In this document: positions 1-64,000 of the stretch, one piece after another
How the letters are laid out: the number at the start of each line of letters is the position of its first letter
Position numbering within the stretch: position 1 is the stretch's first letter
Assembly: GCA_037444485.1 (NCBI GenBank)
Contig: JBBIMI010000001.1
Span: 15,526 to 79,525 of the forward strand
Source of the DNA: Candidatus Micrarchaeota archaeon
GTDB lineage: Archaea; Micrarchaeota; Micrarchaeia; Norongarragalinales; Norongarragalinaceae
Direction: 5' to 3'
DNA length: 64,000 bases
Made by a program: the position numbers and the translations under genes
The notes under the pieces: generated by a model
Seen by the model: the letters and a program-made list of their open reading frames with translations, nothing else
Databases searched by the model: none
What the model was told of the DNA's origin: nothing

Positions 1-3000
1 CAAATTCCGACAGCATTGCAAGTCGCGTGCGGCAACGGCGTGCTCACCAGCGCTCAATGCAGCGGCGGTTCAAGTGGAACTTGCGTTGGAACTTGCGCTT
101 ACGGACTAGAACAAGCGTACCCTGTTTACTACACCCTAACTACAGCAATCGATGGAGTCCAGTGTTCGACCGCGACTGCACGCATAATCGCGCCCATTCC
201 GACTACAGGCAACTTGCTTGTCCGCGTTACTGACTGTGATACAGGGGAACCACTGCAAAGCGCGCGCGTTTCCTTGAATACTCCGCCGCCAGTTTGTCAA
301 GCAACTTTCTGTGGTGACGGAACTTACAACGTTTTCACTAACTATACTACAATCCAATCAACCAACTTTTTCGTTATTACAGTAGAACGCGTGCCTGACG
401 GCGTTGACAACAGCACCAGCATTACTGTACGGGATTCAACGGGTGGTTTGATAATCGCGAATTACTCGATGGTTGTAGGCGACGCTTACACTATTCCAAA
501 CTCGCTTGCAGTTTCTTATGATGGGGTCGTAACGACGCAAGGTCAGTACGGGGCAAGGTTGACAGTAACCTCGTTAAGCGCGCCAGGCCCAGGCTGGCTT
601 GTTTATTATACCGACCAGTACGGTGAAGCGTTTGCAACTAACTTGAATCCAGGTGATTGGTTTGCTTGGGTGGCGCTGCAAGGGTACCAGTCTGCAAGTG
701 CGACAGCACCAGTCTACGCGGGCTTGACTACGACGCTCCCGATTTGTTTGACTCGCGCGCAGCCTGACTTTACTGCGCAAGTACTCAACGCGCCAACGTG
801 TCCTTACTCTACTGAGCCTACGCCGTACCAAATCAAGTTGACTAACAACTTGGGCGTTCAATTAACGCTTCTCGTAACTTACTCTAGTCCAGCAATTACC
901 GGCCCAAGCGTGGTCACGATTCCGCCTTACGGTTCCACGATTGTTGACTTGTTCGTCAATCCAACTCAAGGTTACGCTGGAGGAACGTTCGTGATGGTGA
1001 CTTTCACTCCACAAGAACCCCAAAACCCGCAGTCTACGCTTAGCCTCCAGTTGCCTGTTTGCTTGAGCGGAGGCCTAGACCTTGAAGCAGTAGTCGACTT
1101 CAAGACTGCTTTCGGTGGGGAACGCGTTTGCTACCCGCTTTTAGTCCGCAATACGGGTCTCGCGCGCGGAATCGTTGATTTAGTCGCTTCATTCAACTCA
1201 AGCGAAAATTTCGTCACCGAATTCATTCCGCAGTCTTTCTTCATCACCCCGCAAGAAATCAAGAACACTGAATTCTGCGTCACCACGCCGAAAAGCGCGA
1301 GCACTTCGCCTTCATTCTTGCTGCAGGCTTACAGCAGCATCAACAACGATAACGATTCAGTCACGCTTCAAGTTTACTCGCAAAACGCGTTCCACACGGA
1401 CTTTAGTGGGTGTCCTACGATAAACGCGACCACCACCGTTACCAACTACCCAATAACTATTTGGAATAACGCGCTCAGCAGCGATTACGAAATCGAGTTT
1501 ACTGAAAACGATTTGCTTGCAGTAACCGATCCAGTGATTTACGGTTTCGAGAAAGCTACTTCAAGGCAGATAAACATTCGCATGGACGCGTTCGGCCTCA
1601 ACGCAGGCGAGCATCGTTTCAACCTATTACTGAAGAAGGACGGCAACGTTGTCTTCCAACAACCACTTTGCTTTAACATAGCAGGCAGCAATTGGGTTTA
1701 CGCGCAATTAATGCCGTCTTCCCTACTAGTGCCTAAAATTGACGGCAAAACCACGTTGCTGAAAATAAAGAATCTTGGAACAGTGCGCAACGTTTACTCG
1801 ATAACCGCAGACTCTAACTTCACTTACGTTTTCATCACTCCAAACGAAGTCGCACTCAATCCAGGCGAAGAGACGAGCGTTGAAGTCCGCATCGCGCCTG
1901 CGTCAAGCGTTGCCAACGGCGAGTACGTCATTCCAATCAAGATTTTCGCGAGCACTCTTTCTAACGCCTCGCTTTACTCGGTCGCGTTCAACTGCGGCAA
2001 CGGAGAAACGAAGACGGTAACGTGTGGTTACGGCATTGGCTCGTGCCAAACTACTTGCAGTTATTCGACTGCAGGCAGTTTCCTCGCGAACGCGCTTATC
2101 GACGGGCAATCGTGTTCCACTCCAGTACGCGTCCTCGACTCTATTCAAAACAATTCGATTGTCTTAAGCGTTTTTCCGGACAACAACGCTCAAGGATTCG
2201 CCTCAAGCGTCAACATCAATTACTATAACTTAAGCGTGGACACGCAGCCACCCCAATTCGTTGGCAACGTGATTGTCAACGCTTCGAACGCCACCGCGTA
2301 CATCTTGTGGAGTACTGGCGAGCAGTCGAACGCGACCATCAAATTCGGCACTACGATTGACTTAAGCGCGAGCGCAAGCAACTCCACGTTCTCAACCTCG
2401 CACAATCAAACGCTTTCAAGCCTCACACCAAACACCCAGTACTACTTTACTGTCAGTGCATGCGATTCTGTAAGCAACTGTAATACTACGAACGTGATGA
2501 GTTTTACTACGACCGCGCTTGACACCCAGCAAAACAATTACTCTATCAACGTTTCTTCAACCACTTCCTCGAGCGGCACTTTAAGCATTACTGTCAACTG
2601 CGGCAACGGATTGACTGTCCCTGCAACCTCGTGTTACGGCACTACAGGTAGTTGCAGCGCAGCGTGTTATTACTCTACCGCAGGCACGTTCACGGTTACA
2701 GCAACAGCAAGCGGCGTGACTACAACGCCGACGGTTTACGACGCGCGCGTAATCGCAAGCAACCCGAACGACGTTTCATGCGCGTTAAGCGCGACGCAAA
2801 ACATTGTGCGCGGAAACGATGCCAGCATCACGATGAAGTATTACAACATTCCTGCTCCCTCGAGTGGTGGAAGCGGAAGCGGCTTACTCGAAACGCTTAA
2901 CCTTCTCGTGAGCGTAGTCAGCGGCGAACAGAGCGCGTTCGAGCCAACAGTATCGCCTGACTTCATCATAGTCGTACAACCAATTGAAGTTGTTCAAGGC

Positions 3001-3765
3001 ACTGTAACCCGCGTGCCAATAATTGTTAGGAACGACAATTACTACTCGCTTTCATCAGTCTTAGTTTACGTGAAAGACTTGCCAGGAGGCGTTTCAATGG
3101 ATTCGCTAACACCGTTCTCGCTCGCTTCAAAAGAAGAGAAAACAGTTTACGCGTACTTCAACGCGAAAAACGCTGTTCCTGGAAACTACCAGGTCGAGAT
3201 TCACGCCGATTCCGCGCTAGTCTCTGCGCAACCGAAAAGCGTTTCCTTTACGATAAAACCAGCTGCTGAAGCGCCGCTTAACTTCGGCGTGAGCGAGCCT
3301 TCGCTTGCTTTCACGAATGTTGGTGGCAAAGACGCGATTAACGCGAGTTTCTCGATTCAAAACAATGAAGCCACTGTAATACAGTACTCTGTTTTCGTCG
3401 AACTGCCGACTGGTTGGACTTACCAAATCGCGCCTTCAAGTGGAACACTTGAACCAAGCAAAAGCGCGAGTTTCAATGCATTGATTTTCCCGACCGGCTT
3501 CGACTCAAGCAAAGAGTACGATGCTAGTATAGTAATCCGCACCCCAGACAATAAAGTCAAGCGTCACGCATTCAAAATATCTGCATCCCGCTTCTCGCCT
3601 TTCAGCGGCTTGTTCATCGCGCTTTCAAGTGATTTTGGATTAGTAGTCCTGTTGCTAGCTGCGCTGGCAGTCGGAGTGGCCCTAGCAGTGTTTTCAAGCA
3701 GGAATTTAAAGCGCGCTAAAGAAGCGCGTTCAGAAGCCGGGGTTCCACCTGTAGTGACAGAGTAG
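1..3765 (+). CDS. Giant cell-surface protein, 5'-partial (frame open to the window edge). It has a Ser/Thr/Asn-rich extracellular region, three copies of a Cys-rich module (CGNG..T..CYG.GSC...CYYSTAGxF), and a C-terminal TM anchor followed by a basic tail.
   Basis: 1249-aa ORF with no stop before position 1 and no signal peptide in the window. Composition is typical of archaeal S-layer or adhesin proteins. The hydrophobic stretch LVVLLLAALAVGVALAVF is followed by RNLKRAKEAR at the C-terminus. Confidence 0.6.
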   Translation, partial: QIPTALQVACGNGVLTSAQCSGGSSGTCVGTCAYGLEQAYPVYYTLTTAIDGVQCSTATARIIAPIPTTGNLLVRVTDCDTGEPLQSARVSLNTPPPVCQATFCGDGTYNVFTNYTTIQSTNFFVITVERVPDGVDNSTSITVRDSTGGLIIANYSMVVGDAYTIPNSLAVSYDGVVTTQGQYGARLTVTSLSAPGPGWLVYYTDQYGEAFATNLNPGDWFAWVALQGYQSASATAPVYAGLTTTLPICLTRAQPDFTAQVLNAPTCPYSTEPTPYQIKLTNNLGVQLTLLVTYSSPAITGPSVVTIPPYGSTIVDLFVNPTQGYAGGTFVMVTFTPQEPQNPQSTLSLQLPVCLSGGLDLEAVVDFKTAFGGERVCYPLLVRNTGLARGIVDLVASFNSSENFVTEFIPQSFFITPQEIKNTEFCVTTPKSASTSPSFLLQAYSSINNDNDSVTLQVYSQNAFHTDFSGCPTINATTTVTNYPITIWNNALSSDYEIEFTENDLLAVTDPVIYGFEKATSRQINIRMDAFGLNAGEHRFNLLLKKDGNVVFQQPLCFNIAGSNWVYAQLMPSSLLVPKIDGKTTLLKIKNLGTVRNVYSITADSNFTYVFITPNEVALNPGEETSVEVRIAPASSVANGEYVIPIKIFASTLSNASLYSVAFNCGNGETKTVTCGYGIGSCQTTCSYSTAGSFLANALIDGQSCSTPVRVLDSIQNNSIVLSVFPDNNAQGFASSVNINYYNLSVDTQPPQFVGNVIVNASNATAYILWSTGEQSNATIKFGTTIDLSASASNSTFSTSHNQTLSSLTPNTQYYFTVSACDSVSNCNTTNVMSFTTTALDTQQNNYSINVSSTTSSSGTLSITVNCGNGLTVPATSCYGTTGSCSAACYYSTAGTFTVTATASGVTTTPTVYDARVIASNPNDVSCALSATQNIVRGNDASITMKYYNIPAPSSGGSGSGLLETLNLLVSVVSGEQSAFEPTVSPDFIIVVQPIEVVQGTVTRVPIIVRNDNYYSLSSVLVYVKDLPGGVSMDSLTPFSLASKEEKTVYAYFNAKNAVPGNYQVEIHADSALVSAQPKSVSFTIKPAAEAPLNFGVSEPSLAFTNVGGKDAINASFSIQNNEATVIQYSVFVELPTGWTYQIAPSSGTLEPSKSASFNALIFPTGFDSSKEYDASIVIRTPDNKVKRHAFKISASRFSPFSGLFIALSSDFGLVVLLLAALAVGVALAVFSSRNLKRAKEARSEAGVPPVVTE

Positions 3766-3870
3766 GCTTGAAAGCGAGTAAGCCGTACGCGGAGCCGGTG
3801 CATGCAGGCTAGTGCTGGCAAGCAAGCGCATGAAACCGTCAAACAAGAAACGAAGAGGGAACGTAAAAAA

Positions 3871-6630
3871 ATGGGTTTAGTTTCAAAAAACTTTGCGGTT
3901 TTCTTCGCAATCGCTTTCGCAGCGTTCGCCGTAAGCGTTTCAGCGAATTCGCTTGTCTTCGTTTCGCCGAGTTGGCAGCAAGGCTGCCAATGCGACCCGC
4001 AGACTTTCGTAGCGCGTTTAACTAACGACAACGCGGAAAGCGAGGTTTACGACCTCTTTATTTCAGGACTAGACCCGGATTACTTCAGCTATTTCGCGAC
4101 TCCCCGCGTTGAAGTGCAACCGCACTCGAGCAACGAAGTAATGGCTTTCATTACTCCGCGTTGTTACGCGGACGGGGGAAACTATTCGTTTTCAATCAAA
4201 GCAGTCGGCAGTAGGGGAAGCTCGCACTCGCTTTCCGGAATCACGCAAGTAGTGCAATGCCACTCGCTTCGATTAAGTGTAACGCCAGAGCAAAGCGTTT
4301 GCGGGGGCGACGAAGCGACTTTCTTAATCACGCTCAAAAACAACGGAATCTTTCAAGAAACAGGCAACATTACTACCGACTTGCCTGCAAGCATGCACTC
4401 GCTCGCTGACAAGAGCTTCAACTTGAAGCCAGGCGAAGAAAAACAATTCCGTTTGTACGTCCAGCCGCCTACGCGCATGCCCCCAACGCGTTTAGCTTTT
4501 AAAGTAGAAGCCACTTCACATAACGCTTTCCGCAGGGAATACGCTGCGCTCGTAGTCCGCGATTGCTCCGGCTTGCAAATCGTAGTTCCGCCAGTAATCT
4601 ACTTGCAACCCGGCGAACAAGCAGACACCCCAGTTTACTTGATTAACACTGGCGCGAGCGATGGTTTCAACTTACGAAAGGAATGCCCGCAGTGGACGAG
4701 CTTAAGCGACGCAAGCGTCACCCTCGCAGCCGGAGAAAACAAGACTACCACGCTGCGTTCAACCCCGCCAGCTGACGCGGTAAACAAAGAATTTGCGTGC
4801 GCTATTCGCGCGGATTCAAAAAAATTCGGCAAGCAATTCAGCGCTAACACGAAGCTAGTAGTCCAACAACTTTACTCTGCCAGCTTAAGCGCTAATGTTT
4901 CCGGCGACGAGGTGCGCGCCTGCAAAGGCGAAGGCGCGACGGTTCGCTTCACGCTCTCGAACACCGGCAAGCAAGCTGCCTTCACGCTTTCAGCAAGCGG
5001 CGTGCCAGGCGCTTTAAGCATGAACAGCGTTACAGTAAACGCGAACTCAACGCAATCATTCGATTATAACATAGATAGCGCTGCAGCCGCGATCGGGGCT
5101 TACACTCTAACCGTGCAAGCAAGCAACTCGTATTACTCGACGAGCAAATCCATTCGCGTTACAATAGAAGATTGCTTTAACAGCGGGTTGACCGCGAACA
5201 CGAATTCGCTTACGCTTTGCCCAACGCAGTCAAGCACCATCACGCTCACGATTTCAAACAAGGGAACCCGCGCCGACGAATTCACTCTCGCCGTCAGCGG
5301 CCAAGACGGCCTGCAAACGCGGTTAAGCAAAACAACGTTTTCGCTCGCCGGAAACGCGAGCGACCAAGCAACGCTTGAAATCACCGCGCCGTTAAACGCG
5401 CAAGCAAACACTTACGCAGTCACGCTCACGCTTGAAGACGGTTCAACTGCTACTCTGCCGATAAGCGTGCGCGTTCCAACGCAAAGCGAATGCCGCAGTA
5501 TCGAGTTGATTCCGCAAACATGGTACTTGAATTCCACGTTATGCCGCGGAGGCGTTATTGAAATCGAGGTTAAAAACAAGGGATTGTTTACTGAAACCCT
5601 CACGCTTTCCGCAGAAGGCGTTTCATGGGCTTACATCACGCCAAACAAGCTAACAATAAAACCGCAATCAAGCGCTAAAACGTACTTGTACGTTGCAGCC
5701 CCATTCTCAACACCGCCCGGAATATACTACATTACACTCAAAGCATTCAACGACTTCATTAACGAAAGCATTCGCTTAACCGCAGAAATCAAGGAATTAC
5801 CGCCTGAAGAGTACTACAAAAGCAAGGGCGTAAAACCAACAGACTACGCGATTACGTTAACCCCACCCCCGCAAATCAAGACCGAGACGAACGCAATCAA
5901 GCAAGTAAACTTTAAAATCAAGAACACGGGCGTCGGAGTAATTCACGACGCGCGAATCTTCGTGCAAAGCGACTTGCTCACAATCGCCAACCAAACACTC
6001 GAACCAATCGAAATCAAGCCCAGCGAAGAAAAAACAATAACGCTCGCGCTTCAAGCGAAAAAACAAGGAGAGCACGAAGCGCTAGTGCGCGCGGTTGCTC
6101 GCGAGACTTTCGCTGAAGCGAAAACGCGTTTGATTGCAGGCGTTCCCACGCTTTCAATACGAGAAACAGGCAAGCGCATGGTTAACGCGAGCGAGAACAG
6201 TAAAGTGTTTCAAGTTACTTTCAACGTCACGAACCTCGACGGAGAAACCATAGTAACGCCGCGCGGTGCGAACGCGGTCTTCACTCCAGAAACACTAACG
6301 CTCAAGCAAGGCGAAAGCGCGGTTTTCACTGCTAGCGTCAACACGCAGATTGAAGTCAACCAAACGTTCGGCTTCGAGTTCAAAACAAACCGCGGCGTTT
6401 ACTACGCTGAAACTCGAATTGAAAGCACTGGAATCCCGTCAACAGGCTTCGCTGGCGCGAGCCTAACAGGCTTGTTCGCAGGCGCGAACGCTACGATAAT
6501 CGGCTTCATAATCGCTCTCGCAGCAGGCCTAATAGTGGTTTACTTGCTGCTCAAGCACGACGCAATCAAAATAAAGCGTCAACCCGGCGCGCCGAAAACG
6601 AAAAGCAAAAAACCACCAATTGAAGAATAA
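3871..6630 (+). CDS. Large secreted, membrane-anchored surface protein with an N-terminal signal peptide, a beta-rich extracellular region and a C-terminal TM anchor plus basic tail.
   Basis: ATG at 3871 gives MGLVSKNFAVFFAIAFAAFAVSVSA, which is signal-peptide-like. The C-terminus IIGFIIALAAGLIVVYLLL is followed by KHDAIKIKRQPGAPKTKSKK. Domain-repeat-like segments resemble the upstream paralog. Confidence 0.6.
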   Translation: MGLVSKNFAVFFAIAFAAFAVSVSANSLVFVSPSWQQGCQCDPQTFVARLTNDNAESEVYDLFISGLDPDYFSYFATPRVEVQPHSSNEVMAFITPRCYADGGNYSFSIKAVGSRGSSHSLSGITQVVQCHSLRLSVTPEQSVCGGDEATFLITLKNNGIFQETGNITTDLPASMHSLADKSFNLKPGEEKQFRLYVQPPTRMPPTRLAFKVEATSHNAFRREYAALVVRDCSGLQIVVPPVIYLQPGEQADTPVYLINTGASDGFNLRKECPQWTSLSDASVTLAAGENKTTTLRSTPPADAVNKEFACAIRADSKKFGKQFSANTKLVVQQLYSASLSANVSGDEVRACKGEGATVRFTLSNTGKQAAFTLSASGVPGALSMNSVTVNANSTQSFDYNIDSAAAAIGAYTLTVQASNSYYSTSKSIRVTIEDCFNSGLTANTNSLTLCPTQSSTITLTISNKGTRADEFTLAVSGQDGLQTRLSKTTFSLAGNASDQATLEITAPLNAQANTYAVTLTLEDGSTATLPISVRVPTQSECRSIELIPQTWYLNSTLCRGGVIEIEVKNKGLFTETLTLSAEGVSWAYITPNKLTIKPQSSAKTYLYVAAPFSTPPGIYYITLKAFNDFINESIRLTAEIKELPPEEYYKSKGVKPTDYAITLTPPPQIKTETNAIKQVNFKIKNTGVGVIHDARIFVQSDLLTIANQTLEPIEIKPSEEKTITLALQAKKQGEHEALVRAVARETFAEAKTRLIAGVPTLSIRETGKRMVNASENSKVFQVTFNVTNLDGETIVTPRGANAVFTPETLTLKQGESAVFTASVNTQIEVNQTFGFEFKTNRGVYYAETRIESTGIPSTGFAGASLTGLFAGANATIIGFIIALAAGLIVVYLLLKHDAIKIKRQPGAPKTKSKKPPIEE

Positions 6631-6695
6631 GTTGATTACGGTTTATTACGGGTTTCCTCCTTGTTTTTATTTTTCGAAAGCCTAGTGGTTAAGAT

Positions 6696-7373
6696 GTGGT
6701 TAGCATGAACGTAAAACCAGTTCCCCTATTCCCAGGAGTTTACGAGATAGGCGGCACGCTCGCCACGCGCTCGCTCACGCCGAGCTTTAAAGTCCACGGC
6801 GAACGCTTGCATGAAATTGGTGGCGTCGAGTACCGCGAGTGGAATCCGCATCAAAGCAAGCTTGCAGCAGCAATCGCGCGCGGCTTGCGTGAACTCCCAA
6901 TTCACGAAGGCTCGCGAGTACTCTACCTTGGGGCTGCTCAAGGCGCGACCGCGAGCTTCGTCAGCGACATTGTTGGCGAAAAAGGCGTAGTGTACTGCGT
7001 TGAAATAGCCCCTCGGGCCGCCAGCGACTTGATTCGCGTGTGCGAGCAACGCGAAAACATGGTTCCCATTCTGGCTGACGCGCGCAAGCCCGGCGAGTAC
7101 GCTAACGAAATCAGGGGTTGGGTGGACGTGGTTTTCGAGGACGTGGCAGACCCACAGCAAGCGGAAATCCTGAAAACGAACGCCTGCTTTCTCAAGCGCG
7201 GCGGCGCAGCGTTGCTCGCAGTCAAGGCGCGCAGCGTGTCAAGCGTTGAAGAACCGAAACGCGTTTTCGAGAGAGTAAAACGCGAGCTCGCAAGCGTTTT
7301 CGAACTAGTTCAGGAAATAGACATTTCGCCCTTCGAGAAAGACCACGAAATGCTCGTTTTGAGAAAGAAATAA
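6696..7373 (+). CDS. flpA: Fibrillarin (rRNA/tRNA 2'-O-methyltransferase).
   Basis: Full-length match to archaeal fibrillarin: VYE.GG.LATRSL, EYREWNP..SKLAAAI, RVLYLGAAQGAT.SFVSDIV, KARSVSS. 225 aa. Confidence 0.9.
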   Translation: MVSMNVKPVPLFPGVYEIGGTLATRSLTPSFKVHGERLHEIGGVEYREWNPHQSKLAAAIARGLRELPIHEGSRVLYLGAAQGATASFVSDIVGEKGVVYCVEIAPRAASDLIRVCEQRENMVPILADARKPGEYANEIRGWVDVVFEDVADPQQAEILKTNACFLKRGGAALLAVKARSVSSVEEPKRVFERVKRELASVFELVQEIDISPFEKDHEMLVLRKK

Positions 7374-7394
7374 AGAAAAAGCTTTTCGCCAAAC

Positions 7395-8168
7395 TCAGAC
7401 AAAACGCTGAAGATGATTTTGTTTTATAAAACGCTGAAGATGATTTTGTTTTATGTATTCCGCCCTCTCTGCCGCCATATTTGAGGTAAGGTTTTCGAGT
7501 TGGCTTATGGCGCCTTTGATGGCTTCCCTTGCTCTTGAGTGAAGCTCCTTTTTTTCGCCGTAATAGTCGTGAAGCATGCCTGAAGCAATAGTTTTTAAGT
7601 CAATAAAATATTGTTTTTCTTCAATTTTTCCAGAAAACTTTAGGTTTAGAACGCGTTCCAAAAGGTCAAACATTTTTGGGTTTGCCGTCATCAAAGGAGT
7701 GGTTAAAGATTCAATTTCTTTTAGCGTTCTCCCGGCTTCAGTTAACTCTTCCACATGCGTTCCTTTCTCGGGGGAATATTTACTGGTTTTGAGTTCTATC
7801 CTGTGAAAACTCTCTTCTTTAGGGAAATATTTAGGTATTATTAGCTCCGAATCGAGATTGGCTCGGAGGAGTCCAAGCCCAGAATACAGGAGACGCAGGT
7901 TCGTTTCCTTCATCAAATTTTCGATTTTCTCATTTAGATTATGAACTTCTCTTACTTTATCATTTAAAATGCGTTGAAAGTAATTCAAGTGAATTCCGCC
8001 GCGGGTTTTAATCTCTTCACCTCCAATCACACCAACCTTAGGGACTTTAAAGACTCCGAACTCGCGAGACTTGATGAACGAGTTCAAAAATTTTTTTTGT
8101 TCTTTAGTCAAATTTGGTTTATTCGTGCCTTTATACAGCCGCCAATAGGGCAACGCCATTAAGTCCAC
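7395..8168 (-). CDS. Hypothetical protein. The C-terminus is encoded by a tandem 27-bp duplication (IKQNHLQRF twice).
   Basis: 257-aa ORF of coding-like composition with no recognisable motif. It is not a Nop5/NOP-domain protein despite the fibrillarin neighbour. Confidence 0.45.
   Translation of the reverse strand: MDLMALPYWRLYKGTNKPNLTKEQKKFLNSFIKSREFGVFKVPKVGVIGGEEIKTRGGIHLNYFQRILNDKVREVHNLNEKIENLMKETNLRLLYSGLGLLRANLDSELIIPKYFPKEESFHRIELKTSKYSPEKGTHVEELTEAGRTLKEIESLTTPLMTANPKMFDLLERVLNLKFSGKIEEKQYFIDLKTIASGMLHDYYGEKKELHSRAREAIKGAISQLENLTSNMAAERAEYIKQNHLQRFIKQNHLQRFV
7405..7458. repeat. Perfect tandem direct repeat (2 x about 27 bp, aaacgctgaagatgattttgtttta) in the convergent terminator zone between fibrillarin and the 7395..8168 gene.
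   Basis: Read directly from the sequence. Confidence 0.7.
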
Positions 8169-8448
8169 CTCCGCAGGAAGCCAAGGAAGCCGAATTACTT
8201 AAAACTATATTATTAGACAACTCCGCCAACACCGGAATTTAAGTCAAAAATTTAATCGAACTTATGGTGCTGTAAATCTCATAACTTACGGTCGTTACCA
8301 TCGGAGGACGCCATCGGGGATGACAGCGTGAAGAGTATGTTGAAGAAAAAAAGTTTAAACAAAAGTCTTTCATTAACCATTAACCAACCACCCCGCTTTC
8401 ACTCTTATTTTAAATGTGGTTAGAGCATTTACTGAAAATTAGCATTTG

Positions 8449-8464
8449 TAATATATATATATAT
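8449..8464 (+). promoter_or_regulatory. (AT)n TATA-box-like element about 27-40 nt upstream of the 5S rRNA 5' end.
   Basis: atatatatatatat sits immediately upstream of 5S. Archaeal TATA boxes are centred near -26. Confidence 0.4.
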
Positions 8465-8490
8465 CGGTTAGTGTGTATAATGTTATTCGG

Positions 8491-8607
8491 TTGGCGGCCA
8501 TAGGAGGGTGGAAACGCCCAGTCCCATTTCGAACCTGGAAGCTAAGCACCCTTACGACGTGGCGAGTACTGGAGTAATTCCGGGAAAGCCTGTTGCTGCC
8601 ACCACTC
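8491..8607 (+). rRNA. rrn5: 5S ribosomal RNA.
   Basis: ttggcggccatagg...gtcccatttcgaacc.ggaagctaagc...ggcgagtactg..gtaattccgggaa.gc..gctgccacc matches the archaeal 5S consensus, and the two ends pair. Exact ends are +/- 3 nt. Confidence 0.8.
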
Positions 8608-8671
8608 AAAATACTGGTTTCAATTAACCGAATTTTTTATCAATTTGTTAGGATTCGTAGTATTGGCGAGT

Positions 8672-9202
8672 TTAATGTCTGTATTTTCTGGCGAGTTCAA
8701 GTTCTTTTAGACGACGCTCGCAATTATTACGTAGATACCCAGCCATTTTACGATCTACGAGATCCAGTTGTTTTACAACTTTTTCAAAATTTGTCTTAAA
8801 CGGTTCTATTAACTTCTCATTATATAGATGCAAGTTATCGAGCAAGTCTAGCGCGTTGATTTTTGAATTTAGCAACCACTTTCTCTCAGAACCTAGTGTT
8901 TTTTTTTTGGAGGAGTGTTGCAGCACGTCAAAAAAAAACTTGAGTTGAGGCGTCAACGCCTTTGCCAGCAAATTGTTGGCCTCGTAACCGTGAGCTTTAG
9001 AAACATGTTCAAGCGCGTCTCTCATTTTTCGTTTGTTCGTATCAATCAATATCCAGACGTTGTGAAAATTTGTTTCATCTTTGTTTCCGTAATACTCTTC
9101 TTTAAGTAATTTATTTAAGCCGTTTAATTCTTTAAGGTCTTCAACTACACGGCGCAGTTTATCTTGTTCATGTTTCAGAAGTTTGAGTTCAAAATTTTTC
9201 AA
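8672..9202 (-). CDS. Hypothetical coiled-coil protein.
   Basis: 176-aa ORF, K/E/L-rich, with no recognisable motif. Confidence 0.4.
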   Translation of the reverse strand: MKNFELKLLKHEQDKLRRVVEDLKELNGLNKLLKEEYYGNKDETNFHNVWILIDTNKRKMRDALEHVSKAHGYEANNLLAKALTPQLKFFFDVLQHSSKKKTLGSERKWLLNSKINALDLLDNLHLYNEKLIEPFKTNFEKVVKQLDLVDRKMAGYLRNNCERRLKELELARKYRH

Positions 9203-9354
9203 AAATTTACTTGTCCTTTTGGAAGCTCTCCTAAAATTGCTTTGTATCGTTTTTATGCGCTATACTTGTAGAGAGATAAAGAAAGTTTAGGCAGGCTTAC
9301 CACTCTTGAAATGGTTTTAAACAAGTTAAAGCGTTTAAAATAAAACGCTTTGTT

Positions 9355-9732
9355 TTGCGTTCGCTTGCTTTAAATGCTTTAAAAAGTTTTAAAACCATTG
9401 TTTTTTTAATTAATTGGTTGGAGGGCTTGGGAGGGGGTTTTGGTTTCTTGAGCGAATTGGTTGCTTGGAGTGCTTACGCCGCGTTGATTCTAGTCTCGCT
9501 CGTCTTTTTTTGGAGCGTTGAAAAAAGTTTTGCGGACGCGGGCAAGCGCTTGGAGCTAGCGCGCCAACGCATCGAATTACAGAACGCGTTGTTGAAAGAC
9601 GCGAGGATAGAGTTGAATGAAATCCGTAAAACGCTTCCCGCGAAAGCGGGAATAAGAGAGATAGAAGAAAGACTTGAGAAAGCAACGCGTGTGATTCTCA
9701 ACGCGCAAGCAATTAAAGCCAAAAGCAAGTAA
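9355..9732 (+). CDS. Small membrane protein with one TM helix and a C-terminal coiled coil.
   Basis: TM helix WSAYAALILVSLVFFW is followed by heptad-like LELARQRIELQNALLKDARIELNEIRK. It is a paralog-like neighbour of the 9772 ORF. Confidence 0.4.
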   Translation: MRSLALNALKSFKTIVFLINWLEGLGGGFGFLSELVAWSAYAALILVSLVFFWSVEKSFADAGKRLELARQRIELQNALLKDARIELNEIRKTLPAKAGIREIEERLEKATRVILNAQAIKAKSK

Positions 9733-9771
9733 ATAAAACGGAAGGCAAGTAAGGGAGCGTGCGAAAAAAAA

Positions 9772-10047
9772 TTGGTTGAAGGGTTGAGCGCGACTACAAT
9801 CGCTTTGCTTGGATTCGCGTTGTTATTGTTTATCGTTTTAGTCAAGACTGTTTACAGGTTCAAGCGAGACTTGATTGAAAAAACAAGTGAAATAGAGGGA
9901 AAACTCGGCGAACTCGAAAAAGAAACAGCGCTTACAAAAAAAGTTTTGAGTGAAGTAAGGGATGACGTGCGGCAAAAGATTGATGTTGCTTACCTCGACA
10001 AACGCATTGAAGGACTAATTCAATTGTTTGAAAACAAGTCTTCTTGA
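9772..10047 (+). CDS. Small membrane protein with an N-terminal TM helix and a coiled coil.
   Basis: TM helix TTIALLGFALLLFIVLV is followed by EIEGKLGELEKETALTKKVLSEVRDDVRQKID. Same architecture as the upstream ORF. Confidence 0.4.
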   Translation: MVEGLSATTIALLGFALLLFIVLVKTVYRFKRDLIEKTSEIEGKLGELEKETALTKKVLSEVRDDVRQKIDVAYLDKRIEGLIQLFENKSS

Positions 10048-10110
10048 AAAAAACTAAAACAACTAAACAAACACTAAAACGAAAACAAACACTAAAACGA
10101 CTACTAGAAA

Positions 10111-11163
10111 TTAAAGCACCTTGAAGTCGACTGCCACTTCAACTTCTCCAGGAGCGCTTTCAACAACCACGCGCTTGCCTAAAACGCGTAGCTTCACGCC
10201 TTGTTTCTCGCTTTCTTTTCGCAGGTTTTCAAGCACGTGTTTGAATGGTTTTTCTCCGCGTTTGACGCGCGTGAAAGCGTAGTAGTGGATTACGCAGTTT
10301 TTCGCCGCGTTTTTGAGGGCTAGGGGAAGGAATTCGGACGCGTTTTTCGGTAGAGGCATTATTATTCTGTTGAATTGTTTCGGGAATTTTTTTAATGCGT
10401 CGCGGGCGTCGCCGTGAATTATAGTGACGTTAGTCGCGTTGTTTAAGCGCGCGTTTTCTTTGAGTAAGCGTGCAGCGTGCGGGTTTAATTCAACTGCAGT
10501 CACGCGCGTGGTCGGAACGCGTTTAGCGATAAGTATTGCGTATGGCCCGACGCCTGCGAAGAGTACTAGAACCCGCTCGCCTGGCAGTACTTGCGCTGCT
10601 ATTCGCGCGCGTTCCGTGCTTAAGCGTGGTGAGAAGTAGTCTTTCCGTAAGTTGACTTTATACAAGCAACCGTGTTCTTTGTGGGTTGTCGAGAATTTGT
10701 GTTTGCCTGCAGCCCAAGCGAGTTGCATTACGCGGTAAACGCCTTTCCGCCCGCTTTTTTTTGTTAGGACTGTTGCGACGCGGGGGTTTGATTCGCGTAA
10801 CGCGCGCGCGATTACGCGGGCCTTGCGCGAGAGTTCGCGCGGGATTTGAATTACTGCGATGTCGCCGATTAAGTCGAAGGAACGCGTTGCTTTCTCTAAT
10901 TCGTTTTCTGAAAGCTTGCCTGCAAGCAGTTCCTTCAACGGTTTTACTTTTCCTTCCTCGACAAAGTTTTTTTTGACGAACTTGACGGGCGCGCGCAGCG
11001 CGACGCGTTTGGAAACCGGAAAGTAAACGAATTCCGCGTCGCGCGCTGGCTTTAAATCGCGGGCTAGAGCTTGCGCTGCAATCAATTGTTTTTTCACGAG
11101 TTCGGCTGCTTGCTTGCGTACTTTCGCCGCCAAATTTTTTCGTTTTCTTTGGTTTAAAACCAT
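10111..11163 (-). CDS. trm5: tRNA (guanine37-N1)-methyltransferase Trm5 (Met-10+ family).
   Basis: LVLFAGVGPYAILIAKR...VTAVELNP.A..LL.EN..LN...NVTIIHGDARD...FNRIIMPLP. Start chosen at the internal ATG (MVLNQRK) at 11163. The longer 407-aa ORF has a low-complexity N-terminus. Confidence 0.8.
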   Translation of the reverse strand: MVLNQRKRKNLAAKVRKQAAELVKKQLIAAQALARDLKPARDAEFVYFPVSKRVALRAPVKFVKKNFVEEGKVKPLKELLAGKLSENELEKATRSFDLIGDIAVIQIPRELSRKARVIARALRESNPRVATVLTKKSGRKGVYRVMQLAWAAGKHKFSTTHKEHGCLYKVNLRKDYFSPRLSTERARIAAQVLPGERVLVLFAGVGPYAILIAKRVPTTRVTAVELNPHAARLLKENARLNNATNVTIIHGDARDALKKFPKQFNRIIMPLPKNASEFLPLALKNAAKNCVIHYYAFTRVKRGEKPFKHVLENLRKESEKQGVKLRVLGKRVVVESAPGEVEVAVDFKVL

Positions 11164-11201
11164 TAAAAGAATTAATAACGTTAACTGCTTTAAACAATTG
11201 C

Positions 11202-11870
11202 GTGAAGAGGAAGAGAGTGAAGAACAAGAGTGCGCCGGTCGCGGTAGTCTTGAAGCGCTTGCGTTGGAAGTATGGTGGAAGACAGGCTTACAGCGGGTCC
11301 GCGAAAACAGTTTTTGAGTGTTTGATTGGAACAATGCTTTCGCACCGCACTAGAGACGAGCGAACCGCTCTTGCAGCTGAAAAGCTTTTCAAGAAGTTTG
11401 GTTCACCGGAAAAACTTGCGAAAGCGCGGGTTGCCGAAATAACGCGTTTAATCAAGCCAGTTGGTTTTTACCGCGTGAAAGCGAAACGCGTGAAGCAAGT
11501 CGCGAGAATACTAGTCGAAAAACATGGTGGGCGAGTGCCTGACTCTATGACTGAATTGCTTGCGTTGCCTGGCGTTGGACGCAAGACTGCTGGCTGCGTG
11601 CTTGTTTACGCTTTCAATAAACCAGCGCTGCCAGTCGACAGTCACGTTGCGGTCATCGCTAGAAGGCTTGGGTGGACTAAACAAAAAAATCCCGACAAAG
11701 TTGAACGCGATTTGACTGCATTAATTTCAAAGAAAGATTGGGTTGACGTCAACAACCTGTTCGTCCTGCACGGCCAGCAAACTTGTTTGACTGTAAAACC
11801 GCGTTGCCCGCAATGCGTTTTGAATGATGTTTGCCCAAGCGCGACGAAATACTACCCGAAAGAGAGTTGA
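11202..11870 (+). CDS. nth: Endonuclease III (HhH-GPD DNA glycosylase with a [4Fe-4S] cluster).
   Basis: HhH motif LPGVGRKTAGCVL. C-terminal C-x6-C-x2-C-x5-C (CLTVKPRCPQCVLNDVC). Confidence 0.85.
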   Translation: MKRKRVKNKSAPVAVVLKRLRWKYGGRQAYSGSAKTVFECLIGTMLSHRTRDERTALAAEKLFKKFGSPEKLAKARVAEITRLIKPVGFYRVKAKRVKQVARILVEKHGGRVPDSMTELLALPGVGRKTAGCVLVYAFNKPALPVDSHVAVIARRLGWTKQKNPDKVERDLTALISKKDWVDVNNLFVLHGQQTCLTVKPRCPQCVLNDVCPSATKYYPKES

Positions 11871-11911
11871 TTTGGTTGGCGGACTGGATTCAAGAATACT
11901 TCATAAACCCC

Positions 11912-12715
11912 ATGGCTTTTCCAGACAAGTATCCGCCCTACAATCCAGTGAACACGCTTACGTTCGCTGTTCTCGGACTCCTCGCGGCTTTCCTTATTTA
12001 CAAGGGATTAAAGAAGTATGGTGTGAAAATAGATTCAGCTTTTTTTTACTCGATCCTGCCGTTCGTCGCGCTTGGAAGCATTCTGCGCGTCGCAGTAGAC
12101 GCGAACGCGTTGCCGCGCGCTGTAAGCGTTTTCGGCGAAACGTTTTACCCACTAATAACGCCAGCCGTGTACGTCATCACTTTCCTCGCGACTATCGCTT
12201 GCCTGTCAATCGCGCGAATTACTGCGAAAAAAAAAGACGAAAAATTTAATGCAATCACGCTGCGTTTGGGAACCGCGCTTGCAATCCTTGCTTTCCTGCT
12301 CTTAACACCCTTCATTTTCAAGCAATCGTTCGCCGAACGCTTGATGGTCATCGTGTTGCTCGCGCTCGCTTCACTCGCGTTCTTTCTCGCCTTGAGGCGG
12401 GCGCGCAAACTCGCAAGCGAAGGAGTAGAGAAAGCCACTGTTTTCGCGCAGTCGCTTGATGGAGCTGCAACGTTCGCTGGAGTCGGATTCTTTAATTACG
12501 GCGAGCAACACGTAGTCGGCAACTTCATTATTGACGCGTTAGGTGGACCGCCAGCGTTTTACGTAATCAAAACTCTTTTCGCGATTCTAGTCGTTGAAGT
12601 CCTGCGGCGCGAGAAGGTTGACGCGCAATTAAAAACCTACTTGCTGTTGTTAATAACGATTTTCGGCCTCGCGCCTGGCCTGCGCGACGCGCTGAGAATC
12701 TTTCTGGGAGTGTGA
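11912..12715 (+). CDS. Polytopic integral membrane protein, archaeal DUF63-like.
   Basis: About 7 predicted TM helices. ATG at 11912 (MAFPDKYPPYNP). The ORF can be extended to the TTG at 11831, which would overlap the nth 3' end. Confidence 0.55.
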   Translation: MAFPDKYPPYNPVNTLTFAVLGLLAAFLIYKGLKKYGVKIDSAFFYSILPFVALGSILRVAVDANALPRAVSVFGETFYPLITPAVYVITFLATIACLSIARITAKKKDEKFNAITLRLGTALAILAFLLLTPFIFKQSFAERLMVIVLLALASLAFFLALRRARKLASEGVEKATVFAQSLDGAATFAGVGFFNYGEQHVVGNFIIDALGGPPAFYVIKTLFAILVVEVLRREKVDAQLKTYLLLLITIFGLAPGLRDALRIFLGV

Positions 12716-12719
12716 TGAA

Positions 12720-13301
12720 TTGAGCGGAAAGGAAAACGATTTACTGAAGTTTTTGTACGAAGTCAACCAGGCGAAAATTATCAAGCACTGCGGTTACTGG
12801 GTTGCCAAAGTCAAGGACCCGGAGAGCGTTGCTGAACACAGTTACTCTGCGGCGGTAATCGCATTAATACTAGCAAAGCTCGAAAAGAAAAGCAATCCAG
12901 AAGATTATGCTGTCGCCGCCTTGTTTCACGACTTGCATGAAACTAGGTTGCTTGACAGGCACAAGATAAGCACCAGATACTTGAAAACCCCGCGCGAAGT
13001 AGAAGAACAAGTAAAGCGCGACCAAAGCACTCTACTCCCAAAATCAGTGAATAAAGAGCTTTACGACAAGTTTAAAAACCTAGATTACGCGATTCTTAAA
13101 GACGCTGATTACTTGGAAATGGCTTTGCAGGCGCGCGAATACTACGACACCGGCTATAAAGGCGCTTGGGACTGGATTATTCGAGTCGAAAAAGTACTGA
13201 AAACCAAAACCGCGCGTGCTTTACTAAAAAAAATCAAGACGACTGACTCCAACGTCTGGTGGCGCGGTTTGAAAGAAGACGTCAAAAACTTGAAGTATTA
13301 A
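12720..13301 (+). CDS. HD-domain phosphohydrolase, YfbR-like 5'-deoxynucleotidase family.
   Basis: ESVAEHS...AALFHDLHE motifs (H..H/HD). TTG start. Confidence 0.65.
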   Translation: MSGKENDLLKFLYEVNQAKIIKHCGYWVAKVKDPESVAEHSYSAAVIALILAKLEKKSNPEDYAVAALFHDLHETRLLDRHKISTRYLKTPREVEEQVKRDQSTLLPKSVNKELYDKFKNLDYAILKDADYLEMALQAREYYDTGYKGAWDWIIRVEKVLKTKTARALLKKIKTTDSNVWWRGLKEDVKNLKY

Positions 13302-13315
13302 CCAATTGATGATGA

Positions 13316-13834
13316 ATGAAGAAGAGGGTTTTGCTCGTAATCGCCCAACAAGGGTTTCAAGACTACGAGTACAACGAACCAAAAAAAATACTTGAAAACG
13401 CGGGCATTGAAACCAAGACAGCCAGCAAAACAACTAGCGAAGCCTTCGGCAAACTAGGCGCACGCGTCAAGCCAGACCTCGCGCTCGCGCGAGCCCACGC
13501 AAGCGACTACGACGCTATCATATTCGTCGGCGGGCCAGGCGCAGCAGCGTACTTCGACGACGAGCAAGCGCTAGCACTTGCGCACGATTTCGAGAAAGCT
13601 GGAAAAATAGTTGCAGCCATCTGCATCGCGCCAGTCATTCTCGCAAACGCAGGCATCCTGCGCGGAAAACACGCTACTGTCTGGCCAAGCGAAGGCGCGA
13701 ACCTGCGCGAGAAAGGCGCGAATTACGCGAATGAAGACGTAGTTCGAGACAAGCGAATCATCACAGCAAGCGGCCCGCAGGCAGCGCGAAAATTCGGTGA
13801 AACGATTTTGAAAGCGTTAAAGGAAAAAGCTTGA
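13316..13834 (+). CDS. DJ-1/PfpI family protein (class I glutamine amidotransferase-like).
   Basis: IIFVGGPGA, AAICIAPVILANAGIL nucleophile-elbow Cys, RIITASGPQAA. Confidence 0.8.
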   Translation: MKKRVLLVIAQQGFQDYEYNEPKKILENAGIETKTASKTTSEAFGKLGARVKPDLALARAHASDYDAIIFVGGPGAAAYFDDEQALALAHDFEKAGKIVAAICIAPVILANAGILRGKHATVWPSEGANLREKGANYANEDVVRDKRIITASGPQAARKFGETILKALKEKA

Positions 13835-13836
13835 AT

Positions 13837-14820
13837 TCACCGCAAGCGAATAAAACGGTTTACTTCAACCTTCCTGTCGCGGCACAGTAGTGCCACGCGC
13901 GACTCAGGCTGCTCGTCACACAATTCGAAACCAGTTTCCGCAGCCAACTCGCGCGAGAAATCCAGTATTTCAGCGTGCGTGGGCATGTGCGCTTGAGTCA
14001 AACGCAGCACTGAACCCCCAACATTCATGAATGCTTTCGGCTCCACAAACCACGGTTTCGCGCGCTCCACGAGCCGCGCATACTCACGCGCGTGACTAAA
14101 GTTCAGTTCCCGCACTAGCGTCAAACGCATTACGGTCCGCGTTTTCCTGCCAAGTTCAGGAAGCAACTCGAGAGTTTCACCCAATTTTTTCCACGCGTTC
14201 CCCTCGATTGGCGCGAGCGTGCGCTTGCAACTCGCCTCGTCGAAAGCGCACGTGGAAACATACAATTGCGTCGGCAACGCGCGTTCACCCTCCAAACGCT
14301 CAAGCATTTCGGGCCGCGTGCCGTTCGTAACCAGAAACGTCGTAAAACCACGCTTGCGGAATTCCTTAATCAATTCAGGCAATTCTTCGTACAACGTCGG
14401 CTCGCCATCCAAACTAATAGCCGCGTGCTTCGGGTCTTGAGCCTCAACCCAAAGTTTCTTGACCGTCTTCAAATTCCCGGGAAACCCATTCAACAACTTC
14501 CGCTGGCCAACAATCGCGCCCTCAATCAACCCACTCGGTTCGTCGACTCCACCAACCCACGCGGGTTTAAACAAGCGCGAATCCCGCCAGCAGAAAGCGC
14601 AGCGTTGAGTGCAGAAAGGCAACGCTGGCGTGAATTGCAAGCAGCGATGCGAGTGGATGCCGTAAAACTTTTGCTTGTAACAAGAGCCTTCCCCGCGCAA
14701 CGCTCGCTTCGTCCACAAACAAATTTTGACTGCGGAATGCTTTCGCTCGCCCACTAGAATGTACCCGGCTTTGCGAAGCCGCGATTGTTCCTCAACACTC
14801 AAAACGCTTTGAATTGACAT
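13837..14820 (-). CDS. taw1: tRNA 4-demethylwyosine synthase TYW1/Taw1 (radical SAM).
   Basis: CYKQKFYGIHSHRCLQ together with the CTQRCAFC radical-SAM cysteine triad. Start at ATG 14820 (MSIQSV). Confidence 0.8.
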   Translation of the reverse strand: MSIQSVLSVEEQSRLRKAGYILVGERKHSAVKICLWTKRALRGEGSCYKQKFYGIHSHRCLQFTPALPFCTQRCAFCWRDSRLFKPAWVGGVDEPSGLIEGAIVGQRKLLNGFPGNLKTVKKLWVEAQDPKHAAISLDGEPTLYEELPELIKEFRKRGFTTFLVTNGTRPEMLERLEGERALPTQLYVSTCAFDEASCKRTLAPIEGNAWKKLGETLELLPELGRKTRTVMRLTLVRELNFSHAREYARLVERAKPWFVEPKAFMNVGGSVLRLTQAHMPTHAEILDFSRELAAETGFELCDEQPESRVALLCRDRKVEVNRFIRLR

Positions 14821-14865
14821 GAAAAATATTTGGGGAAACAAGTATTTCAATTTTTTTTAACGCCT

Positions 14866-15330
14866 TCAACGCTTGAGCAAGTGCCGCACGCGCGGAAAAA
14901 TGAAGCCCGTGCGGTTACAGTAGTCTTCGAAAAGCGTGTTGAAGTGCTTCGCAAGCACTTTTTCTTCCTCCCACGCGCGCCAAACATGGCCTGGAATCGC
15001 GATTGCGAGCCAAGCCAGCAAGCCTGCAAACGACTCGAGAGCTATGTTTAAACCAAAAAGCGCGAGCAACGCGCCCGCGTAAATAGGGTGCCGCACGAAC
15101 GCGTAAGGACCACTCATCACTAAAACGTGATTGCTTTGAACGCGCGGCGCGAGGGAATACTGTCTTCCAAGCCATTGCTTAGACCAAAATATTACGAAGA
15201 CGCCTGCGAAAAACAGCGTCAAGCCGACAACGCTAACCAAACTCGTGCTCAAAGGCCTGGTTGCGAAAGCTACGGTAACTCCTACCACGAACACGTCTAG
15301 AATCCAAGGCAACGCGTGAATGAAACGCAT
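14866..15330 (-). CDS. Membrane methyltransferase of the isoprenylcysteine carboxyl methyltransferase / phospholipid methyltransferase family.
   Basis: LVMSGPYAFVRHPIYAGALL plus C-terminal EE..L...F motif. Multiple TM helices. Start is ambiguous: ATG at 15330 or 15396. Confidence 0.6.
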   Translation of the reverse strand: MRFIHALPWILDVFVVGVTVAFATRPLSTSLVSVVGLTLFFAGVFVIFWSKQWLGRQYSLAPRVQSNHVLVMSGPYAFVRHPIYAGALLALFGLNIALESFAGLLAWLAIAIPGHVWRAWEEEKVLAKHFNTLFEDYCNRTGFIFPRVRHLLKR

Positions 15331-15401
15331 AACCGAAAACCGTTTCCCGACGTTAAAGCGAAAAAAAGTTTTTAATTGAAAGCCGTTTAAAAACATTTTC
15401 T

Positions 15402-15974
15402 ATGAAACGAAAACCATTGCACGCGTTCGGAATAGCGTTAATCCTGCTGGCTTCATTGATCTTGTTTGGGTGCGCAGCGCAGCAGCCGCAGCAACAACCG
15501 CAAGCAACACAGCAGCCTACACTCCAACAAACCATTCAACCAACACTGTTTCTGACGCCAACGCCGGCTGCTTCACAAACATTGAAAGCAAGCGCGATTC
15601 CGCCGCCAACAACAAGCCCCACGCCAACAACAAGCCCCACGCCGACAGCAACGCGGCAAGTGTTGGCAGCAAGCATAACCGCGCCAGCTGAAGTTGAACC
15701 AAACAAAGAATATCCAGTAACGCTTTACATCGAATCCCAGATTCAAAACGCTTCCAGTTACGTGAACGAAGTAATACTGTTCGACAACAGCATGGAAACC
15801 TACAAGAAAACTTACAACAACGTCAACTACGTCCGCGCTCCGCGCTGGAGCTTGAACATCAAAATGATTTTCACCGTAGACACGATGCTTGAACTCCGCG
15901 TCAAGAAGACTACAGGCGAAACAGCTACTGCATTCAAAACAGTTTCAGTAAACGCGCCTCCACTGGAACGCTAG
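15402..15974 (+). CDS. Putative lipoprotein with a signal peptide, an LFGC lipobox-like cysteine and a Gln/Pro/Thr-rich linker.
   Basis: MKRKPLHAFGIALILLASLILFGCAAQQPQQQ, then TSPTPTTSPTPT tandem repeats, then a globular C-terminus. Confidence 0.5.
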   Translation: MKRKPLHAFGIALILLASLILFGCAAQQPQQQPQATQQPTLQQTIQPTLFLTPTPAASQTLKASAIPPPTTSPTPTTSPTPTATRQVLAASITAPAEVEPNKEYPVTLYIESQIQNASSYVNEVILFDNSMETYKKTYNNVNYVRAPRWSLNIKMIFTVDTMLELRVKKTTGETATAFKTVSVNAPPLER

Positions 15975-15997
15975 AACGCTAAACGACGAAAACGAAG

Positions 15998-16459
15998 TCA
16001 ACGCTTTTTCAAAACACGCAGCAATTCAGCCGCGTTGCTGGTGGAAACCACGAAATCCCGTCCACGCTTCAACTTCAAGCGAACTCCGCCGCCAAAACGC
16101 GTGCAGTACGCGGTGCTACCATCAAAACCCCACCTTATTCCTAAACCCCAGTAGTTCGGAAACTTGATTTCGCACGCGCTTGCATCAACGATTTCCTTTA
16201 AAGGAATCCTGCGCGCAAGCAGCCCGTAACGCGCTTCAAAAAACTCTCGCGTTACTCGAATACGCAAGCACCAAAAGTTTAACGACACTATAACCAGGAA
16301 AACGAGGATTGCTATAGGCAGCCAGTAAAACGCGTTGCCGATACGCTTTGCGCTTGGCGGAAGCAAAACCAACTGCATCGCGAGAACTAAAGCAGCTGTT
16401 AAGAAAATGAATGGCGCTGCATGAAAAAATTGTTTTTCCTCAAAAACGATTTTCTCCAA
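15998..16459 (-). CDS. Hypothetical membrane protein.
   Basis: 153-aa ORF with two TM helices. No assignable motif. Confidence 0.4.
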   Translation of the reverse strand: MEKIVFEEKQFFHAAPFIFLTAALVLAMQLVLLPPSAKRIGNAFYWLPIAILVFLVIVSLNFWCLRIRVTREFFEARYGLLARRIPLKEIVDASACEIKFPNYWGLGIRWGFDGSTAYCTRFGGGVRLKLKRGRDFVVSTSNAAELLRVLKKR

Positions 16460-17134
16460 AAAAAATCACCCTCAAAATTTAAAGCATCAAAAAAACAAAA
16501 TCTAAAGAATTTTAAGGATTAATGATTTAAAACCAAACGGCGTGAATAAAAAAACGTTTTCGCGTTACTAGCAGTAATCGCCGCAACAACTGTTCTAACT
16601 GCTTGCGTTCCCTTAAGCCCTGAAAACCGCGAAAAAAATTGGTAACGACGCTTGCAACGCCAGCCAAGTTTTCAAACCAGCCAAAAAAAAACCATCGCTT
16701 AAACCCTCGCCAATCAAACGCTTTACACGACCGCGAGAACGCGCCGAAAACGATTCCTGTTCGCGCGAGTGCTCCTGCGCGCTTAAAGCAACTGCGAGGC
16801 ACTGAAGCAACCGCGCATCAAGCGCGTCGCTCGGTTGCGCTGCAGCCGACTTCAAGCAATACATTACTTCAACGATTGCTTCAACGCCGAAATAATGCGT
16901 AAAGAATTCGGTTACACGACTCGAAAGCAGTTTAAATCCAGGATTATTGGAGTTTTACTAAGAGTTTTACTGCAATGGAAGATTAAAAAATATTCCAGCC
17001 AAAAATTCCAGTCAAAAATCAGTGCTTTTAAAAAGTAAGACCTACAACGCGGTAGTACTCCTCTTCAAACTTTTACGAGTTTGAGAGCAACTAGAAACCC
17101 CTGCAGAAATTAAAAATACTGAAATTAAAGAGAG

Positions 17135-17650
17135 GTGAAAAACAAAACGATTCTTGCAAAGCACGAAATCCTCGAGCGCATAGTGCGCGACAAGCTCGTC
17201 GAAGGATTCGTTGACTTGAAGCGCCAGCTTCAGCCGGCAAGCATGGACTTAACCCTAGAAAGCGTTCACGCGCTCGAAGAAAAAGGCGCGCTTGACTTCG
17301 ACAACACGCAGCGCGTAATTCCAAAAACCCGCGAGTTAAAGTTTAACGCGGACAATTGGCTCGACCTCGCGCCAGACACTTACAAAATCCGCTTCAAGGA
17401 AACAATTCGTTTGCCGGACGACTTGAGTGCAATAACCTTATCCCGTTCTTCACTCGCCCGCTGTGGCGCGTTAACGCACGCAGGCTGGTGGGACCCAGGC
17501 TACTGCGGACGCGGAGAAGCATTGCTTTCAGTCGGCGGTAAAGGCCTGCGCTTGAAGAAAAATGCGCGCGTGACGCAAGTTATTTTCTTAAAGTTGAACG
17601 ACAAAGCACGCGAATTATACTCAGGAATACATAATAAAGAAAACATTTAA
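17135..17650 (+). CDS. dcd: dCTP deaminase / dUTPase-fold family protein.
   Basis: QPASMDLTL motif and length typical of archaeal dCTP deaminase. Confidence 0.7.
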   Translation: MKNKTILAKHEILERIVRDKLVEGFVDLKRQLQPASMDLTLESVHALEEKGALDFDNTQRVIPKTRELKFNADNWLDLAPDTYKIRFKETIRLPDDLSAITLSRSSLARCGALTHAGWWDPGYCGRGEALLSVGGKGLRLKKNARVTQVIFLKLNDKARELYSGIHNKENI

Positions 17651-17664
17651 TGACGGTGTTTTAG

Positions 17665-18113
17665 TTGATTGGAAAACGCAAGCTTGAAACCGAATGCAAG
17701 CTTCAAAAAGTGCGTGATACAGTAAAAAAACTTGCAGCGATTTGGATTGATATTACCACATTGTTCAGTAGCAAAATACGCGAAAAAACTCGTGAAAGTC
17801 AAAGGTTTTGACGAGGAACTCGCAGAATTAGGCGGCTTGCTGCACGACATCAGCAGAATCAACTTTGAAACAAGAGAAAACCACGCGGGGTACAGGCATT
17901 CTAGACGCCGAGAAAATCCTTAAAGAACTGAATTACCCGCAAGAAGTAATCGATGAAGTCAAACACTGCATCGAATCGCACAACGAAAGCAAAAACAGTC
18001 GAGCCCAAGACTGCAATCGCAAAGATAGTCGCAAACGCGGATGCGATTACTCGCTTCGACGCTATTCCGATACTAATCCAACTCGGTTTGAAGCTAGAAC
18101 AACGATGTTACTA
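17665..18113 (+). pseudogene. HD(HDIG)-domain phosphohydrolase gene disrupted by three +1 frameshifts.
   Basis: One HD protein is split over frames 1, 2, 0 and 1. The pieces are N-terminus LIGKRKLETECKLQKVRDTVKKLA, then ILPHCSVAKYAKK..LGGLLHDISR, then AEKILKELNYPQEVIDEVKHCIESHN, then KTAIAKIVANADAITRFDAIP. The shifts fall at A7, G4 and A5 homopolymers. Confidence 0.5.
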
Positions 18114-18552
18114 AAGCAGTTGCATGGACTTAAAGCAAACTAAACTAAAACTACGACTTTAAAAGAAGAAGATGAAGAACTTAAGAAAAAAGAAAAAAAG
18201 AAAACAAAAAAAAGAATTAAAAAGAAAACAAAAAATAATCAGGGAATTACTAGGGAGAACTGGAAGAGCTTGAGGAAGAACAGGAAAAAACAATTAAAGA
18301 AAAAGAAACGTTGAACGCGCTAAGCGCGTACGAAGATGGTTTTAAAGTGGCTAGCGTTGACTTTCTGTTCGCAATCGACGACGTGATTATGGTAGTGGGC
18401 TTAATCCTGATTTTGTTTACTGGCGAACTAGTGTGGGGCGGACTGCTGTTCATCACTGGACTCGTCACACACTTATCAGGATTCTGAAACCAGCAGTTCA
18501 CTGGCATGGCGGCCTGCTCAAGTTTTTATTTCAGTCTACGCAATTTATTTGC

Positions 18553-19257
18553 ATGCTAGACTTTAATGCACTTATCGACAAGTACTTGTACCGCGAGCAC
18601 AAACCCAAACAAATAGGGCGTTACTACCCAAGCGAAGTCGGAAACTGTATCCGCAAAACATGGTTTTCGTATAAATACCCGCAAGAGTTCGACGTAAACA
18701 AGTTACGCGTCTTCGAAATGGGCAACATCTTGCACGAGTACGTAATCAAAGTCTTTAAAAGCGAAAAAACGCCTGAAGTAAAACTCTTAAAAACAGAATT
18801 CCCCTTCCAACTTCCAGTAGACGATTTTACTATCAGTGGACGCGTTGACGACTTGCTTCTGCTTACAATAGAAAACAAGGAACTCTTGGTTGAAGTAAAA
18901 TCAACTAGCAGCATCGGCTGGATGAATAAACCCCAACCCAACCACGTAATGCAACTGCAATTCTACATGCACGCGACTGGGGTGCACGACGGCGCGTTGT
19001 TGTACATCGAAAAAAACACGCTTCAAGCCAAAGTCTTTAACGTGCCTTTCACGCAGAACGCTGCAGACGAAGCTTACGCCCGCTTTAAAGCGTTGCACGC
19101 ATTCTTAAAGCACGATGAACTCCCGCCTGCGGAAGCCAAACTAGAGAAAGAAATCAACTGGTTCTGTAAGTACTGCGAGTACAAGCCAAAGTGTGACGCG
19201 GCCGGACTCGCGCAAACAGAACACGAGAAAGTCAAGCCGAGATGGACTAAAGCTTAA
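18553..19257 (+). CDS. cas4: Cas4-family PD-(D/E)XK exonuclease (RecB-like nuclease with a 4-Cys cluster), solo.
   Basis: N-terminal GNCIRK Cys, D...EVK and QLQFY nuclease motifs, and C-terminal C-x2-C-x5-C (FCKYCEYKPKC). No other cas genes or CRISPR repeats in the window. Confidence 0.65.
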   Translation: MLDFNALIDKYLYREHKPKQIGRYYPSEVGNCIRKTWFSYKYPQEFDVNKLRVFEMGNILHEYVIKVFKSEKTPEVKLLKTEFPFQLPVDDFTISGRVDDLLLLTIENKELLVEVKSTSSIGWMNKPQPNHVMQLQFYMHATGVHDGALLYIEKNTLQAKVFNVPFTQNAADEAYARFKALHAFLKHDELPPAEAKLEKEINWFCKYCEYKPKCDAAGLAQTEHEKVKPRWTKA

Positions 19258-19496
19258 AACCAATAACAACTACAACAAACCAACACAAACACAACTGGTT
19301 TCAATCAACTAAAACCAGCTGAAAACAAGGTAACGAGAAATAGAAATAGAATAACAGGCGCGAAACGTAGGCACGAAAAGGTGTTACCGAAACGCATACT
19401 TTGCATTACTTTGTAAAACAAATTACTTTGTAAAACAATTTTGAATCGCGTTGCTTGATTTATTTGGTATTAACTTGAATGCGTTTGACTCCACTA

Positions 19497-19994
19497 CTAT
19501 TTTTGCTGGTTTTGTTGGTTTTGACCTTGTTTTTGCTTGAATCTCCACGTGTTTACGAGTGAAGTCCACTCGCTGCCGACGTGCTTCAACGCTTCCCCAA
19601 ACCGGTTTGAAACAGAAAGCAGCATTTGATGCCGCTCGTCTTTAGTGCTTTGGCCGGACGGGTTTCGCCTGCTTCTGGCAAGCATTCCAACGCGCACGAG
19701 TTTGGGAATCACTAGATTTCGCAGCGTTGAGTTCGCAACCCCGTTTTCAAGCATCCACGCATTCAATTCCTGCCCTGAAACGCCTTCCCGCGTGCTTAAA
19801 AAATCTATGAGTTTCACCGCGATTTCGTATTGTTTTTTCTGTAGGTCTGGAGGGAATACTAGAGCTAGAACGTCTTTTGCTTCCCAACGCGCTTCCAAAC
19901 TCATTGGAAGATCATCGTAAACGAATTTCAACGCGGTTTTTGAAGGAATTCCTCTAGAGAAAGGTGTTTTCAACGATTCTGAAACGCGCTGCAT
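19497..19994 (-). CDS. Hypothetical protein.
   Basis: 165-aa ORF with no recognisable motif and a Q/N-rich C-terminal tail. Confidence 0.35.
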   Translation of the reverse strand: MQRVSESLKTPFSRGIPSKTALKFVYDDLPMSLEARWEAKDVLALVFPPDLQKKQYEIAVKLIDFLSTREGVSGQELNAWMLENGVANSTLRNLVIPKLVRVGMLARSRRNPSGQSTKDERHQMLLSVSNRFGEALKHVGSEWTSLVNTWRFKQKQGQNQQNQQK

Positions 19995-20656
19995 TTTTCA
20001 CCAATTCCTTGAACACTAAACACCATGATGGTGGGCGGCATGATAACGAAAAACAAGAAAACAATTCAAGTATTTAAATATTGTTATGGTATATAAAAAA
20101 TTGTGGAAGGCTGGTTTTCGCGTTTTTTTACCCTCTAAGAGCGCGAGAGGTTACTCAAGCCGCCCAAAAACACGCTACAATACCGTAACGATGTAACGTA
20201 GCGTTTATGCGGATGCACTAACTCGTTATCGTTATAGTGTATTTATTTCCTGTAAAACGATTAGTGGAAGTTAATACTAATTCAATATAATTCCAGTAAT
20301 CGCACGATTTTTGTTTTCCTGTTTTCGAAACAATCGAATTCAAAAGAATTCAAAACAATTCCAGAATTCTTGCAGGTGCGACTCCAAAAAATTGGTTTAG
20401 AGAAATGAATGCAATCGAATGCGCGCACGTGAACCGGCACAAGAATCAGCAGAACCAGCACGTGAACCAAATAACAACTGGCAGAAAAACAAGAGAGAAA
20501 ACACGAAAAAGAAAACACGAAAAAAGAAGAAATCGGAATCAAGAATTAAGAAAATTGAAGCCTAGCCCAAAACAAAAAACAAGAAAATAGAAAAACAAAA
20601 CAGAAAATAGAAAAACAAAAAACAAAAATTAGTTCATACCGCGATGAACTTATTCG

Positions 20657-20950
20657 TTACTCGATGTATTTTTGGTGTTTTAGCGAAAATAATCGCAATG
20701 GCTCGCTTTTTCGTGGTTTTATTTCAAGTAAAACGTTGGAAGTGCGCTTAGTTTTCGAAAAAGCAATTTTACGATTTTTTTTGAAGAAATCAAGAAGAAG
20801 ATGGAACGCTTCAGCGACGCTAGTCGCCTTTTCGTTATTCGCTTGAAGTTCGCCGGCCAAAGCATGGATTTTAGGAAAATCCTCTTCAAAAATTCGAATC
20901 AAACGTGTTTTTTTCTTTGCCTTTTGAGCCAATCCTCTTTTTTTCGCCAT
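20657..20950 (-). CDS. Small basic hypothetical protein, lone gene inside an AT-rich island.
   Basis: 97 aa with a K/R-rich N-terminus (MAKKRGLAQKAKKKTRL). Flanked by more than 600 bp of AT-rich non-coding DNA on each side. Confidence 0.4.
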   Translation of the reverse strand: MAKKRGLAQKAKKKTRLIRIFEEDFPKIHALAGELQANNEKATSVAEAFHLLLDFFKKNRKIAFSKTKRTSNVLLEIKPRKSEPLRLFSLKHQKYIE

Positions 20951-21662
20951 TCAAACCACCATTTATATATTTACAAGATTAACATTTTAAATAAAGTAGA
21001 TTTTGTTTATAAATTTATCTCTTATTAAGTGTTTTTTTATTTTATATTAATAAAATATAACTTTGTTGATGATGTAAATAAAATTTACAAAAATTAATGA
21101 ATAATGGGTTAGAGAGAGTTCTATTGCTTTTGTTGTGATCGTATGGTTTTGTGCGTGAGTAGTTTGCGTAGATTTTAAATTAAATAATTAAATTAAATAA
21201 TGTATTTTAGGGATTAAACTGCCTACTATGCAATTTTTCAAGTTGTTTTCCAAAAGTTTTTCAAAAAAATGCTTCGAATTGTGGCTATACCATAAATTAT
21301 GAATTTTAGAAAAAATTGTTGAAAAAATCGCTGATTTAAAAAATACGTAGCCGCATTCGTATTGCTGTGTTTGAAAACAAAAGTTTTATCCAACATTTTG
21401 CATTAAAAATAATTCGAATTGAGAAAACTGTGAGAAAACTAGCTAAACCCAGAAAATAAACCCAGAAAACTGCCTATTTTATTTTATTGTTATTTTGTTG
21501 TTTTTGTTGTTTTCGAGTTTAGGCAAAAGAATGCGTTCGAAATTCACTGAAATTAAATGAAAATAAATGAAAAATTAATGGAAGTTGGGTCGGCGAGCGT
21601 TTAAATGCAGTTCTGCACACTGTATTCCTCATGGTGTATTTTTCATGGAATTAGGTCTTTTC

Positions 21663-24428
21663 ATGGAATTAGGTCTGCGTCCAGAGGTAATGCGCCTCGT
21701 CAAAGCAAAAGGCTTCACCGAATGGACTGAAATTCAGGAAAAAGCGATTCCACTCGTGCTTGAAGGAAAAAATATTCTAGCAATAGCCCCAACTGGTTTT
21801 GGTAAAAGCGAAGTGGCTTTCTTAAGCATCTTGTCAAAAATCCTCGACGCACACGATGCAGGCGACAAACGCGGAATTAAAGCACTATACATTACTCCGT
21901 TGCGTGCTTTAAACCGGGATTTGATGGAACGCTTATTGTTTTGGACGCGCGTGCTCGGAATTTCGCTTGCTGTACGCCACGGCGACACTAGTGCGAGCGA
22001 GCGGGTAAAACAACGCGAGCAACCAGCAGAGCTTTTCATCACCACACCTGAAACTCTTCAATCAATGCTCGTAGCACCTAAACTCAAAGACGCGCTCTCC
22101 AACGTCAAGTTCGTAGTAATTGATGAAGTTCACGAACTCGTCGAAAGCAAGAGGGGTTTACAGCTCGAACTCGGACTTGAACGCTTGAGAGAAAAAGCAC
22201 CGAGTTTTCAGACGATTGGGTTAAGCGCGACTATAGGCGACGAAAAGGAAGCTGCGCGCTTCGTTGCACGCAACGCGATAGTCGTGAAATCTAGTGTTGA
22301 ACGCGGGTTGAAGGCAGGCGTCGAGTGCCCGGCGCAGCCGAAAACCGATGAGCTTGAAGAGTTGGGCGTAAGCAAGGAATCGCGGGCGAAACTCGAACGC
22401 GTTATGGATTTGATTGAAACACACTCGCGCACGCTATTGTTCGTAAATACGAGGTACGTCGCTGAATCACTTGGCAGCCTGTTGTTTGAAACGCGTTTGA
22501 AGGACGAGATTGCAGTCCACCACTCGTCGCTTTCGAGGGAAGCCAGGCTCGAGACGGAGAAAGAATTCAAGTCTTTCGGTGGAAAGCTGAAGACAATAAT
22601 ATGTACGAGCTCTCTCGAACTCGGCATCGATGTTGGAAGCATTGATTTAGTGATTCAATTCGTTTCCCCCAGGCAAGTGACGCGTTTTCTGCAACGCGTC
22701 GGGCGAAGCGGTCACAGCAAGCACTTGACACCCAAGGGTATTGTAATCGCTAACGACGCGCTCGACTGCTTCGAAAGCGCGGTCATCGTTTCCCGCGCGA
22801 AGAAAGGCTTGCTTGAACATCTTGAAATCCGTAAGAACGCGTTGGACGTCGTTGCACACCAGGCTGCTGGACTCGCGTTGGACTTCGAACAACTTACTGT
22901 CGATAAAGCTTTTTCGTTAATCAAACGCGCGCGTTCGTTCGAAACGCTTTCCATGCAGGAATTCATCGAAGTTTTAAAGCAGGCGAGCGACGCTGGAAAC
23001 ATTTCTTTCGACGGAACGCGTTTTTCAGCGAACAAGAAAACCAGGTTGTATTACTACGAAAACTTGTCGACGATCCGCGACGTGAGAAAGTACTTCGTGA
23101 AAGACGCGGACAAGCGTAAGAACGTCGGCGTTCTAGACGAAGACTTCGTTAACGAATACCTTTATCAGAATGCTACTTTCATCGCAAGCGGTAGAGCTTG
23201 GCGCGTACTAAGCATTTCAGACGATGAAGTAGTGGTTGAAGCAACTCGCGACTTTGGAGCCGCGATTCCGGATTGGGTTGGTGAAGAAATCCCGGTAACG
23301 CGCGAAGTCGCCGAACAAACAAGCGAACTCATCGCGGAACTAGGCAATGCGAAAGAAAGTGAAGAACTAGCGCAAGAACTTTCTTGTTCGCAAGACGCAT
23401 TGAAGAAAATGATTGAATTCGCGCGGGAACAAAAAAAATTCTTCGAATCAAAGGCCGGTGAGATAACAATTGAAACCAACAAAAACTTTGCAGTCGTGCA
23501 CTGTTTCGCTGGCACGAAAGCAAACGAAACTCTTTCCCGCGCGCTCGGCGCACTGCTTACCGCAAGCCTCGGCGCCAGCGTGCGAAGCAAAGCAAGCGCG
23601 TACGGCTTTCTCTTGGAATTCCCGAAAAACGTGGACGGTGAGAAACTCAAGCAAGCGCTGCAAGAATTGAGTGGACGCAGCCTGCGGGCTATTCTTGAAA
23701 ACGCGTTGCCGCACTCGACGCTCTTCCGCCACAAGTTCGTGGGCGTCGCGAAAGCGTTCGGAGTGCTGCGTAAGGACAGCGAGTTGGGCGGCTTCGGCGT
23801 GCGCCGGCTCGTTGAAGCGTTGTGGGGCACGCCGGTATTCAAGGAAGCGTTGGAAGAAACTTTCTTCGACAAACTAGACCTGCAGACAGCTGCCGAAGCT
23901 TTGGGACAAAAAATCTCGTTGATTCAAGGCCGTGGCGAGTGGTCGCCTCTTGCCAAGCAGTTCTTCAACTACGGTGCTTTCAGCGAATTGATGGTTCCAG
24001 CAGAGCCGAATTCTCAAGTAGTCCAAGCATTCAAGCAAGAACTCTTGGAAAAACGCGTCCGCTTGTTGTGCGCTTACTGCGGCAAGAAATTCGGGCGCAC
24101 GCTCAGCGACGACCGCGTGCTTGCGTGCCCGTACTGTAAATCAACGCAGTTGACTCTAGAGGAATACGGTGAAGTGCTCGAGAAGAAAAAAAGGAAACGA
24201 GAATTAAGCGAAGAAGAAAAACGCGGGTTGCGTGAAGCCAAACGCGTAGTTTCGCTAATCGCAGCGTACGGAAAACGCGCGTTGCTGGCGCTTGAAACGT
24301 TTGGCGTCGGACCCAAGAGCGCGTCGCGCGTTCTAGCGAGGCTTCATAAGACCGACGACGAGTTTTACGCGGACTTGCTGGAATCTCAAAAAAAGTTTAT
24401 TAAAACAAGGCGGTTCTGGCGGTTGTGA
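21663..24428 (+). CDS. lhr: Lhr-type superfamily-2 DEVH-box helicase with a C-terminal C4 zinc ribbon.
   Basis: Walker A APTGFGKS, DEVHEL, SATIGD, HHSSLSREARLETE..., QRVGRSGH. C-terminal CAYCGKK...CPYCKS. A tandem 18-bp duplication leaves the start ambiguous between ATG 21645 and 21663. Confidence 0.75.
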   Translation: MELGLRPEVMRLVKAKGFTEWTEIQEKAIPLVLEGKNILAIAPTGFGKSEVAFLSILSKILDAHDAGDKRGIKALYITPLRALNRDLMERLLFWTRVLGISLAVRHGDTSASERVKQREQPAELFITTPETLQSMLVAPKLKDALSNVKFVVIDEVHELVESKRGLQLELGLERLREKAPSFQTIGLSATIGDEKEAARFVARNAIVVKSSVERGLKAGVECPAQPKTDELEELGVSKESRAKLERVMDLIETHSRTLLFVNTRYVAESLGSLLFETRLKDEIAVHHSSLSREARLETEKEFKSFGGKLKTIICTSSLELGIDVGSIDLVIQFVSPRQVTRFLQRVGRSGHSKHLTPKGIVIANDALDCFESAVIVSRAKKGLLEHLEIRKNALDVVAHQAAGLALDFEQLTVDKAFSLIKRARSFETLSMQEFIEVLKQASDAGNISFDGTRFSANKKTRLYYYENLSTIRDVRKYFVKDADKRKNVGVLDEDFVNEYLYQNATFIASGRAWRVLSISDDEVVVEATRDFGAAIPDWVGEEIPVTREVAEQTSELIAELGNAKESEELAQELSCSQDALKKMIEFAREQKKFFESKAGEITIETNKNFAVVHCFAGTKANETLSRALGALLTASLGASVRSKASAYGFLLEFPKNVDGEKLKQALQELSGRSLRAILENALPHSTLFRHKFVGVAKAFGVLRKDSELGGFGVRRLVEALWGTPVFKEALEETFFDKLDLQTAAEALGQKISLIQGRGEWSPLAKQFFNYGAFSELMVPAEPNSQVVQAFKQELLEKRVRLLCAYCGKKFGRTLSDDRVLACPYCKSTQLTLEEYGEVLEKKKRKRELSEEEKRGLREAKRVVSLIAAYGKRALLALETFGVGPKSASRVLARLHKTDDEFYADLLESQKKFIKTRRFWRL

Positions 24429-24586
24429 TTCTTGCTGTTGTAACTGTTAACTGCAAGCTCCGAAATTCTTTTTCCGCTTTCGCTGGCGCGGCGGCTCGCA
24501 AGTTTCAACGAATTCGTAATTTTCTTCGCTCGGCGGCTCGCGTTCTTCCAACTTTTTCTTGCGCACTTCAACTATTTTCGGCTTCG

Positions 24587-25057
24587 TCAACCCACTACCC
24601 TCGGTTTTCTGGTGATTACTGTTTCATTCAACGCGTTCGGGTGCATCGCAAAATAATCAGCTGCTTCCTTGTTTAACGCGTCGTTCGGATTCGGTTTTTC
24701 GAGTAATTGCTTTAACGCTTTTACTAGGCTCACTAGCGTCGTGCCTTCACTCCACTCGTTTAAAAGCTGAATGCATACTTTTCCGTCTTCGCTGCGAATG
24801 TTCGGGTGAAAGATTGGAGTCAACCAAGTGACTTCGATTCCGCCAGCGTAAGGGTATTCGCGCTTCAAATCGATTTGAATAGAGTGCGACTCGCGTTTTT
24901 GTAGCGAGTCCCCGTTCTTAAACAAGCTGACGCCGCGCAAGCTTATTACGTAACTCGTCTTCGACTCGTTAACCTCAAAATTTTCTTTGCTGGCAACCAT
25001 TTGTTGAAACTCGCTTTCAAGCCTGCGTCTCCAAATCGCTTCAGGAAGCATTGGCAT
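24587..25057 (-). CDS. Ubiquitin-conjugating enzyme (E2, UBC fold)-like protein.
   Basis: FHPNIRSEDGKVCIQLLNEWSEGTTLVSLVKALKQLLEKPNPNDALNKEAADYF fits the E2 HPN motif, catalytic Cys and PNP..P.N.EAA signature. Confidence 0.75.
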   Translation of the reverse strand: MPMLPEAIWRRRLESEFQQMVASKENFEVNESKTSYVISLRGVSLFKNGDSLQKRESHSIQIDLKREYPYAGGIEVTWLTPIFHPNIRSEDGKVCIQLLNEWSEGTTLVSLVKALKQLLEKPNPNDALNKEAADYFAMHPNALNETVITRKPRVVG

Positions 25058-25095
25058 TACAGACTACCTCGAAAAAACAGTTGAATGATTTGACT

Positions 25096-25359
25096 TCAAC
25101 CGCCAGTCGGATCAGGCATCAACAGCAAACGACTCCCTTCCTTTAAACCAGCGTCTGCCACCGTAATTTCAGGATTCAAAACCTTATCATCAACAGTAGA
25201 TAAAACAAAACGGTCTTTTAATTGAAGGTTTTCAGCGAGCACTTCCAAAACAGAGCTGATTGTGAAGCCCGGCTCTACCGCAACAACTATTTCCTTCCCG
25301 CTCGTGGTATGCGTTACTGTAATGTTGAATTCTTTCGAAGGCGAACTTTCCGATTCCAT
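25096..25359 (-). CDS. Ubiquitin-like beta-grasp modifier ending in a free Gly-Gly.
   Basis: 87 aa. FNITVTHTTSGKEIVVAVEPGFTISSVLEVLAENLQL...LKEGSRLLLMPDPTGG* aligns in pattern with ubiquitin and terminates in GG-stop. Confidence 0.6.
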   Translation of the reverse strand: MESESSPSKEFNITVTHTTSGKEIVVAVEPGFTISSVLEVLAENLQLKDRFVLSTVDDKVLNPEITVADAGLKEGSRLLLMPDPTGG

Positions 25360-25459
25360 GCAAAAACCACCTCAATTAAAGCACGTTAGTTAAAGCAAAA
25401 GATATTTGAACACAATATAATAATAAGTGTTGCGGTGAACAAAAGAGGTTTTTAAACCC

Positions 25460-25936
25460 GTGAATGAAGAAAAGAAAAAACCAAAGACAATAAGTGAGAA
25501 AGACGCGGTTCAAGAAGCTGGCGTTAAAGAAACCGTTGAAGAAGAAAGCAAGGAAACCGCTGAATCTAAAAACGAAAACACTAAAGAGGCGGAAAAACAA
25601 CTAGTGGAAACAAGTGAAACGAGTAAAACAAGCGAAAAAGAAGAGAAGAAGCCTAGAGTGAAAGTCGTTGTAGAACCAGTTTTCGGCGAACGCGGAACAA
25701 AACCCGTCATAACCGTCACTAGCGAGAAACCGCGTTTAGTGCGTGAAGTAGAAGAACAAGCTGCTCGAGACGTTCTGCCAACACAATCTCCGCCGGGCAC
25801 GCCGTTAGAAGCGCGGAAACCCTTGACGCGTGAAGAAGTAGTTGAGAAAGCGAAACAGGTTTGGGAAGAGAACAAGCGGAAAAAAAGTGAAGGTAAGTTC
25901 TTCAACCGCTTAAAACGCGCGTTGAAACTCGGTTAA
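25460..25936 (+). CDS. Highly charged (E/K-rich), probably disordered protein upstream of the JAMM gene.
   Basis: 158-aa ORF. Low-complexity KETAESKNENTKEAEKQ is followed by a short conserved-looking PVFGERGTKPVITV segment. Confidence 0.35.
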   Translation: MNEEKKKPKTISEKDAVQEAGVKETVEEESKETAESKNENTKEAEKQLVETSETSKTSEKEEKKPRVKVVVEPVFGERGTKPVITVTSEKPRLVREVEEQAARDVLPTQSPPGTPLEARKPLTREEVVEKAKQVWEENKRKKSEGKFFNRLKRALKLG

Positions 25937-25955
25937 AGTTGTTTAAAGCGGTGAA

Positions 25956-26417
25956 TTGATGTTCGAGGTTTACGTTCACGAGAAAGTCTTAAAGAAAGCT
26001 GAAAAACACTGCGCACGCGAAGCAGAGAGAGGACTAGAAGCGATGGGTTTGCTTTTGGGAAACGCGTTCACGCACAAGGGCCGTGAGTACGTTGTAGTCG
26101 AAGACTATTCCACTGGCGAGAATGAAGCAACAAGCGTTTCGGTGCGCTTTACGAAGAAAGCGTTTTCTAAACTCGCGAAAGACTTCGAGGAAGGTGGACG
26201 CATAATCGTTGGTTGGAGCCACGCACACCCGTCTTACGGTTGCTTCCTCTCAGCAACAGACTTGAAGACTCAAAACAATTACTTTAACGAAGATTTCCAC
26301 GTCGCGCTCGTCATAGACCCAACGCACAAAACGTCGAACGGTTTTGAAAAAAAGTTTTTCAAACTCTGCGCTGAAGGCTACCGCGAAGCTTCCTACGCGG
26401 TAATCAAAGAAAAGTGA
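25956..26417 (+). CDS. JAMM/MPN+ metalloprotease (Rpn11-like isopeptidase).
   Basis: EAMGLLLG ... VGWSHAHPSYGCFLSATD gives the E-x(n)-H-x-H-x7-S-x2-D JAMM motif. Confidence 0.8.
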   Translation: MMFEVYVHEKVLKKAEKHCAREAERGLEAMGLLLGNAFTHKGREYVVVEDYSTGENEATSVSVRFTKKAFSKLAKDFEEGGRIIVGWSHAHPSYGCFLSATDLKTQNNYFNEDFHVALVIDPTHKTSNGFEKKFFKLCAEGYREASYAVIKEK

Positions 26418-27427
26418 AAAAAATGCTTGGACAAAGCGAGACGCAGGAAAAAAACGCGAACGCACCCGCTGCTGCTGGCGCGTCAGCCGCAACTCCAGCG
26501 GCGAAGACGACAGTAAAGACAATGGTGGAGACGCGCAGAAAGAAAGCAGTCGTAAAGAAAACCGCGATTAAGATAACTAAGTTTGATAAAGCGCTCGCGC
26601 AACAAATAATTTTAGGCGAAACTAACCTAAAGAAAATCCAGGAAAAAATGCGTGTCGACGAAAAACAATTTTTTGAACGCGTGAAGAAACTAGGCGACGC
26701 TGGTTACATTGTTATTAATGAATCAAGGGAAGCCTGGTTTGGAATAAAAGGCTTTGAAGCCTTCGCCAACCAATTCAAGAAACTTGCGTCTACGCCGACG
26801 CCGAAATCCCGCGCGCGACTGGAAGAAACGCCCTCCGCGGCGCAAGCACCGCAAGCGCAGCAGACGCCAGCGCAGCAAGCGCAGCAGACGCAACAAACGC
26901 AGTCTCCCTTCACACAGCCCACGGTTCCGCCTGCGTTAGACCCTAGGCAAACTTTTCTTGCTGAAGCGACTGCAAAAGAAAAAGATGAGGTCAACGTCGA
27001 CTTGAGCGAATTGCTTAAAAAAGGTGCTCCTAAACCAAGCGACTCGATTTTCGTAAAACGCCAAAACGAAAAATCTTCTAGAGTGCTCTCTCGCGCGTTT
27101 GAAACAATTAAAACCAAGGATCCTGCAAAAGTCTCGACTGCAGGAGAATTAATTGAAGCGATTAAGAAAAGTAAGCCGAGCAGAGAGGCGTTGATGGTTG
27201 ACGGCGGCGAGGCTTGCGAATTGTGTAAAGCAAATTTTAAACTCGCTGTTGCAGGAGACGGCAACCCAAAGTACGGCCACTGCTTCTGCGGAGCAGCCTA
27301 CCATAAAGACTGTTACGAGTCCCTCGCAGGCAACAGCGGAAAATGCGTGCGCTGCGGCAAGAAACTCAAACTCGAGTTAAGCAAACAAAGCGAAGAAGCG
27401 GTTAAAGAAATAAAGGAATTATTCTGA
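26414..27427 (+). CDS. C4HC3 RING-like (treble-clef) zinc-finger protein and candidate E3. It has an N-terminal alpha-helical domain and a Q/A/P-rich linker.
   Basis: C-terminal C-x2-C-x17-H-C-x-C-x4-H-x2-C-x10-C-x2-C (CELCKANF...GHCFCGAAYHKDCYESLAGNSGKCVRCGK). The start overlaps the JAMM stop (GTG 26414 or ATG 26423). Confidence 0.55.
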   Translation: MKKMLGQSETQEKNANAPAAAGASAATPAAKTTVKTMVETRRKKAVVKKTAIKITKFDKALAQQIILGETNLKKIQEKMRVDEKQFFERVKKLGDAGYIVINESREAWFGIKGFEAFANQFKKLASTPTPKSRARLEETPSAAQAPQAQQTPAQQAQQTQQTQSPFTQPTVPPALDPRQTFLAEATAKEKDEVNVDLSELLKKGAPKPSDSIFVKRQNEKSSRVLSRAFETIKTKDPAKVSTAGELIEAIKKSKPSREALMVDGGEACELCKANFKLAVAGDGNPKYGHCFCGAAYHKDCYESLAGNSGKCVRCGKKLKLELSKQSEEAVKEIKELF

Positions 27428-27465
27428 GAAAGCGTGAAGTACCCTAAAATACTGGGTTCCGACTT

Positions 27466-28227
27466 TCAATGCACTGGGCAACTAACGCGTTTCGGAACTT
27501 CAAACAACCGTGCAGTCGACTTCAAACCGTCCAGAAAGAGGAACTTGCCTGCAAGCGTTTTCTCGCCGAAAGAATCACTGTGCACGAGCTTCAAAAACTC
27601 GTTCACTTGAATTCCTGCAACAACGCTCGTCGTCGTCGGAAGCGCCGGATTCTTTGGGTTAATCCAATCAACTAACTCTCCCACACAATTGTACTTTTGC
27701 CACAAAAGCTTGTAATCGCTTTTACTCAACCCGCACTCGAGACACGAAGAAGGAGCGCGCACTACTTGCACTTTCCCGAAAAACCCGGTTGTTCCCCCGT
27801 CAATCAAAGGAATCTTGCTGTAACACTGGGCGTTCAAATGCAGTCTCGCACCCAAGTTGTCGAGACAACCGAAAGCGTAATCGAAATTTTCGTAAAAATC
27901 TTCAGGAAGTTCTTCAATCTTCTCAGTGAAAACGCGTACCTCGGCAGTCGGATTGATTCTTGCAGCTTCGCGTTTTACCACATCAACCTTCGGCAAGCCC
28001 ACGTCTCCCTCGCTAAAGAAAACACAGCGATTCAAGTTCGCTTTCACAATCGAATCGAAGTCTACAAGCGAAATGTTTTTTACGCCGAGTTGAAGCAAGA
28101 GCTTGACGACTTCATTTCCAAGCGCGCCAGCGCCGACTACAAGCACGCGCGCCTCCGCGACTTCAGTCTGCCTCCAACCCTTCACGCGCTTTTGCCTATC
28201 GTGAACGTCCTCATCAATCGCAACCAT
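27466..28227 (-). CDS. E1-like ubiquitin/Ubl-activating enzyme (ThiF/MoeB/UBA family) with a zinc site.
   Basis: VLVVGAGALGNEV Rossmann motif, GCLDNLGARLHLNAQC catalytic segment, CLECG...CPVH zinc ligands. Confidence 0.75.
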   Translation of the reverse strand: MVAIDEDVHDRQKRVKGWRQTEVAEARVLVVGAGALGNEVVKLLLQLGVKNISLVDFDSIVKANLNRCVFFSEGDVGLPKVDVVKREAARINPTAEVRVFTEKIEELPEDFYENFDYAFGCLDNLGARLHLNAQCYSKIPLIDGGTTGFFGKVQVVRAPSSCLECGLSKSDYKLLWQKYNCVGELVDWINPKNPALPTTTSVVAGIQVNEFLKLVHSDSFGEKTLAGKFLFLDGLKSTARLFEVPKRVSCPVH

Positions 28228-28278
28228 AATGCTATTTTTAACAATCGTTCTTTAAAACAATATTAGGGAAACAAAAAA

Positions 28279-29070
28279 ATGCCTTTGATTCTCTACACTA
28301 CGGAAGACATTGCGGGAACGAACGCCGCGCGCATTCTGAAAGAAAATTATGGCTTTAAACAAACTGAAGACTTGCAGATTAAAGACAAGACCTTCAAAAC
28401 CTGGTATGACCATGAAATCCAACTGATCGAACTAAATACGCGCCTGGCGTTCGACAGCAACTGGCTCAATGATTACTTCGCGAGCGACTTGCTCGTGTTT
28501 GCTTCCCGCCACTGCAGTGAAACAAGTAAACCCTGCCTTACCACGCACACTACTGGCGATTGGGCCAGCGGCGAATTGAGTGCAACCAGCGCGTTCGCCG
28601 TAAAAACCGCTTTCTTGTTCTTCAAACAAAACCCGCTTGAAGGATTTAGCGTTTCACTGGAAGCAACCCACCACCAGCCTTGGAATTTAACCACCCCCTC
28701 ACTCTTCATTGAAGTTGGAAGCAGCGAAAACGAGTGGCGCGACGAAAGAGCTTGCGCGCTCTTAGCAGAATGCGTTATTGAAACAGCGAAAAACTATTCG
28801 AATGCGAGCGGAAAAAGCGCGTTAGGGTTCGGCGCCGGCCACTATGCGCCAACGTTCAACGAACTCGAAGCAAGCGATTACAGTTTTTCATTCATTGCTC
28901 CAAAACACTCACTCGACTTCGTAACAACTAATTTAATCAAGCAAGCAGTTGCAAAAACGCGTGAAGGCGTTGAAGTAGCAGCAATCGATTGGAAGGGCTG
29001 CAGCGGCGAGCAACGCAAGAAAGTGATTCAAGCTTGCGAAGAAATCAGCTTGCCTTGGGAGAAGGTTTAA
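28279..29070 (+). CDS. dtdA: Archaeal-type D-aminoacyl-tRNA deacylase (DtdA)-like protein.
   Basis: SRHCSE...TTHTTGDW...EATHHQP segments resemble the archaeal tRNA_deacylase family. This call is from memory and uncertain. Confidence 0.45.
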   Translation: MPLILYTTEDIAGTNAARILKENYGFKQTEDLQIKDKTFKTWYDHEIQLIELNTRLAFDSNWLNDYFASDLLVFASRHCSETSKPCLTTHTTGDWASGELSATSAFAVKTAFLFFKQNPLEGFSVSLEATHHQPWNLTTPSLFIEVGSSENEWRDERACALLAECVIETAKNYSNASGKSALGFGAGHYAPTFNELEASDYSFSFIAPKHSLDFVTTNLIKQAVAKTREGVEVAAIDWKGCSGEQRKKVIQACEEISLPWEKV

Positions 29071-29122
29071 TTAGACAACGCGTTTTAAACATTTTAAATA
29101 ATTTGCAACCAAAACTGATTGC

Positions 29123-29686
29123 ATGGACGAGTATAAAGACAAACACAAAGGCGCGCAGCGACTCTATGTTTGCGACGAGCGTGGAAACACTAGCGGCGAG
29201 ATCGTAGAACGATGGAAAGCCCACACTACGCCTGGAGTCAAACACTTGGCTTTCGGAATTCTTGTTTTAAACGAAAAAAACGAGATAGTCTTACACAAGC
29301 GGCCAGCGCGCAAAGTCGGCGGCGGGGTTCTGGACATTCCCGTCAGCCACATTCTTGAAGGCGAAACTAGAGAACAAGCCATGAACCGTTGCTTGAAAGA
29401 AGAATACGGCATAACCGCAAAACGCTTCGAGCATTACCCCGGCTTTTCGTATTATGAAGAGTATCCTGACGGAACTTGCGAAAACGAGTACTGCTTGATA
29501 AGCGTGATAAGACACGAAGGCAAGTTTAAACCCAACCCGGAGGAAGTTGAAGGCGAACTAAAAGTTTTTCCAGCAAGTAAAGTCGTCAAAGAAATAAGAA
29601 AACATCCGCGGAAATACTCTATTTGGTTTAGGAAAGCGATAGAATTGTTAGCCAACGACGAGCGCGGCAGAAAACATTTGGTTTAA
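29123..29686 (+). CDS. idi: Isopentenyl-diphosphate delta-isomerase type 1 (Nudix family).
   Basis: HLAFGILVLNEKNEIVLHKRPARK..G.LDIPVSHILEGETREQAMNRCLKEEYGI...GTCENEYCLISV parallels E. coli Idi (HLAFS.WLFN...GHP..GE..A..RR...ELG...ENEVCPVF). Confidence 0.6.
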   Translation: MDEYKDKHKGAQRLYVCDERGNTSGEIVERWKAHTTPGVKHLAFGILVLNEKNEIVLHKRPARKVGGGVLDIPVSHILEGETREQAMNRCLKEEYGITAKRFEHYPGFSYYEEYPDGTCENEYCLISVIRHEGKFKPNPEEVEGELKVFPASKVVKEIRKHPRKYSIWFRKAIELLANDERGRKHLV

Positions 29687-29718
29687 AACATTTGGTTTAA
29701 ACTTATTGAGTGATAAAC

Positions 29719-30966
29719 TTATCGATTGAAAATAATCTCCATGCTTTCCGGCTCCAAGCGCACGCCTTCATTACTCACACCCAAATTAAGGACTTCAATC
29801 TTTTTTTCCTTATAACCGCGCCAGAATTCGCGCACTTTTTCCGCAGACTCTTCGCTTAAGCATATCGCGGCTATCGAGTCGCCGCCGCCAGCGCCTGGAA
29901 GCTTGGCGACGAAAGCGCCGTGCTTAAGCGATTCGTTGACGAGTTTGCTTAGTGTCGGGGGCTCTATTGGGGCGCCGCTTTTTTCGCCTAGTTCGCGCGT
30001 TAATTCGCGCCCGCGTTCGAATTCTTGTTTGAAGCGCGTGAATAACTCGAGTTCGCTTGATGGTTTTTGTGGTTTCTGTGTGGTTTTCTTTGATTCGGCG
30101 AGCGTGAGGGTTTTGGCGTAAAGCGAAGGGTTTTGTTTCGCGAGCGCATTGATTTTTTCGAGTAAAGCTATTGCTTTCGCGTTTGCTTCGTTGAGTTCCC
30201 GCATTAAATTCGCGTACTCTTGCGGGTTTGTTGTTTTCCACGCGTTTATTTTTTTAACCATTTCGCTGGTTGAAGCGCTTTCGCCGGCAATGTTTCCGAC
30301 TACTGCGGTGAAGGAGGGCGGCATTGCGAGTGGTTTTGAAGAGTAATCCCAAGCGCTCTCTAGAGCTTCCAGAAAGTCTTTCTTCTTTAAGATGCTTGGG
30401 CTGTAACGCGAGTAAACGTGTCCGCCGTAAGTTGCGGCGGCAACGTCGAAACCGCTGCCTATCTTGCCTTGCGCCACGCAGTGAACCAACTGCGCTGTTT
30501 TGTGCAGTAATTCTTTTTCTTTTAACGCGTCGATTCCGTGAAGCGCGAGTACCGCGGCTGTCGAGGCTACTGTGACTGCTGCTGAAGCGCCGAGTCCGGC
30601 TTTAGTAGCGCCTAGTCCGAATGCTGGGTCGCTGAACGTGGTTAATTCTATTCCGTTGAAAGAAATGTTTTTGCGGATAAAGTAATTGAAGCAAGTTTCG
30701 ACGGCGCCCCGCATGAATTTTGTGGCTGAATCTTGTTCTGGGGTTAACGGGTTTTTGAAAACCAGTTTGTTTAACTCGAATGCTGCTTCAGCGAACGCGT
30801 TGAATTGCGGGGCGTTTAACACGACCTTGTTTTCGTCAAGCTTTCGCGCGCGCACGAAAACGCGTTTGTTTACTCCGGTAACGAAGGAAACATTTGGTTT
30901 TTCGAGAACCGAATACCCGCCAATCCAAAGTATTTTCCCGGGCGCTGACGCAATGCAAGAATTCAT
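29719..30966 (-). CDS. Phosphomevalonate kinase (GHMP kinase, ERG8-like).
   Basis: SAPGKILWIGGYSVLE N-terminal signature of PMK. GHMP motif GLGASAAVTVA. Confidence 0.7.
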   Translation of the reverse strand: MNSCIASAPGKILWIGGYSVLEKPNVSFVTGVNKRVFVRARKLDENKVVLNAPQFNAFAEAAFELNKLVFKNPLTPEQDSATKFMRGAVETCFNYFIRKNISFNGIELTTFSDPAFGLGATKAGLGASAAVTVASTAAVLALHGIDALKEKELLHKTAQLVHCVAQGKIGSGFDVAAATYGGHVYSRYSPSILKKKDFLEALESAWDYSSKPLAMPPSFTAVVGNIAGESASTSEMVKKINAWKTTNPQEYANLMRELNEANAKAIALLEKINALAKQNPSLYAKTLTLAESKKTTQKPQKPSSELELFTRFKQEFERGRELTRELGEKSGAPIEPPTLSKLVNESLKHGAFVAKLPGAGGGDSIAAICLSEESAEKVREFWRGYKEKKIEVLNLGVSNEGVRLEPESMEIIFNR

Positions 30967-30970
30967 TTCA

Positions 30971-31738
30971 CTACCTTCTCAAGACTTCCTTCAACACTTG
31001 TTTAGCGTTTTCAAGAATAAAATCAGCTTGTTTTGCGAGTTCTTCACGCTTGCTGTTTCCAGTTAAAACGCCTATTGTTTTCACTCCAGCTCGTTTTCCA
31101 GCAATTATTCCTGCAAGCGAATCCTCTACGAGAACAACTTCTTGAGGGAAAACGCCTAGTTTTTTTAACGCGTAGTTTATCATTGACGGGCTTGGTTTTT
31201 CCTTTAAACGTTTTTCCTTCAAACCAGCGTCTTCAGTAACCAGCAAATCAACTTTAAAACCGAATTTCTTAATTAACGATGAAGCAAACAGTTTGTTGGC
31301 GTTCGTGATTATCACGGTTTTAAAGCCTTTATTACGCAGTTGTTTCAACAAACTCGCGGAACCCTGAATTTTTTTCGCGAGGTTCAAGAGTCTTCCAGGA
31401 TTCCTGCGAATTCTAGAGTACTCGCGGACAGCGACTTCACTTTCAACAAGTTCAGCTTTAGAAAGATTGTTTACCGCCTTGCGTAGTTTTACGCGTGTCG
31501 CTTGAAGACGCGCTCCGCTTCCCGCTTTCTTAATGCCTAACTTGTTTAAAGCGATGAGCGCTTTAAAAAAATCTTGTTTTTTATGAAACTCTGGAAGAGA
31601 GCGAATCGCGTAAACGTCGCGCACTCGAAAACACGGTTTTACGCCGGCGTGCGCTAAGGCTTTCTCTACAACCTTTTCTTGAAACCTACCGTAATCCACT
31701 AGCACTCCTTCGAGGTCGAAAAAAACGGCGCGAATCAA
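30971..31738 (-). CDS. HAD-superfamily hydrolase.
   Basis: VFFDLEGVLVD motif I and ITNANK/GVKTIG..TGN later HAD motifs. Sits between the MDD and PMK genes on the same strand. Confidence 0.65.
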   Translation of the reverse strand: MIRAVFFDLEGVLVDYGRFQEKVVEKALAHAGVKPCFRVRDVYAIRSLPEFHKKQDFFKALIALNKLGIKKAGSGARLQATRVKLRKAVNNLSKAELVESEVAVREYSRIRRNPGRLLNLAKKIQGSASLLKQLRNKGFKTVIITNANKLFASSLIKKFGFKVDLLVTEDAGLKEKRLKEKPSPSMINYALKKLGVFPQEVVLVEDSLAGIIAGKRAGVKTIGVLTGNSKREELAKQADFILENAKQVLKEVLRR

Positions 31739-31754
31739 ACGCAGACACCAACCT

Positions 31755-32828
31755 TTATTTCACGATTATTCTGCCGCTTGCCTCATCATACCAGTGTTCG
31801 CGAATGTTGCCGCTTGAGTCAAGCAAGTGTTCGTTAACGTACTTCGGCCCAAAACCAACTTTGCAAACCAGTATTTTCTGAACGCCTTCAACTTCAGCCA
31901 AAACTTTTTTTACTTCATCAACGTGTTTTTCAACAGTAAAAACGTGAGCGTTGGGGCCAGCGTCGAAAGTGTAACCAGCCTTTATTTCGCCCGCAGCGTT
32001 GTTAAAGTCTATTATTGAAGCCATTATTTGTTTTGAAACGTCGTTCAAATACGTTATTGGCGGCCACGTGTCGAGCATTACCGCGTGCATGTTGCTTGAT
32101 TCACGCATAGTCGCTTCGAGAAGCGTCGGCAAGTCTTTGCGTAGAATCGCGTTGCGCACGGTTTCAAGAGTCTTCGGCAAGTCTCGAAGCCGCTTTTGAT
32201 AAAGACTGCTTGTCGCCACCGTCTGCTTCATTCCAGCGCGAGAAGAAATTTTTTTCTTTCCTTGCTCTACGATTGCAATCACGTTACGCAACTCCAGCCA
32301 ATGCGACGGCGGCGCGATTTGAATTGCTAACGAATCGCTGCCGTCGCTCTTGACTCCGCGTTTCCACTCGACGAAACCGCCGAGAACACTGCGGCAAGCG
32401 CTGCCTGAACCCAAGCGCGCGAGAATAGATAATTCGCTTGAAGACAAGTTGAGGCCGGCTGCTTTGGAAGCAGCGCAAGCAAGCGCAGCCAAGCCGGCAG
32501 CGCTTGACGCGAAGCCAGCCGCGGTCGGAAAACAATTGAGTGAAACTATTCTTGCTTTTGCGTTTATTCCGGCTTTTTCTCGAATGACGTTCAATTGTTG
32601 CATGCGTTCAGCTGTTTCCTTGTCGTTCAAGTCAAGCTTTCTTCCATTCAACCAAACTTCGTCTTCCGCGAATTTTTCTGAAAACATGACGGTCGTACGC
32701 GTTTTCAGCGTTTCATCCATAGTCACAGAAATGCTTCCTTCCTGCGGCAGAATCAGTTTTTCGTCGCGTTTCCCCCAGTATTTTACTAACGCGATGTTTG
32801 CAGTTGCTTCAACAGTTGAAATACTCAT
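31755..32828 (-). CDS. mvd: Diphosphomevalonate decarboxylase.
   Basis: ANIALVKYWGKRDE signature. GHMP GFASSAAGLAALA. Confidence 0.8.
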   Translation of the reverse strand: MSISTVEATANIALVKYWGKRDEKLILPQEGSISVTMDETLKTRTTVMFSEKFAEDEVWLNGRKLDLNDKETAERMQQLNVIREKAGINAKARIVSLNCFPTAAGFASSAAGLAALACAASKAAGLNLSSSELSILARLGSGSACRSVLGGFVEWKRGVKSDGSDSLAIQIAPPSHWLELRNVIAIVEQGKKKISSRAGMKQTVATSSLYQKRLRDLPKTLETVRNAILRKDLPTLLEATMRESSNMHAVMLDTWPPITYLNDVSKQIMASIIDFNNAAGEIKAGYTFDAGPNAHVFTVEKHVDEVKKVLAEVEGVQKILVCKVGFGPKYVNEHLLDSSGNIREHWYDEASGRIIVK

Positions 32829-33726
32829 TTAATCCCCCCTCGCTGCGTTTCAAGAGTTCTTTAACGTAATTGATTGAGTCAAACAGTATTCTGCGCTCGC
32901 ACGCATTTAATCGTTTATCTTCAGCGAAAAGCTTTAAATCGCGTTCGAAAAAACGCTTGAATTTTTTAACTGCTTGTTTTTCTGGAATGCGTTTCTTTCC
33001 ACAATCGTAAAAAAAGTTTAACACTGCTAATGCGCCGACACGTTTCAACCAACTGCGGACAAGCGGGTTTTCAACCCCGGCCTCCCGCTGCAAAACACGC
33101 ACGTACTCGGAAACAAAGCTTAAAGAATCGCGCGCTTCAGGAAAAACTTGCAACAACAACCGGCCAGCAGAACTTTTCAAAAACGTTTTCGACTTACGCA
33201 AGCGTTTTTTGTAGTAAGAGATTATTGTTGCAGCGTTGAGAGGCGCGCCGCTCTCGCCGAGATACAAGTTTCTTCGAAAAACAATGTGTTCCGCAAACTG
33301 GTCTAGTTTGTCAGCTGCCTTCAATGCTCGCCCTACAAGGGAAGAAACACGTTTCACTCTCCGAAAACCATTCGGGGAAAGCCCAAACGAATGCGAAGCG
33401 ATAGCGTCACAAACCAATTTCACTTCTTCAACCGAAAAACCGTATTTCGGCAGTATGCTTGCAGCCGCTTGCGCGGAAGCGACTTCATGCTCGTCCGCTA
33501 AACCCATCTTTTTTAAAAGGTTTTCAGGAATCCGCAGCCAATCGTGAAACAAGCCGGCTATAAATCCAAGTTCCTGCTCACGCAGCGAACCACCGCCTTT
33601 TTTTACGAGCTCGCGAGTCAAAAGCGCTACGGGCAGGATGTGCTCGCGCCAAGAGTGAACCTTCGAATGCAATCCCTTCCGCGTTCTCTCCTCGTAATGC
33701 TTTTCAGCAAAACTAGTCAATTTCAT
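32809..33726 (-). CDS. HD-domain-like hypothetical protein.
   Basis: HSWREHILPVALLTREL ... GLFHDWLRIPE ... D. 305-aa ORF. The 3' end overlaps the mvd start by about 20 nt. Confidence 0.4.
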   Translation of the reverse strand: MKLTSFAEKHYEERTRKGLHSKVHSWREHILPVALLTRELVKKGGGSLREQELGFIAGLFHDWLRIPENLLKKMGLADEHEVASAQAAASILPKYGFSVEEVKLVCDAIASHSFGLSPNGFRRVKRVSSLVGRALKAADKLDQFAEHIVFRRNLYLGESGAPLNAATIISYYKKRLRKSKTFLKSSAGRLLLQVFPEARDSLSFVSEYVRVLQREAGVENPLVRSWLKRVGALAVLNFFYDCGKKRIPEKQAVKKFKRFFERDLKLFAEDKRLNACERRILFDSINYVKELLKRSEGGLNEYFNC

Positions 33727-33789
33727 TCTTGGAATACCGTTTTAGATTACTTTTAGATTACTGCGTTTACTGCGAATATCGCCGTATTT

Positions 33790-34935
33790 CTATAGGCGGT
33801 TCACTATTTTCTCGAACTCTTCGCGGGCTTTACGCTTTGATTCAGCTTCAATTTCAGAAACCCACTTGCCCGCGTATTCGCCTGAAGGCTTGGCGTAAAC
33901 GTCAGGGTGCGCGTAATGCAAGACGAGTTGAGCTGCTTGATTCGCTTTTTCCTTGCTTATTGAAGAAATCATTTTTTTAGAATCTTTAGGAATGTTTTCC
34001 TTAATTTTTTCAGAAAACTCTTCCAATCCAGGGTAGCCGTGATTCAACCCAAATTCTAGGAGTTCGTCCTCTGATTCGAAGTTGAAGTGTTTTATCAAGC
34101 TGTAGTAAACGTCTTCCTCCATTTTTCGCATTCTGTTAACTTCACTCACCAATTCTGGCGGGTAGTCTGAAGCAGTTTTCTTTGCTCTAATCCTCAGCAG
34201 CGACTCCAGCAGGAAAGCGAGTTTTTTAGTATCAGCGACAGTGAATTTTCTTTCCTCTCGCATACCCAAAAGTTTTTCGACGAAAGGCTTCATTTCTAGA
34301 TCGGTATCGTGTCTTTTTCCAGCTACGAATTCCGCTCGTCTTTTCACTACTGTAGCGCCGAGTCCTTCAGGCCCCTTGTCACCCCAAGTCAAGCCAAGCA
34401 ATACTATTTTCTCTAACAAGGGCTTGTTCTCGTCCTCTAATTTTTCTCTTATTTTTTCTAACGACAACTCGTTGTCTTGAATGGCTTTCGTAATTGCATT
34501 GAATTCAGAATCGGTTAAGAACGTCAACCCAGTTTCATCCTCCTTGATTTTTCCTTCACGAATTTGCTTCAACCACGCGCTCCTGCGCTTTTCAAGCAGT
34601 CTTACAGTCTTGAAACCGTCAGACTGACTTAATGCAGACAATCCGGTTTTTCCAGTTTCTCCCGCTCGCCTTATTAAATCGTGAACAATCGCGGCAATTC
34701 CAGCCAAGTTCGCTAAAGCCTTTACGGAATCAGAATTCAAGCGTTGCTTGCGCGCGTTTTCTTCAGCGACCCGCATTGCTTCTAAAGCAGCTGGATAAAC
34801 GTGGTCCCGCGCGTGAGCGGGCTCTCGCCCGCCGCTCTTTTCAAGAGTATCGTAGGCTTTGTTGAAGTACGAAAAAACTTTTTTTAAAGCCTTGGTTGTC
34901 CGTTTTCTCGCTTCACTCGGGTTTTCAAACACCAT
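33790..34935 (-). CDS. Hypothetical protein with a possible HD-like metal site.
   Basis: 381-aa ORF. AHARDHVYPAALEAM...AIVHDLIRR. Confidence 0.4.
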   Translation of the reverse strand: MVFENPSEARKRTTKALKKVFSYFNKAYDTLEKSGGREPAHARDHVYPAALEAMRVAEENARKQRLNSDSVKALANLAGIAAIVHDLIRRAGETGKTGLSALSQSDGFKTVRLLEKRRSAWLKQIREGKIKEDETGLTFLTDSEFNAITKAIQDNELSLEKIREKLEDENKPLLEKIVLLGLTWGDKGPEGLGATVVKRRAEFVAGKRHDTDLEMKPFVEKLLGMREERKFTVADTKKLAFLLESLLRIRAKKTASDYPPELVSEVNRMRKMEEDVYYSLIKHFNFESEDELLEFGLNHGYPGLEEFSEKIKENIPKDSKKMISSISKEKANQAAQLVLHYAHPDVYAKPSGEYAGKWVSEIEAESKRKAREEFEKIVNRL

Positions 34936-35149
34936 GAATTAAATTTGAGTAAACTGATTTTATAAACGTTTACGCAATAAACGTTTGCGTATTGGCTCGC
35001 ATACAGATTATTGTTTTAAACAATTTTTTCAAGAAACAGGAAACAATTTTTTTCAACAATTTTTTTTCAATAAATATTTTTTCAACAAACAAAGAACAAT
35101 TATTTTTAAAACAAGAATAATTATTTTCAACAAGTAGTGGGAAAAACGA

Positions 35150-36232
35150 ATGGCGAACAATTTCGTAAAAATAATTGCGAGCGCGCCGAACAAAATTCAT
35201 GTTGCTGGCGAGCACAGCGTCGTTTACGGTGGAATAGCTTTAATCGCTCCAGTTGAAGTGGATGAAAAACGCAACGTTGTGGAATTAATCGCTGAACCCG
35301 GCCAGCCTCAGCTAGAGTTTATAGGAAAAGGTTACGGAAAAACCGGGAGGGCAGTACTGCATGCTGACGGGACGATGAACGGGGACAACGAATGGAAGCC
35401 GATGCTTGAAGTAGCGCAACACGTTTTAGAAGACTGCGAAAAAAACTTGAAAGACTTGAATACTAGTATAACCGCTGAACGGTTTTTCAGTGGTGCGCCG
35501 AAAGGAACAGGCAATTCAGCTTCAATTCCAGCAGCATTCGCTTCCGCGTTATACGCGTTTTTGGGAAAAAAACCAAGCAAGCAAGAACTTTACGATGCGG
35601 CTTTCATTGCGGACAACGCGTGGCATGGCGGAAAGTCAAGCGGTGGAGACGTGCAAGCAGTAATTTCGAACCATCCACAAAAATTCTGGAGAGAATTCAC
35701 TCGAAAAGGCGTAAAACCACGTTACCAAGACTTTAGTGGAACGCTTCCGAAAAACACTGTTTTAGTGTTAATAGATTCTTTCAGGGGTGTTGGAGAGAAA
35801 TCCACTACGGCGCTCCAAATCGAGAAATTCGCTGCAGCTAACGGAATAACTAGAAAACCTTTCGAATTAACTGAACAGGAAAGAAAAAAAATATGTAAGC
35901 CTTACGATGAAGTCATCGAAAAAATAGAAAGCGAAATGCGTTTTGACGGAAACCCTGAAAAACTCGGGGCATACTTCAACGAAAACCACGAGTTACTGAA
36001 AAAATCAAATGTTTCAAGTCCAGACATTGAAGAAGCTATTTCAGTAAGCAAGCGAAACGGCGCTCTAGGAGCGAAACTAATCGGCGCCGGAGGCGTTGGG
36101 GGGGCAGTCATAGCCCTCTGCATGCGAGAAAAAACGCGTTTAATAACGAATGCGCTTGCGGAAAAAAAATTTAATAGTTGGACGGTCAAATTCGCTGAAA
36201 AAGGAGCTTGCGTGGATTCGATGCAAAAATGA
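35150..36232 (+). CDS. mvk: Mevalonate kinase.
   Basis: SAPNKIHVAGEHSVVYGG N-terminal GHMP signature. GTGNSASIPAAFASALY. C-terminal GAKLIGAGGVGGAVIAL. Confidence 0.8.
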   Translation: MANNFVKIIASAPNKIHVAGEHSVVYGGIALIAPVEVDEKRNVVELIAEPGQPQLEFIGKGYGKTGRAVLHADGTMNGDNEWKPMLEVAQHVLEDCEKNLKDLNTSITAERFFSGAPKGTGNSASIPAAFASALYAFLGKKPSKQELYDAAFIADNAWHGGKSSGGDVQAVISNHPQKFWREFTRKGVKPRYQDFSGTLPKNTVLVLIDSFRGVGEKSTTALQIEKFAAANGITRKPFELTEQERKKICKPYDEVIEKIESEMRFDGNPEKLGAYFNENHELLKKSNVSSPDIEEAISVSKRNGALGAKLIGAGGVGGAVIALCMREKTRLITNALAEKKFNSWTVKFAEKGACVDSMQK

Positions 36233-36280
36233 TATTTTGGATGGAGTCAAGTGATGGGCTCGTATTAAAATAATAGTAAT

Positions 36281-36989
36281 ATGAAAATGAAAACTTTTGT
36301 TATAGGCGTTGACGAAGCGGGCAGATTGCAATAACTCAAGTTATTGCAAGCCAAAAGGACCCGTCATCGGCCCACTAGTAGTCTGCGCTTTCGCCGCGCC
36401 AGAGTCTTCGCTTTCTTCACTCAAGAGCGCGGGTGTCAAGGATTCTAAGTTGCTGACGCCTGAAAAGCGCGAGGCGCTCGCGCGCGAGTTGCGCGCGTTT
36501 CCGCACGCCCTCGCCGTCGTCACCGCGCGGGAAATTACTGAGGAAATGGCGCGCAAGGTTTCATTGAATGAAGTGGAAGCGCGCTTCATGGCTAGCGTGA
36601 TTCAAGCAGTCGTAGAGAAAGTTGGTTTCGAGAACGTGGCGCGAATCATGGTTGATTCTCCTGACCCGACTACAGTAAAGTTTAAAGCGCGGTTGCGCAA
36701 GTATTACGACGCTGATTCGAAAGTTCATTGCGAACACAAGGCGGACTTGCGTTATACTGAAGTAGGCGCTGCTTCAATTCTAGCGAAAGTCTTGCGCGAC
36801 GCTGAAGTCGCTAAAATCAAGGAGTTGTTCGGTGAAGACTTTGGAACAGGGTATAGTCACGATGCGGCGACGATCGCATTCCTGAAAAAACACTTGCGTG
36901 ACCCGCGGCTCACGGAATTCGTGCGGTGGAAGTGGAGCACCGCAAAAAAATTGAGGGTCACGCAGTTAGAGTTAAACAAATTCCTATAA
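36281..36989 (+). CDS. rnhB: Ribonuclease HII, with its reading frame interrupted by a 31-nt insertion (36326..36356).
   Basis: Exon-like part 1 encodes MKMKTFVIGVDEAGR (36281..36325). Part 2 from 36357 encodes GPVIGPLVV...DSKLL... Together they give the canonical GxDEAGRGPVIGPLV RNase HII N-terminus. Unspliced, the frame hits TAA at 36332. Confidence 0.7.
36326..36356 (+). other. 31-nt intervening sequence inside rnhB, containing a perfect 10-bp inverted repeat (ttgcaataac-tcaa-gttattgcaa) plus gccaaaa.
   Basis: Read directly. Its precise excision (31 = 3n+1) restores the frame and the conserved motif. Confidence 0.7.
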
Positions 36990-37044
36990 ACTTTAGGATT
37001 CTGTAACTTTAGAATTAAGTGAGTATAAATTTAAGATTAAGCAG

Positions 37045-37761
37045 TTAAGCTGGAATGCTTTCAGCGCTTGCCGTGGTCTGCTCGCCAGTTGGTTCACCTT
37101 CTTCCGCGCCTTCCTTCACGCTGGCAGCAGCTTCCGCGTTCTCCACGCTTTCCGCACTTTCTAGCTGCTGGGCTTCTGTAATGTCGAATTCTTCGTACAA
37201 CTCGCTCTTGTAAACCTCGACGCGGCGCAGCGGCATGAATTTCTTGAGCTTGCCGTAAAGCTCTGTTCCCGCCTTGCCCCAAAGCACTTCTTGAATGAAT
37301 TTACCGAATTCCTGTCTCGCGGCTTTCTTCTTCAACTCGCTCGCCAACGCGTTGCGTAAAAGCCGTTTTTGCGTTTCGCTGCAAGGAACGTTCGTGACTA
37401 TGAGGACTTTGACCGTAAAATCGATTCCGTCACTCGATTTTACTGGCAGGATTACGCGCAACGCTTCCCTGCGCCTGCGCACTAGAGTGCTCAAGTACTC
37501 GCGCGCGATCTCGTGGCCAATGAATTTCGTGAATGCGGTGCGTCCCTTGATTTCGCTGACGCGCAAGCGAATGTTTACGTAAACGTGACTCAAGTCATGA
37601 GTCACTTCACGCAATGGAAGCGTGATTACGCGGTTCATTAAGTGTTGCTCGTCGCTGGCAGGCACTCGCGCGACTTCCACTTCACCCAAGAATTTTGGTG
37701 CAATAATCGCGTACCAAGATTTGGTGCGCCAAGTGTCAACCGGTTTTTTGGTTACAACCAA
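37045..37761 (-). CDS. rps3ae: 30S ribosomal protein S3Ae (eS1).
   Basis: KSWYAIIAPKFLGE...EVTHDLSHVYVNIRLRV...GKFIQEVLWGKAGTELYGKLKKFMP. Confidence 0.85.
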   Translation of the reverse strand: MVVTKKPVDTWRTKSWYAIIAPKFLGEVEVARVPASDEQHLMNRVITLPLREVTHDLSHVYVNIRLRVSEIKGRTAFTKFIGHEIAREYLSTLVRRRREALRVILPVKSSDGIDFTVKVLIVTNVPCSETQKRLLRNALASELKKKAARQEFGKFIQEVLWGKAGTELYGKLKKFMPLRRVEVYKSELYEEFDITEAQQLESAESVENAEAAASVKEGAEEGEPTGEQTTASAESIPA

Positions 37762-37780
37762 ATAAAAACACCTTCAACCT

Positions 37781-38233
37781 TCACTTGACTAATAGAGCTG
37801 CTTCCTCTGGAACGTAACTCCAGTCAGCTGGAATCTTTTTGCCGCGGTAATAACGCACAAGCCGCCTGATTTTTGACTCGACGTGCGCGAGCTTCACCTT
37901 ATTCTGCACGTCGCGCGGGTTTTGCTTCAAGTGCTTACGCAAGCCAACCGCGGCGCGAATCAAGTCCATCAAGTCGCTAGGGTACTTCGGCCCAAGGTTT
38001 TTTTCCTTCAAAAAAGCGCTGATGCTTTGTCCTAAAACAAGCTTCGCGTTCGGCACACCGTACTGGTCGCGCAACACTACTCCAATTCTCGCTTCAGTCT
38101 CGCCCTCGCGCGCAAGTTTTTCAATAACTGTTTCCACTTCTTTTTTTGAAGCCCGAATCCAGCCTACACTCCGCTTGCCGACTGGCTTGTGTGAGCTCGA
38201 CTTTCCCTTCTTCCGCGTATGCAACCTAGCCAA
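37781..38233 (-). CDS. rps15: 30S ribosomal protein S15 (uS15 / S13e).
   Basis: MARLHTRKKGKSSS..P....P.W...S..EVE..I.KLAREG...IGV.LRDQ.G.P and C-terminal KIRRLVRYYR. Confidence 0.85.
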   Translation of the reverse strand: MARLHTRKKGKSSSHKPVGKRSVGWIRASKKEVETVIEKLAREGETEARIGVVLRDQYGVPNAKLVLGQSISAFLKEKNLGPKYPSDLMDLIRAAVGLRKHLKQNPRDVQNKVKLAHVESKIRRLVRYYRGKKIPADWSYVPEEAALLVK

Positions 38234-38350
38234 ATAAACAACTCCTTAAACAAAGAATCGAATTTGTTTTCAAAAGAAAAGAATTCGACGTTTTCCACTT
38301 CACTAAAAATTTTGCGGGAACGACTATAAAAACCTTTTATTCGAAACCTT

Positions 38351-40729
38351 TTATTCGAACACTTTCACAGAAAACTCTTTCTCGCTGCGCTTTACTTCGA
38401 CAACCCTTGCCTTCGCAATAACCTTGATTTCGTCAACAACGTCAGCCAACAAACGCGCTTCCTCTATTCCGACGCCGACTTCAACGCACTCTACAGGTGC
38501 ATTCAACGCGAGTCCCTTCGCTGCCTTGAACTTGCGCGTTTCACTCAACACTAAATGCATCAAGTCCACTGTTTTTTTAACGCTCGCGTCGCAAACTCGT
38601 TTCGGTTCAGGCCACCCCTGTACATGCAGACTCTCGCCGCGCTTTGCGAACAACTGCGAATAAATTTCTTCAGTAGTGTAAGGTGCGAAAGGCGCGAGCA
38701 GCTTGAGAGTAGTTTCAAGAACTTCACGTAATGCGTGCTGTGCGCCGCGTTTTGACTCTGCGTCAGCGCCGTAAATCCTGTGCTTGACGTCTTCCAAGTA
38801 GTAATCGCAGAACGAGTGCCAAAAGAACGACTGCACTGCAGTAATCGCGGCATAGTAATCGAATTCCTCCATTGCTTTAGTCGCGATGCGAATAGTCTCG
38901 CTTAACTCGCCGAGAATCCACTTGTCAACGATGCTTTCTTTCGCTTTCGCACTCGCGTCAAAGCCTTCTAGAGCCTTTTCCACGAATTTGGAGGCGTTCC
39001 ATAACTTCGTCAAAAAAGATTGCGCGAAATCAATGTCCTTCCAACTAAACACGACGTCTTTTCCAGTGCGTCCACTTAAGGCAGTCCACTGGCGTAACGC
39101 ATCAACGCTAGCGCGTTTTATTACGTCCTTCGCTTCAACGTAATTGCCGAGCGACTTACTCATTTTCTTGCCGTCAACACCTAAAACCATTCCATTCACG
39201 AGCACTGTCCCGAAAGCAGGTTTGCCTGTAAGCGCCAAGCAACGGTAAATAGTGTAAAACGCCCAAGTGCGAATAATGTCGGTTCCCTGCGGCCGAAGCG
39301 AAACCGGAAAAAAACGCTTGAACTTCTCCTCGTCACGCGTCCAGCCTGAAATCACGAGCGGGGTGACGCTCGAGTCAACCCAACCGTCGCAAACGCTTTC
39401 CTCGCCGGCAAGCGAACCGCCGCAAGAACACTTCGCGCGAGGCGGCGCGTCAACAGTCGGGTCTACCGGCAACGCGTTTTCTTTTTGCGCAAATACTTTG
39501 CCGCATTTTACGCAATACCAAAAAGGAATCGGAATGCCGAAAGCCCTCTGGCGCGAAATGCACCAATCCCATTCGAGTGCGTCAACCCAATCCAGCAATA
39601 ACTGCCGCGAGTGTTCGGGAATCCAACGCATTTCCCCGCTCGCTTTTTTTACTTCTTGTTTGAAGTTGGATAACTTGGCAAACCACTGCGTGGACTCGAT
39701 GAACTCGACTGCGTGCTTGCAGCGGTCGTGAATCTTTACAGTCTGCTTTAAAGCCTCTGTTTTTTTCAACAAACCTTTTTCTGCAAGCTTGCCAACGATT
39801 TTCTCGCGCGCTTGAACAACAGTCAATCCGTCTAGCTCGCCTGCGTTCGCGAGTTCACCCCGCTCGTTCATCGCCTTTATTATAGGCAGCTTGTGACGGT
39901 AAGCCCAGACAACGTCAGTCTTGTCTCCGAAAGTGCACACCATCACGGCGCCTGTTCCGAAATTCGGGTCCACGTCAGAATCCGCCAAGATTTTTACAGT
40001 TTTTCCAAACAAAGGCGTAGTCAACGTTTTTCCAACGAATTGCTTGAAACGCTCGTCGCCGGGGTTGACGAGAACCGCAACGCAAGCGTGCAGCAATTCT
40101 GGGCGCGTGGTCGCGATCTGGAACGCTTTTCCATCGACAGTCTTGAAGTCGATAAAGTAAAGCACTGAATCCCGCTCTATTTCCTCAGTCTCCGCCTTCG
40201 CAATCGCGCTTGCGCACTTCGTACACCACAAGACCGGGTGCCTAGCGCGGTAAACCAGTTTTTTTTCGAACATCTTTAATAAAGAGTATTGAACTAGTTT
40301 CTTGTACTCGGCGCTCGTCGTGAAGTACTCTGACCGCCAGTCGATGCTGAAACCCATCAACTTCATCTGCGGCCGAATTGAAGCGATGTTAGCGTTCGTC
40401 CACTCTAGACACTTTTCGCGAAACTCTTTCTTCGGCAAACGCCCGTACTTCGCTTCAACCTTCACTTCAGTAGGAAAACCGTGGCAATCCCAACCCTGCG
40501 GAAAGAAAACATTGAAGCCCCGCATGCGCTTGAAGCGCGCTGCGAAATCGATGTAACACCAGTTTAACACGCTGCCTGTATGGAACTCGCCGGTTGGGAA
40601 AGGCGGGGGAGTGTCTATCACGAAAACAGGTTTTTTCGAATCAAAGTAATCGAACTCGTGAATCTTTTTTTCCTCCCAAACCTTCAACCATTTTTCTTGA
40701 ATTTTTTCGTGAACGAGTTTATCAAGCAC
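38351..40729 (-). CDS. valS: Class I aminoacyl-tRNA synthetase, most consistent with valyl-tRNA synthetase.
   Basis: IDTPPPFPTGEFHTGSV ... RFKRMRGFNVFFPQGWDCHGFPTE and KKMSKSLGN (KMSKS). The 792-aa length fits archaeal ValRS and is too short for IleRS. The HIGH motif reads HTGS. Confidence 0.55.
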   Translation of the reverse strand: MLDKLVHEKIQEKWLKVWEEKKIHEFDYFDSKKPVFVIDTPPPFPTGEFHTGSVLNWCYIDFAARFKRMRGFNVFFPQGWDCHGFPTEVKVEAKYGRLPKKEFREKCLEWTNANIASIRPQMKLMGFSIDWRSEYFTTSAEYKKLVQYSLLKMFEKKLVYRARHPVLWCTKCASAIAKAETEEIERDSVLYFIDFKTVDGKAFQIATTRPELLHACVAVLVNPGDERFKQFVGKTLTTPLFGKTVKILADSDVDPNFGTGAVMVCTFGDKTDVVWAYRHKLPIIKAMNERGELANAGELDGLTVVQAREKIVGKLAEKGLLKKTEALKQTVKIHDRCKHAVEFIESTQWFAKLSNFKQEVKKASGEMRWIPEHSRQLLLDWVDALEWDWCISRQRAFGIPIPFWYCVKCGKVFAQKENALPVDPTVDAPPRAKCSCGGSLAGEESVCDGWVDSSVTPLVISGWTRDEEKFKRFFPVSLRPQGTDIIRTWAFYTIYRCLALTGKPAFGTVLVNGMVLGVDGKKMSKSLGNYVEAKDVIKRASVDALRQWTALSGRTGKDVVFSWKDIDFAQSFLTKLWNASKFVEKALEGFDASAKAKESIVDKWILGELSETIRIATKAMEEFDYYAAITAVQSFFWHSFCDYYLEDVKHRIYGADAESKRGAQHALREVLETTLKLLAPFAPYTTEEIYSQLFAKRGESLHVQGWPEPKRVCDASVKKTVDLMHLVLSETRKFKAAKGLALNAPVECVEVGVGIEEARLLADVVDEIKVIAKARVVEVKRSEKEFSVKVFE

Positions 40730-40820
40730 TTCAATCCACTCGAACGCTCCGAGAAAAAAACAAAAAACGGCGACTAGAAAACGCAGAAATGGGAGAACTG
40801 CTGCGTGGTTGACGTTTTTC

Positions 40821-40991
40821 CTACTTCTTTTTGAAGCGCGCGGTCCACTTCAAGCGCGACGGATTGCGTTTCAACGCCGCGTTCTTCTCGCACTTTCTTG
40901 AACAGTAACGCACTGCAGACCCGTCTTTCTTGAACAACGTGACTCCGAAACCTGCTTGAATCTCTTTCCCGCAAAAACTACATGACGCCAT
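40821..40991 (-). CDS. rpl24e: 50S ribosomal protein L24e (56 aa, below the ORF-track length cutoff).
   Basis: The translation MASCSFCGKEIQAGFGVTLFKKDGSAVRYCSRKCEKNAALKRNPSRLKWTARFKKK matches L24e's C-x2-C...C-x3-C zinc ribbon and KR.P..L.WT motif. Confidence 0.8.
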   Translation of the reverse strand: MASCSFCGKEIQAGFGVTLFKKDGSAVRYCSRKCEKNAALKRNPSRLKWTARFKKK

Positions 40992-41090
40992 TAACCTTTC
41001 AACCTTTTCCGTTCTTCAACCCTTTCCGCTCGCTAGCTCCAGCTTGCTAACTCTATTCGCTAGCGCTCACTAGCTCCAGTTTGCAGTCCT

Positions 41091-41450
41091 TCATTTTTTT
41101 TCTTGCTTTTTCTGCTTCAACGGACGCGCTTCCCGCTCCGTCTCTAACAACATCAACACGTCTCCCTTTTTTACAGGTCCTTTAAGGTTCCTGCGAATAA
41201 CGCGGCCCTTGTCGCGGCCTTCAAGCACTTTAACCATCACTTGCTTGACTTCACCGAAAACGCCTGTCCTGCCAATGATTTCGACGACTTGCGCCGGAAA
41301 ACCTTCAAACGCGCCGGCTGCAGCCTGTTGCGCTTGACGTGGTTCGAATGTTTTCTTACCCTCGTTTTTCGAAGCACGCTCTAAAGCTTCCTTCTCCGCT
41401 TTTTTCTCGATGCTCTTTATTTTAGTCTTGCCGCCCAACTGCAAAACCAC
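41091..41450 (-). CDS. rps28e: 30S ribosomal protein S28e, with an unusually long N-terminal extension.
   Basis: [59 protein letters not shown] is the S28e core. It is preceded by about 50 extra residues. Confidence 0.75.
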
Positions 41451-41552
41451 CTAAATCCAAAAAATTTTCAAAAAGATTTTCAAAAAAAACGATAAAACGA
41501 TAAAACGAACGATAAAAATTATTCCTAAAAAATTTTCCTAAAAAACAAAAAA

Positions 41553-42056
41553 TTAAGCTACTTCTTTTTCTTCAACTTTTTCTTCCTTAACTTTTTCTTC
41601 TTTCGCTTTCTTCGCTGCTGGCTTCACTGTTTTTTTCGCTTCCTTTTTTTCCGCGCCAGCAGCGCCTGCGCTTGCGCTTGCAGTAGCTTCTTTCGGTAGT
41701 TCTGAAATTATTTCCTTGACTAGCGCTTCAGCGTTGCCTAGCTTCGTGATAGCGATTGCAGCTGTTGGAACGCTTAAGCCAGCCGCCTTGCCGAGGCTCG
41801 CTTTCTCGGGAGTGAAAGCGTAAGGCACGCGTTTCTCGACGCAAAGCATCGGCAAGTGCATGACTATTTCCTCCGGGTCGACGTCTTCAGCGATTACGAC
41901 GAACTTCGCGTCCCCGCGTTCTATTGCCTTCGTAGCTTCGTTAGTGCCTTTGCGCACTTTACCAGTGTTTCTCGCTTCCTCTACAGCCTCGAGAATCTTG
42001 TTTTTCAAGCTCGCTGGAGTCTGAAAATTTACGTAAGACTTTGCCATTCTCATCAC
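41553..42056 (-). CDS. rpl7ae: 50S ribosomal protein L7Ae (also the C/D and H/ACA sRNP kink-turn binder), with a K/A/E-rich C-terminal tail.
   Basis: [44 protein letters not shown]...LGKAAG. A 45-aa low-complexity tail follows, not typical of L7Ae. Confidence 0.85.
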
Positions 42057-42203
42057 CTCGACGCATTGAAAACGCGTTCACTGATTCGAAGCAAAACCGA
42101 ATACGAAAAAAAGTAGTTTTGCGACAAGATTTTTGTGTGAGAACCAATTTAAATACGTTTTGCATTAATAGAAAAAAAATAAGATGAGAAAACGGAAAAG
42201 AAG

Positions 42204-43250
42204 ATGAAAAAAAATAAAAAAAATTTTCTGTTCGGGGGGAGTGCATTTAAGTTGAAAAAAAAGTTTTCGGTTTTAATCGTTTTCTCGATTGCTGGAATAA
42301 TCTTGTTTGGCTGCGTTTCGCAACCGCAAGCACCTGCTAGTGCTGGCGCTGCAAACGAACGACTAGAAGCAAGCGTTGCAAAAATCGAGAATAGAATCAG
42401 TGCTTTAGAAAGCCGGTTGTCGATGCTCGAAAACGCTTTCGCTAAAAAATTGCTTGAACTCGGCGTTCCTCTGCGTTTTTACTATGACTCGAGCTGCGCG
42501 TTCTGCGCGAATGCTGATTACGTTAGCATGGCTGCTGGCTTGATAGACAGGCTTAAAGACCAAGGAATCCAGCTTGAAATCATTGACGTGAAAGGAAACT
42601 TCACGCAGCCCAACGCCCTTGGACTCAAACGCTTGCCTGCGTTTTACGCACCTGCATTCGCGCTTGCGAAAAGCAAGGAGTTAAGCGAGTTTTTCAAGAC
42701 TCTTGAAGAAAACCGTTTTACGATAATCAACGCGGTGAACGGCTTGGCTGCGTTGACTAACGACGCAAGCGAACTCGTTGGCGGCGATTGCAACCTCGGC
42801 GATGGAAAAGTGCGGTTACGCGAATTCTATTCAGAAACATGCGCGTTTTGCGTGCGCATGAACTACGCTAACGGCACAGAATACAATCCGAAAAACAATC
42901 CGCGTTACGCTAGCGTTTCCAGCGAAGCGGTTGAAGAAGTCAACAAGGCGCTTGGAGATAAAATAATTTACGAAAAATTCTGTATTCTACTGCATACCGC
43001 GCCGGACAACCTGCGACTCATCGGCGTAAACAAAAGCGATGACGAACTTTGCGCCGCGAAGTACTCGCGCGAGGAACTCGATAAAGCGAATTCGCTTGCA
43101 AGCGATTACGCAATTCAAAGCGCGCCGTTCTTCGTGGTAGACTGCAAGTACGTCTTCAACGCTGTGACTGCAGACAAACTCAAGAAAAACATTTGCGCGG
43201 TACGCCCCGACATCTGCAGCAGCGTCAACAACACGAATTCGAGTAGTTGA
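42204..43250 (+). CDS. Secreted putative lipoprotein with tandem thioredoxin-like (DsbA-like) CxxC domains.
   Basis: Signal plus lipobox FSIAGIILFGCVSQPQ. Two CAFC motifs (YYDSSCAFCANAD; YSETCAFCVRMNY), each followed by a segment with DsbA-like spacing. Confidence 0.45.
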   Translation: MKKNKKNFLFGGSAFKLKKKFSVLIVFSIAGIILFGCVSQPQAPASAGAANERLEASVAKIENRISALESRLSMLENAFAKKLLELGVPLRFYYDSSCAFCANADYVSMAAGLIDRLKDQGIQLEIIDVKGNFTQPNALGLKRLPAFYAPAFALAKSKELSEFFKTLEENRFTIINAVNGLAALTNDASELVGGDCNLGDGKVRLREFYSETCAFCVRMNYANGTEYNPKNNPRYASVSSEAVEEVNKALGDKIIYEKFCILLHTAPDNLRLIGVNKSDDELCAAKYSREELDKANSLASDYAIQSAPFFVVDCKYVFNAVTADKLKKNICAVRPDICSSVNNTNSSS

Positions 43251-43261
43251 GAGTTAACCGC

Positions 43262-44563
43262 TTAAAAGTTAACCCTCAATTCGGCAAGCAATTCACGCGC
43301 TCGGTCCACGCTTATTTTTTTCTCTTCAACCATCTTCCGCGCTATAACGTCAATCAACTCGCCTTTAGCGCCCGCCAAAACCGCGATGTTCTTCGCGTGC
43401 AGTTTCATGTGCCCCGCTTGAATTCCTTCGGTAGCAAGCGCGCGAAGCGCAGCGAAATTTTGAGCCAAGCCCACCGCTGCCATAACCTCGCCTAATTCGC
43501 GTGCAGTCTTCACGCCGAGAAGCTTTACGCAAACGCGCGCCACCGGATGCGTTTTCGTCGCGCCGCCGACTAAGCCGAGCGCGACAGGCAGAGTTATTTC
43601 TCCGATTAAGTCCCCTTTCTCGTTCTTGTAGTACTTCGTCAAAGGCGAGTATTTGCCTGAAAGCGCTGCGAAAGCGTGCGCGCCTGCCTCGAGCGCGCGC
43701 CAATCGTTTCCAGTGGCAATCGCTACAGCGTCAACGCCATTCATTATTCCCTTGTTGTGCGTGCAAGCGCGGTATTCGTCGCTTGCCGCGAACGCGTAAG
43801 CGTCGAGAATGCGTTCGATTGTTTCCTCTCCGCCGCAAACTCCTTCGACAGCGAGCTCGCTTTTAGGAAAAACAGCTTTAGCGTGAGCAGTGCGGTTGAC
43901 TGCGAGGTTTGAAATGATGCGCAAGCGCGCGCTCGCTCTAGTAAGCTCTTCCAATTTAGGGGCAAGCGCTTCACTCATCGTGTTCACCGTATTCGCGCCC
44001 ATCGCGTCCCGCACGTCGACAAGCAAGTGCACTGCAAGCATTTTGCCGCGCGGCGAATCGACGACGCGCGATTCAATCCCTCGCGCGCCTCCACCGTGTT
44101 CTACAAGAGTTTTGTCTAGAGTGTTGACGAAAGCAATCAGTTTTTGTTCCTGTTCTTTAATAATCTTGATTGCGTTAGCCCAATCGTTTTCATTAAAACG
44201 CGGATTAACGAGCTGAATCTGTCCAATCATCACGGGCTCAGTCGAAGTAGTAGTGAAACCGCTTGCAGCCCGCGCGATTTTCGCGGCTTTGCTTGCAGCA
44301 GCGACCACGCTTGGTTCTTCGATTGCGAAAGGAATAAAGTAATCTCGGCCGTTGATTTTAAAGTTTGTAGCGATTCCGATCGGCAGTTGCGTTGTTCCAA
44401 CAACGTTTTCAATCATTCTATTCGCTGTTTCCGCGCCCAGCCCACCGTAATGGCTTAAAATCGTCGCTTCTTCTTGAGTTAACCCAGCAAAGTTTCGCAC
44501 GAATTCGAGGCGTTCGGCAGCGGAAAGCTTGTAAAACTCTTTCACTTCAGAAGATTTTTCCAT
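43262..44563 (-). CDS. hmgA: 3-hydroxy-3-methylglutaryl-CoA reductase.
   Basis: ENVVGTTQLPIGIATNFKINGRDYFIPFAIEEPSVVAAASKAAK, DAMGANTVNTM, GTVGG-type segments. Confidence 0.85.
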   Translation of the reverse strand: MEKSSEVKEFYKLSAAERLEFVRNFAGLTQEEATILSHYGGLGAETANRMIENVVGTTQLPIGIATNFKINGRDYFIPFAIEEPSVVAAASKAAKIARAASGFTTTSTEPVMIGQIQLVNPRFNENDWANAIKIIKEQEQKLIAFVNTLDKTLVEHGGGARGIESRVVDSPRGKMLAVHLLVDVRDAMGANTVNTMSEALAPKLEELTRASARLRIISNLAVNRTAHAKAVFPKSELAVEGVCGGEETIERILDAYAFAASDEYRACTHNKGIMNGVDAVAIATGNDWRALEAGAHAFAALSGKYSPLTKYYKNEKGDLIGEITLPVALGLVGGATKTHPVARVCVKLLGVKTARELGEVMAAVGLAQNFAALRALATEGIQAGHMKLHAKNIAVLAGAKGELIDVIARKMVEEKKISVDRARELLAELRVNF

Positions 44564-44749
44564 GACCCCACCAAAAAAAATTATTTCTCCAACGAATTAA
44601 AAACCCCTCTAAAACCCTTCTCTGCTTCGGCAATCAACGATTTTCCTAGAGTTTAGAACGATTTAAAAAAAACAACTCGCAATAAAAAACTGGTAAAAAC
44701 TAGTTGACTGATTAACGAAACGCTTAACAATCGCTCGAGGTAGTCGCGA

Positions 44750-45796
44750 GTGACTGCTGGAATAATTGGTTACGGGACCGCAATACCGCGCTTGCGCATA
44801 AAGCCAAGCGAAATAGCGCGAGTGTGGGGTAAAGACGGCGAACGCGTAAGCGCGAGCTTGAACGTCAAAGAAAAAGCAGTCGCAGCCTTCGACGAAGATT
44901 CTTGCACTCTCGCTGTTGAAGCAGCGAGGGAAGCGCTTGAAACAGCGCGAATCAAGCCAACGCAAATTGGAGCCGTCTTCGTTGGAAGTGAAAGCAAACC
45001 GTACGCAGTCAAGCCAACTGCAACCATAGTCGCTGAAGCAATAGAAGCGACACCCAACCTCACTGCAGCCGACTTCGAATTCGCTTGCAAAGCAGGCACT
45101 ACTGGAATTCAAGCACTCATGGGAATGACTGAAAGCGGAATCATTGATTACGGGATTGCAATAGGTTCAGACACTGCTCAAGGCAGGCCTGCAGACGCTC
45201 TCGAGTACACCGCAGGCAGCGGTGCAGGCGCTTTCATAATCGGAAAACAAGACCCTATTGCGACAATCGACGCTACCTTCTCGTTCACTACAGACACTCC
45301 GGATTTTTGGCGCAGGCAACACGCGGAATTCCCGCGCCACGCAGGCCGTTTTACTGGCAAGCCAGCCTTCTTCAAACACGTGGTAAGCGCGGCTCAAGGA
45401 CTCATGAAAAAAACAGGTTTGACTGCAGAAGATTTCAATTACGTGGTCTTCCATCAGCCCAACGGCAAATTCCCGTTGGAAGCAGGCAAGATTCTCGGCT
45501 TCGAAAAACAAAAACTCGAACAAGGACTAATAACGCCTTACATTGGCAACACTTACAGCGGAGCTTCAATGATTGGGCTCGCAAGCGTCTTAGACGCCGC
45601 CAAGCCCGGCGACAAGATTCTAGTAGTCTCTTACGGCAGCGGCGCAGGCAGCGATGCGTTTGCTATCACCGTCACTGAAGCAATAAAGCAATCCGGCCGC
45701 AGGCCGAAGAAAAGTGTTTTCGAAAAAATCCGCGACAAGGAATACGTTGACTACGCACTCTACGCAAAACACAGAAAGAAAATCAAGAGCTTGTGA
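44750..45796 (+). CDS. Hydroxymethylglutaryl-CoA synthase (archaeal type).
   Basis: MTAGIIGYGTAIPRLRIK N-terminus, catalytic FEFACKAGT, HQPNGKF, YIGNTYSGAS. Confidence 0.8.
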   Translation: MTAGIIGYGTAIPRLRIKPSEIARVWGKDGERVSASLNVKEKAVAAFDEDSCTLAVEAAREALETARIKPTQIGAVFVGSESKPYAVKPTATIVAEAIEATPNLTAADFEFACKAGTTGIQALMGMTESGIIDYGIAIGSDTAQGRPADALEYTAGSGAGAFIIGKQDPIATIDATFSFTTDTPDFWRRQHAEFPRHAGRFTGKPAFFKHVVSAAQGLMKKTGLTAEDFNYVVFHQPNGKFPLEAGKILGFEKQKLEQGLITPYIGNTYSGASMIGLASVLDAAKPGDKILVVSYGSGAGSDAFAITVTEAIKQSGRRPKKSVFEKIRDKEYVDYALYAKHRKKIKSL

Positions 45797-45863
45797 GGAG
45801 ATTAAATTGGGGTTGAGTGAAAGAAAAAAAATTTTCTTTATTTATTTAGGCTATTTACTGTTT

Positions 45864-46163
45864 ATGCTGAACTCCAGCGTGGCTGTAGCAAACCAGGAAA
45901 ACCCGTTTAGAGAAATAACAATGATTTCAATGCTCGTTGCGCCGATTGCTTTCATAATCTGGTTGATTTACAAGATTGTGAATCCAGCTGACTCTCGAGC
46001 GCTTACAGTAATCAAAGGCAGCTTAATCTGGAGTTTAACAATCTTTTTAGGTTCCTCGCTTTACAACATTACTGTTTGGAAACCACGATTCCCAATAACA
46101 CCAGACTACGTTTACCGAGTTGATTCAATGGGCTTTAATCACATTTCCAGCAAGCGCTTTTAG
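45864..46163 (+). CDS. Small hypothetical membrane protein.
   Basis: ORF with 2-3 TM helices between the HMGCS and thiolase genes. Start ambiguous: TTG 45807 or ATG 45864. Confidence 0.3.
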   Translation: MLNSSVAVANQENPFREITMISMLVAPIAFIIWLIYKIVNPADSRALTVIKGSLIWSLTIFLGSSLYNITVWKPRFPITPDYVYRVDSMGFNHISSKRF

Positions 46164-46222
46164 CCGCGCTTGAAATCAAAATACTTAAAGCCAGTAAACA
46201 AGTTAAAAACAAAAAAAAGAAA

Positions 46223-47395
46223 GTGAAACTCATGCGCAAGGTTTCAGTAATAGGGGCTGCTTACACAAAGTTCGGCGAACACTGGGAAAAAAGCTTTAGA
46301 GAACTCGCCGTCGAGGCGGGCGTAAAAGCACTGCAAGACGCGCACATGGAAGGCAAAGACATTCAAGCGCTTTACGGCGCCAGCATGGCCAGCGGCACGT
46401 TTATCGGACAAGAACACGTTGGCGCGCTCTTAGCAGACCAAATGGGTTTAAACCCGATTCCAGCAATACGTTGTGAAGCTGCCTGCGCCAGCGGCGGCGT
46501 TGCGTTCAGGCAAGCTTACCTCGCGGTTGCAAGCGGTGCTTACGACATCGTCGCAGTCGGAGGCGTCGAGAAAATGACTGACGTCAGCGTCGAAGAAGCC
46601 GCAACTGCGCTTGGAGGCGCGGGCGATCAAGAATGGGAATTGTTTTACGGCGCTACTTTTCCAGCGATTTACGCGTTAATGGCGCAAAAATACTTGCACG
46701 ATTTTAATGCGAAAGAAGAAGAATTCGCTGCAGTAGCAGTCAAAAACCACTACAACGGCGCGAGAAACCCGCTAGCACAATACCAGAAAGAAATCACTAT
46801 CGAAGACGTCATGAACTCGGGCTACATCGCCACACCACTCAAACTACTCGACTGTTCACCAATCACTGACGGCGCTGCCGCAGTCATCCTTTGCGCTTCA
46901 GAACACGCAAAGAAATACACCGACCAACCAATCGAAATAATCGCGAGCGCGCAAGCCAGCGACACGCTCGCGCTTGCAAGCAGGCACTGCCTCACAGAAC
47001 TCCATGCTACTAAAGTAGCCGCGAGAGAAGCATTCAAGCAAGCCCGCCTCACGCCAAAAGACATTGACGCAGCCGAAGTACACGATTGCTTCACGTCCGC
47101 GGAAGTGATGGCGATCGAAGACTTAGGATTCTTCGAGAAAGGCAAAGGCGCGAAAGCAACTAGCGACGGCGCGACTGCATTAAACGCAGAAATCTCAGTC
47201 AACACCAGCGGCGGCTTGAAAAGCTGCGGCCACCCAGTTGCCGCAACCGGCATCAAGCAAGTATGCGAAATCGTGGAACAACTCCGCGGCGGCGCGAAAG
47301 AAAGACAAGTAAGCGGCGCGGAAATAGGCTTGACTCACAACGTTGGGGGCAGTGGCGCGACTGCGGTTGTCCACATATTCAAGAGAGGGGATTAA
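46223..47395 (+). CDS. Acetyl-CoA C-acetyltransferase (thiolase), archaeal HMGCS partner.
   Basis: Thiolase fold: active-site Cys region IRCEAACASGGVAFRQAY. C-terminal GHPVAATGIKQVCEI and NVGGSGAT. Confidence 0.85.
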   Translation: MKLMRKVSVIGAAYTKFGEHWEKSFRELAVEAGVKALQDAHMEGKDIQALYGASMASGTFIGQEHVGALLADQMGLNPIPAIRCEAACASGGVAFRQAYLAVASGAYDIVAVGGVEKMTDVSVEEAATALGGAGDQEWELFYGATFPAIYALMAQKYLHDFNAKEEEFAAVAVKNHYNGARNPLAQYQKEITIEDVMNSGYIATPLKLLDCSPITDGAAAVILCASEHAKKYTDQPIEIIASAQASDTLALASRHCLTELHATKVAAREAFKQARLTPKDIDAAEVHDCFTSAEVMAIEDLGFFEKGKGAKATSDGATALNAEISVNTSGGLKSCGHPVAATGIKQVCEIVEQLRGGAKERQVSGAEIGLTHNVGGSGATAVVHIFKRGD

Positions 47396-47414
47396 AATTA
47401 GGCATGCTTTACCG

Positions 47415-47798
47415 TTGATTTGGCGCAGGATTCCAGAACGCTACAACCTACTCGGCTCAACATGCCAAAACTGCGGCGTTTCTTACTATCCTGAACGCAA
47501 GATCTGTCCCAAATGCAGACGCCACGGAAAACTCGTTAAACAAAAAATGCCTCGTGAAGGCAAGATCGTCAGTTACACTCAAGTGCATGCTGCTCCAAAA
47601 GGCTTCGAGCACGAAACGCCTTACTGGCTGGCAATCGTAGAACTCGACAACGGCGCCAAACTAATGGCGCAAATCGTGGACTCGCCGAAAGAAAAAATCG
47701 TTGAAGGCGCGCGCGTGCAAGCCTGCTTCCGCAAAATATTTGAAGATAACGAAGAAGGCGCGATCGCTTACGGATACAAGTTTAAAGTCGTTTACTAA
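47415..47798 (+). CDS. DUF35 protein (Zn-ribbon plus OB-fold scaffold of the thiolase/HMGCS complex).
   Basis: CQNCGVSYYPERKICPKC zinc ribbon followed by an OB-fold-like segment. Conserved gene order after thiolase. Probable TTG start at 47415. Confidence 0.65.
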   Translation: MIWRRIPERYNLLGSTCQNCGVSYYPERKICPKCRRHGKLVKQKMPREGKIVSYTQVHAAPKGFEHETPYWLAIVELDNGAKLMAQIVDSPKEKIVEGARVQACFRKIFEDNEEGAIAYGYKFKVVY

Positions 47799-47832
47799 GC
47801 TTATTTTTAAATCCGTGGGAGAATAGAAAATT

Positions 47833-48606
47833 ATGAATGGCAAGGAAAAACGGCCAATCCTACTTGAGCTTGATGCGGTGCACCCTTGCTGGTGTATCGA
47901 GTCTATCAACAAGGTTGAAGGCGCGCAAATAAGCTTAGTCTCTCCTCTTGTTTCTGAAAAAGACGTTTCCTGCGGTTATTATGAATTAAACGCGCCGAAC
48001 GTCGACTTGTTTATTGACACGTTGAAAAAACATCCTTGGGTTAAAGAAATCCTTGTAATCGAGAAAACAAAAAACCATGCTTTCGCGCTGATAAGGTCGC
48101 AGCATGATAAGCTAATGATAGAAACAATGGTTAAAACCGGCGCTCTGCCGCTAGAGCCTACGCTCACGAAAAGCGGTTTCGACACCGTAGCGTTAATCGT
48201 GCCAGACGACAAGACGCTTCGCGTGCTGGCCAGCGCATTGAAAGAGAATTTCGAGTACAAAATTCGGTTTAAAAAATATTTAGTGAAAGAAAAAAAAGTT
48301 GGTGGAGAAAGATTTGGCGGTACAGGATTGTTTTCGTCAACCGACTTCTTGAAATTGAAGCTTGCAACAGAAAGCCTCTCACCAAAACAACGCGAGGCTG
48401 TTATGCTGGCTTCAGAAAAAGGCTATTGGGCAACTCCAAAACGCGTTGATCTAGAAGAACTCGCACGCCTTGCTGGCATAAATAAAGCGACATTCAGCGA
48501 ACACTTGCGTAAAGCTGAAATAAAACTACTTCCGATCATTGCAGACTTGCTGAAAAAACTCGTCTTTAAAAATCCACCAGCCAGCGCTGGCGCAAGACCA
48601 ATATAG
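47833..48606 (+). CDS. Transcriptional regulator with a C-terminal HTH_10 (bacterio-opsin activator-type) helix-turn-helix.
   Basis: LSPKQREAVMLASEKGYWATPKRVDLEELARLAGINKATFSEHLRKAE. Confidence 0.55.
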   Translation: MNGKEKRPILLELDAVHPCWCIESINKVEGAQISLVSPLVSEKDVSCGYYELNAPNVDLFIDTLKKHPWVKEILVIEKTKNHAFALIRSQHDKLMIETMVKTGALPLEPTLTKSGFDTVALIVPDDKTLRVLASALKENFEYKIRFKKYLVKEKKVGGERFGGTGLFSSTDFLKLKLATESLSPKQREAVMLASEKGYWATPKRVDLEELARLAGINKATFSEHLRKAEIKLLPIIADLLKKLVFKNPPASAGARPI

Positions 48607-48628
48607 GGCCACACACACTAATTTAGTT

Positions 48629-50176
48629 ATGGAAGCAAGTCAACCAAAGCACTTCAGCGACGGCGACGAGTGGATGCTAGCTGAAGCCTTTCCAGGCATC
48701 GATTTTTTCTTTAGTCAAATTTTCTTGCATGCATTCGTCAACGACTTAGAAAACAGTGTTGGACGTAATTATTCGAAGGTTCTTGCAGTGTTCGATGGAA
48801 GCAAGGGATACCACATAGCTTTTTATTACGGCAAGCACGATTGTCTAGAGTTCACGCGGCACGTGCTCAACAAAATTGTTGCGGTCCCTTCATTCGGCGA
48901 TGAAATAAACGCTAAAATCCGCCGCTACTCCGACGAGCTCGTGCAGCACGCTGCCAGCATCGCAAATCAAAACTTAGCATCTAAAACCAACGCTGAACTG
49001 TGGGAAATATTAAAAGAACACGTCGAACGGCACACGAAGCTCTACGAGTGGGGCTGGCTGTCAAACGCTACTGACATGTTCTACCCCGAATACACGGATT
49101 ACTTGAAGAATTACTTGCGCTCGAAAACAAACTCAGAAGAGCAAATTAACCAGTTGCTCGTGGCACTCACTGCACCTGAAGAAAAAAGCGAGGAAGCCAA
49201 ACAACAAGAAGAATTCCTGCGCCTAGCCGCGCGGTTGTGGGAAGACAACTACCACCGCGAGCTGATAGCGAAAGCAAGCGAAAGCGAAATAATCGCTAGG
49301 TTAAAACCGTGGGCTAAGCAAGCGCTAGAGGAATTCCACGCGAAGTACGGCGTAATCGGCGCGCTCTACGTAGGCGAGCCTTTCACGCTTGAACACTACG
49401 CATTAGAATTAAAACACTTATTTGCGAAAGGAGTCAGCCCACGCGAAGAGCTTGCCGCGCTCGATTCAGCGCTTGAAAAACGTGCGTTGGAAAAGCAAAG
49501 GCTATTGCACGAGCTTGAAGTGGATGAAAAGCACACGCGCTTGTTCGCAGTTTACGCTGGCTTCATGCTCACTAAATTTTACCGGCGCTACGCGCAAATC
49601 AGAGCGCTTTACGCGATGCGGAGTGTATTAAAGGAAATTGCCCGTCGTTTTGGAATCACGTTGAAACAAGCGCGTTTTATGTTAACGCCAGAATACAAGC
49701 AACTACTCACGCAAGGTGGCTTTAACTTGATGCAATTGCGTGAGCGCGAGAAATTCTGCGTTCTTTACTCCGAGAAAGACTTCGACAAAATCTTTGTAGG
49801 TAAAGAAGCGCGAAAGCTTGCCCCCAGCGCTGAGGAAAAACACGACGCCGAAGTGAAAGAACTGCGGGGGCAATGCGCTCGCGTAGGCAGCGCGCGGGGG
49901 CGCGTTAAAATAATTTTGAGTACAGCCGACTTGCCTAAAATGAGGCAAGGTGACGTGCTTGTTGCAATCGCAACGAATCCTGATGTTGTGCCAGCAATGA
50001 AGAAAGCAAGCGCGATTGTAACTGAACAAGGTGGCGTGACTTGCCATGCGGCGATTGTTTCCCGCGAACTAGGAATTCCTTGTGTAATTGGAACGAAGGT
50101 TGCGACGAAAGTTTTAAAAGATGGTGATTTTGTGGAAGTAGACGCAACGAAGGGCATTGTAAGAAAAGTTGCTTAG
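48629..50176 (+). CDS. Protein with a C-terminal PEP-utilising-enzyme mobile (swivel phospho-His) domain and an N-terminal region of about 400 aa of unknown function.
   Basis: C-terminal VTEQGGVTCHAAIVSRELGIPCVIGT matches the GG.TSHAAI.ARE.GIP.V.G signature of PEP synthase / PPDK mobile domains. Confidence 0.55.
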   Translation: MEASQPKHFSDGDEWMLAEAFPGIDFFFSQIFLHAFVNDLENSVGRNYSKVLAVFDGSKGYHIAFYYGKHDCLEFTRHVLNKIVAVPSFGDEINAKIRRYSDELVQHAASIANQNLASKTNAELWEILKEHVERHTKLYEWGWLSNATDMFYPEYTDYLKNYLRSKTNSEEQINQLLVALTAPEEKSEEAKQQEEFLRLAARLWEDNYHRELIAKASESEIIARLKPWAKQALEEFHAKYGVIGALYVGEPFTLEHYALELKHLFAKGVSPREELAALDSALEKRALEKQRLLHELEVDEKHTRLFAVYAGFMLTKFYRRYAQIRALYAMRSVLKEIARRFGITLKQARFMLTPEYKQLLTQGGFNLMQLREREKFCVLYSEKDFDKIFVGKEARKLAPSAEEKHDAEVKELRGQCARVGSARGRVKIILSTADLPKMRQGDVLVAIATNPDVVPAMKKASAIVTEQGGVTCHAAIVSRELGIPCVIGTKVATKVLKDGDFVEVDATKGIVRKVA

Positions 50177-50222
50177 AGCTTCTTTTCTTTTGATACATGG
50201 TAGAAGCAAATTGCAGTAAAGC

Positions 50223-51365
50223 CTATTTGAATTCAGTTAAGCGCTTTTGTCTTAAAATCCTGCTTTTGGCAAGATAGGCTTCAAGCGGATTCTTCAAACG
50301 CTTTTCTAATTCACTCAAAGCCTCTTTCAAAAAAGAAAACTTTAAGGATTTTCCTTTGAACGCGCGGCGAACGTTTTCCCTAACCTGCCAAACCCCGAGA
50401 GGAATCGCGTAGCCTTCACCAATTTCTCGAAAAACAACGACTCGCGCCTGCAACCGCATTTTATGTAAAGCTTCAACAACTGCAAAGCGTCCAGCATAAT
50501 AGCCGCCGCCTTCGCTTTCAGCATAATCGCTTCTTCCCTCGAAAGGCTCGTACTCGTGCGCGATTCCCAGCGCGCTCGCTGCTTCAGGCGAAAACCAAGC
50601 CTCGAATTGCTCGAACTCCCACTTGCCTGGCACTAACAAAATTTCGAAGTGATTGTAAAGAAACTCGCTCGAATAAATGCGGACCTCACTCAATTCAGGA
50701 AAACCACGCACTTCACTCAAAAAAAAGTCTGCAAGCATCTTGTCGGTGGCAGTAATCCCCCACTTTGTTGGAACAAGTTTTTTCTCTCTCCCAAGAATCC
50801 CGGCTGAAAGCAACTTTTGTACGTAATAAAAATCGAGTCCAGCACTCACGAGTTCTGGAAGCGCCTCGCGAACCAACAACTGGTCTTCAACAATCGAATC
50901 AATTTTCTTTGGAATGCTTGGGTTTCCTGCAATCCGCAGCGACTCGACCTCACCAGCAGGCCCCATCGGCTGAACCCACTGCGAGAAAGTTACTTCTCCC
51001 CGCAGCGGCTTCTCGAATTCAACCTCCAAATCAACTGGTTTAGTCGAAAGCACTACATCCTGGATTTCGGTGAAAAAACGCTCAGGACGTTTAACGTTCT
51101 GCCTATTCGCTCCACGAGCCAACGAAGAACGAAACTCGACGAGTTCAGAATAAGGCCTGCCGAACCACTTGCCAGGCGAATCACATAATTCGGCGTCTAC
51201 TTCGTCATCAAAACCCACTAACGGGCCTGCTGAGACATTGGGGTAATTGTTGTGACCAACAAAAACGTTCGGCGGGCTGGGCCCAAAAACGCTTTTCACG
51301 CTCTTAAAAGGCAACGGGTAAAGTAGCTTTAACTCTTCAACCCGCTCTCTAGAAGAAAAAACCAT
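50223..51365 (-). CDS. Conserved hypothetical protein (possibly an archaeal Nre-like repair-associated family; uncertain).
   Basis: Long ORF of coding composition. ATG at 51365 chosen over the upstream hydrophobic extension. Confidence 0.35.
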   Translation of the reverse strand: MVFSSRERVEELKLLYPLPFKSVKSVFGPSPPNVFVGHNNYPNVSAGPLVGFDDEVDAELCDSPGKWFGRPYSELVEFRSSLARGANRQNVKRPERFFTEIQDVVLSTKPVDLEVEFEKPLRGEVTFSQWVQPMGPAGEVESLRIAGNPSIPKKIDSIVEDQLLVREALPELVSAGLDFYYVQKLLSAGILGREKKLVPTKWGITATDKMLADFFLSEVRGFPELSEVRIYSSEFLYNHFEILLVPGKWEFEQFEAWFSPEAASALGIAHEYEPFEGRSDYAESEGGGYYAGRFAVVEALHKMRLQARVVVFREIGEGYAIPLGVWQVRENVRRAFKGKSLKFSFLKEALSELEKRLKNPLEAYLAKSRILRQKRLTEFK

Positions 51366-51668
51366 TTTTACCGCTAAAGTAGTGAGAAAACCTAGTTTAA
51401 AAAAGCATTCAAACCCTCCTGCCAGTGAAAACACCAGAATGCCCCTAATAGATATCACATAAATATCTTTCAAATACCTCTTACAACTCATTAAAGAACT
51501 AGAATTGTATTATAAAAGGCTTTTAGGAGACTTTTAATCTACCTCTTTATGTAACTATTTGTTTTAACTATTTGTCACTTACACCGCGTAAACGGCACCG
51601 AAAGGTTTAAATATGGCTTTTGCGTTGTTTGTAGACTGCTTTGAGGCAGACTGGCTTGAAAACAGGGT

Positions 51669-52862
51669 TTGTGGGGGTGTGAAGTGACTGAAGTTTTTGA
51701 AGCAAAAGAAAAGCTCTTGAAAGAATTAGGGTGGTCTGAAAACCCGTTCGTCAAAGACCTGCGTACGAGTGATAAGGAGAGCTTTCTCAAATATTACAGG
51801 CCATTCGAAGCCGCTACAATACTTCAAAAAATGGCTTTCGATTCTAAAGCCTGCCTATTGCTCGGGCCCAAGGGAGTTGGAAAAACGTCTGCATTATACT
51901 ATGTTTTATACTCCCTGCCTGTAGAAGAGTTCGACGTAGTTTTTTTGAAGGAACCGCCGCAGAATTTGATGGGATTAGCTGGCGAACTAGGATATCCAAC
52001 AAGGGGTGGTTTCGTAGAATCTATTTTAAGTGTTTTCGGCCGAACGCGTGAAAAAACTGTTTCCCGCGCCGAGTTAATAGATTGGTTAAAAAAACGAGGC
52101 AAGAAACTGGCGCTTTTCGTTGACGAAGCGCATTTGGAAAAGAACCCGGAAATGTTCATGGAATTCAAGTACCTGCTCGACGACGTGCCAAACCTGCGCA
52201 TGATTATTTGCGCTCTAGGCAAGGAAGGATTTCCGGACTCGCTGATTCAACTTATAGGCGAGAATAACGTGTTCCAGCGAAAGGGATTCGATGAAAAGGA
52301 AATGATTGAAATCATTAGTCATCGCATTTCCGCAGTTGGGGGAACAGGCTTGAAGCCTTTTCCAGAAGCTTTTTTGAAGGAAGTCTTCAGCGACCGCAAC
52401 CTTCTCTCACCACGCTACGTGTTCGACGAGCTTAACGCGTTTCTCGCGAGCCTCGCACTCGGTAAAAGCAAGTGGAAAGGCGCTGTAGAATACGCGAACG
52501 ACCCAATCGTGCAAGCAGCCATCGCGCGTTCGCTGGAGGAAGAACGCGAAGCCAAAATAACTACTAGTCACGCTGATTGGTGGGTGCTCTTGACTCCGTC
52601 TCAGAAAACAGTGTTGGAAACGTTGTTGAAGGCTGGAGGTAAGGGCTTGACTCTAAGCGACATTCGTGCTCAGACTAAGCTCAGCGAGAATACTGCCTTC
52701 AATGCACTCTACCAACTCCGCGGTGACGATGAAGCTGAGAAGAAAAGAAAACCGGAAGTGCCGTTCCCGCTAGTACGGGTGCAAACTCGCCTGGTGGGCG
52801 GCAAGAAAAAAAACGTTTACGCGGTCGACGAGAAAATTAAAAACTTGTTTACAATGAGTTGA
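51669..52862 (+). CDS. AAA+ ATPase with a C-terminal winged-helix domain (Orc1/Cdc6-like or archaeal ATPase family).
   Basis: Walker A LLGPKGVGKTS, Walker B LFVDEAHL, and a C-terminal wHTH-like segment LSDIRAQTKLSENTAFNALYQL. Confidence 0.5.
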   Translation: MWGCEVTEVFEAKEKLLKELGWSENPFVKDLRTSDKESFLKYYRPFEAATILQKMAFDSKACLLLGPKGVGKTSALYYVLYSLPVEEFDVVFLKEPPQNLMGLAGELGYPTRGGFVESILSVFGRTREKTVSRAELIDWLKKRGKKLALFVDEAHLEKNPEMFMEFKYLLDDVPNLRMIICALGKEGFPDSLIQLIGENNVFQRKGFDEKEMIEIISHRISAVGGTGLKPFPEAFLKEVFSDRNLLSPRYVFDELNAFLASLALGKSKWKGAVEYANDPIVQAAIARSLEEEREAKITTSHADWWVLLTPSQKTVLETLLKAGGKGLTLSDIRAQTKLSENTAFNALYQLRGDDEAEKKRKPEVPFPLVRVQTRLVGGKKKNVYAVDEKIKNLFTMS

Positions 52863-53113
52863 CGTTTAAACATTCAAGCTTGCATTCTTGGTTTTGGATT
52901 CTAGGAGGTGGAAAAATGGATTACGGCGAAAAAACTATTGCTGAAGTCTTTAGAGAACTCGCTGCAAGCAACGCTGCCTTCAAATTCGCTGCTCGAGGCG
53001 ACAACGTTAAAGTAAGCGTGGACGGACTGCATTCCGCATTAGTTCGCCGCATTAGTGTCCGTTATTAGGCGTTTGTTATAGTTGTTTGTTATAGTTGGTG
53101 GGGGTGAAGTTGA

Positions 53114-53350
53114 TTGACTTCAAAAGTGTTTTCGTTGTACGACGCTGACAAACTCTTGCGTCAAGCAGGCGCGGAACGCGTGGACGAGAAAGCGAGCAAG
53201 AAGCTTTGCGAGTTGCTTGAAGATTCTGGAAAAGAAATCATGCTTAAAGCGCGCGTGTACGCGCGGCACGCCGGTAGAAAAGAAATCACTAAAAACGACG
53301 TTTTCCTTGCTGCTGGAATGCTGCAAGAAGTTTTAACAACGCGGGTTTGA
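53114..53350 (+). CDS. Archaeal histone (HMf family histone fold).
   Basis: LLRQAGAERVDEKASKKLCELLEDSGKEIMLKARVYARHAGRKEITKNDVFLAAGM parallels HMfB ([53 protein letters not shown]). TTG start. Confidence 0.8.
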   Translation: MTSKVFSLYDADKLLRQAGAERVDEKASKKLCELLEDSGKEIMLKARVYARHAGRKEITKNDVFLAAGMLQEVLTTRV

Positions 53351-53606
53351 TGGCGCGAGTTTTTGTTGGTTTGTTTTTTGTTGGACGTGATTTTGCTGGT
53401 TTAAGCGGTTCAGGGTGGGTTGAATCTAATTCTGTTGAACCGCTTGCTTTCAGGCAAAAAAAAGCCTTTTGAGCGGGCGTTTCTGTCCGCTCCTCATTCT
53501 TTTCACCTCTAAAAACTTGTTTACAAGCACAAACAAAAAGGTATAAATATAGTATTGCATAGTATTGACGTTTGTTGTGCTCTTGAATTGTTTTTGGGTG
53601 TTTTGA

Positions 53607-53762
53607 GTGGTTGAAGTGCTTATAGTTAAACTGCCTGATGGCACGAAGGCTGCGTTGAAGAAGGTGGCGCAGGACGGCGGGTACATGCACTTGAGTGATT
53701 TGGTGCGTGACTGGATTCGGCAGGGTTTGATGGCTGCAAAAAGTAAAGGATTAAACAGGTAA
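53607..53762 (+). CDS. Small ribbon-helix-helix-like protein (51 aa; GTG start), preceded by a BRE/TATA-like aaaaaggtataaatat.
   Basis: VKLPDGTKAALKKVAQDGGYMHLSDLVRDWIRQGL resembles beta-strand-helix-helix (CopG/Arc-like) proteins. Confidence 0.3.
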   Translation: MVEVLIVKLPDGTKAALKKVAQDGGYMHLSDLVRDWIRQGLMAAKSKGLNR

Positions 53763-53957
53763 AACAAACAAGACTGAAGGCGCGAGCGTTACGCGCTCGC
53801 GCAGTCTCTCGAGTATTTCGCCGACTTTTCTAGCGAGTATTAGAGCTTGTTTTTGCATGCGGTGATGCTGCAGAAAATAAAAAAATTTTTTTTCGCTTAT
53901 AGTTTTTTCGTTTTATTGTTTTAGTTCGTTTTATTGTTTTTTTAGTGAAAACTCGGC

Positions 53958-55361
53958 TTAAACGCGGTATTCTTTGCCGAGGCTCGGTACGAAGACTTCG
54001 ATTTGCTTTTTTTGTGATGTAGCCCATTCTTCGATTGCTTCAGCGAGCTCGAAGGGTTTTGTTGCTTCGCCGTGTATGACGAACACTTTCTTCAAGCCTT
54101 GAGTGCTTTTAACGAAAGCCATTAATTCGTTGAAATCGCTGTGCGCGCTGATTGGCGCTTGAACGACTTCGAGATTCATCTGAAAAACCTCGTCGTCGAA
54201 CTTTAATTCTTTCGCGCCGTCCAACAACTCGCGTCCGCGAGTGCCTTTTGCTTGGTAGCCGACGAAGATAATCTTGTTCTTCGGGTCTGCACCCAAGTGT
54301 TTTAAGTACGTGAGTACGGGTCCGCCGTTAAGCATCCCGCTTGTCGTGACTATGATGGCTTTGTCTTGCGCTAGCACGTCGCTGCGGTCTCTCGTTTCCG
54401 GATAGTAATAGAACTTGCTTTTGAACGGGTCATCTTCGCTTGTAAGGATTCGGTGTTGGACTTCGCGTTTTAAGTAAATCGCGTTATGCCTGTAAATGCG
54501 GAGGACTTTCTTGATCATGCCGTCTATGTAGATTGGTGCTTCTGGAATCGCGCCTGAACGCATGAAGTTTTCGAGCGCGAACAAGATTTCTTGTCCGCGT
54601 CCGATTCCGAATGTCGGTATTATTACTTTTCCGCCTTTCTTGAAGGTTTCCTTAATGCTTTCAGAGAGAATGCGGCCGGATTCCTTGAGTGAAGGGTGCT
54701 TGTCTGCTTTGCTGCCGTAAGTGCTTTCTATGATAAGCGCGTCGGCTGTCAGATTCGGTTTAGCGCCTTCAAGCAATCGGGTGGCGCGCAAGTTCAAGTC
54801 TCCAGTGTAAAGCAGTTTCTTGCCGTTCGCGCGGATTTCAATCATCGCGCTGCCTAGAATGTGGCCAGCGTCGTGAAACGCGATTTCGTAACCTTTAGAC
54901 AGTTGATGCTGGCGGCGGCGTTCGCGGCCGGCCTCGTTTTGCTGTTGTTGTGCTCGCGTTGAAGCAGGCCGTCCGTCGGCTTCAACTATCTCTGTGTTCA
55001 CCAAAAGCATTTTTACGTCCTCCTGCCTGTAAGGTGAAGCGTGTTGGTTGATGCGTAAGTAATCCGCTAGAAGAACTTGAATCAAATCCCGCGTTGGCTT
55101 CGTCAAAAACGTTTTGCCGCGAAAACCAGCTTCGTATAACGCGGGAAGAAAGCCACTGTGGTCTAAGTGCGCGTGCGTCAACGCGACTGCGTCAAGCGAA
55201 CGCATTTGCTTTTCTTCGAGCAGCGGGTGTTCTTCTTCGTCTTCCTCGAGCTTAATGCCGCAGTCGAGCAGAACGCGTTTCGTTCTTGAACTGTTCTGGG
55301 TTTCGACTAGGATGCTGGAGCGTCCGATTTCTCGGGCTCCGCCTAAAAAGTATAATTTCAA
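53958..55361 (-). CDS. Metallo-beta-lactamase / beta-CASP ribonuclease (aCPSF2 / RNase J-like).
   Basis: MKLYFLGGAREIGRSS, HAHLDHSG, and beta-CASP C-terminal motifs. Contains a Q/R-rich insert (RAQQQQNEAGRERRRQHQ). Confidence 0.7.
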   Translation of the reverse strand: MKLYFLGGAREIGRSSILVETQNSSRTKRVLLDCGIKLEEDEEEHPLLEEKQMRSLDAVALTHAHLDHSGFLPALYEAGFRGKTFLTKPTRDLIQVLLADYLRINQHASPYRQEDVKMLLVNTEIVEADGRPASTRAQQQQNEAGRERRRQHQLSKGYEIAFHDAGHILGSAMIEIRANGKKLLYTGDLNLRATRLLEGAKPNLTADALIIESTYGSKADKHPSLKESGRILSESIKETFKKGGKVIIPTFGIGRGQEILFALENFMRSGAIPEAPIYIDGMIKKVLRIYRHNAIYLKREVQHRILTSEDDPFKSKFYYYPETRDRSDVLAQDKAIIVTTSGMLNGGPVLTYLKHLGADPKNKIIFVGYQAKGTRGRELLDGAKELKFDDEVFQMNLEVVQAPISAHSDFNELMAFVKSTQGLKKVFVIHGEATKPFELAEAIEEWATSQKKQIEVFVPSLGKEYRV

Positions 55362-55683
55362 CTATTAAAACACTTTTTCAAATTTTAAACTCTTGAATTG
55401 CTTGCTCGGTTTTTCGCTTGCTCAGTTTTCGTCCGTCTCCGGCGGAAACAAGCTCTTTTCCGCAAAGAAGCTTGTTTTCGCAACTAGGAGACTAATCGAA
55501 AAAAGAATTGCAAGTATTACGTGTCGATAGGAGTATATAAACCAACCCCAGTTCGCCGATTAACGGTGCAGTTCTTTTTTTCGCGTTTGACCGCGCGCGA
55601 CGCGCGTTTAGCGTTCACCGAGTTTTTTATTCCAGCGTAGTCATAATACTAAGGGAGTTGTTGCATACTAACAGGGTTATTGC

Positions 55684-56436
55684 ATGATGGCGATGGGTTT
55701 AGACGACCTAAAGAATTTCTTGAAGTCTAAAAAAAGCGTGGGAAAGACTAAGCGGAAGCACGCTGCAGAGATGGGGGAGAGTATCGGAGAAAAGCTTTCT
55801 TCGTTAGAGGAAGAGATTTCTGTTTGCAAGACGCGGGAACTGCTTTACAGAAAGATTCTAGAACGCTATTCTGAAATGATCGGGTTAAGCGAGGAAAAAA
55901 CTATTCCTGAATTGAAGGCGCTTGTAAACGCGGGGGACGCGAACGTTTTAGAAGTGAAGCAAAAAATTTTAGGAGAATTGCAAACGCTGCGGGGCCCAGA
56001 GTTTTCTTACGCGTTTGAAAAAGATTTTCTCGACTACGCGGGAAAGGCGTTCGAATTCGTTTCTTCGCTTCGCGAGGTTCACGCGAACTTGAGTTTTTCC
56101 TACTGGCTTTCACCGAAAGAAATTTTAGAGTTAGGGGCTGCCGACGCTTTCGACAAAGCGATTTTCTTGTGCTCGCTTCTCAAAGCCGGTGGTTGCGGCA
56201 ACGCGCGCGTGCGAGTTTTCGAGCTCGAGGGGGGTTTGAAGCACGCAGTAGTCGTTTTCGAATTCGCTAACATGTTTTACGTTTTCGATTCTTCGCGGCG
56301 CGAGCCGAACGCGAGGCTTTCGGCGCCGACTGCGGACGAAGCGTTGAAAGAATTTTGCTGCGACGGAAAGAAAGTGACGCGCTCGCTTTACGAGTTCAAC
56401 GACTCTGAATACAATGAGTTTGGTGAGGAAGAATAA
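55684..56436 (+). CDS. Hypothetical protein, possibly transglutaminase-like (Cys-His-Asp) fold.
   Basis: AIFLCSLLKAGGCGNARV...GLKHAVVVFEF...VFDSS has the spacing of a papain/transglutaminase-like triad. Weak call. Confidence 0.3.
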   Translation: MMAMGLDDLKNFLKSKKSVGKTKRKHAAEMGESIGEKLSSLEEEISVCKTRELLYRKILERYSEMIGLSEEKTIPELKALVNAGDANVLEVKQKILGELQTLRGPEFSYAFEKDFLDYAGKAFEFVSSLREVHANLSFSYWLSPKEILELGAADAFDKAIFLCSLLKAGGCGNARVRVFELEGGLKHAVVVFEFANMFYVFDSSRREPNARLSAPTADEALKEFCCDGKKVTRSLYEFNDSEYNEFGEEE

Positions 56437-56476
56437 GCGAACCACAGGCAGGAGGCGTCCAAAGTTTTCGGTGTTT

Positions 56477-56683
56477 TCAGAGTTTCTTGAGTTTAGCTAA
56501 AAACTTTTTGTGAATTCGCACAGTATCGCGCAAGTGCTGCGCGAACGAACGCTTTTTCGAAAGCAGTTGCTTGTGAATCTTCAACTCGTCGCGCGCGTGC
56601 TCTCGCCAGGCGTCCGCAAAATTGTGGAGTTTCCTGGCTAGCGCGCGTTTTCGGTTTTCAGATTTCTTGCTTTTTCCAACCAT
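56477..56683 (-). CDS. Small basic hypothetical protein.
   Basis: 68-aa K/R-rich ORF. Confidence 0.25.
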   Translation of the reverse strand: MVGKSKKSENRKRALARKLHNFADAWREHARDELKIHKQLLSKKRSFAQHLRDTVRIHKKFLAKLKKL

Positions 56684-56797
56684 TTTCGTACCACATTGCG
56701 AATGAATCCTGAGAGTATGAAGAAAGGCACGGGTTTAAATATTTCGTTTCGCAAAAAAAATTCCTTGAAGGTTTGAAGAAGCTAGTTTTCTGGAGAG

Positions 56798-57016
56798 TTG
56801 AATTTTTCTAGAGGGTTGAATTTTTTGGGCGTTGACATCAACAGCAAGTGTTTTTACTGTGCGGGCTGCGTTTCAGTCTGCCCCACGCTCGCGTTGACGC
56901 TTGAAGAAAACAAGATTGTCTGCGATTTTTCGAAATGCACCGACTGCGGAATTTGCATTAAAGCGTGTCCGGTTAAAGCGATTTCCTTCCACTCAAGCAA
57001 AAAGAAACAAGGTTGA
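56798..57016 (+). CDS. 2x[4Fe-4S] ferredoxin (partner of geranylgeranyl reductase).
   Basis: CFYCAGCVSVCP and CTDCGICIKACP motifs. Immediately upstream of GGR. Confidence 0.7.
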   Translation: MNFSRGLNFLGVDINSKCFYCAGCVSVCPTLALTLEENKIVCDFSKCTDCGICIKACPVKAISFHSSKKKQG

Positions 57017-57053
57017 ATAAGAACAAGTTGAATAAGAACAAGTTGAATAAGGA

Positions 57054-58232
57054 TTGAAAAAAGATTATGACGCGGTTGTAGTCGGGGCTGGACCTGCAGG
57101 CAGCGTATTCGCGCGCACAGCTGCGGCGAAAGGACTAGATGTCCTAGTCGTAGACAAGAAAAAAGACTTGGGGACTCCAGTGCGTTGCGGCGAGGGACTC
57201 GACGCTAAATACTTTCGCGAGTTCGACTTGCCGCTAGTTCCAGGCGCACAACCATTTGAAATAAACGGGGCTGCCTTGTACGGCCCAAAGCGGCAGAAAA
57301 TCGTCTTACGCACCGCGATGACAAAGGGCTTCGTGCTCGAACGAAAGATTTTCGACAAGCACTTAGCGATTCAAGCGATTAGGAAAGGCGCGCACTTCCT
57401 ACCGAAAACCCTTGCAACAGGACTAATCAAAGAAGAGGGAAAAATTGCGGGCGTTAAAGCCATTCATGACGGCGTCGAACTCGAATTCCATGCATCCCTC
57501 ATAGTCTCAGCAGAAGGCATGGAAGCGAAAATAGCGCGCGAAGCCGGCTTTCCCGCGCTTGCGACGCTTTACGATACTGACACTTGTTACGAATACGAAA
57601 TGGCGAACGTCGAATGCGAAGACCTTATCGAAATTTATTTCGGCAACGAAATCGCGCCAAGAGGGTACGTATGGGTTTTTCCAAAGGGTAAAGACGTTGC
57701 GAACGTAGGCATCGGCGTGGGGGCGGCGACCGGCGCGAATCCGAAAGAACTTCTCGACCGTTTCATTGCAAGTGAAACGCGTTTCAAGTCAGCAGAGCCC
57801 ATTGAAGTAAAGGGAGGCTTAATCAGCGTGGGCGCGCCGATTCGCGAGTTCGTGAAAGACAATTTTATGGTAATCGGCACTGCAGCACACCAAGTAGACC
57901 CTATTCACGGCGGCGGCATCGGCCTCGCGGTCGAAGCCGGGTTCATCGCCGGCAACGTCGCCGCGGAAGCGGTTGAACAAAAAAATTTTTCGAAGAATTT
58001 TCTAGCGAAATACGAGCGCGAGTGGCGCGAGAGGGAAGGCGCGAAACTCGAAAAACGCTTGAAACTGCGTCACGTCATTGAAAAACTGAACGACGATGAC
58101 TTGAACCACATTTTTAATGAGGTGAATGAAGCTGATGTGGATGCGTTGCTGCGGGGCGAGTACAAGAGCGTAGTCGCAAAGGTTTTGTTGAAGCGCCCAA
58201 GCATGCTGAAAATTGTTTCCGCGCTCGCGTGA
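57054..58232 (+). CDS. Geranylgeranyl reductase (digeranylgeranylglycerophospholipid reductase; FAD-dependent).
   Basis: YDAVVVGAGPAGS FAD-binding fold, RCGEGL, and C-terminal GDAA/G.G motifs typical of GGR. Confidence 0.85.
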   Translation: MKKDYDAVVVGAGPAGSVFARTAAAKGLDVLVVDKKKDLGTPVRCGEGLDAKYFREFDLPLVPGAQPFEINGAALYGPKRQKIVLRTAMTKGFVLERKIFDKHLAIQAIRKGAHFLPKTLATGLIKEEGKIAGVKAIHDGVELEFHASLIVSAEGMEAKIAREAGFPALATLYDTDTCYEYEMANVECEDLIEIYFGNEIAPRGYVWVFPKGKDVANVGIGVGAATGANPKELLDRFIASETRFKSAEPIEVKGGLISVGAPIREFVKDNFMVIGTAAHQVDPIHGGGIGLAVEAGFIAGNVAAEAVEQKNFSKNFLAKYEREWREREGAKLEKRLKLRHVIEKLNDDDLNHIFNEVNEADVDALLRGEYKSVVAKVLLKRPSMLKIVSALA

Positions 58233-58368
58233 AACGCGGGGGGAGGGGTACAAGTTTAAAAATTTTGTTTTCTTTAAACAATTGGTTTGTTTGCAGTCAT
58301 TTGCTTTGATTCGCTTTGATTCCACGTTTGTTTTCGTGATTTTTGTTTTTGATGGAGGTAATAGTGTT

Positions 58369-58551
58369 TTGAAGTTGAAGTTAGACCAGTTAACTAATTA
58401 CGAGAAGGCGCGGCTTGTAGGCGCTAGGGCGTTGCAGCTTGCGATGGGCGCGCCGCCACTCGTGAAAGTGCCTGAAGGCGTCGTAGACGCGATCGTGGTA
58501 GCGCGCTTGGAATTCGAGAAAAACGTGATTCCGCTTCAAATAATTCGTTAA
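58369..58551 (+). CDS. rpoK: DNA-directed RNA polymerase subunit K (Rpo6 / omega-like).
   Basis: LTNYEKARLVGARALQLAMGAPPLVKVPEG...DAIVVARLEFEKNVIPL. TTG start at 58369 or 58375. Confidence 0.65.
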   Translation: MKLKLDQLTNYEKARLVGARALQLAMGAPPLVKVPEGVVDAIVVARLEFEKNVIPLQIIR

Positions 58552-58584
58552 CACGAGCGGAACGCTTGACGAACTTTAAAGAAA

Positions 58585-59808
58585 TTACTCGTAGCGGAGT
58601 GCATCCACGGGCTTTAGCGAAGCTGCTCGCCGCGCGGGTAAAACACCTGAAATCGCGCCTACCAAGAAAGAGAATGCAAGCGAGAAACCGATTAGTTCTG
58701 GCGTTATCGATGCTTTCAGGAACGATTCGCCTGCTTGCGCCGCGACTTCCTGCGCGCCTAAAGCCAAGACTAAGCCGAAGGAAACGCCTAGAATGCCACC
58801 CAGCAAGCCAAGCATTCCGGACTCTGTTAAGAAAAGCAGTAAGACATGCGAGTTTCTGGCGCCTATCGCCTTCATTACACCTATTTCCTTTGTTCTTTCG
58901 AGTACACCAGTGTACATCGTGTTCATTATTCCGATTCCGCCGACGAGCAGGGAAATTGCCGCAATGCCTATTACCGTCGCTTGGACGGCGCCCAGAATCG
59001 CACTGAAGGAAGCTGCGAGTTGTTCAGGGGTTTGCACTGAAAAATCTTCTTCTCCTTCTTTTTGGTGTCTTGAAGCACGCAGTTTCTTAAATATTTTTTC
59101 GCCCACTTGTTCCGCTGAAACGCCGGCTTGCATTTGAACGATTATCATGGAAACTAGTTTTTGTTCGTTAAACATTTCTCGCGCGGTTTCTATTGGAATA
59201 TAGATTTGACTATCGTCGTGCCTGCTGCCGACCGACTTCAATACGCCGACCACTCGAAAATCTTTGCCGTTCAACTTGATTTTGTCGCCGGGCCTAATTT
59301 TTTTCTTGAAAAACCCGTTTGCGAGGTAACTGCCGACTACCGCTGCGTACTTGTCACTGGTTTTAAAGTCCCTGCCTGCAGAGAGTTTGAAGCCCATCGC
59401 GTCTTTAAGCATGTCTTGCGTTTTGCCTAATGGAATGCTTACGAGGAACGTGTTTTTAGACTCGCCTGAAAATTCCATCGTAACGCTTTTAACCAATACT
59501 TCGCCTGCAAGGCTTACTCCAGCAATTTTTTTGATGTCGTTCACGTCGTCTGTGGTGAGTGGATGCGCGGATAACTCACTTGCGAAAGGCGAGGAAAACA
59601 TGCCGCCTGCAGAACCCATCACGATTATCTTGTCGGCACCCAGTTTTTGAAACTCTGCAGAAATCACGTTGTTCAAGCCGCTGCTTAACGATACGAGCGC
59701 CACTACGGCGGCGATGCCTATAAAGACGCCTATTACAGTAAGTAAGCTCCGCAATCGCCGGTGCGATAAGTTTCTTGAAGCGAGGTAAATATAGTTTACC
59801 AACCGCAA
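58585..59808 (-). CDS. ABC transporter permease, FtsX/MacB-like.
   Basis: N-terminal TM, large extracytoplasmic domain, and C-terminal three-TM FtsX domain (LLVGGIGIMNTM.., GA....V...FL.E). Confidence 0.8.
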   Translation of the reverse strand: MRLVNYIYLASRNLSHRRLRSLLTVIGVFIGIAAVVALVSLSSGLNNVISAEFQKLGADKIIVMGSAGGMFSSPFASELSAHPLTTDDVNDIKKIAGVSLAGEVLVKSVTMEFSGESKNTFLVSIPLGKTQDMLKDAMGFKLSAGRDFKTSDKYAAVVGSYLANGFFKKKIRPGDKIKLNGKDFRVVGVLKSVGSRHDDSQIYIPIETAREMFNEQKLVSMIIVQMQAGVSAEQVGEKIFKKLRASRHQKEGEEDFSVQTPEQLAASFSAILGAVQATVIGIAAISLLVGGIGIMNTMYTGVLERTKEIGVMKAIGARNSHVLLLFLTESGMLGLLGGILGVSFGLVLALGAQEVAAQAGESFLKASITPELIGFSLAFSFLVGAISGVLPARRAASLKPVDALRYE

Positions 59809-59932
59809 TCGCCTCGAGTTTGCTTCACGAAGTATTGTTTTTACTAATTCCAGGTTTTCAGGTTTTGTGGTGTTTCGCTGTTAGTTTTGTTGTGTTTTGC
59901 GCCGCATTCTGAAATTTTTGTAAATGGGTGGT

Positions 59933-61183
59933 TCAAACGCGTTTTCTGTGTGAAAACCATTTGAACAAGCGCCAAAGCACGTAGAATGCTATCAACGCGA
60001 TGACTGCGATTAGGACGGTATTTAAACCGCCTTTCTTTTCCAAATCCATTCGCGTTATTTCTTCTTCGGAATATAAGCGGAGGGAAACTTCCCGATATTC
60101 TTTATAGTTCTTGTTGTTCGCATCTTTGAAAGATATTTCCAGCGGAAGTTTGATTTGGCTTCCAGTGTTTGGCGAAACATAGAGAGAGTACTGTACTGTT
60201 TGATAATCACCGGAATCCAGTCCGCCGACGTAAACGTTTGCTGCTGAAAGCGTTTGAAACCCTGCGTTCGGTAGAAGGCGGACGGAGAGGAACTTCGCGT
60301 CAGAAAGGCCTTTATTCACTATTTTAATCACGATGTTTCCTGGTTGGCTTGTACGTAGGATTTCCGTAGATTCTAGTTCTATGAATATTTCTGGTTTGGC
60401 GTTGACTAGGAAAGCGATTGAATCATCGCGAGAGTAATTGTTTCCAGCGTCATCTACATACGAGAGCGAGAGCGTGGTTTTATAGAGTTTTGCCGCAGCA
60501 TCTGAAGCAGCCATCACGTTGAATTCAAGGGTTTTTTCTTCACCTGCATCCAAGTACTGTAGTCGTTGTTCGCTTCCGCTTTTTATGAACGCTAACGGAA
60601 TGGTTGGGGAGGATAAGTCTATTTTCAGCGCCACATCACGGACTGTCGAACTGGCTTGGTTTTTGATGTGCACTTTGACTATTGCTTCTTTACCAGGTTC
60701 TATTTCAAATGGTTCTGTTTCTATCTTCGTAACGCTTACGACTATGTCTTTCGGTTTCACTGTAATCGATAACTTGGTTGAAAGCCAGTCGCCTGGCTTT
60801 GAACGACATTTGAAGCTGATTTCATTGACGCCGAAAACCGCTTTTGAGTCAACGCGTAGTTTATACTTCAACACGACGCTTTGGCCTACTAACAACTGGC
60901 CCACGTAACGCGTCGCACTCTCGTTCGCGTCTAAAGAGAATGGAAAAACTGGTTCGAGCGCGCACTCCACGTTGTCGCTGGTTGCCGCGCTGTTCAAGAC
61001 ACTCACCCACAAGTCGATGTACTGCCCTGGTTCTGCTGGGTAAGGCTCGTATTTTAAAGCGGACAAGGAAAGCGTTCCACCAAGCAGCGGCGTTGCCGCT
61101 GCAGTAAAGCCAGCTAGAGCTAGAAAAGAGGCGAAAAACAAAACAATTATGCTTAATTTCGTTAATTCATTCATTTCAACCAA
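59933..61183 (-). CDS. Secreted, membrane-anchored beta-sandwich-rich protein, likely an accessory component of the flanking MacB-type ABC system.
   Basis: N-terminal signal/TM SIIVLFFASFLALAGF and C-terminal TM VLIAVIALIAFYVLW plus KWFSHRKRV. Lies between the permease and ATPase genes. Confidence 0.5.
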   Translation of the reverse strand: MVEMNELTKLSIIVLFFASFLALAGFTAAATPLLGGTLSLSALKYEPYPAEPGQYIDLWVSVLNSAATSDNVECALEPVFPFSLDANESATRYVGQLLVGQSVVLKYKLRVDSKAVFGVNEISFKCRSKPGDWLSTKLSITVKPKDIVVSVTKIETEPFEIEPGKEAIVKVHIKNQASSTVRDVALKIDLSSPTIPLAFIKSGSEQRLQYLDAGEEKTLEFNVMAASDAAAKLYKTTLSLSYVDDAGNNYSRDDSIAFLVNAKPEIFIELESTEILRTSQPGNIVIKIVNKGLSDAKFLSVRLLPNAGFQTLSAANVYVGGLDSGDYQTVQYSLYVSPNTGSQIKLPLEISFKDANNKNYKEYREVSLRLYSEEEITRMDLEKKGGLNTVLIAVIALIAFYVLWRLFKWFSHRKRV

Positions 61184-61235
61184 TTACCTGTTAGGTTTTT
61201 ATTTTCTTGAGTTGTTTCATTGTTTCACGTTGTTT

Positions 61236-61916
61236 TCACGAATGCTGCAGCATGCCGTCTCTCAAGTGCAGCGTGCGGTGCGCGATTTTCGCGTATTCAG
61301 TTTCGTGCGTCACCAATACTATTGTTTTATTTTCAGTTTCGTGGAGCTCCTCCAGTAAAGACATTATTTCCGCGCCCGCGCGCGAGTCTAAGTTTCCGGT
61401 TGGCTCATCCGCCAAGATCGTGTCTGGGTTTACTACGAGTGCGCGTGCTACTGCAACGCGTTGTTGTTCGCCTCCACTTAGTTCGTACGGCTTGTGATTC
61501 AGCCGCGCGCCTAAACCCATTTTTTCAAGCATTTTTCGCGCTCGAGTTTTCCGCTCTTTTTCTGGAACTTCTTGAAAAACGAGCGGCATTTCAACGTTTT
61601 CCTGCGCAGAAAGCGAGTGAATAAGGTTAAAGTTTTGGAAAACGAACCCGATTCTACGCCCCCTTATTTCAGCCAAATCGCTTTCGTTCAGTAAAGAAAT
61701 GTCTTGGCCGTCCAACAATATTCTTCCATGCGTTGGCAAGTCCAGGCAACCGATCAAGTGCATTAAAGTCGATTTTCCGGAGCCGCTTGGACCGACTATC
61801 GAAACGAATTCGTTTTCCGCGATTTTCAGGCTGACTCCGCGCAATGCAGGCACTTCAATCGCGCCCATTCTATAAATTTTTTTGACGTTTTGGAGTTCGA
61901 TTACCGTTCGTTTCAA
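61236..61916 (-). CDS. ABC transporter ATP-binding protein (MacB/LolD-like).
   Basis: GPSGSGKSTL, LSGGEQQRVAVARAL, ILADEPTGNLD, H-loop. Probable TTG start at 61916. The ORF extends to ATG 61979 with a hydrophobic leader. Confidence 0.85.
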   Translation of the reverse strand: MKRTVIELQNVKKIYRMGAIEVPALRGVSLKIAENEFVSIVGPSGSGKSTLMHLIGCLDLPTHGRILLDGQDISLLNESDLAEIRGRRIGFVFQNFNLIHSLSAQENVEMPLVFQEVPEKERKTRARKMLEKMGLGARLNHKPYELSGGEQQRVAVARALVVNPDTILADEPTGNLDSRAGAEIMSLLEELHETENKTIVLVTHETEYAKIAHRTLHLRDGMLQHS

Positions 61917-62030
61917 AGCACACCAACTCGATAGCGGAGAGCTAAAGAGAAAGATAAAGAAAAAGAGTTCTGAAAACATTAATTATTAATTGCAGATATA
62001 TTTAAGTCTTGGTTTTGAAGTTGGTTTCGA

Positions 62031-63185
62031 ATGAGTAAAGCGTTTCAAGCAACGCAAACAATGAGTAATTTAGACTTGTTTTACTTACTGCGGGAATTGA
62101 GGGTGTTGGAAGGCGCGCGGCTTTCGAAAGCGTACGGATTCGCGCCTAACGCGCCAAACGTTTTCCGCTTTAAGTTTAAGGCTTCTGGCGGCGAGTTAAA
62201 CCTGCACGTCGACTTGAGTGTCGGGATGTGGTTGACGAAGTACTTGAGGGAACCGCCGAGACAGCCTGACGCTTTTGTAACGAAATTGCGGAAGGATTTG
62301 GAGAACGCCCCGCTTTCTGAAGTAAAGCAATTAAATTTCGACCGAGTAGTTTCACTCGTTTTTTCTACTAAAGTTGGGGAACGCGTCTTGATTGTGGAAT
62401 TCGTCGGCAACGGCAACCTCTTATTGCTCGATGAAAACAAAAAAATAATTCAAGCACGCGAAAACCGTAATTACGTTGTTCGGAAGCTGCGTGCGGGCGC
62501 AAGGTACGTGCTTCCCTCGTCGGAAAAGAAAAACCCGAGCGAGCTTAATGAAAGCGACCTGCGTGGATTGCGCGGGGGCGTGGTTTCCGCATTGTTCAAA
62601 AAAGTGAATTTGTCGCCTTTTTACTTGGAGGAAGCCTGCGCGCGGGCTGGAATCGAGTTCTGTGAGAAAATCGAGGAACTTGAAGCAGAGAAACGAAAGG
62701 CGCTTGCCGACGCGTGCAGGAAATTGCTTGCAGAGAATTCCACGCCAAGAGTTTACGTTGTTGGCGGTCGGGCAGCCGCATTCGCACCCTTCGAATTAAA
62801 GAAATTAAGAAACGCGGCGAATAAAGAATTCGAGAGTTTTTCTAGAGCGTTGGATGCTTATTATGCGGAACTCGTTGGAGAGAGAGGCTCGCGCGAGGAG
62901 AAGGCGGAAACGCGTTTCGAAAAAGAATTAAGCGAGTTGCGCGCATTGCTTTCAAGGCAGGAGCTGTCAGCAAGCGCGTTAGACAATGAGGCTAGAGAAA
63001 AAAAGCTTTCTGGGGATTGGATTTGCGCCAATTCAGGTTTAGTCGAACGCGTTATCGAAGAAGCTCGCGCGCTTAAGAGCGGCGTCGATTCTAGGGAAGT
63101 TGAGCGCCGGATTGCGGCGTTGAGTGGAAAAATCAAAAAAACATCTATTGCTGGCGCTGAATTGATTATTGAAACTGGCGAGTAA
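62031..63185 (+). CDS. NFACT-N domain protein (archaeal Tae2/NEMF/RqcH/FbpA homolog) with a coiled coil. No NFACT-R domain is apparent.
   Basis: N-terminal FYLLRELRVLEGARLSKAY...LHVDLS....LTK....P.QP..F..KLRK.L.....EVKQLNFDRVVSLVF matches the NFACT-N pattern. Confidence 0.45.
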   Translation: MSKAFQATQTMSNLDLFYLLRELRVLEGARLSKAYGFAPNAPNVFRFKFKASGGELNLHVDLSVGMWLTKYLREPPRQPDAFVTKLRKDLENAPLSEVKQLNFDRVVSLVFSTKVGERVLIVEFVGNGNLLLLDENKKIIQARENRNYVVRKLRAGARYVLPSSEKKNPSELNESDLRGLRGGVVSALFKKVNLSPFYLEEACARAGIEFCEKIEELEAEKRKALADACRKLLAENSTPRVYVVGGRAAAFAPFELKKLRNAANKEFESFSRALDAYYAELVGERGSREEKAETRFEKELSELRALLSRQELSASALDNEAREKKLSGDWICANSGLVERVIEEARALKSGVDSREVERRIAALSGKIKKTSIAGAELIIETGE

Positions 63186-63232
63186 GGACGCGCAACACGA
63201 AACAAGAGCGGTAAGAATAAGAGTAGTAAGTG

Positions 63233-63502
63233 TTACTGCGGCGGATTAGTGAGGCTGCGGCGGTCTACAACCATTACGTCTTTAACGTCTAATACCGCGC
63301 TGTACGGAATCGTAACCAAATCAGTGCCTTCGTGTTTCGCGCGGGCGGCCAGGCTGGATTCCGGATTCGGTTCTAGCAAAACGCTTTCGAGTTTTCCAGT
63401 CAATTCATTCAAATACAAGTCTACGATGCGGCCTATTTCTTCCCCATCAGAAGTGATTATTCTTTTTCCAGCCAGTTGTTTGGCGATAGCGTACCTAACC
63501 AT
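63233..63502 (-). CDS. PRC-barrel domain protein.
   Basis: GKRIITSDGEEIGRIVDLYLNELTGKLESVLLEP fits the PRC-barrel pattern. Confidence 0.65.
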   Translation of the reverse strand: MVRYAIAKQLAGKRIITSDGEEIGRIVDLYLNELTGKLESVLLEPNPESSLAARAKHEGTDLVTIPYSAVLDVKDVMVVDRRSLTNPPQ

Positions 63503-63710
63503 TTCTTGTTTTCACCTGCAATAGCGAAAAACAGTTTTTAAAAGTTATCGAATTTCGAGTTGAAGTTATTTGTTTCACGCTATTTAAATATTTTTGTTTA
63601 AGAGTGTTAAGCTTTAAGGGCTTTAAGGAGAGCGAAACGCAAGTATTAATAACACCGTGTTTTTATATTGTTGGTTTTTCATTTGAACCAGACGATGCTG
63701 GAAAAACAAG

Positions 63711-63977
63711 GTGGTTTTCTTGAAGATAAAGGAAGAAGTGCTTAAAGTCATTGATGCTTTGAAAAAACAAGGCTTCAACCCAGTAGATGCTGTTTTCGAG
63801 GGCGCGCTTGGTGTGAAGGAGGACACCACCCTCGCTTTCATGGACAAGCTTAACGACGCTCAAATGGTTTCCGGCGTTATTAGAGTAATTTACACTGTTG
63901 ACGGGGAGAATGTTCGTTTCGTCGAGATTCCAGTCGGGCAAGGCGGCGGAGCCGAGGCTGCAAGCGCCGAAAAATAA
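63711..63977 (+). CDS. Small hypothetical protein.
   Basis: 88-aa ORF of coding composition with no recognisable motif. Confidence 0.3.
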   Translation: MVFLKIKEEVLKVIDALKKQGFNPVDAVFEGALGVKEDTTLAFMDKLNDAQMVSGVIRVIYTVDGENVRFVEIPVGQGGGAEAASAEK

Positions 63978-64000
63978 AATAATTAATGAATGAAAGCAAA

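Follow-up and report, generated by a model that had tools for sequence, protein, structure and literature searches.

The window analysed in the current study, a 64-kb stretch of DNA, comes from a tiny DPANN archaeon (Micrarchaeota), which by its homologues is Norongarragalinales-like. The four ORFs which the initial annotation had named as mevalonate kinase (MVK), phosphomevalonate kinase (PMK), diphosphomevalonate decarboxylase (MDD) and type-1 IPP isomerase (IDI) were all found at exactly the coordinates it gave (Table 1). The peptides quoted for PMK (SAPGKILWIGGYSVLE) and MDD (ANIALVKYWGKRD) were both present in the ORF translations.

Table 1. Features of the mevalonate (MVA) locus and of the lipid genes further along; positions are those of the window.
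Feature	Position	Strand	Length or model matches
IDIL, putative IPP/DMAPP isomerase with the IDI1 fold (Nudix superfamily), without the catalytic Cys	29123..29686	+	187 aa
PMK, ERG8/GHMP type	29719..30966	-	415 aa; GHMP_kinases_N and _C (PF00288, PF08544)
HAD-family phosphatase, between MDD and PMK	30971..31738	-	Pfam Hydrolase and HAD_2
MDD/DMD, diphosphomevalonate decarboxylase	31755..32828	-	357 aa; TIGR01240, PF22700, PF18376
HD-domain phosphohydrolase	32809..33726	-	PF01966; 20-nt overlap with MDD
UNK381, uncharacterised protein, first gene of the predicted minus-strand operon	33790..34935	-	381 aa
Divergent intergenic region, AT-rich, between the predicted minus-strand operon and MVK	34936..35149		
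MVK, mevalonate kinase	35150..36232	+	360 aa; GHMP N and C domains
Class II HMG-CoA reductase (HMGR)	43262..44563	-	PF00368, 367 bits; TIGR00532, 448 bits (cut-off 260)
Archaeal HMG-CoA synthase (HMGCS), in block 44750..47798	44750-45796	+	NF003274, 553 bits
Thiolase (THL), in block 44750..47798	46223-47395	+	NF004720, 572 bits
DUF35/OB-fold scaffold protein	47343-47798	+	PF01796 and PF12172
Geranylgeranyl reductase family protein (GGR)	57054..58232	+	PF22578; TIGR02032, 233 bits (cut-off 159)

The synteny, residue patterns and gene identities described here are observations; the transcription units and enzyme activities are predictions. PMK, MDD, the HAD phosphatase, the HD-domain protein and UNK381 would be co-transcribed from the minus strand, with MVK diverging from them across a shared AT-rich intergenic region. 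Reading by eye located a TATA-like stretch some 25-30 nt ahead of each of the two start codons flanking this region, which also contains imperfect tandem repeats (35042-35127) and may serve as a promoter region.

The top PDB matches of the MVK protein were mevalonate kinases without exception, while its best NCBIfam model (TIGR00549) scored 110.5 bits, short of the cut-off of 163.05. The protein carries SAPNKIHVAGEHSVV, with the PxK...GEH motif (GEH being typical of MVK), and the GAGG motif as LIGAGGVGG, and its GKSSGGDVQ (SGxD motif with the catalytic Asp) aligns with GKPSGIDTQ of the S. aureus MVK 2x7i. It would phosphorylate mevalonate as step 1 of the lower route.

When PMK-discriminating profiles were run on the PMK candidate, the best NCBIfam models were the three PMK types, ERG8-type (TIGR01219, 198 bits), archaeal (NF040957, 136 bits) and Gram-positive (TIGR01220, 84 bits), compared with 71 bits for the MVK model, but every score lay below the curated cut-off (377, 500 and 166, respectively). 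The peptide SAPGKILWIGGYSVLE holds the N-terminal PGK-x5-GGY/GEY motif and KLPGAGGGDS the GAGGGD motif, both of which resemble yeast ERG8; the P-loop GLGASAA is present as well. Homologues are named phosphomevalonate kinase by some sources, and in many genomes the gene is co-operonic with MDD. Such an ERG8-type enzyme would yield mevalonate 5-diphosphate.

The decarboxylase, predicted to convert mevalonate 5-diphosphate to IPP, passed the curated equivalog cut-off of TIGR01240 (317.3 bits against 171.35). All of the expected motifs were present, namely YWGK (phosphate-binding), GSGSACRS (Arg), KKISSR (Lys loop) and TFDAGPN (catalytic Asp), and they align with their counterparts in the fungal and human DMDs and in 5gmd, the DMD of Saccharolobus. 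Among solved structures, the fungal and human enzymes (261-276 bits; 276 for the fungal 6xr5) were as close as that of Saccharolobus (259 bits), in agreement with published work that puts the PMVK and DPMD of Micrarchaeota beside those of Sulfolobales, basal to the eukaryotic clade.

Two other readings of these genes were weighed. The decarboxylase could instead act on phosphomevalonate (PMD), as in the haloarchaeal-type route, with the PMK candidate being a second MVK or another GHMP kinase. Such a reading could draw on the PMK scores below the curated cut-offs, and on the similarity of the decarboxylase (249 bits) to 6n0z/6n0x from Anaerolinea, deposited as DMD and characterised as PMD (PMC9254496). 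However, the PMD model NF040704 gave only 155.6 bits, far under its cut-off of 475, while the DMD model was passed; no IPK was found within the 64-kb window, which also encodes a separate bona fide MVK; and the PMK candidate has the ERG8-like GGY motif and scored 198 bits with the PMK model against 71 with that for MVK. Moreover, the diphosphate-type Arg197, which is replaced by T, E or N in all three IPK-paired decarboxylases examined, is kept in the window MDD, as it is in 13 of 13 PMK-paired decarboxylases. A PMD route is considered very improbable. It is still harder to credit that the classical genes entered an archaeal bin through bacterial or eukaryotic contamination or through a chimeric assembly. 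Both PMK and MDD belong to the eukaryote/Sulfolobus-like type and two related loci (L021 and L031) carry a Chloroflexi label in their records, but the operon is flanked by archaeal genes (DTD2, E1-like ThiF, RNase HII, S3Ae and a class I aminoacyl-tRNA synthetase) and the GC content is unremarkable. An identical MDD protein was found on an independent Logan assembly contig with the same UNK381-HD-MDD-HAD-PMK order, and L038, a relative with 81% identity in PMK, shows the same arrangement.

The assignment of MVK, PMK and MDD to the classical lower MVA route was thus backed by profiles, motifs, matches to solved structures and conserved synteny. It is correct and already published: MVK, PMVK and DPMD have been described from Micrarchaeota, including Norongarragalinales, by Hoshino & Gaucher 2018 (PMC6107057), and in PMC11052028 (2024) and PMC12892359 (2025), so the headline claim of the initial annotation is not new. 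Matches to Pfam and NCBIfam models bore out its further genes, HMGR, HMGCS/thiolase/DUF35 and GGR. The upper-pathway genes lie 7 kb from the lower ones, and the reading of the region as an archaeal isoprenoid supercluster that holds lower MVA genes is supported, though likewise not new. The classical MVA route of Sulfolobales and of some Micrarchaeota and Asgard archaea uses these three GHMP-family enzymes in an identical reaction order. Differences from that route are that the genes in the window form a predicted operon with HAD, HD and uncharacterised genes, HMGR is of class II, and the module fills a slot that holds an archaeal-type module in sister genomes.

Of the accessory genes, that for the HAD phosphatase leaves gaps of only 4 nt to the start of PMK and 16 nt to the stop of MDD. 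It is missing in L038, and other HAD genes lie within the MVA clusters of L007, L015, L021, L045 and L046. The HD protein has HD homologues (42 bits, E = 1e-13) encoded within the MVA clusters of L015, L017, L025 and L048, and its gene is kept in L038. UNK381, also kept in L038, had no match in Pfam or NCBIfam. It contains an H..HD motif that can be aligned to the HD protein encoded next to it (E = 0.006), and L049 carries a weak homologue (E = 3e-6) within its classical cluster; the single-sequence AF2 model was unusable (pLDDT 42). It is possibly a divergent HD-like protein.

Comparison with the closest species representatives (L002-L005) showed IPK, AcnX, UbiD and UbiX in the slot occupied here by PMK and MDD. 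The frame around the slot is conserved as ThiF-DTD2-IDIL-[module]-MVK-RNase HII, and the MVK orthologues of these four loci adjoin RNase HII. The archaeal-type lower route (the phosphomevalonate dehydratase AcnX, a UbiD-type decarboxylase with UbiX, and IPK) shares its locus and flanking genes with the window, which has PMK, HAD, MDD, HD and UNK381 instead. No homologue of IPK, AcnX, UbiD, UbiX or IDI2 was found across the 64-kb window, to which the check for IPK and IDI2 applies. The lower MVA module is a swappable cassette, and IDIL tracks MVA clusters irrespective of the lower route.

The IDIL gene, convergent with the minus-strand genes, most probably encodes the enzyme for the final step, from IPP to DMAPP. 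Its homologues at NCBI are named only 'NUDIX domain-containing protein', yet the top PDB sequence matches were IDIs (3hyq, 4e-14, and the E. coli IDI). Among the NCBIfam profiles the best models were likewise those for IDI, but the scores were under the NCBIfam cut-offs (NF002995, 94.1 against 127; TIGR02150, 42.2 against 105.8). The AF2 model (pLDDT 93.8) matched E. coli IDI (TM 0.78-0.83) and human IDI1 as top Foldseek hits, with TM values of 0.73-0.83 overall, so that the fold is common to IDIL and type 1 isomerases at a TM of about 0.8. The E. coli metal ligands His25, His32, His69, Glu114 and Glu116 correspond to His34, His41, His76, Glu120 and Glu122 of IDIL, and Glu87, Tyr104 and Trp161 to Glu94, Tyr110 and Trp168. 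All of these were invariant in 37 of 37 IDIL genomes except Trp168, which is missing from a single, truncated ORF (36 of 37). IDIL and type 1 isomerases also share the Lys/Arg residues for diphosphate binding and a degenerate Nudix box. The complete box, GX5EX7REUXEEXGU, was not found in IDIL, which reads S75-x5-E81-x7-R89-C90-L-K-E93-E94-Y-G-I and thus has no Gly at the start of the box and no Glu at position 90, where REUXEE has its first Glu and hydrolase-like relatives do have this residue.

The type-1 assignment holds for the fold, the metal ligands and the aligned Glu, but not for the catalytic Cys. The site tested lies two positions ahead of the third His ligand of the metal (Cys67 in E. 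coli, Cys87 in human), and Cys was found there in none of the 37 genomes. The E. coli Cys67 corresponds to Val74, and across the IDIL clade the residue is Val (19 genomes), Thr (17) or Ala (1); IDIL is therefore not a canonical IDI1. The active-site face of this strand is hydrophobic (Leu70, Ile72, Val74). To our knowledge, the Cys is needed by all studied enzymes of the IDI1 type, and its replacement by Ala or Val leaves the yeast and E. coli enzymes with essentially no activity. IDIL keeps Glu122 (the acid), Tyr110, Trp168 and the metal site but has Val in place of the thiol base, and would therefore require another base. Candidates would be Cys119, Cys124 and His58, present in 37, 34 and 36 of 37 genomes, respectively, or Glu122 acting in both steps. 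In contrast, Cys74-bearing IDI1 proteins usually have other residues at two of these positions (Cys119 in 3 of 42, His58 in 6 of 42).

IDIL might alternatively be no isomerase. It might bind IPP, DMAPP or a related diphosphate and, for example, hydrolyse it to the monophosphate, hydrate it or act as its sensor, with an IDI2 outside the window. The type 2 (FMN-dependent) enzyme is the usual archaeal IPP isomerase, a TIM barrel with a flavin cofactor whose fold is unrelated to that of IDIL. IDI2 is common in Diapherotrites, occurs in some Micrarchaeota too and is thus widespread in related DPANN. One could lie elsewhere in the genome, since L031 has an IDI2 gene directly beside that for IDIL, relatives carry IDI2 and the window spans 64 kb. 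The replacement of the Cys in all 37 genomes and the scores below the curated IDI cut-offs would also fit a non-isomerase. Furthermore, MVA clusters repeatedly contain HAD or HD hydrolases and another Cys-less Nudix gene of the IDI/YfcD-like kind (NUDIX2), which points to frequent phosphohydrolase chemistry on intermediates of the pathway there. Against this, the His3Glu2 metal site specific to IDI is invariant, as are the Tyr and the acid Glu, with the Trp nearly so, and IDIL lacks the first Glu of REUXEE, a hallmark of Nudix hydrolases. IDI2 was detected in the fetched DNA of only one of 36 IDIL loci, and the clusters of L045-L048, which have no IDIL, carry IDI2 in exactly its usual slot, between the MVA module and DTD2. 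An enzyme in that slot presumably serves the same pathway step, and the exchange looks like displacement between isofunctional genes. A non-isomerase role for IDIL is thus considered possible, if rather doubtful.

The genomic context argues that IDIL fills the isomerase role. Lower-MVA genes of either route were present in the fetched DNA of 26 of 36 IDIL loci. As evidence to the contrary, no MVA gene was seen within the 3.2-10 kb of flanking DNA of L022, L023, L026 and L034. L010 has HMGR, HMGCS, THL, DUF35, MVK, MDD, PMK and IDIL in collinear order, all on a single strand, and in L049 the slot of IDIL is taken by a canonical IDI1, which forms a fusion with PMK. The evidence leans modestly towards IDIL being a Cys67-independent IPP/DMAPP isomerase, and this activity is, above all the others, predicted from sequence. 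As a whole, the region probably represents the classical eukaryote/Sulfolobus-type lower MVA pathway of Micrarchaeota, with a swappable lower module and with IDIL as its probable last step.

The four ORFs that the initial annotation had read as a eukaryote-type lower mevalonate (MVA) pathway with a type-1 IPP isomerase were all reproduced in the ORF list, together with their coordinates and quoted peptides. The predicted decarboxylase (MDD) passed the TIGR01240 equivalog in the NCBIfam scan (317 bits vs. a cut-off of 171), scored only 156 bits on the phosphomevalonate decarboxylase model (cut-off 475), and carries MVD-like_N and MDD_C domains (Pfam). Its alignments with the DMDs of fungi, human and Saccharolobus spanned the entire protein, and YWGK, GSGSACRS, KKISSR and TFDAGPN were all kept. 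For the GHMP kinase annotated as PMK, the top three NCBIfam families were all PMK models (ERG8-type 198, archaeal 136 and Gram-positive 84 bits; MVK scored 71), but none reached its curated cut-off; the protein contains the motif PGK-x5-GGY, which is ERG8-like. MVK was the top family of the other GHMP kinase, but its 110 bits remained below the cut-off of 163. This protein has a GEH motif, and in an alignment its SGGD falls on the stretch around the catalytic Asp of a structurally solved MVK. Profiles and motifs agree, and the reading of a classical lower pathway (MVK, PMK, MDD) was right. The larger isoprenoid cluster was also confirmed, with class II HMGR, archaeal HMGCS, thiolase, DUF35 and geranylgeranyl reductase all located downstream.

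The pathway reading is not new, because classical MVA in Micrarchaeota is already covered by the literature. MVK, PMVK and DPMD were reported for Micrarchaeota species by Hoshino & Gaucher 2018 (PMC6107057), PMK and DMD for DPANN and Asgard MAGs in a 2024 survey (PMC11052028), and complete MVA pathways including PMVK, MVD and idi for Norongarragalinales in a 2025 Micrarchaeota study (PMC12892359). A classical pathway in a DPANN archaeon is therefore mere confirmation of published genomics. What is novel is a conserved IDI1-fold protein lacking the catalytic Cys67 of E. coli IDI in the isomerase slot (here IDIL), and cassette-like swaps of lower-MVA modules. Homologues of IDIL and PMK were named Candidatus Micrarchaeota, Norongarragalinales, Micrarchaeia, Aenigmatarchaeota and Diapherotrites, and archaeal neighbour genes in the window include DTD2, S3Ae, L7Ae, Nre and fibrillarin.

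The frame ThiF-DTD2-IDIL-[module]-MVK-RNaseHII is common to the window and to L002-L005, loci of the closest species representatives. In these four loci the module (~10500-15500) consists of IPK(+), AcnXS, AcnXL, UbiD and UbiX; in the window (29719-34935) the same flanks enclose PMK, HAD, MDD, HD and a 381-aa protein. With the frame shared and the module different, one lower pathway has therefore taken the place of another at this site among fairly close relatives. Three arrangements of this chromosomal slot were found in related genomes: archaeal (AcnX, UbiD, UbiX, IPK), classical (PMK, MDD) and PMD-like, the last combining an MDD-like decarboxylase with IPK. In L038, whose PMK is 81% identical, the order 381-aa protein-HD-MDD-PMK is kept and HAD is absent.

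In the window the five module genes form a minus-strand run whose spacings range from -20 to +63 nt. A 214-bp AT-rich spacer with TATA-like elements and short tandem repeats lies upstream of the divergent MVK; IDIL, which converges on PMK, is preceded by an AT-rich region of its own. The imperfect repeats (a 14-nt unit, AACAATTTTTTTTC, in 3.4 copies and a 21-nt unit in 1.9 copies) could be regulator binding sites or plain AT-rich low-complexity sequence.

Features of the window and of related loci (L011, L045, L049)
Feature	Locus	Coordinates	Strand	Remark
5S rRNA	window	8490-8604		79 bits
Low-GC segment	window	20001-22000		GC 0.345 vs ~0.47 elsewhere
E2 (UQ_con)	window	24587-25057	-	ubiquitylation set
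JAB/MPN protease	window	25956-26417	+	ubiquitylation set
337-aa protein	window	26414-27427	+	ubiquitylation set; C-terminal Cys/His-rich RING-like motif; no Pfam match
E1-like ThiF	window	27466-28227	-	ubiquitylation set; also 72 bits on Ube1 model
IDIL	window	29123-29686	+	187 aa
PMK	window	29719-30966	-	GHMP kinase
HAD	window	30971-31738	-	phosphohydrolase
MDD	window	31755-32828	-	decarboxylase
HD	window	32809-33726	-	phosphohydrolase
381-aa protein	window	33790-34935	-	possibly HD-like
Tandem repeats	window	35042-35127		MVK/operon divergent region (putative promoters)
MVK	window	35150-36232	+	GHMP kinase
348-aa protein	window	42204-43250	+	adjoins class II HMGR
NUDIX2	L011	10535-11056	-	~173 aa
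PMK-IDI protein P0088	L049	6052-7659		535 aa
Radical SAM/IPK-type protein	L045	8174-9952		592 aa

In an alignment of the loci's decarboxylases, Arg at window position 197 was kept in all 13 PMK-paired enzymes, window MDD included, within the motif KK(I/V)(S/K)SR that is also present in Saccharolobus DMD. The three decarboxylases that occur with IPK and without PMK have Thr, Glu or Asn at this position. No IPK was found in the 64-kb window, and together with Arg197 this supports a predicted diphosphate route for window MDD. The eukaryote/Sulfolobus-like MDD type (TFDAGPNAH) was found in the window, L007, L038 and L039, and Iainarchaeota decarboxylases have FTIDGGPQVK instead, suggesting that the two sequence types were acquired separately.

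Phosphohydrolase genes (HAD, HD-domain and the possibly HD-like 381-aa type) lie within classical and archaeal-type MVA clusters across DPANN (window 30971-31738 and 32809-34935; L007, L015, L017, L021, L025, L045, L046, L048). Homologues of the window HD protein (42 bits, E = 1e-13) were found inside clusters of both route types (L015, L017, L025, L048). The 381-aa protein had no Pfam match, even in permissive scans, and its single-sequence AF2 model was discarded (pLDDT 42). NUDIX2, a second IDI/YfcD-like paralogue of the Nudix type, is likewise Cys-less, has the motifs SAAEH and EDNEL, and reached 100 bits with the IDI model and 64 with YfcD. It either adjoins IPK or lies between PMK and MDD; besides L011, equivalents were present in L012-L018, L020, L021, L024, L025, L027, L028, L032, L033 and L036, and it is absent from the window. 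In P0088 an ERG8-type PMK and a canonical type-1 IDI (NACCSHP motif) make up one protein, either by genuine fusion or through a frameshift artefact; its cluster also has genes for MDD, MVK and a methyltransferase-like protein, and one for a protein weakly homologous to the 381-aa protein. Another composite product, in L045, combines radical SAM and amino-acid-kinase (IPK-type) domains just upstream of IDI2 (the FMN-dependent type-2 isomerase) in an archaeal-type cluster.

A set of eukaryote-like ubiquitylation genes (24587-28227) lies immediately upstream of the MVA cluster. ThiF and JAB are kept in L038, and of this set ThiF alone was mapped in L002-L005. The 348-aa protein beside HMGR had no family match, only weak coiled-coil-type matches. 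The low-GC segment lies beside genes for a Lhr-type helicase and a Cas4-like nuclease, and tRNA and Rfam scans of the window yielded nothing besides the 5S rRNA.

The assignment of IDIL to type-1 IDI held for its fold and metal site, but not for the catalytic Cys. Two IDI models were its best NCBIfam families, at scores below their cut-offs (94 vs. 127 and 42 vs. 106 bits), and alignments with the IDIs of E. coli and Salmonella covered the whole of IDIL. A confident AF2 model (pLDDT 93.8), built from a 31-sequence alignment with E. coli IDI left out, was closest to E. coli IDI (TM up to 0.83) and human IDI1. The metal ligands (E. coli His25, His32, His69, Glu114 and Glu116) correspond to His34, His41, His76, Glu120 and Glu122 of IDIL, and other core residues (Glu87, Tyr104, Trp161) to Glu94, Tyr110 and Trp168; Arg30, Arg60 and Lys64 take the places of the diphosphate-binding Lys21, Arg51 and Lys55. 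E. coli Cys67, two residues before the third metal-binding His, is replaced by Val74, so that the motif reads PVSH in IDIL, unlike VCGH in E. coli IDI and CCSH in human IDI1. Misalignment is unlikely because the adjacent metal ligand fixes the position. Among 37 genome-encoded members of the IDIL clade, position 74 was Val in 19, Thr in 17, Ala in one and Cys in none, while Cys119 was invariant and Cys124 and His58 were kept in 34 and 36 members, respectively.

A profile search over 1.84 billion representatives (50% identity) gave 7450 relatives, of which the best 150 were examined. The whole IDI metal/Trp core was kept in 96 of these 150, and 54 of the 96 lacked Cys74. The first Glu of the Nudix REUXEE box, a mark of hydrolase-like relatives, was absent from the Cys-less group and likewise from true IDIs. 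Because IDIL lacks both Cys74 and this Glu, it is, judged by these residues, neither a canonical IDI1 nor a typical Nudix hydrolase. Cys124 was found in 47/54 Cys74-less vs. 9/42 Cys74-bearing relatives (Fisher p = 6e-11, phylogeny ignored). A reading of this anticorrelation as Cys relocation was downgraded, as it stems in part from the existence of two sequence classes (CCSH...EHExD and ENExC) and E. coli IDI has both cysteines. A Thermoproteota homologue (P0340) had no MVA context. A literature search found nothing relevant on Cys-less or 'IDI-like' type-1 isomerases, or on E. coli Cys118.

Pathway genes were mapped by phmmer in 36 IDIL loci from GTDB species representatives (Micrarchaeota, Norongarragalinales, Iainarchaeota). 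Lower-MVA genes, whatever the route, were present in the fetched DNA of 26. Classical PMK and MDD accompany IDIL in L007-L010, L016, L018, L020, L024, L029, L030, L033, L037 and L038, and archaeal-type IPK, AcnX, UbiD and UbiX in L002-L006, L011, L014, L015, L017, L021 and L032. L025 and L027 combine the archaeal-type set with a decarboxylase, and L028 has IPK and a decarboxylase without PMK. In L010 the entire pathway from HMGR to PMK, followed by IDIL, lies on a single strand.

IDI2 is common in related DPANN, and four IDI2-anchored loci (L045-L048), all without IDIL, have the order HMGR-HMGCS-THL-DUF35-MVK-[lower module]-IDI2-DTD2. Flanked by the MVA cluster and DTD2, one and the same slot thus holds IDI2 in these loci and IDIL elsewhere, and in L049 a PMK-fused canonical IDI1 that bears the Cys takes over the isomerase role. 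Such alternation is what non-orthologous displacement of an isofunctional gene would be expected to produce. Because IDIL, IDI2 and canonical IDI1 alternate in one slot, we favour IDIL as a putative isomerase, a judgement made mainly from this alternation, with its own genome viewed through the 64-kb window.

Against an isomerase function stands the missing thiol base, whose loss should abolish activity in a canonical IDI1 scaffold (Cys-to-Ala, -Ser and -Val mutants). The co-occurrence of IDIL and IDI2 in L031, where the two genes directly adjoin, also argues against it. This was the only one of the 36 IDIL loci in which IDI2 was detected in the fetched DNA; the probe, a B. subtilis Fni sequence, works in that it recovered a true FMN_dh-type IDI2 there, but its negatives are weaker than those of a profile search. 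L021 and L031 are labelled Chloroflexi/Chloroflexota and have the archaeal DTD2-IDIL arrangement, L021 also an archaeal-type MVA cluster; both are probably mis-binned DPANN contigs. Tentatively, and at a probability that we place a little short of even, IDIL would represent a mechanistically distinct type-1-fold IPP isomerase subclass without the Cys67 thiol (with Cys119, Cys124 or His58 as base, or a single-base Glu mechanism), serving as sole isomerase in many Micrarchaeota and Iainarchaeota, with Cys74-less relatives common in uncultured lineages.

The slot with three arrangements offers a concrete, testable picture of mevalonate routes replacing each other by cassette exchange. The 'idi' label that annotation pipelines give to IDIL-type proteins assigns an activity that the textbook IDI1 mechanism forbids. 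Unless a variant of this mechanism has gone unrecognised, the isomerase is missing from reconstructed pathways of Micrarchaeota and Iainarchaeota.

Follow-up and report, generated by a model that had tools for sequence, protein, structure and literature searches.

The rnhB gene of the 64-kb window (the whole stretch of DNA analyzed here) lies between a mevalonate kinase gene on one side and the ribosomal protein genes S3Ae and S15 on the other, an order common to its relatives, and it is broken after 15 codons by 31 nt that carry a perfect 10-bp hairpin. Positions 36281..36325 translate as MKMKTFVIGVDEAGR, the following 31 nt (36326..36356) read TTGCAATAAC-TCAA-GTTATTGCAA-GCCAAAA, and the frame that begins at 36357 (GPVIGPLVV...) is open to a stop at 36989. 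The insert introduces an in-frame TAA (36332..36334) and shifts the reading frame by +1. The first-pass annotation had described an rnhB gene split by a 31-nt insertion within DEAGR/GPVIGP, and both sequence and translation agree with this description. Once the insert is removed, rnhB encodes a 225-aa protein that matches the Pfam RNase_HII profile over its full length (PF01351, profile positions 1-198 of 199, E 8.4e-45), contains the catalytic N-terminal DEAGRG motif, and is 89% identical over its full length to an uninterrupted homolog, P0121. By tblastn, RNase HII residues 15-225 map to 36354-36986, and there is no second rnhB in the 64-kb window. The best RNase HII homologs are named Candidatus Micrarchaeota, Micrarchaeia or Norongarragalinales, which places the window in a DPANN archaeon of this phylum. 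The 31 nt had also been called perfectly palindromic, which is true of 24 of them (10-bp arms and a 4-nt loop) but not of the last seven (GCCAAAA). The hairpin palindrome occurs once in the window, where the chance expectation is 0.

Because an A precedes both cuts, the intron junction is ambiguous by one base, and the product is the same either way. With the boundaries that we favor, the locus is laid out as follows.

36281..36324, + strand: rnhB exon 1, ATG ... GAC GAA GCG GGC AG, encoding MKMKTFVIGVDEAG plus two bases of an Arg codon
36325..36355, + strand: predicted intron of 31 nt, A TTGCAATAAC TCAA GTTATTGCAA GCCA AA, splitting the Arg codon as AG/A
36356..36989, + strand: rnhB exon 2, A GGA CCC GTC ... 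TAA, with the third Arg-codon base followed by GPVIGPLVV...
36309..36356, + strand: spurious N-terminus of the database gene call P0001, TTG start, MTKRADCNNSSYCKPK

The database call thus starts from the TTG at 36309, reads exon 1 out of frame and then continues through the intron, and its product does not contain the catalytic Asp-Glu of the DEAG motif. In many database homologs, the sequence right up to GPVIGP is either unrelated or missing through truncation. Gene callers use spurious starts or truncate the gene, so public proteins end up with junk N-termini that lack the catalytic Asp-Glu. All intron-bearing relatives retain an exon 1 that starts with ATG and encodes the DEAG motif.

A comparison with rnhB in related genomes, which the first-pass annotation had proposed as a check, revealed an insert of 27-45 nt at the identical codon in 16 distinct Micrarchaeota-type rnhB loci, the window included. 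The DNA of the relatives was drawn from species-representative genomes, a metagenome collection and individual assemblies, and the 16 loci come from NCBI, ENA, JGI and Logan assemblies made with various assemblers. The insert lengths are as follows.

31 nt: the window, L081 and L102
43 nt: L002; 42 nt: L166; 45 nt: L169
37 nt: L003 (L085 is the same sequence); 37 nt: L082
33 nt: L004 (L084 is the same sequence); 33 nt: L173
39 nt: L083; 29 nt: L098; 30 nt: L126; 27 nt: L139
35 nt: L086 (L112 is the same sequence); 32 nt: L172

The sequences of the inserts and their hairpins are mostly unrelated between loci. Seven of the 16 lengths are 3n, six are 3n+1 and three are 3n+2, and when left unspliced every locus runs into a stop 2-10 codons past the Gly codon, the 3n cases having in-frame stops. 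With lengths in all three frame classes and stops throughout, no single frameshift or bypass rule rescues all of the genes, and only removal of the insert does. There is no further stop or frameshift in the intron-bearing rnhB genes.

The junction is uninterrupted in about 127 other archaeal rnhB genes. Among these intron-less genes are the closest relative of the window gene, P0121, and also L171 (85% identity), L167 and L165. On a rough neighbor-joining tree of exon-2 proteins, the intron was concentrated in the window's clade, with additional scattered distant lineages, and intron-less members were interleaved with intron-bearing ones. This pattern would fit an intron that is old in the clade, whose sequence has diverged while its structure was kept, with precise losses in several close relatives.

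At the L084 locus, an ORF with a faint LAGLIDADG_3 match overlaps the rnhB start. A homing-endonuclease intron was considered there and rejected, as this ORF is a separate upstream gene in another frame and the intron of the locus is an ordinary 33 nt. Group I/II self-splicing introns were likewise rejected, since the inserts measure 27-45 nt versus the hundreds of nucleotides of a ribozyme core and Rfam returned no match, and an intein was rejected on the basis of insert length and in-frame stops. When intron 13-mers (with at most 1 mismatch) were searched in 0.85 Mb of related DNA, matches occurred only at chance level, indicating that the intron is not a repeated element. Within the window, a brute-force scan of both strands for bulge-helix-bulge (BHB) motifs combined with frame tests returned thousands of candidates and had no discriminating power. 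A Pfam scan of about 50 window ORFs found no other split genes, a short NFACT_N ORF (62031-63185) had no continuation in another frame, and ARAGORN and Rfam found no tRNA genes in the window and thus none for intron comparison.

A BHB is defined as a 4-bp helix between two 3-nt bulges on opposite strands (PMC5829648), and it is cleaved between the second and third base of the bulge, a rule reported for cbf5 (PMC2738675). The first-pass annotation had suggested folding the region in search of such a motif, and a BHB core was indeed present at both junctions; the conspicuous hairpin, however, turned out to be the inner flanking helix, and the BHB helix itself is GGGC/GCCA. The structural elements of the window junction are listed below.

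36311..36318, + strand: outer exon-exon helix (h), 5′ strand, from the RNAalifold consensus and pair counts
36319..36322, + strand: BHB central helix (H), 5′ strand, GGGC, made of the last Ala-codon base and the Gly codon
36323..36325, + strand: 5′ bulge, AG/A, with predicted cleavage at 36324/36325; unpaired in MFE folds
36326..36349, + strand: inner flanking helix (h′), the intron hairpin seen in the folds, whose arms (36326-36335, 36340-36349) enclose a TCAA loop
36350..36353, + strand: BHB central helix (H′), 3′ strand, GCCA, partner of GGGC
36354..36356, + strand: 3′ bulge, AA/A, with predicted cleavage at 36355/36356

The arms of the window hairpin form 10 perfect base pairs. In the outer helix, GACG (36311-36314) is matched by CGTC (36362-36365) and C36318 by G36357, giving an invariant C-G pair, an internal loop and then GACG/CGUC; broken by this loop, the exon-exon helix is weaker than the inner helix. 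Three of the four central-helix pairs are formed in the window; at the outer position, where L081 has U-A, the window has a G.A mismatch, making it a slightly relaxed copy of the motif. Folded in a context of 63 nt, its BHB conformer is less stable than the MFE structure by 1.6 kcal/mol. Some single-sequence MFE folds adopted an alternative register (GGCA/UGCC with a 4-nt 3′ bulge), but this one-base shift was rejected because canonical cuts there leave two extra bases, while the adopted register restores the frame in 16 of 16 loci. As cutting between bulge bases 2 and 3 returns every locus to frame, we place the boundaries at 36324/36325 and 36355/36356. Comparison and structure together therefore favor an intron at 36325..36355, one base to the left of the 36326..36356 first assigned to it.

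One architecture, consisting of a BHB core and an intron hairpin that abuts it, is common to all 16 loci. The 5′ strand of the central helix reads NGGC, UGGG, GGGA or CGGU and its partners GCCN, CCCA, UCCC or GCCG, the intron strand sitting two bases before the 3′ junction. The 5′ bulge is AG/N and the 3′ bulge NN/A (G in one locus). The intron hairpin directly adjoins the 5′ bulge at its start and the intron strand of the central helix at its end, and in exon 2 the first G pairs with the C that precedes the central helix while CGUC pairs with the exon 1 GACG. Thirteen of the 16 copies have a canonical (3-4-3) core, and canonical cuts, 2 nt 3′ of each helix strand, yield DEAGRG(P/C)V(I/L)G in frame in all of them. 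An RNAalifold consensus of 14 junctions, computed without supplying our structure, gave the same succession of 3-nt bulge, 4-bp helix and 3-nt bulge.

We evaluated covariation on an alignment of 16 exon bases, the first 7 and last 12 intron bases, and 14 exon bases; this alignment is anchored on the homology-defined junction and so is not fully blind to the hypothesis, its offsets being fixed with none fitted per sequence. Across the 16 loci (a 14-sequence version was also run), 94.6% of cells were paired and 8 pairs had changed on both sides. The covariation score was 0.536; shuffles scored 0.18 and the slid controls between 0.02 and 0.18. In 500 column shuffles, the observed values were never reached for this score, for pair types, or for the cells that were paired or had changed on both sides; the observed number of pairs changed on both sides was reached by 7 of the 500. 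Sliding the 3′ partner columns by 1-3 reduced pairing to 26-43%. The central helix was 95% paired over the 16 loci and two of its four pairs covaried, with the variants GGC:GCC, GGG:CCC, GGA:UCC and GGU:GCC and an outer pair of U-A, C-G, G-C or U.G. The third position of the Gly codon thus covaries with an intron base (C-G, U.G, G-C, A-U). The six outer pairs of the hairpin were 93% paired over the same loci and all six covaried, with one compensatory change (A-U to G-C) between the window and L081. In the outer helix, pairing was 95% for GACG/CGUC and 100% for the C-G pair.

The gene itself, the intron and the synonymous sites that flank it were each found to be conserved. Between the window and L081 rnhB genes, both of which bear the intron, dN/dS was 0.09 at a dS of about 1.1, and the comparison with the intron-less L171 was similar. 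Between the same two genes, the intron differed at 4 of 31 positions versus 58% of synonymous sites (binomial p = 3e-7). All four GACG/CGUC pairs can form in 13 of the 16 intron-bearing genes versus 36 of the 127 intron-less ones (Fisher p = 6e-5), and when only close intron-less relatives were considered, the complete helix was present in 4 of 22 (p = 2e-4 against the same 13 of 16). This helix relies on the third positions of Pro and Val codons; since coding sequence forms the outer helix, these synonymous sites are tied to RNA structure. Gene, intron and flanking synonymous sites are all constrained, as is predicted for a spliced, functional gene and as is the opposite of what is predicted for a pseudogene.

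We consider it highly likely that 36325..36355 is a BHB intron of the rnhB pre-mRNA, predicted to be cut by EndA. A BHB-type mRNA intron like that of cbf5 had been among the readings offered in the first-pass annotation, and the 3-4-3 core, the in-frame cuts and the covariation all speak for it, with splicing itself as a prediction. In the mechanism that we propose, transcription would give an rnhB pre-mRNA that folds locally into a BHB, with exon GGGC (36319-36322) and intron GCCA (36350-36353) as the central helix between the bulges AGA (5′) and AAA (3′). The 10-bp intron hairpin would stack on the inner side, with the exon-exon helix (C-G plus GACG/CGUC) closing the outer one. Both bulges would then be cut between bases 2 and 3 by EndA, the archaeal tRNA-splicing endonuclease, and an RtcB-type ligase would join ...GGC AG to A GGA CCC..., recreating the Arg codon and with it DEAGRGPVIGP. 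We infer EndA cleavage, RtcB ligation and in vivo splicing from the motif and from the splicing of archaeal tRNA, rRNA and cbf5.

The coding options of the unspliced message are an 18-residue peptide or the TTG-start protein that lacks the catalytic Asp-Glu. Because this Asp-Glu is encoded in exon 1, an active RNase HII would require the predicted splicing by the tRNA-splicing machinery. Pfam scans of about 50 ORFs found neither endA nor rtcB in the 64-kb window, and both are assumed to be encoded elsewhere in the genome. To our knowledge, EndA and RtcB are near-universal in Archaea. The splicing endonuclease characterized in Micrarchaeota is of the epsilon2 type and has a broad substrate range (PMC3488258, PMC5829648, PMC12397907), and an enzyme of such broad specificity would readily accept the window copy with its slightly relaxed motif.

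Other explanations of the insert have to be weighed against this BHB intron. An insert that brings a stop and a frameshift, and that is missing from relatives as close as P0121 (89% identity) and L171, could be read as a small palindromic insertion that recently inactivated rnhB and left the gene decaying. We regard this as very improbable, as 16 lineages have an interruption at this very site in genes that are otherwise free of stops and frameshifts, the low dN/dS at a dS of about 1.1 was measured between two interrupted copies, and the insert is conserved well beyond neutral expectation and shows compensatory changes; there are also no target-site duplications and no extra copies of the insert in the 0.85 Mb of related DNA. 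The preference of the first-pass annotation for an intervening sequence over decay is thus borne out by recurrence in 16 lineages and by strong purifying selection on the gene, whereas the very recent inactivating insertion that it named as the alternative is at odds with how old and how conserved the element is. That the insert arose in sequencing or assembly deserves next to no credence. Chimeric reads can yield palindromes and the source of the window is a metagenome-assembled genome, but an identical insert is found in an independent Logan assembly from a different read set (SRR11582170, L170), homologous inserts occur in two further samples (L081 and P0122), and 14 more lineages are interrupted at the same site.

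Translation might instead cope with the insert, through a +1 frameshift or through ribosome hopping (bypassing) of the gene-60 type, with no RNA splicing at all. The hairpin at the bypass site of phage T4 gene 60 is resembled by the stable hairpin that follows immediately on the last exon 1 codon, the window insert is 3n+1 in length, and the downstream frame is open through it (MTKRADCNNSSYCKPK-GPVIGP). We nevertheless hold recoding to be extremely improbable: the inserts fall into all three length classes and those of 3n length contain in-frame stops, a frameshift would put about 10 unconserved residues between the R and the G of the catalytic GRG, a matched pair of take-off and landing codons is absent (AGA ... 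AGG lands out of frame), and neither the conserved exon-intron pairing nor the exon-exon helix would be expected for bypassing. It is less far-fetched, if still improbable, that the insert is removed by a route other than EndA and RtcB, either by another structure-specific RNase with a ligase or by excision at the DNA level. The window does not encode EndA or RtcB, and its motif is slightly relaxed by the G.A mismatch in the central helix, both of which leave room for such a route. Against it, inserts of 27-45 nt are far too short for group I/II introns and are without a match in Rfam, and no recombinase or repeat features point to DNA excision. We know of no other archaeal system with the EndA ruler. 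The geometry of the junction is exactly of the EndA type, with a 4-bp helix, two 3-nt bulges and cuts after bulge base 2 (PMC5829648, PMC2738675), which argues for the BHB intron and its predicted removal by EndA.

The placement of such an intron in rnhB appears to be new. A study from 2020 gave cbf5 as the only additional BHB intron reported besides its own 5′-UTR intron (PMC7714728), and papers of 2018 and 2025 refer to the cbf5 work alone (PMC5829648, PMC12397907). In the part of the literature covered by our search, crenarchaeal cbf5 is the sole archaeal coding sequence described as interrupted by a BHB intron, and neither rnhB nor any other protein-coding gene of Micrarchaeota or other DPANN archaea is mentioned as carrying one. 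With an intron retained at one codon in at least 16 related lineages, rnhB looks like only the second archaeal protein-coding gene family that depends on BHB-type splicing. Relative to cbf5, the host gene, the phylum and the canonical rather than relaxed core are new, and the type of endonuclease is probably different as well. A second host gene in a different superphylum would mean that BHB mRNA introns are not peculiar to a single gene or clade. The rnhB case also bears on the proposal that archaeal pre-mRNA introns need a heterotetrameric endonuclease of relaxed specificity, as the rnhB motif is essentially canonical and the lineage is known for a different enzyme, of the epsilon2 type. With 16 natural variants and intron-less relatives at 85-89% protein identity, rnhB offers a system in which to study intron loss and gain, and one in which RNA structure is seen to constrain the synonymous sites of the flanking exons.

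The coding sequence of D-E-A-G-R-G-P-V is itself a quasi-palindrome (GACGAGGC...GCCCCGUC) that can form a hairpin. Unrelated hairpins at one site in scattered lineages could reflect repeated independent insertion into a structurally predisposed site, possibly through a reversed EndA/RtcB reaction followed by reverse transcription. We offer only as speculation, and consider rather unlikely, the broader idea that the rnhB intron is not a single frozen relic but a sign of ongoing BHB-intron turnover in DPANN mRNAs. Further unrecognized mRNA introns could be hidden behind truncated gene calls in Micrarchaeota; if so, the cell's capacity for tRNA splicing would be linked to its output of a DNA-maintenance enzyme.

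Among known systems, the BHB introns of archaeal tRNA and rRNA share their signal with rnhB, namely a helix, a 3-nt bulge, a 4-bp helix, a second 3-nt bulge and a further helix. They are cut by EndA and joined by RtcB, and the same enzymes are presumed to act on rnhB. tRNA introns range from 11 to 175 nt (PMC2738675), a range that includes the rnhB intron. Unlike a tRNA, however, the mRNA substrate offers no tRNA body for recognition, and its outer helix is coding sequence. An mRNA with a BHB intron is also known from Haloferax volcanii, where HVO_1309 carries one in its 5′ UTR (Schwarz et al., 2020, PMC7714728). Like rnhB, for which this is a prediction, HVO_1309 presents a BHB motif in an mRNA to the splicing endonuclease, but its intron lies in the untranslated leader and leaves the frame intact, whereas that of rnhB splits the coding sequence. 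In eukaryotes, HAC1/XBP1 mRNA is spliced by the Ire1 endonuclease together with tRNA ligase or RtcB. What is predicted for rnhB resembles this in being independent of the spliceosome, in the short mRNA intron recognized by RNA structure, in the use of a tRNA ligase and in the change of frame; the HAC1/XBP1 intron differs in that it is bounded by twin stem-loops cut by Ire1 and serves as a regulated stress switch.

The closest parallel is cbf5, whose pre-mRNA was reportedly found to carry a BHB intron in Crenarchaeota by Watanabe in 2002 and Yoshinari in 2006. This gene, which encodes a pseudouridine synthase, has its intron in the crenarchaeal orders Desulfurococcales and Sulfolobales (Yokobori, 2009, PMC2738675). 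Both cbf5 and rnhB have a short intron within the coding sequence and a BHB-type motif cut between bulge bases 2 and 3 (as predicted for rnhB), and in both the intron lies inside a codon of a catalytic motif, that of the catalytic Asp in cbf5 and that of the Arg of DEAGRG in rnhB. Both introns are also patchy in distribution, with gains or losses among close relatives. The splicing of cbf5 is backed by cDNA and in vitro work, while that of rnhB is deduced here from sequence. The hosts belong to different phyla, Micrarchaeota (DPANN) for rnhB and Crenarchaeota for cbf5. Finally, most cbf5 motifs are unconventional or relaxed and have been linked to a heterotetrameric endonuclease, whereas the rnhB core is canonical in 13 of 16 copies and belongs to a lineage in which only the epsilon2 type of endonuclease has been characterized.

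P0121, a database homologue that clusters with the window protein and is 89% identical to it at the protein sequence level, comes from an uninterrupted rnhB (GVDDAGRGPVIGP), and so the presence or absence of the predicted intron is, as judged from protein sequence, polymorphic between closely related lineages over a short evolutionary distance. The arginine codon at the insertion site is AG|A in all intron-bearing rnhB genes except for a single locus, where it is AG|G, and CGC is a frequent arginine codon at this site in the intron-less close relatives.

Automatic gene calls of intron-bearing rnhB carry spurious start codons or truncations, as at window 36309..36989, and the affected database proteins are P0001 (the call for the window locus), P0003, P0006, P0008, P0014, P0038 and P0070. 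Public entries for these genes consequently begin with spurious residues, MTKRADCNNSSYCKPK being one example, and the catalytic Asp-Glu is missing from them. Such miscalls appear to be present in about 10% of the 120 top-ranking homologue clusters.

The homologous loci L084 and L004 belong to one species. Immediately 5′ of the intron-bearing rnhB of L084 is an ORF of 367 aa (L084 1931..3034) whose match to LAGLIDADG_3 is faint. This ORF is a gene of its own, outside of the rnhB intron, and any connection between the two is speculative.

In the window, rnhB is surrounded by an archaeal mevalonate-pathway gene set (29719..36232 and 43262..47798), and the gene order mevalonate kinase-rnhB-S3Ae-S15 is kept in relatives.

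Mevalonate-pathway genes around rnhB
29719-30966, a further GHMP kinase
31755-32828, MVD-like decarboxylase
35150-36232, mevalonate kinase
43262-44563, HMG-CoA reductase
44750-45796, putative HMG-CoA synthase ORF, assigned from N-terminal sequence only
46223-47395, putative thiolase ORF, assigned from N-terminal sequence only
47343-47798, OB-fold/zinc-ribbon partner protein

Neither ARAGORN nor Rfam found tRNA genes across the 64 kb (window 1..64000), and a stand-alone 5S rRNA (8490-8604) was the sole RNA gene detected there. In a genome of this Micrarchaeota lineage, tRNAs with disrupting unusual introns could escape detection.

Two very large ORFs of 1249 and 942 aa occupy window 1..6630, the first extending to the window edge. 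Ig-like, CARDB and fibronectin-type domains are abundant in both, and they are probably surface proteins.

This Micrarchaeota genome also bears clustered eukaryote-like ubiquitin-system genes (window 24587..28227).

Ubiquitin-system genes
24587-25057, minus, E2 ubiquitin-conjugating enzyme (UQ_con, E 1.3e-19)
25096-25359, minus, small ubiquitin/SUMO-like protein
25956-26417, plus, JAB/MPN protease
27466-28227, minus, ThiF/E1-like enzyme

Two ORFs inside this cluster, 25460-25936 and 26414-27427, had no Pfam match; the latter could encode an E3.
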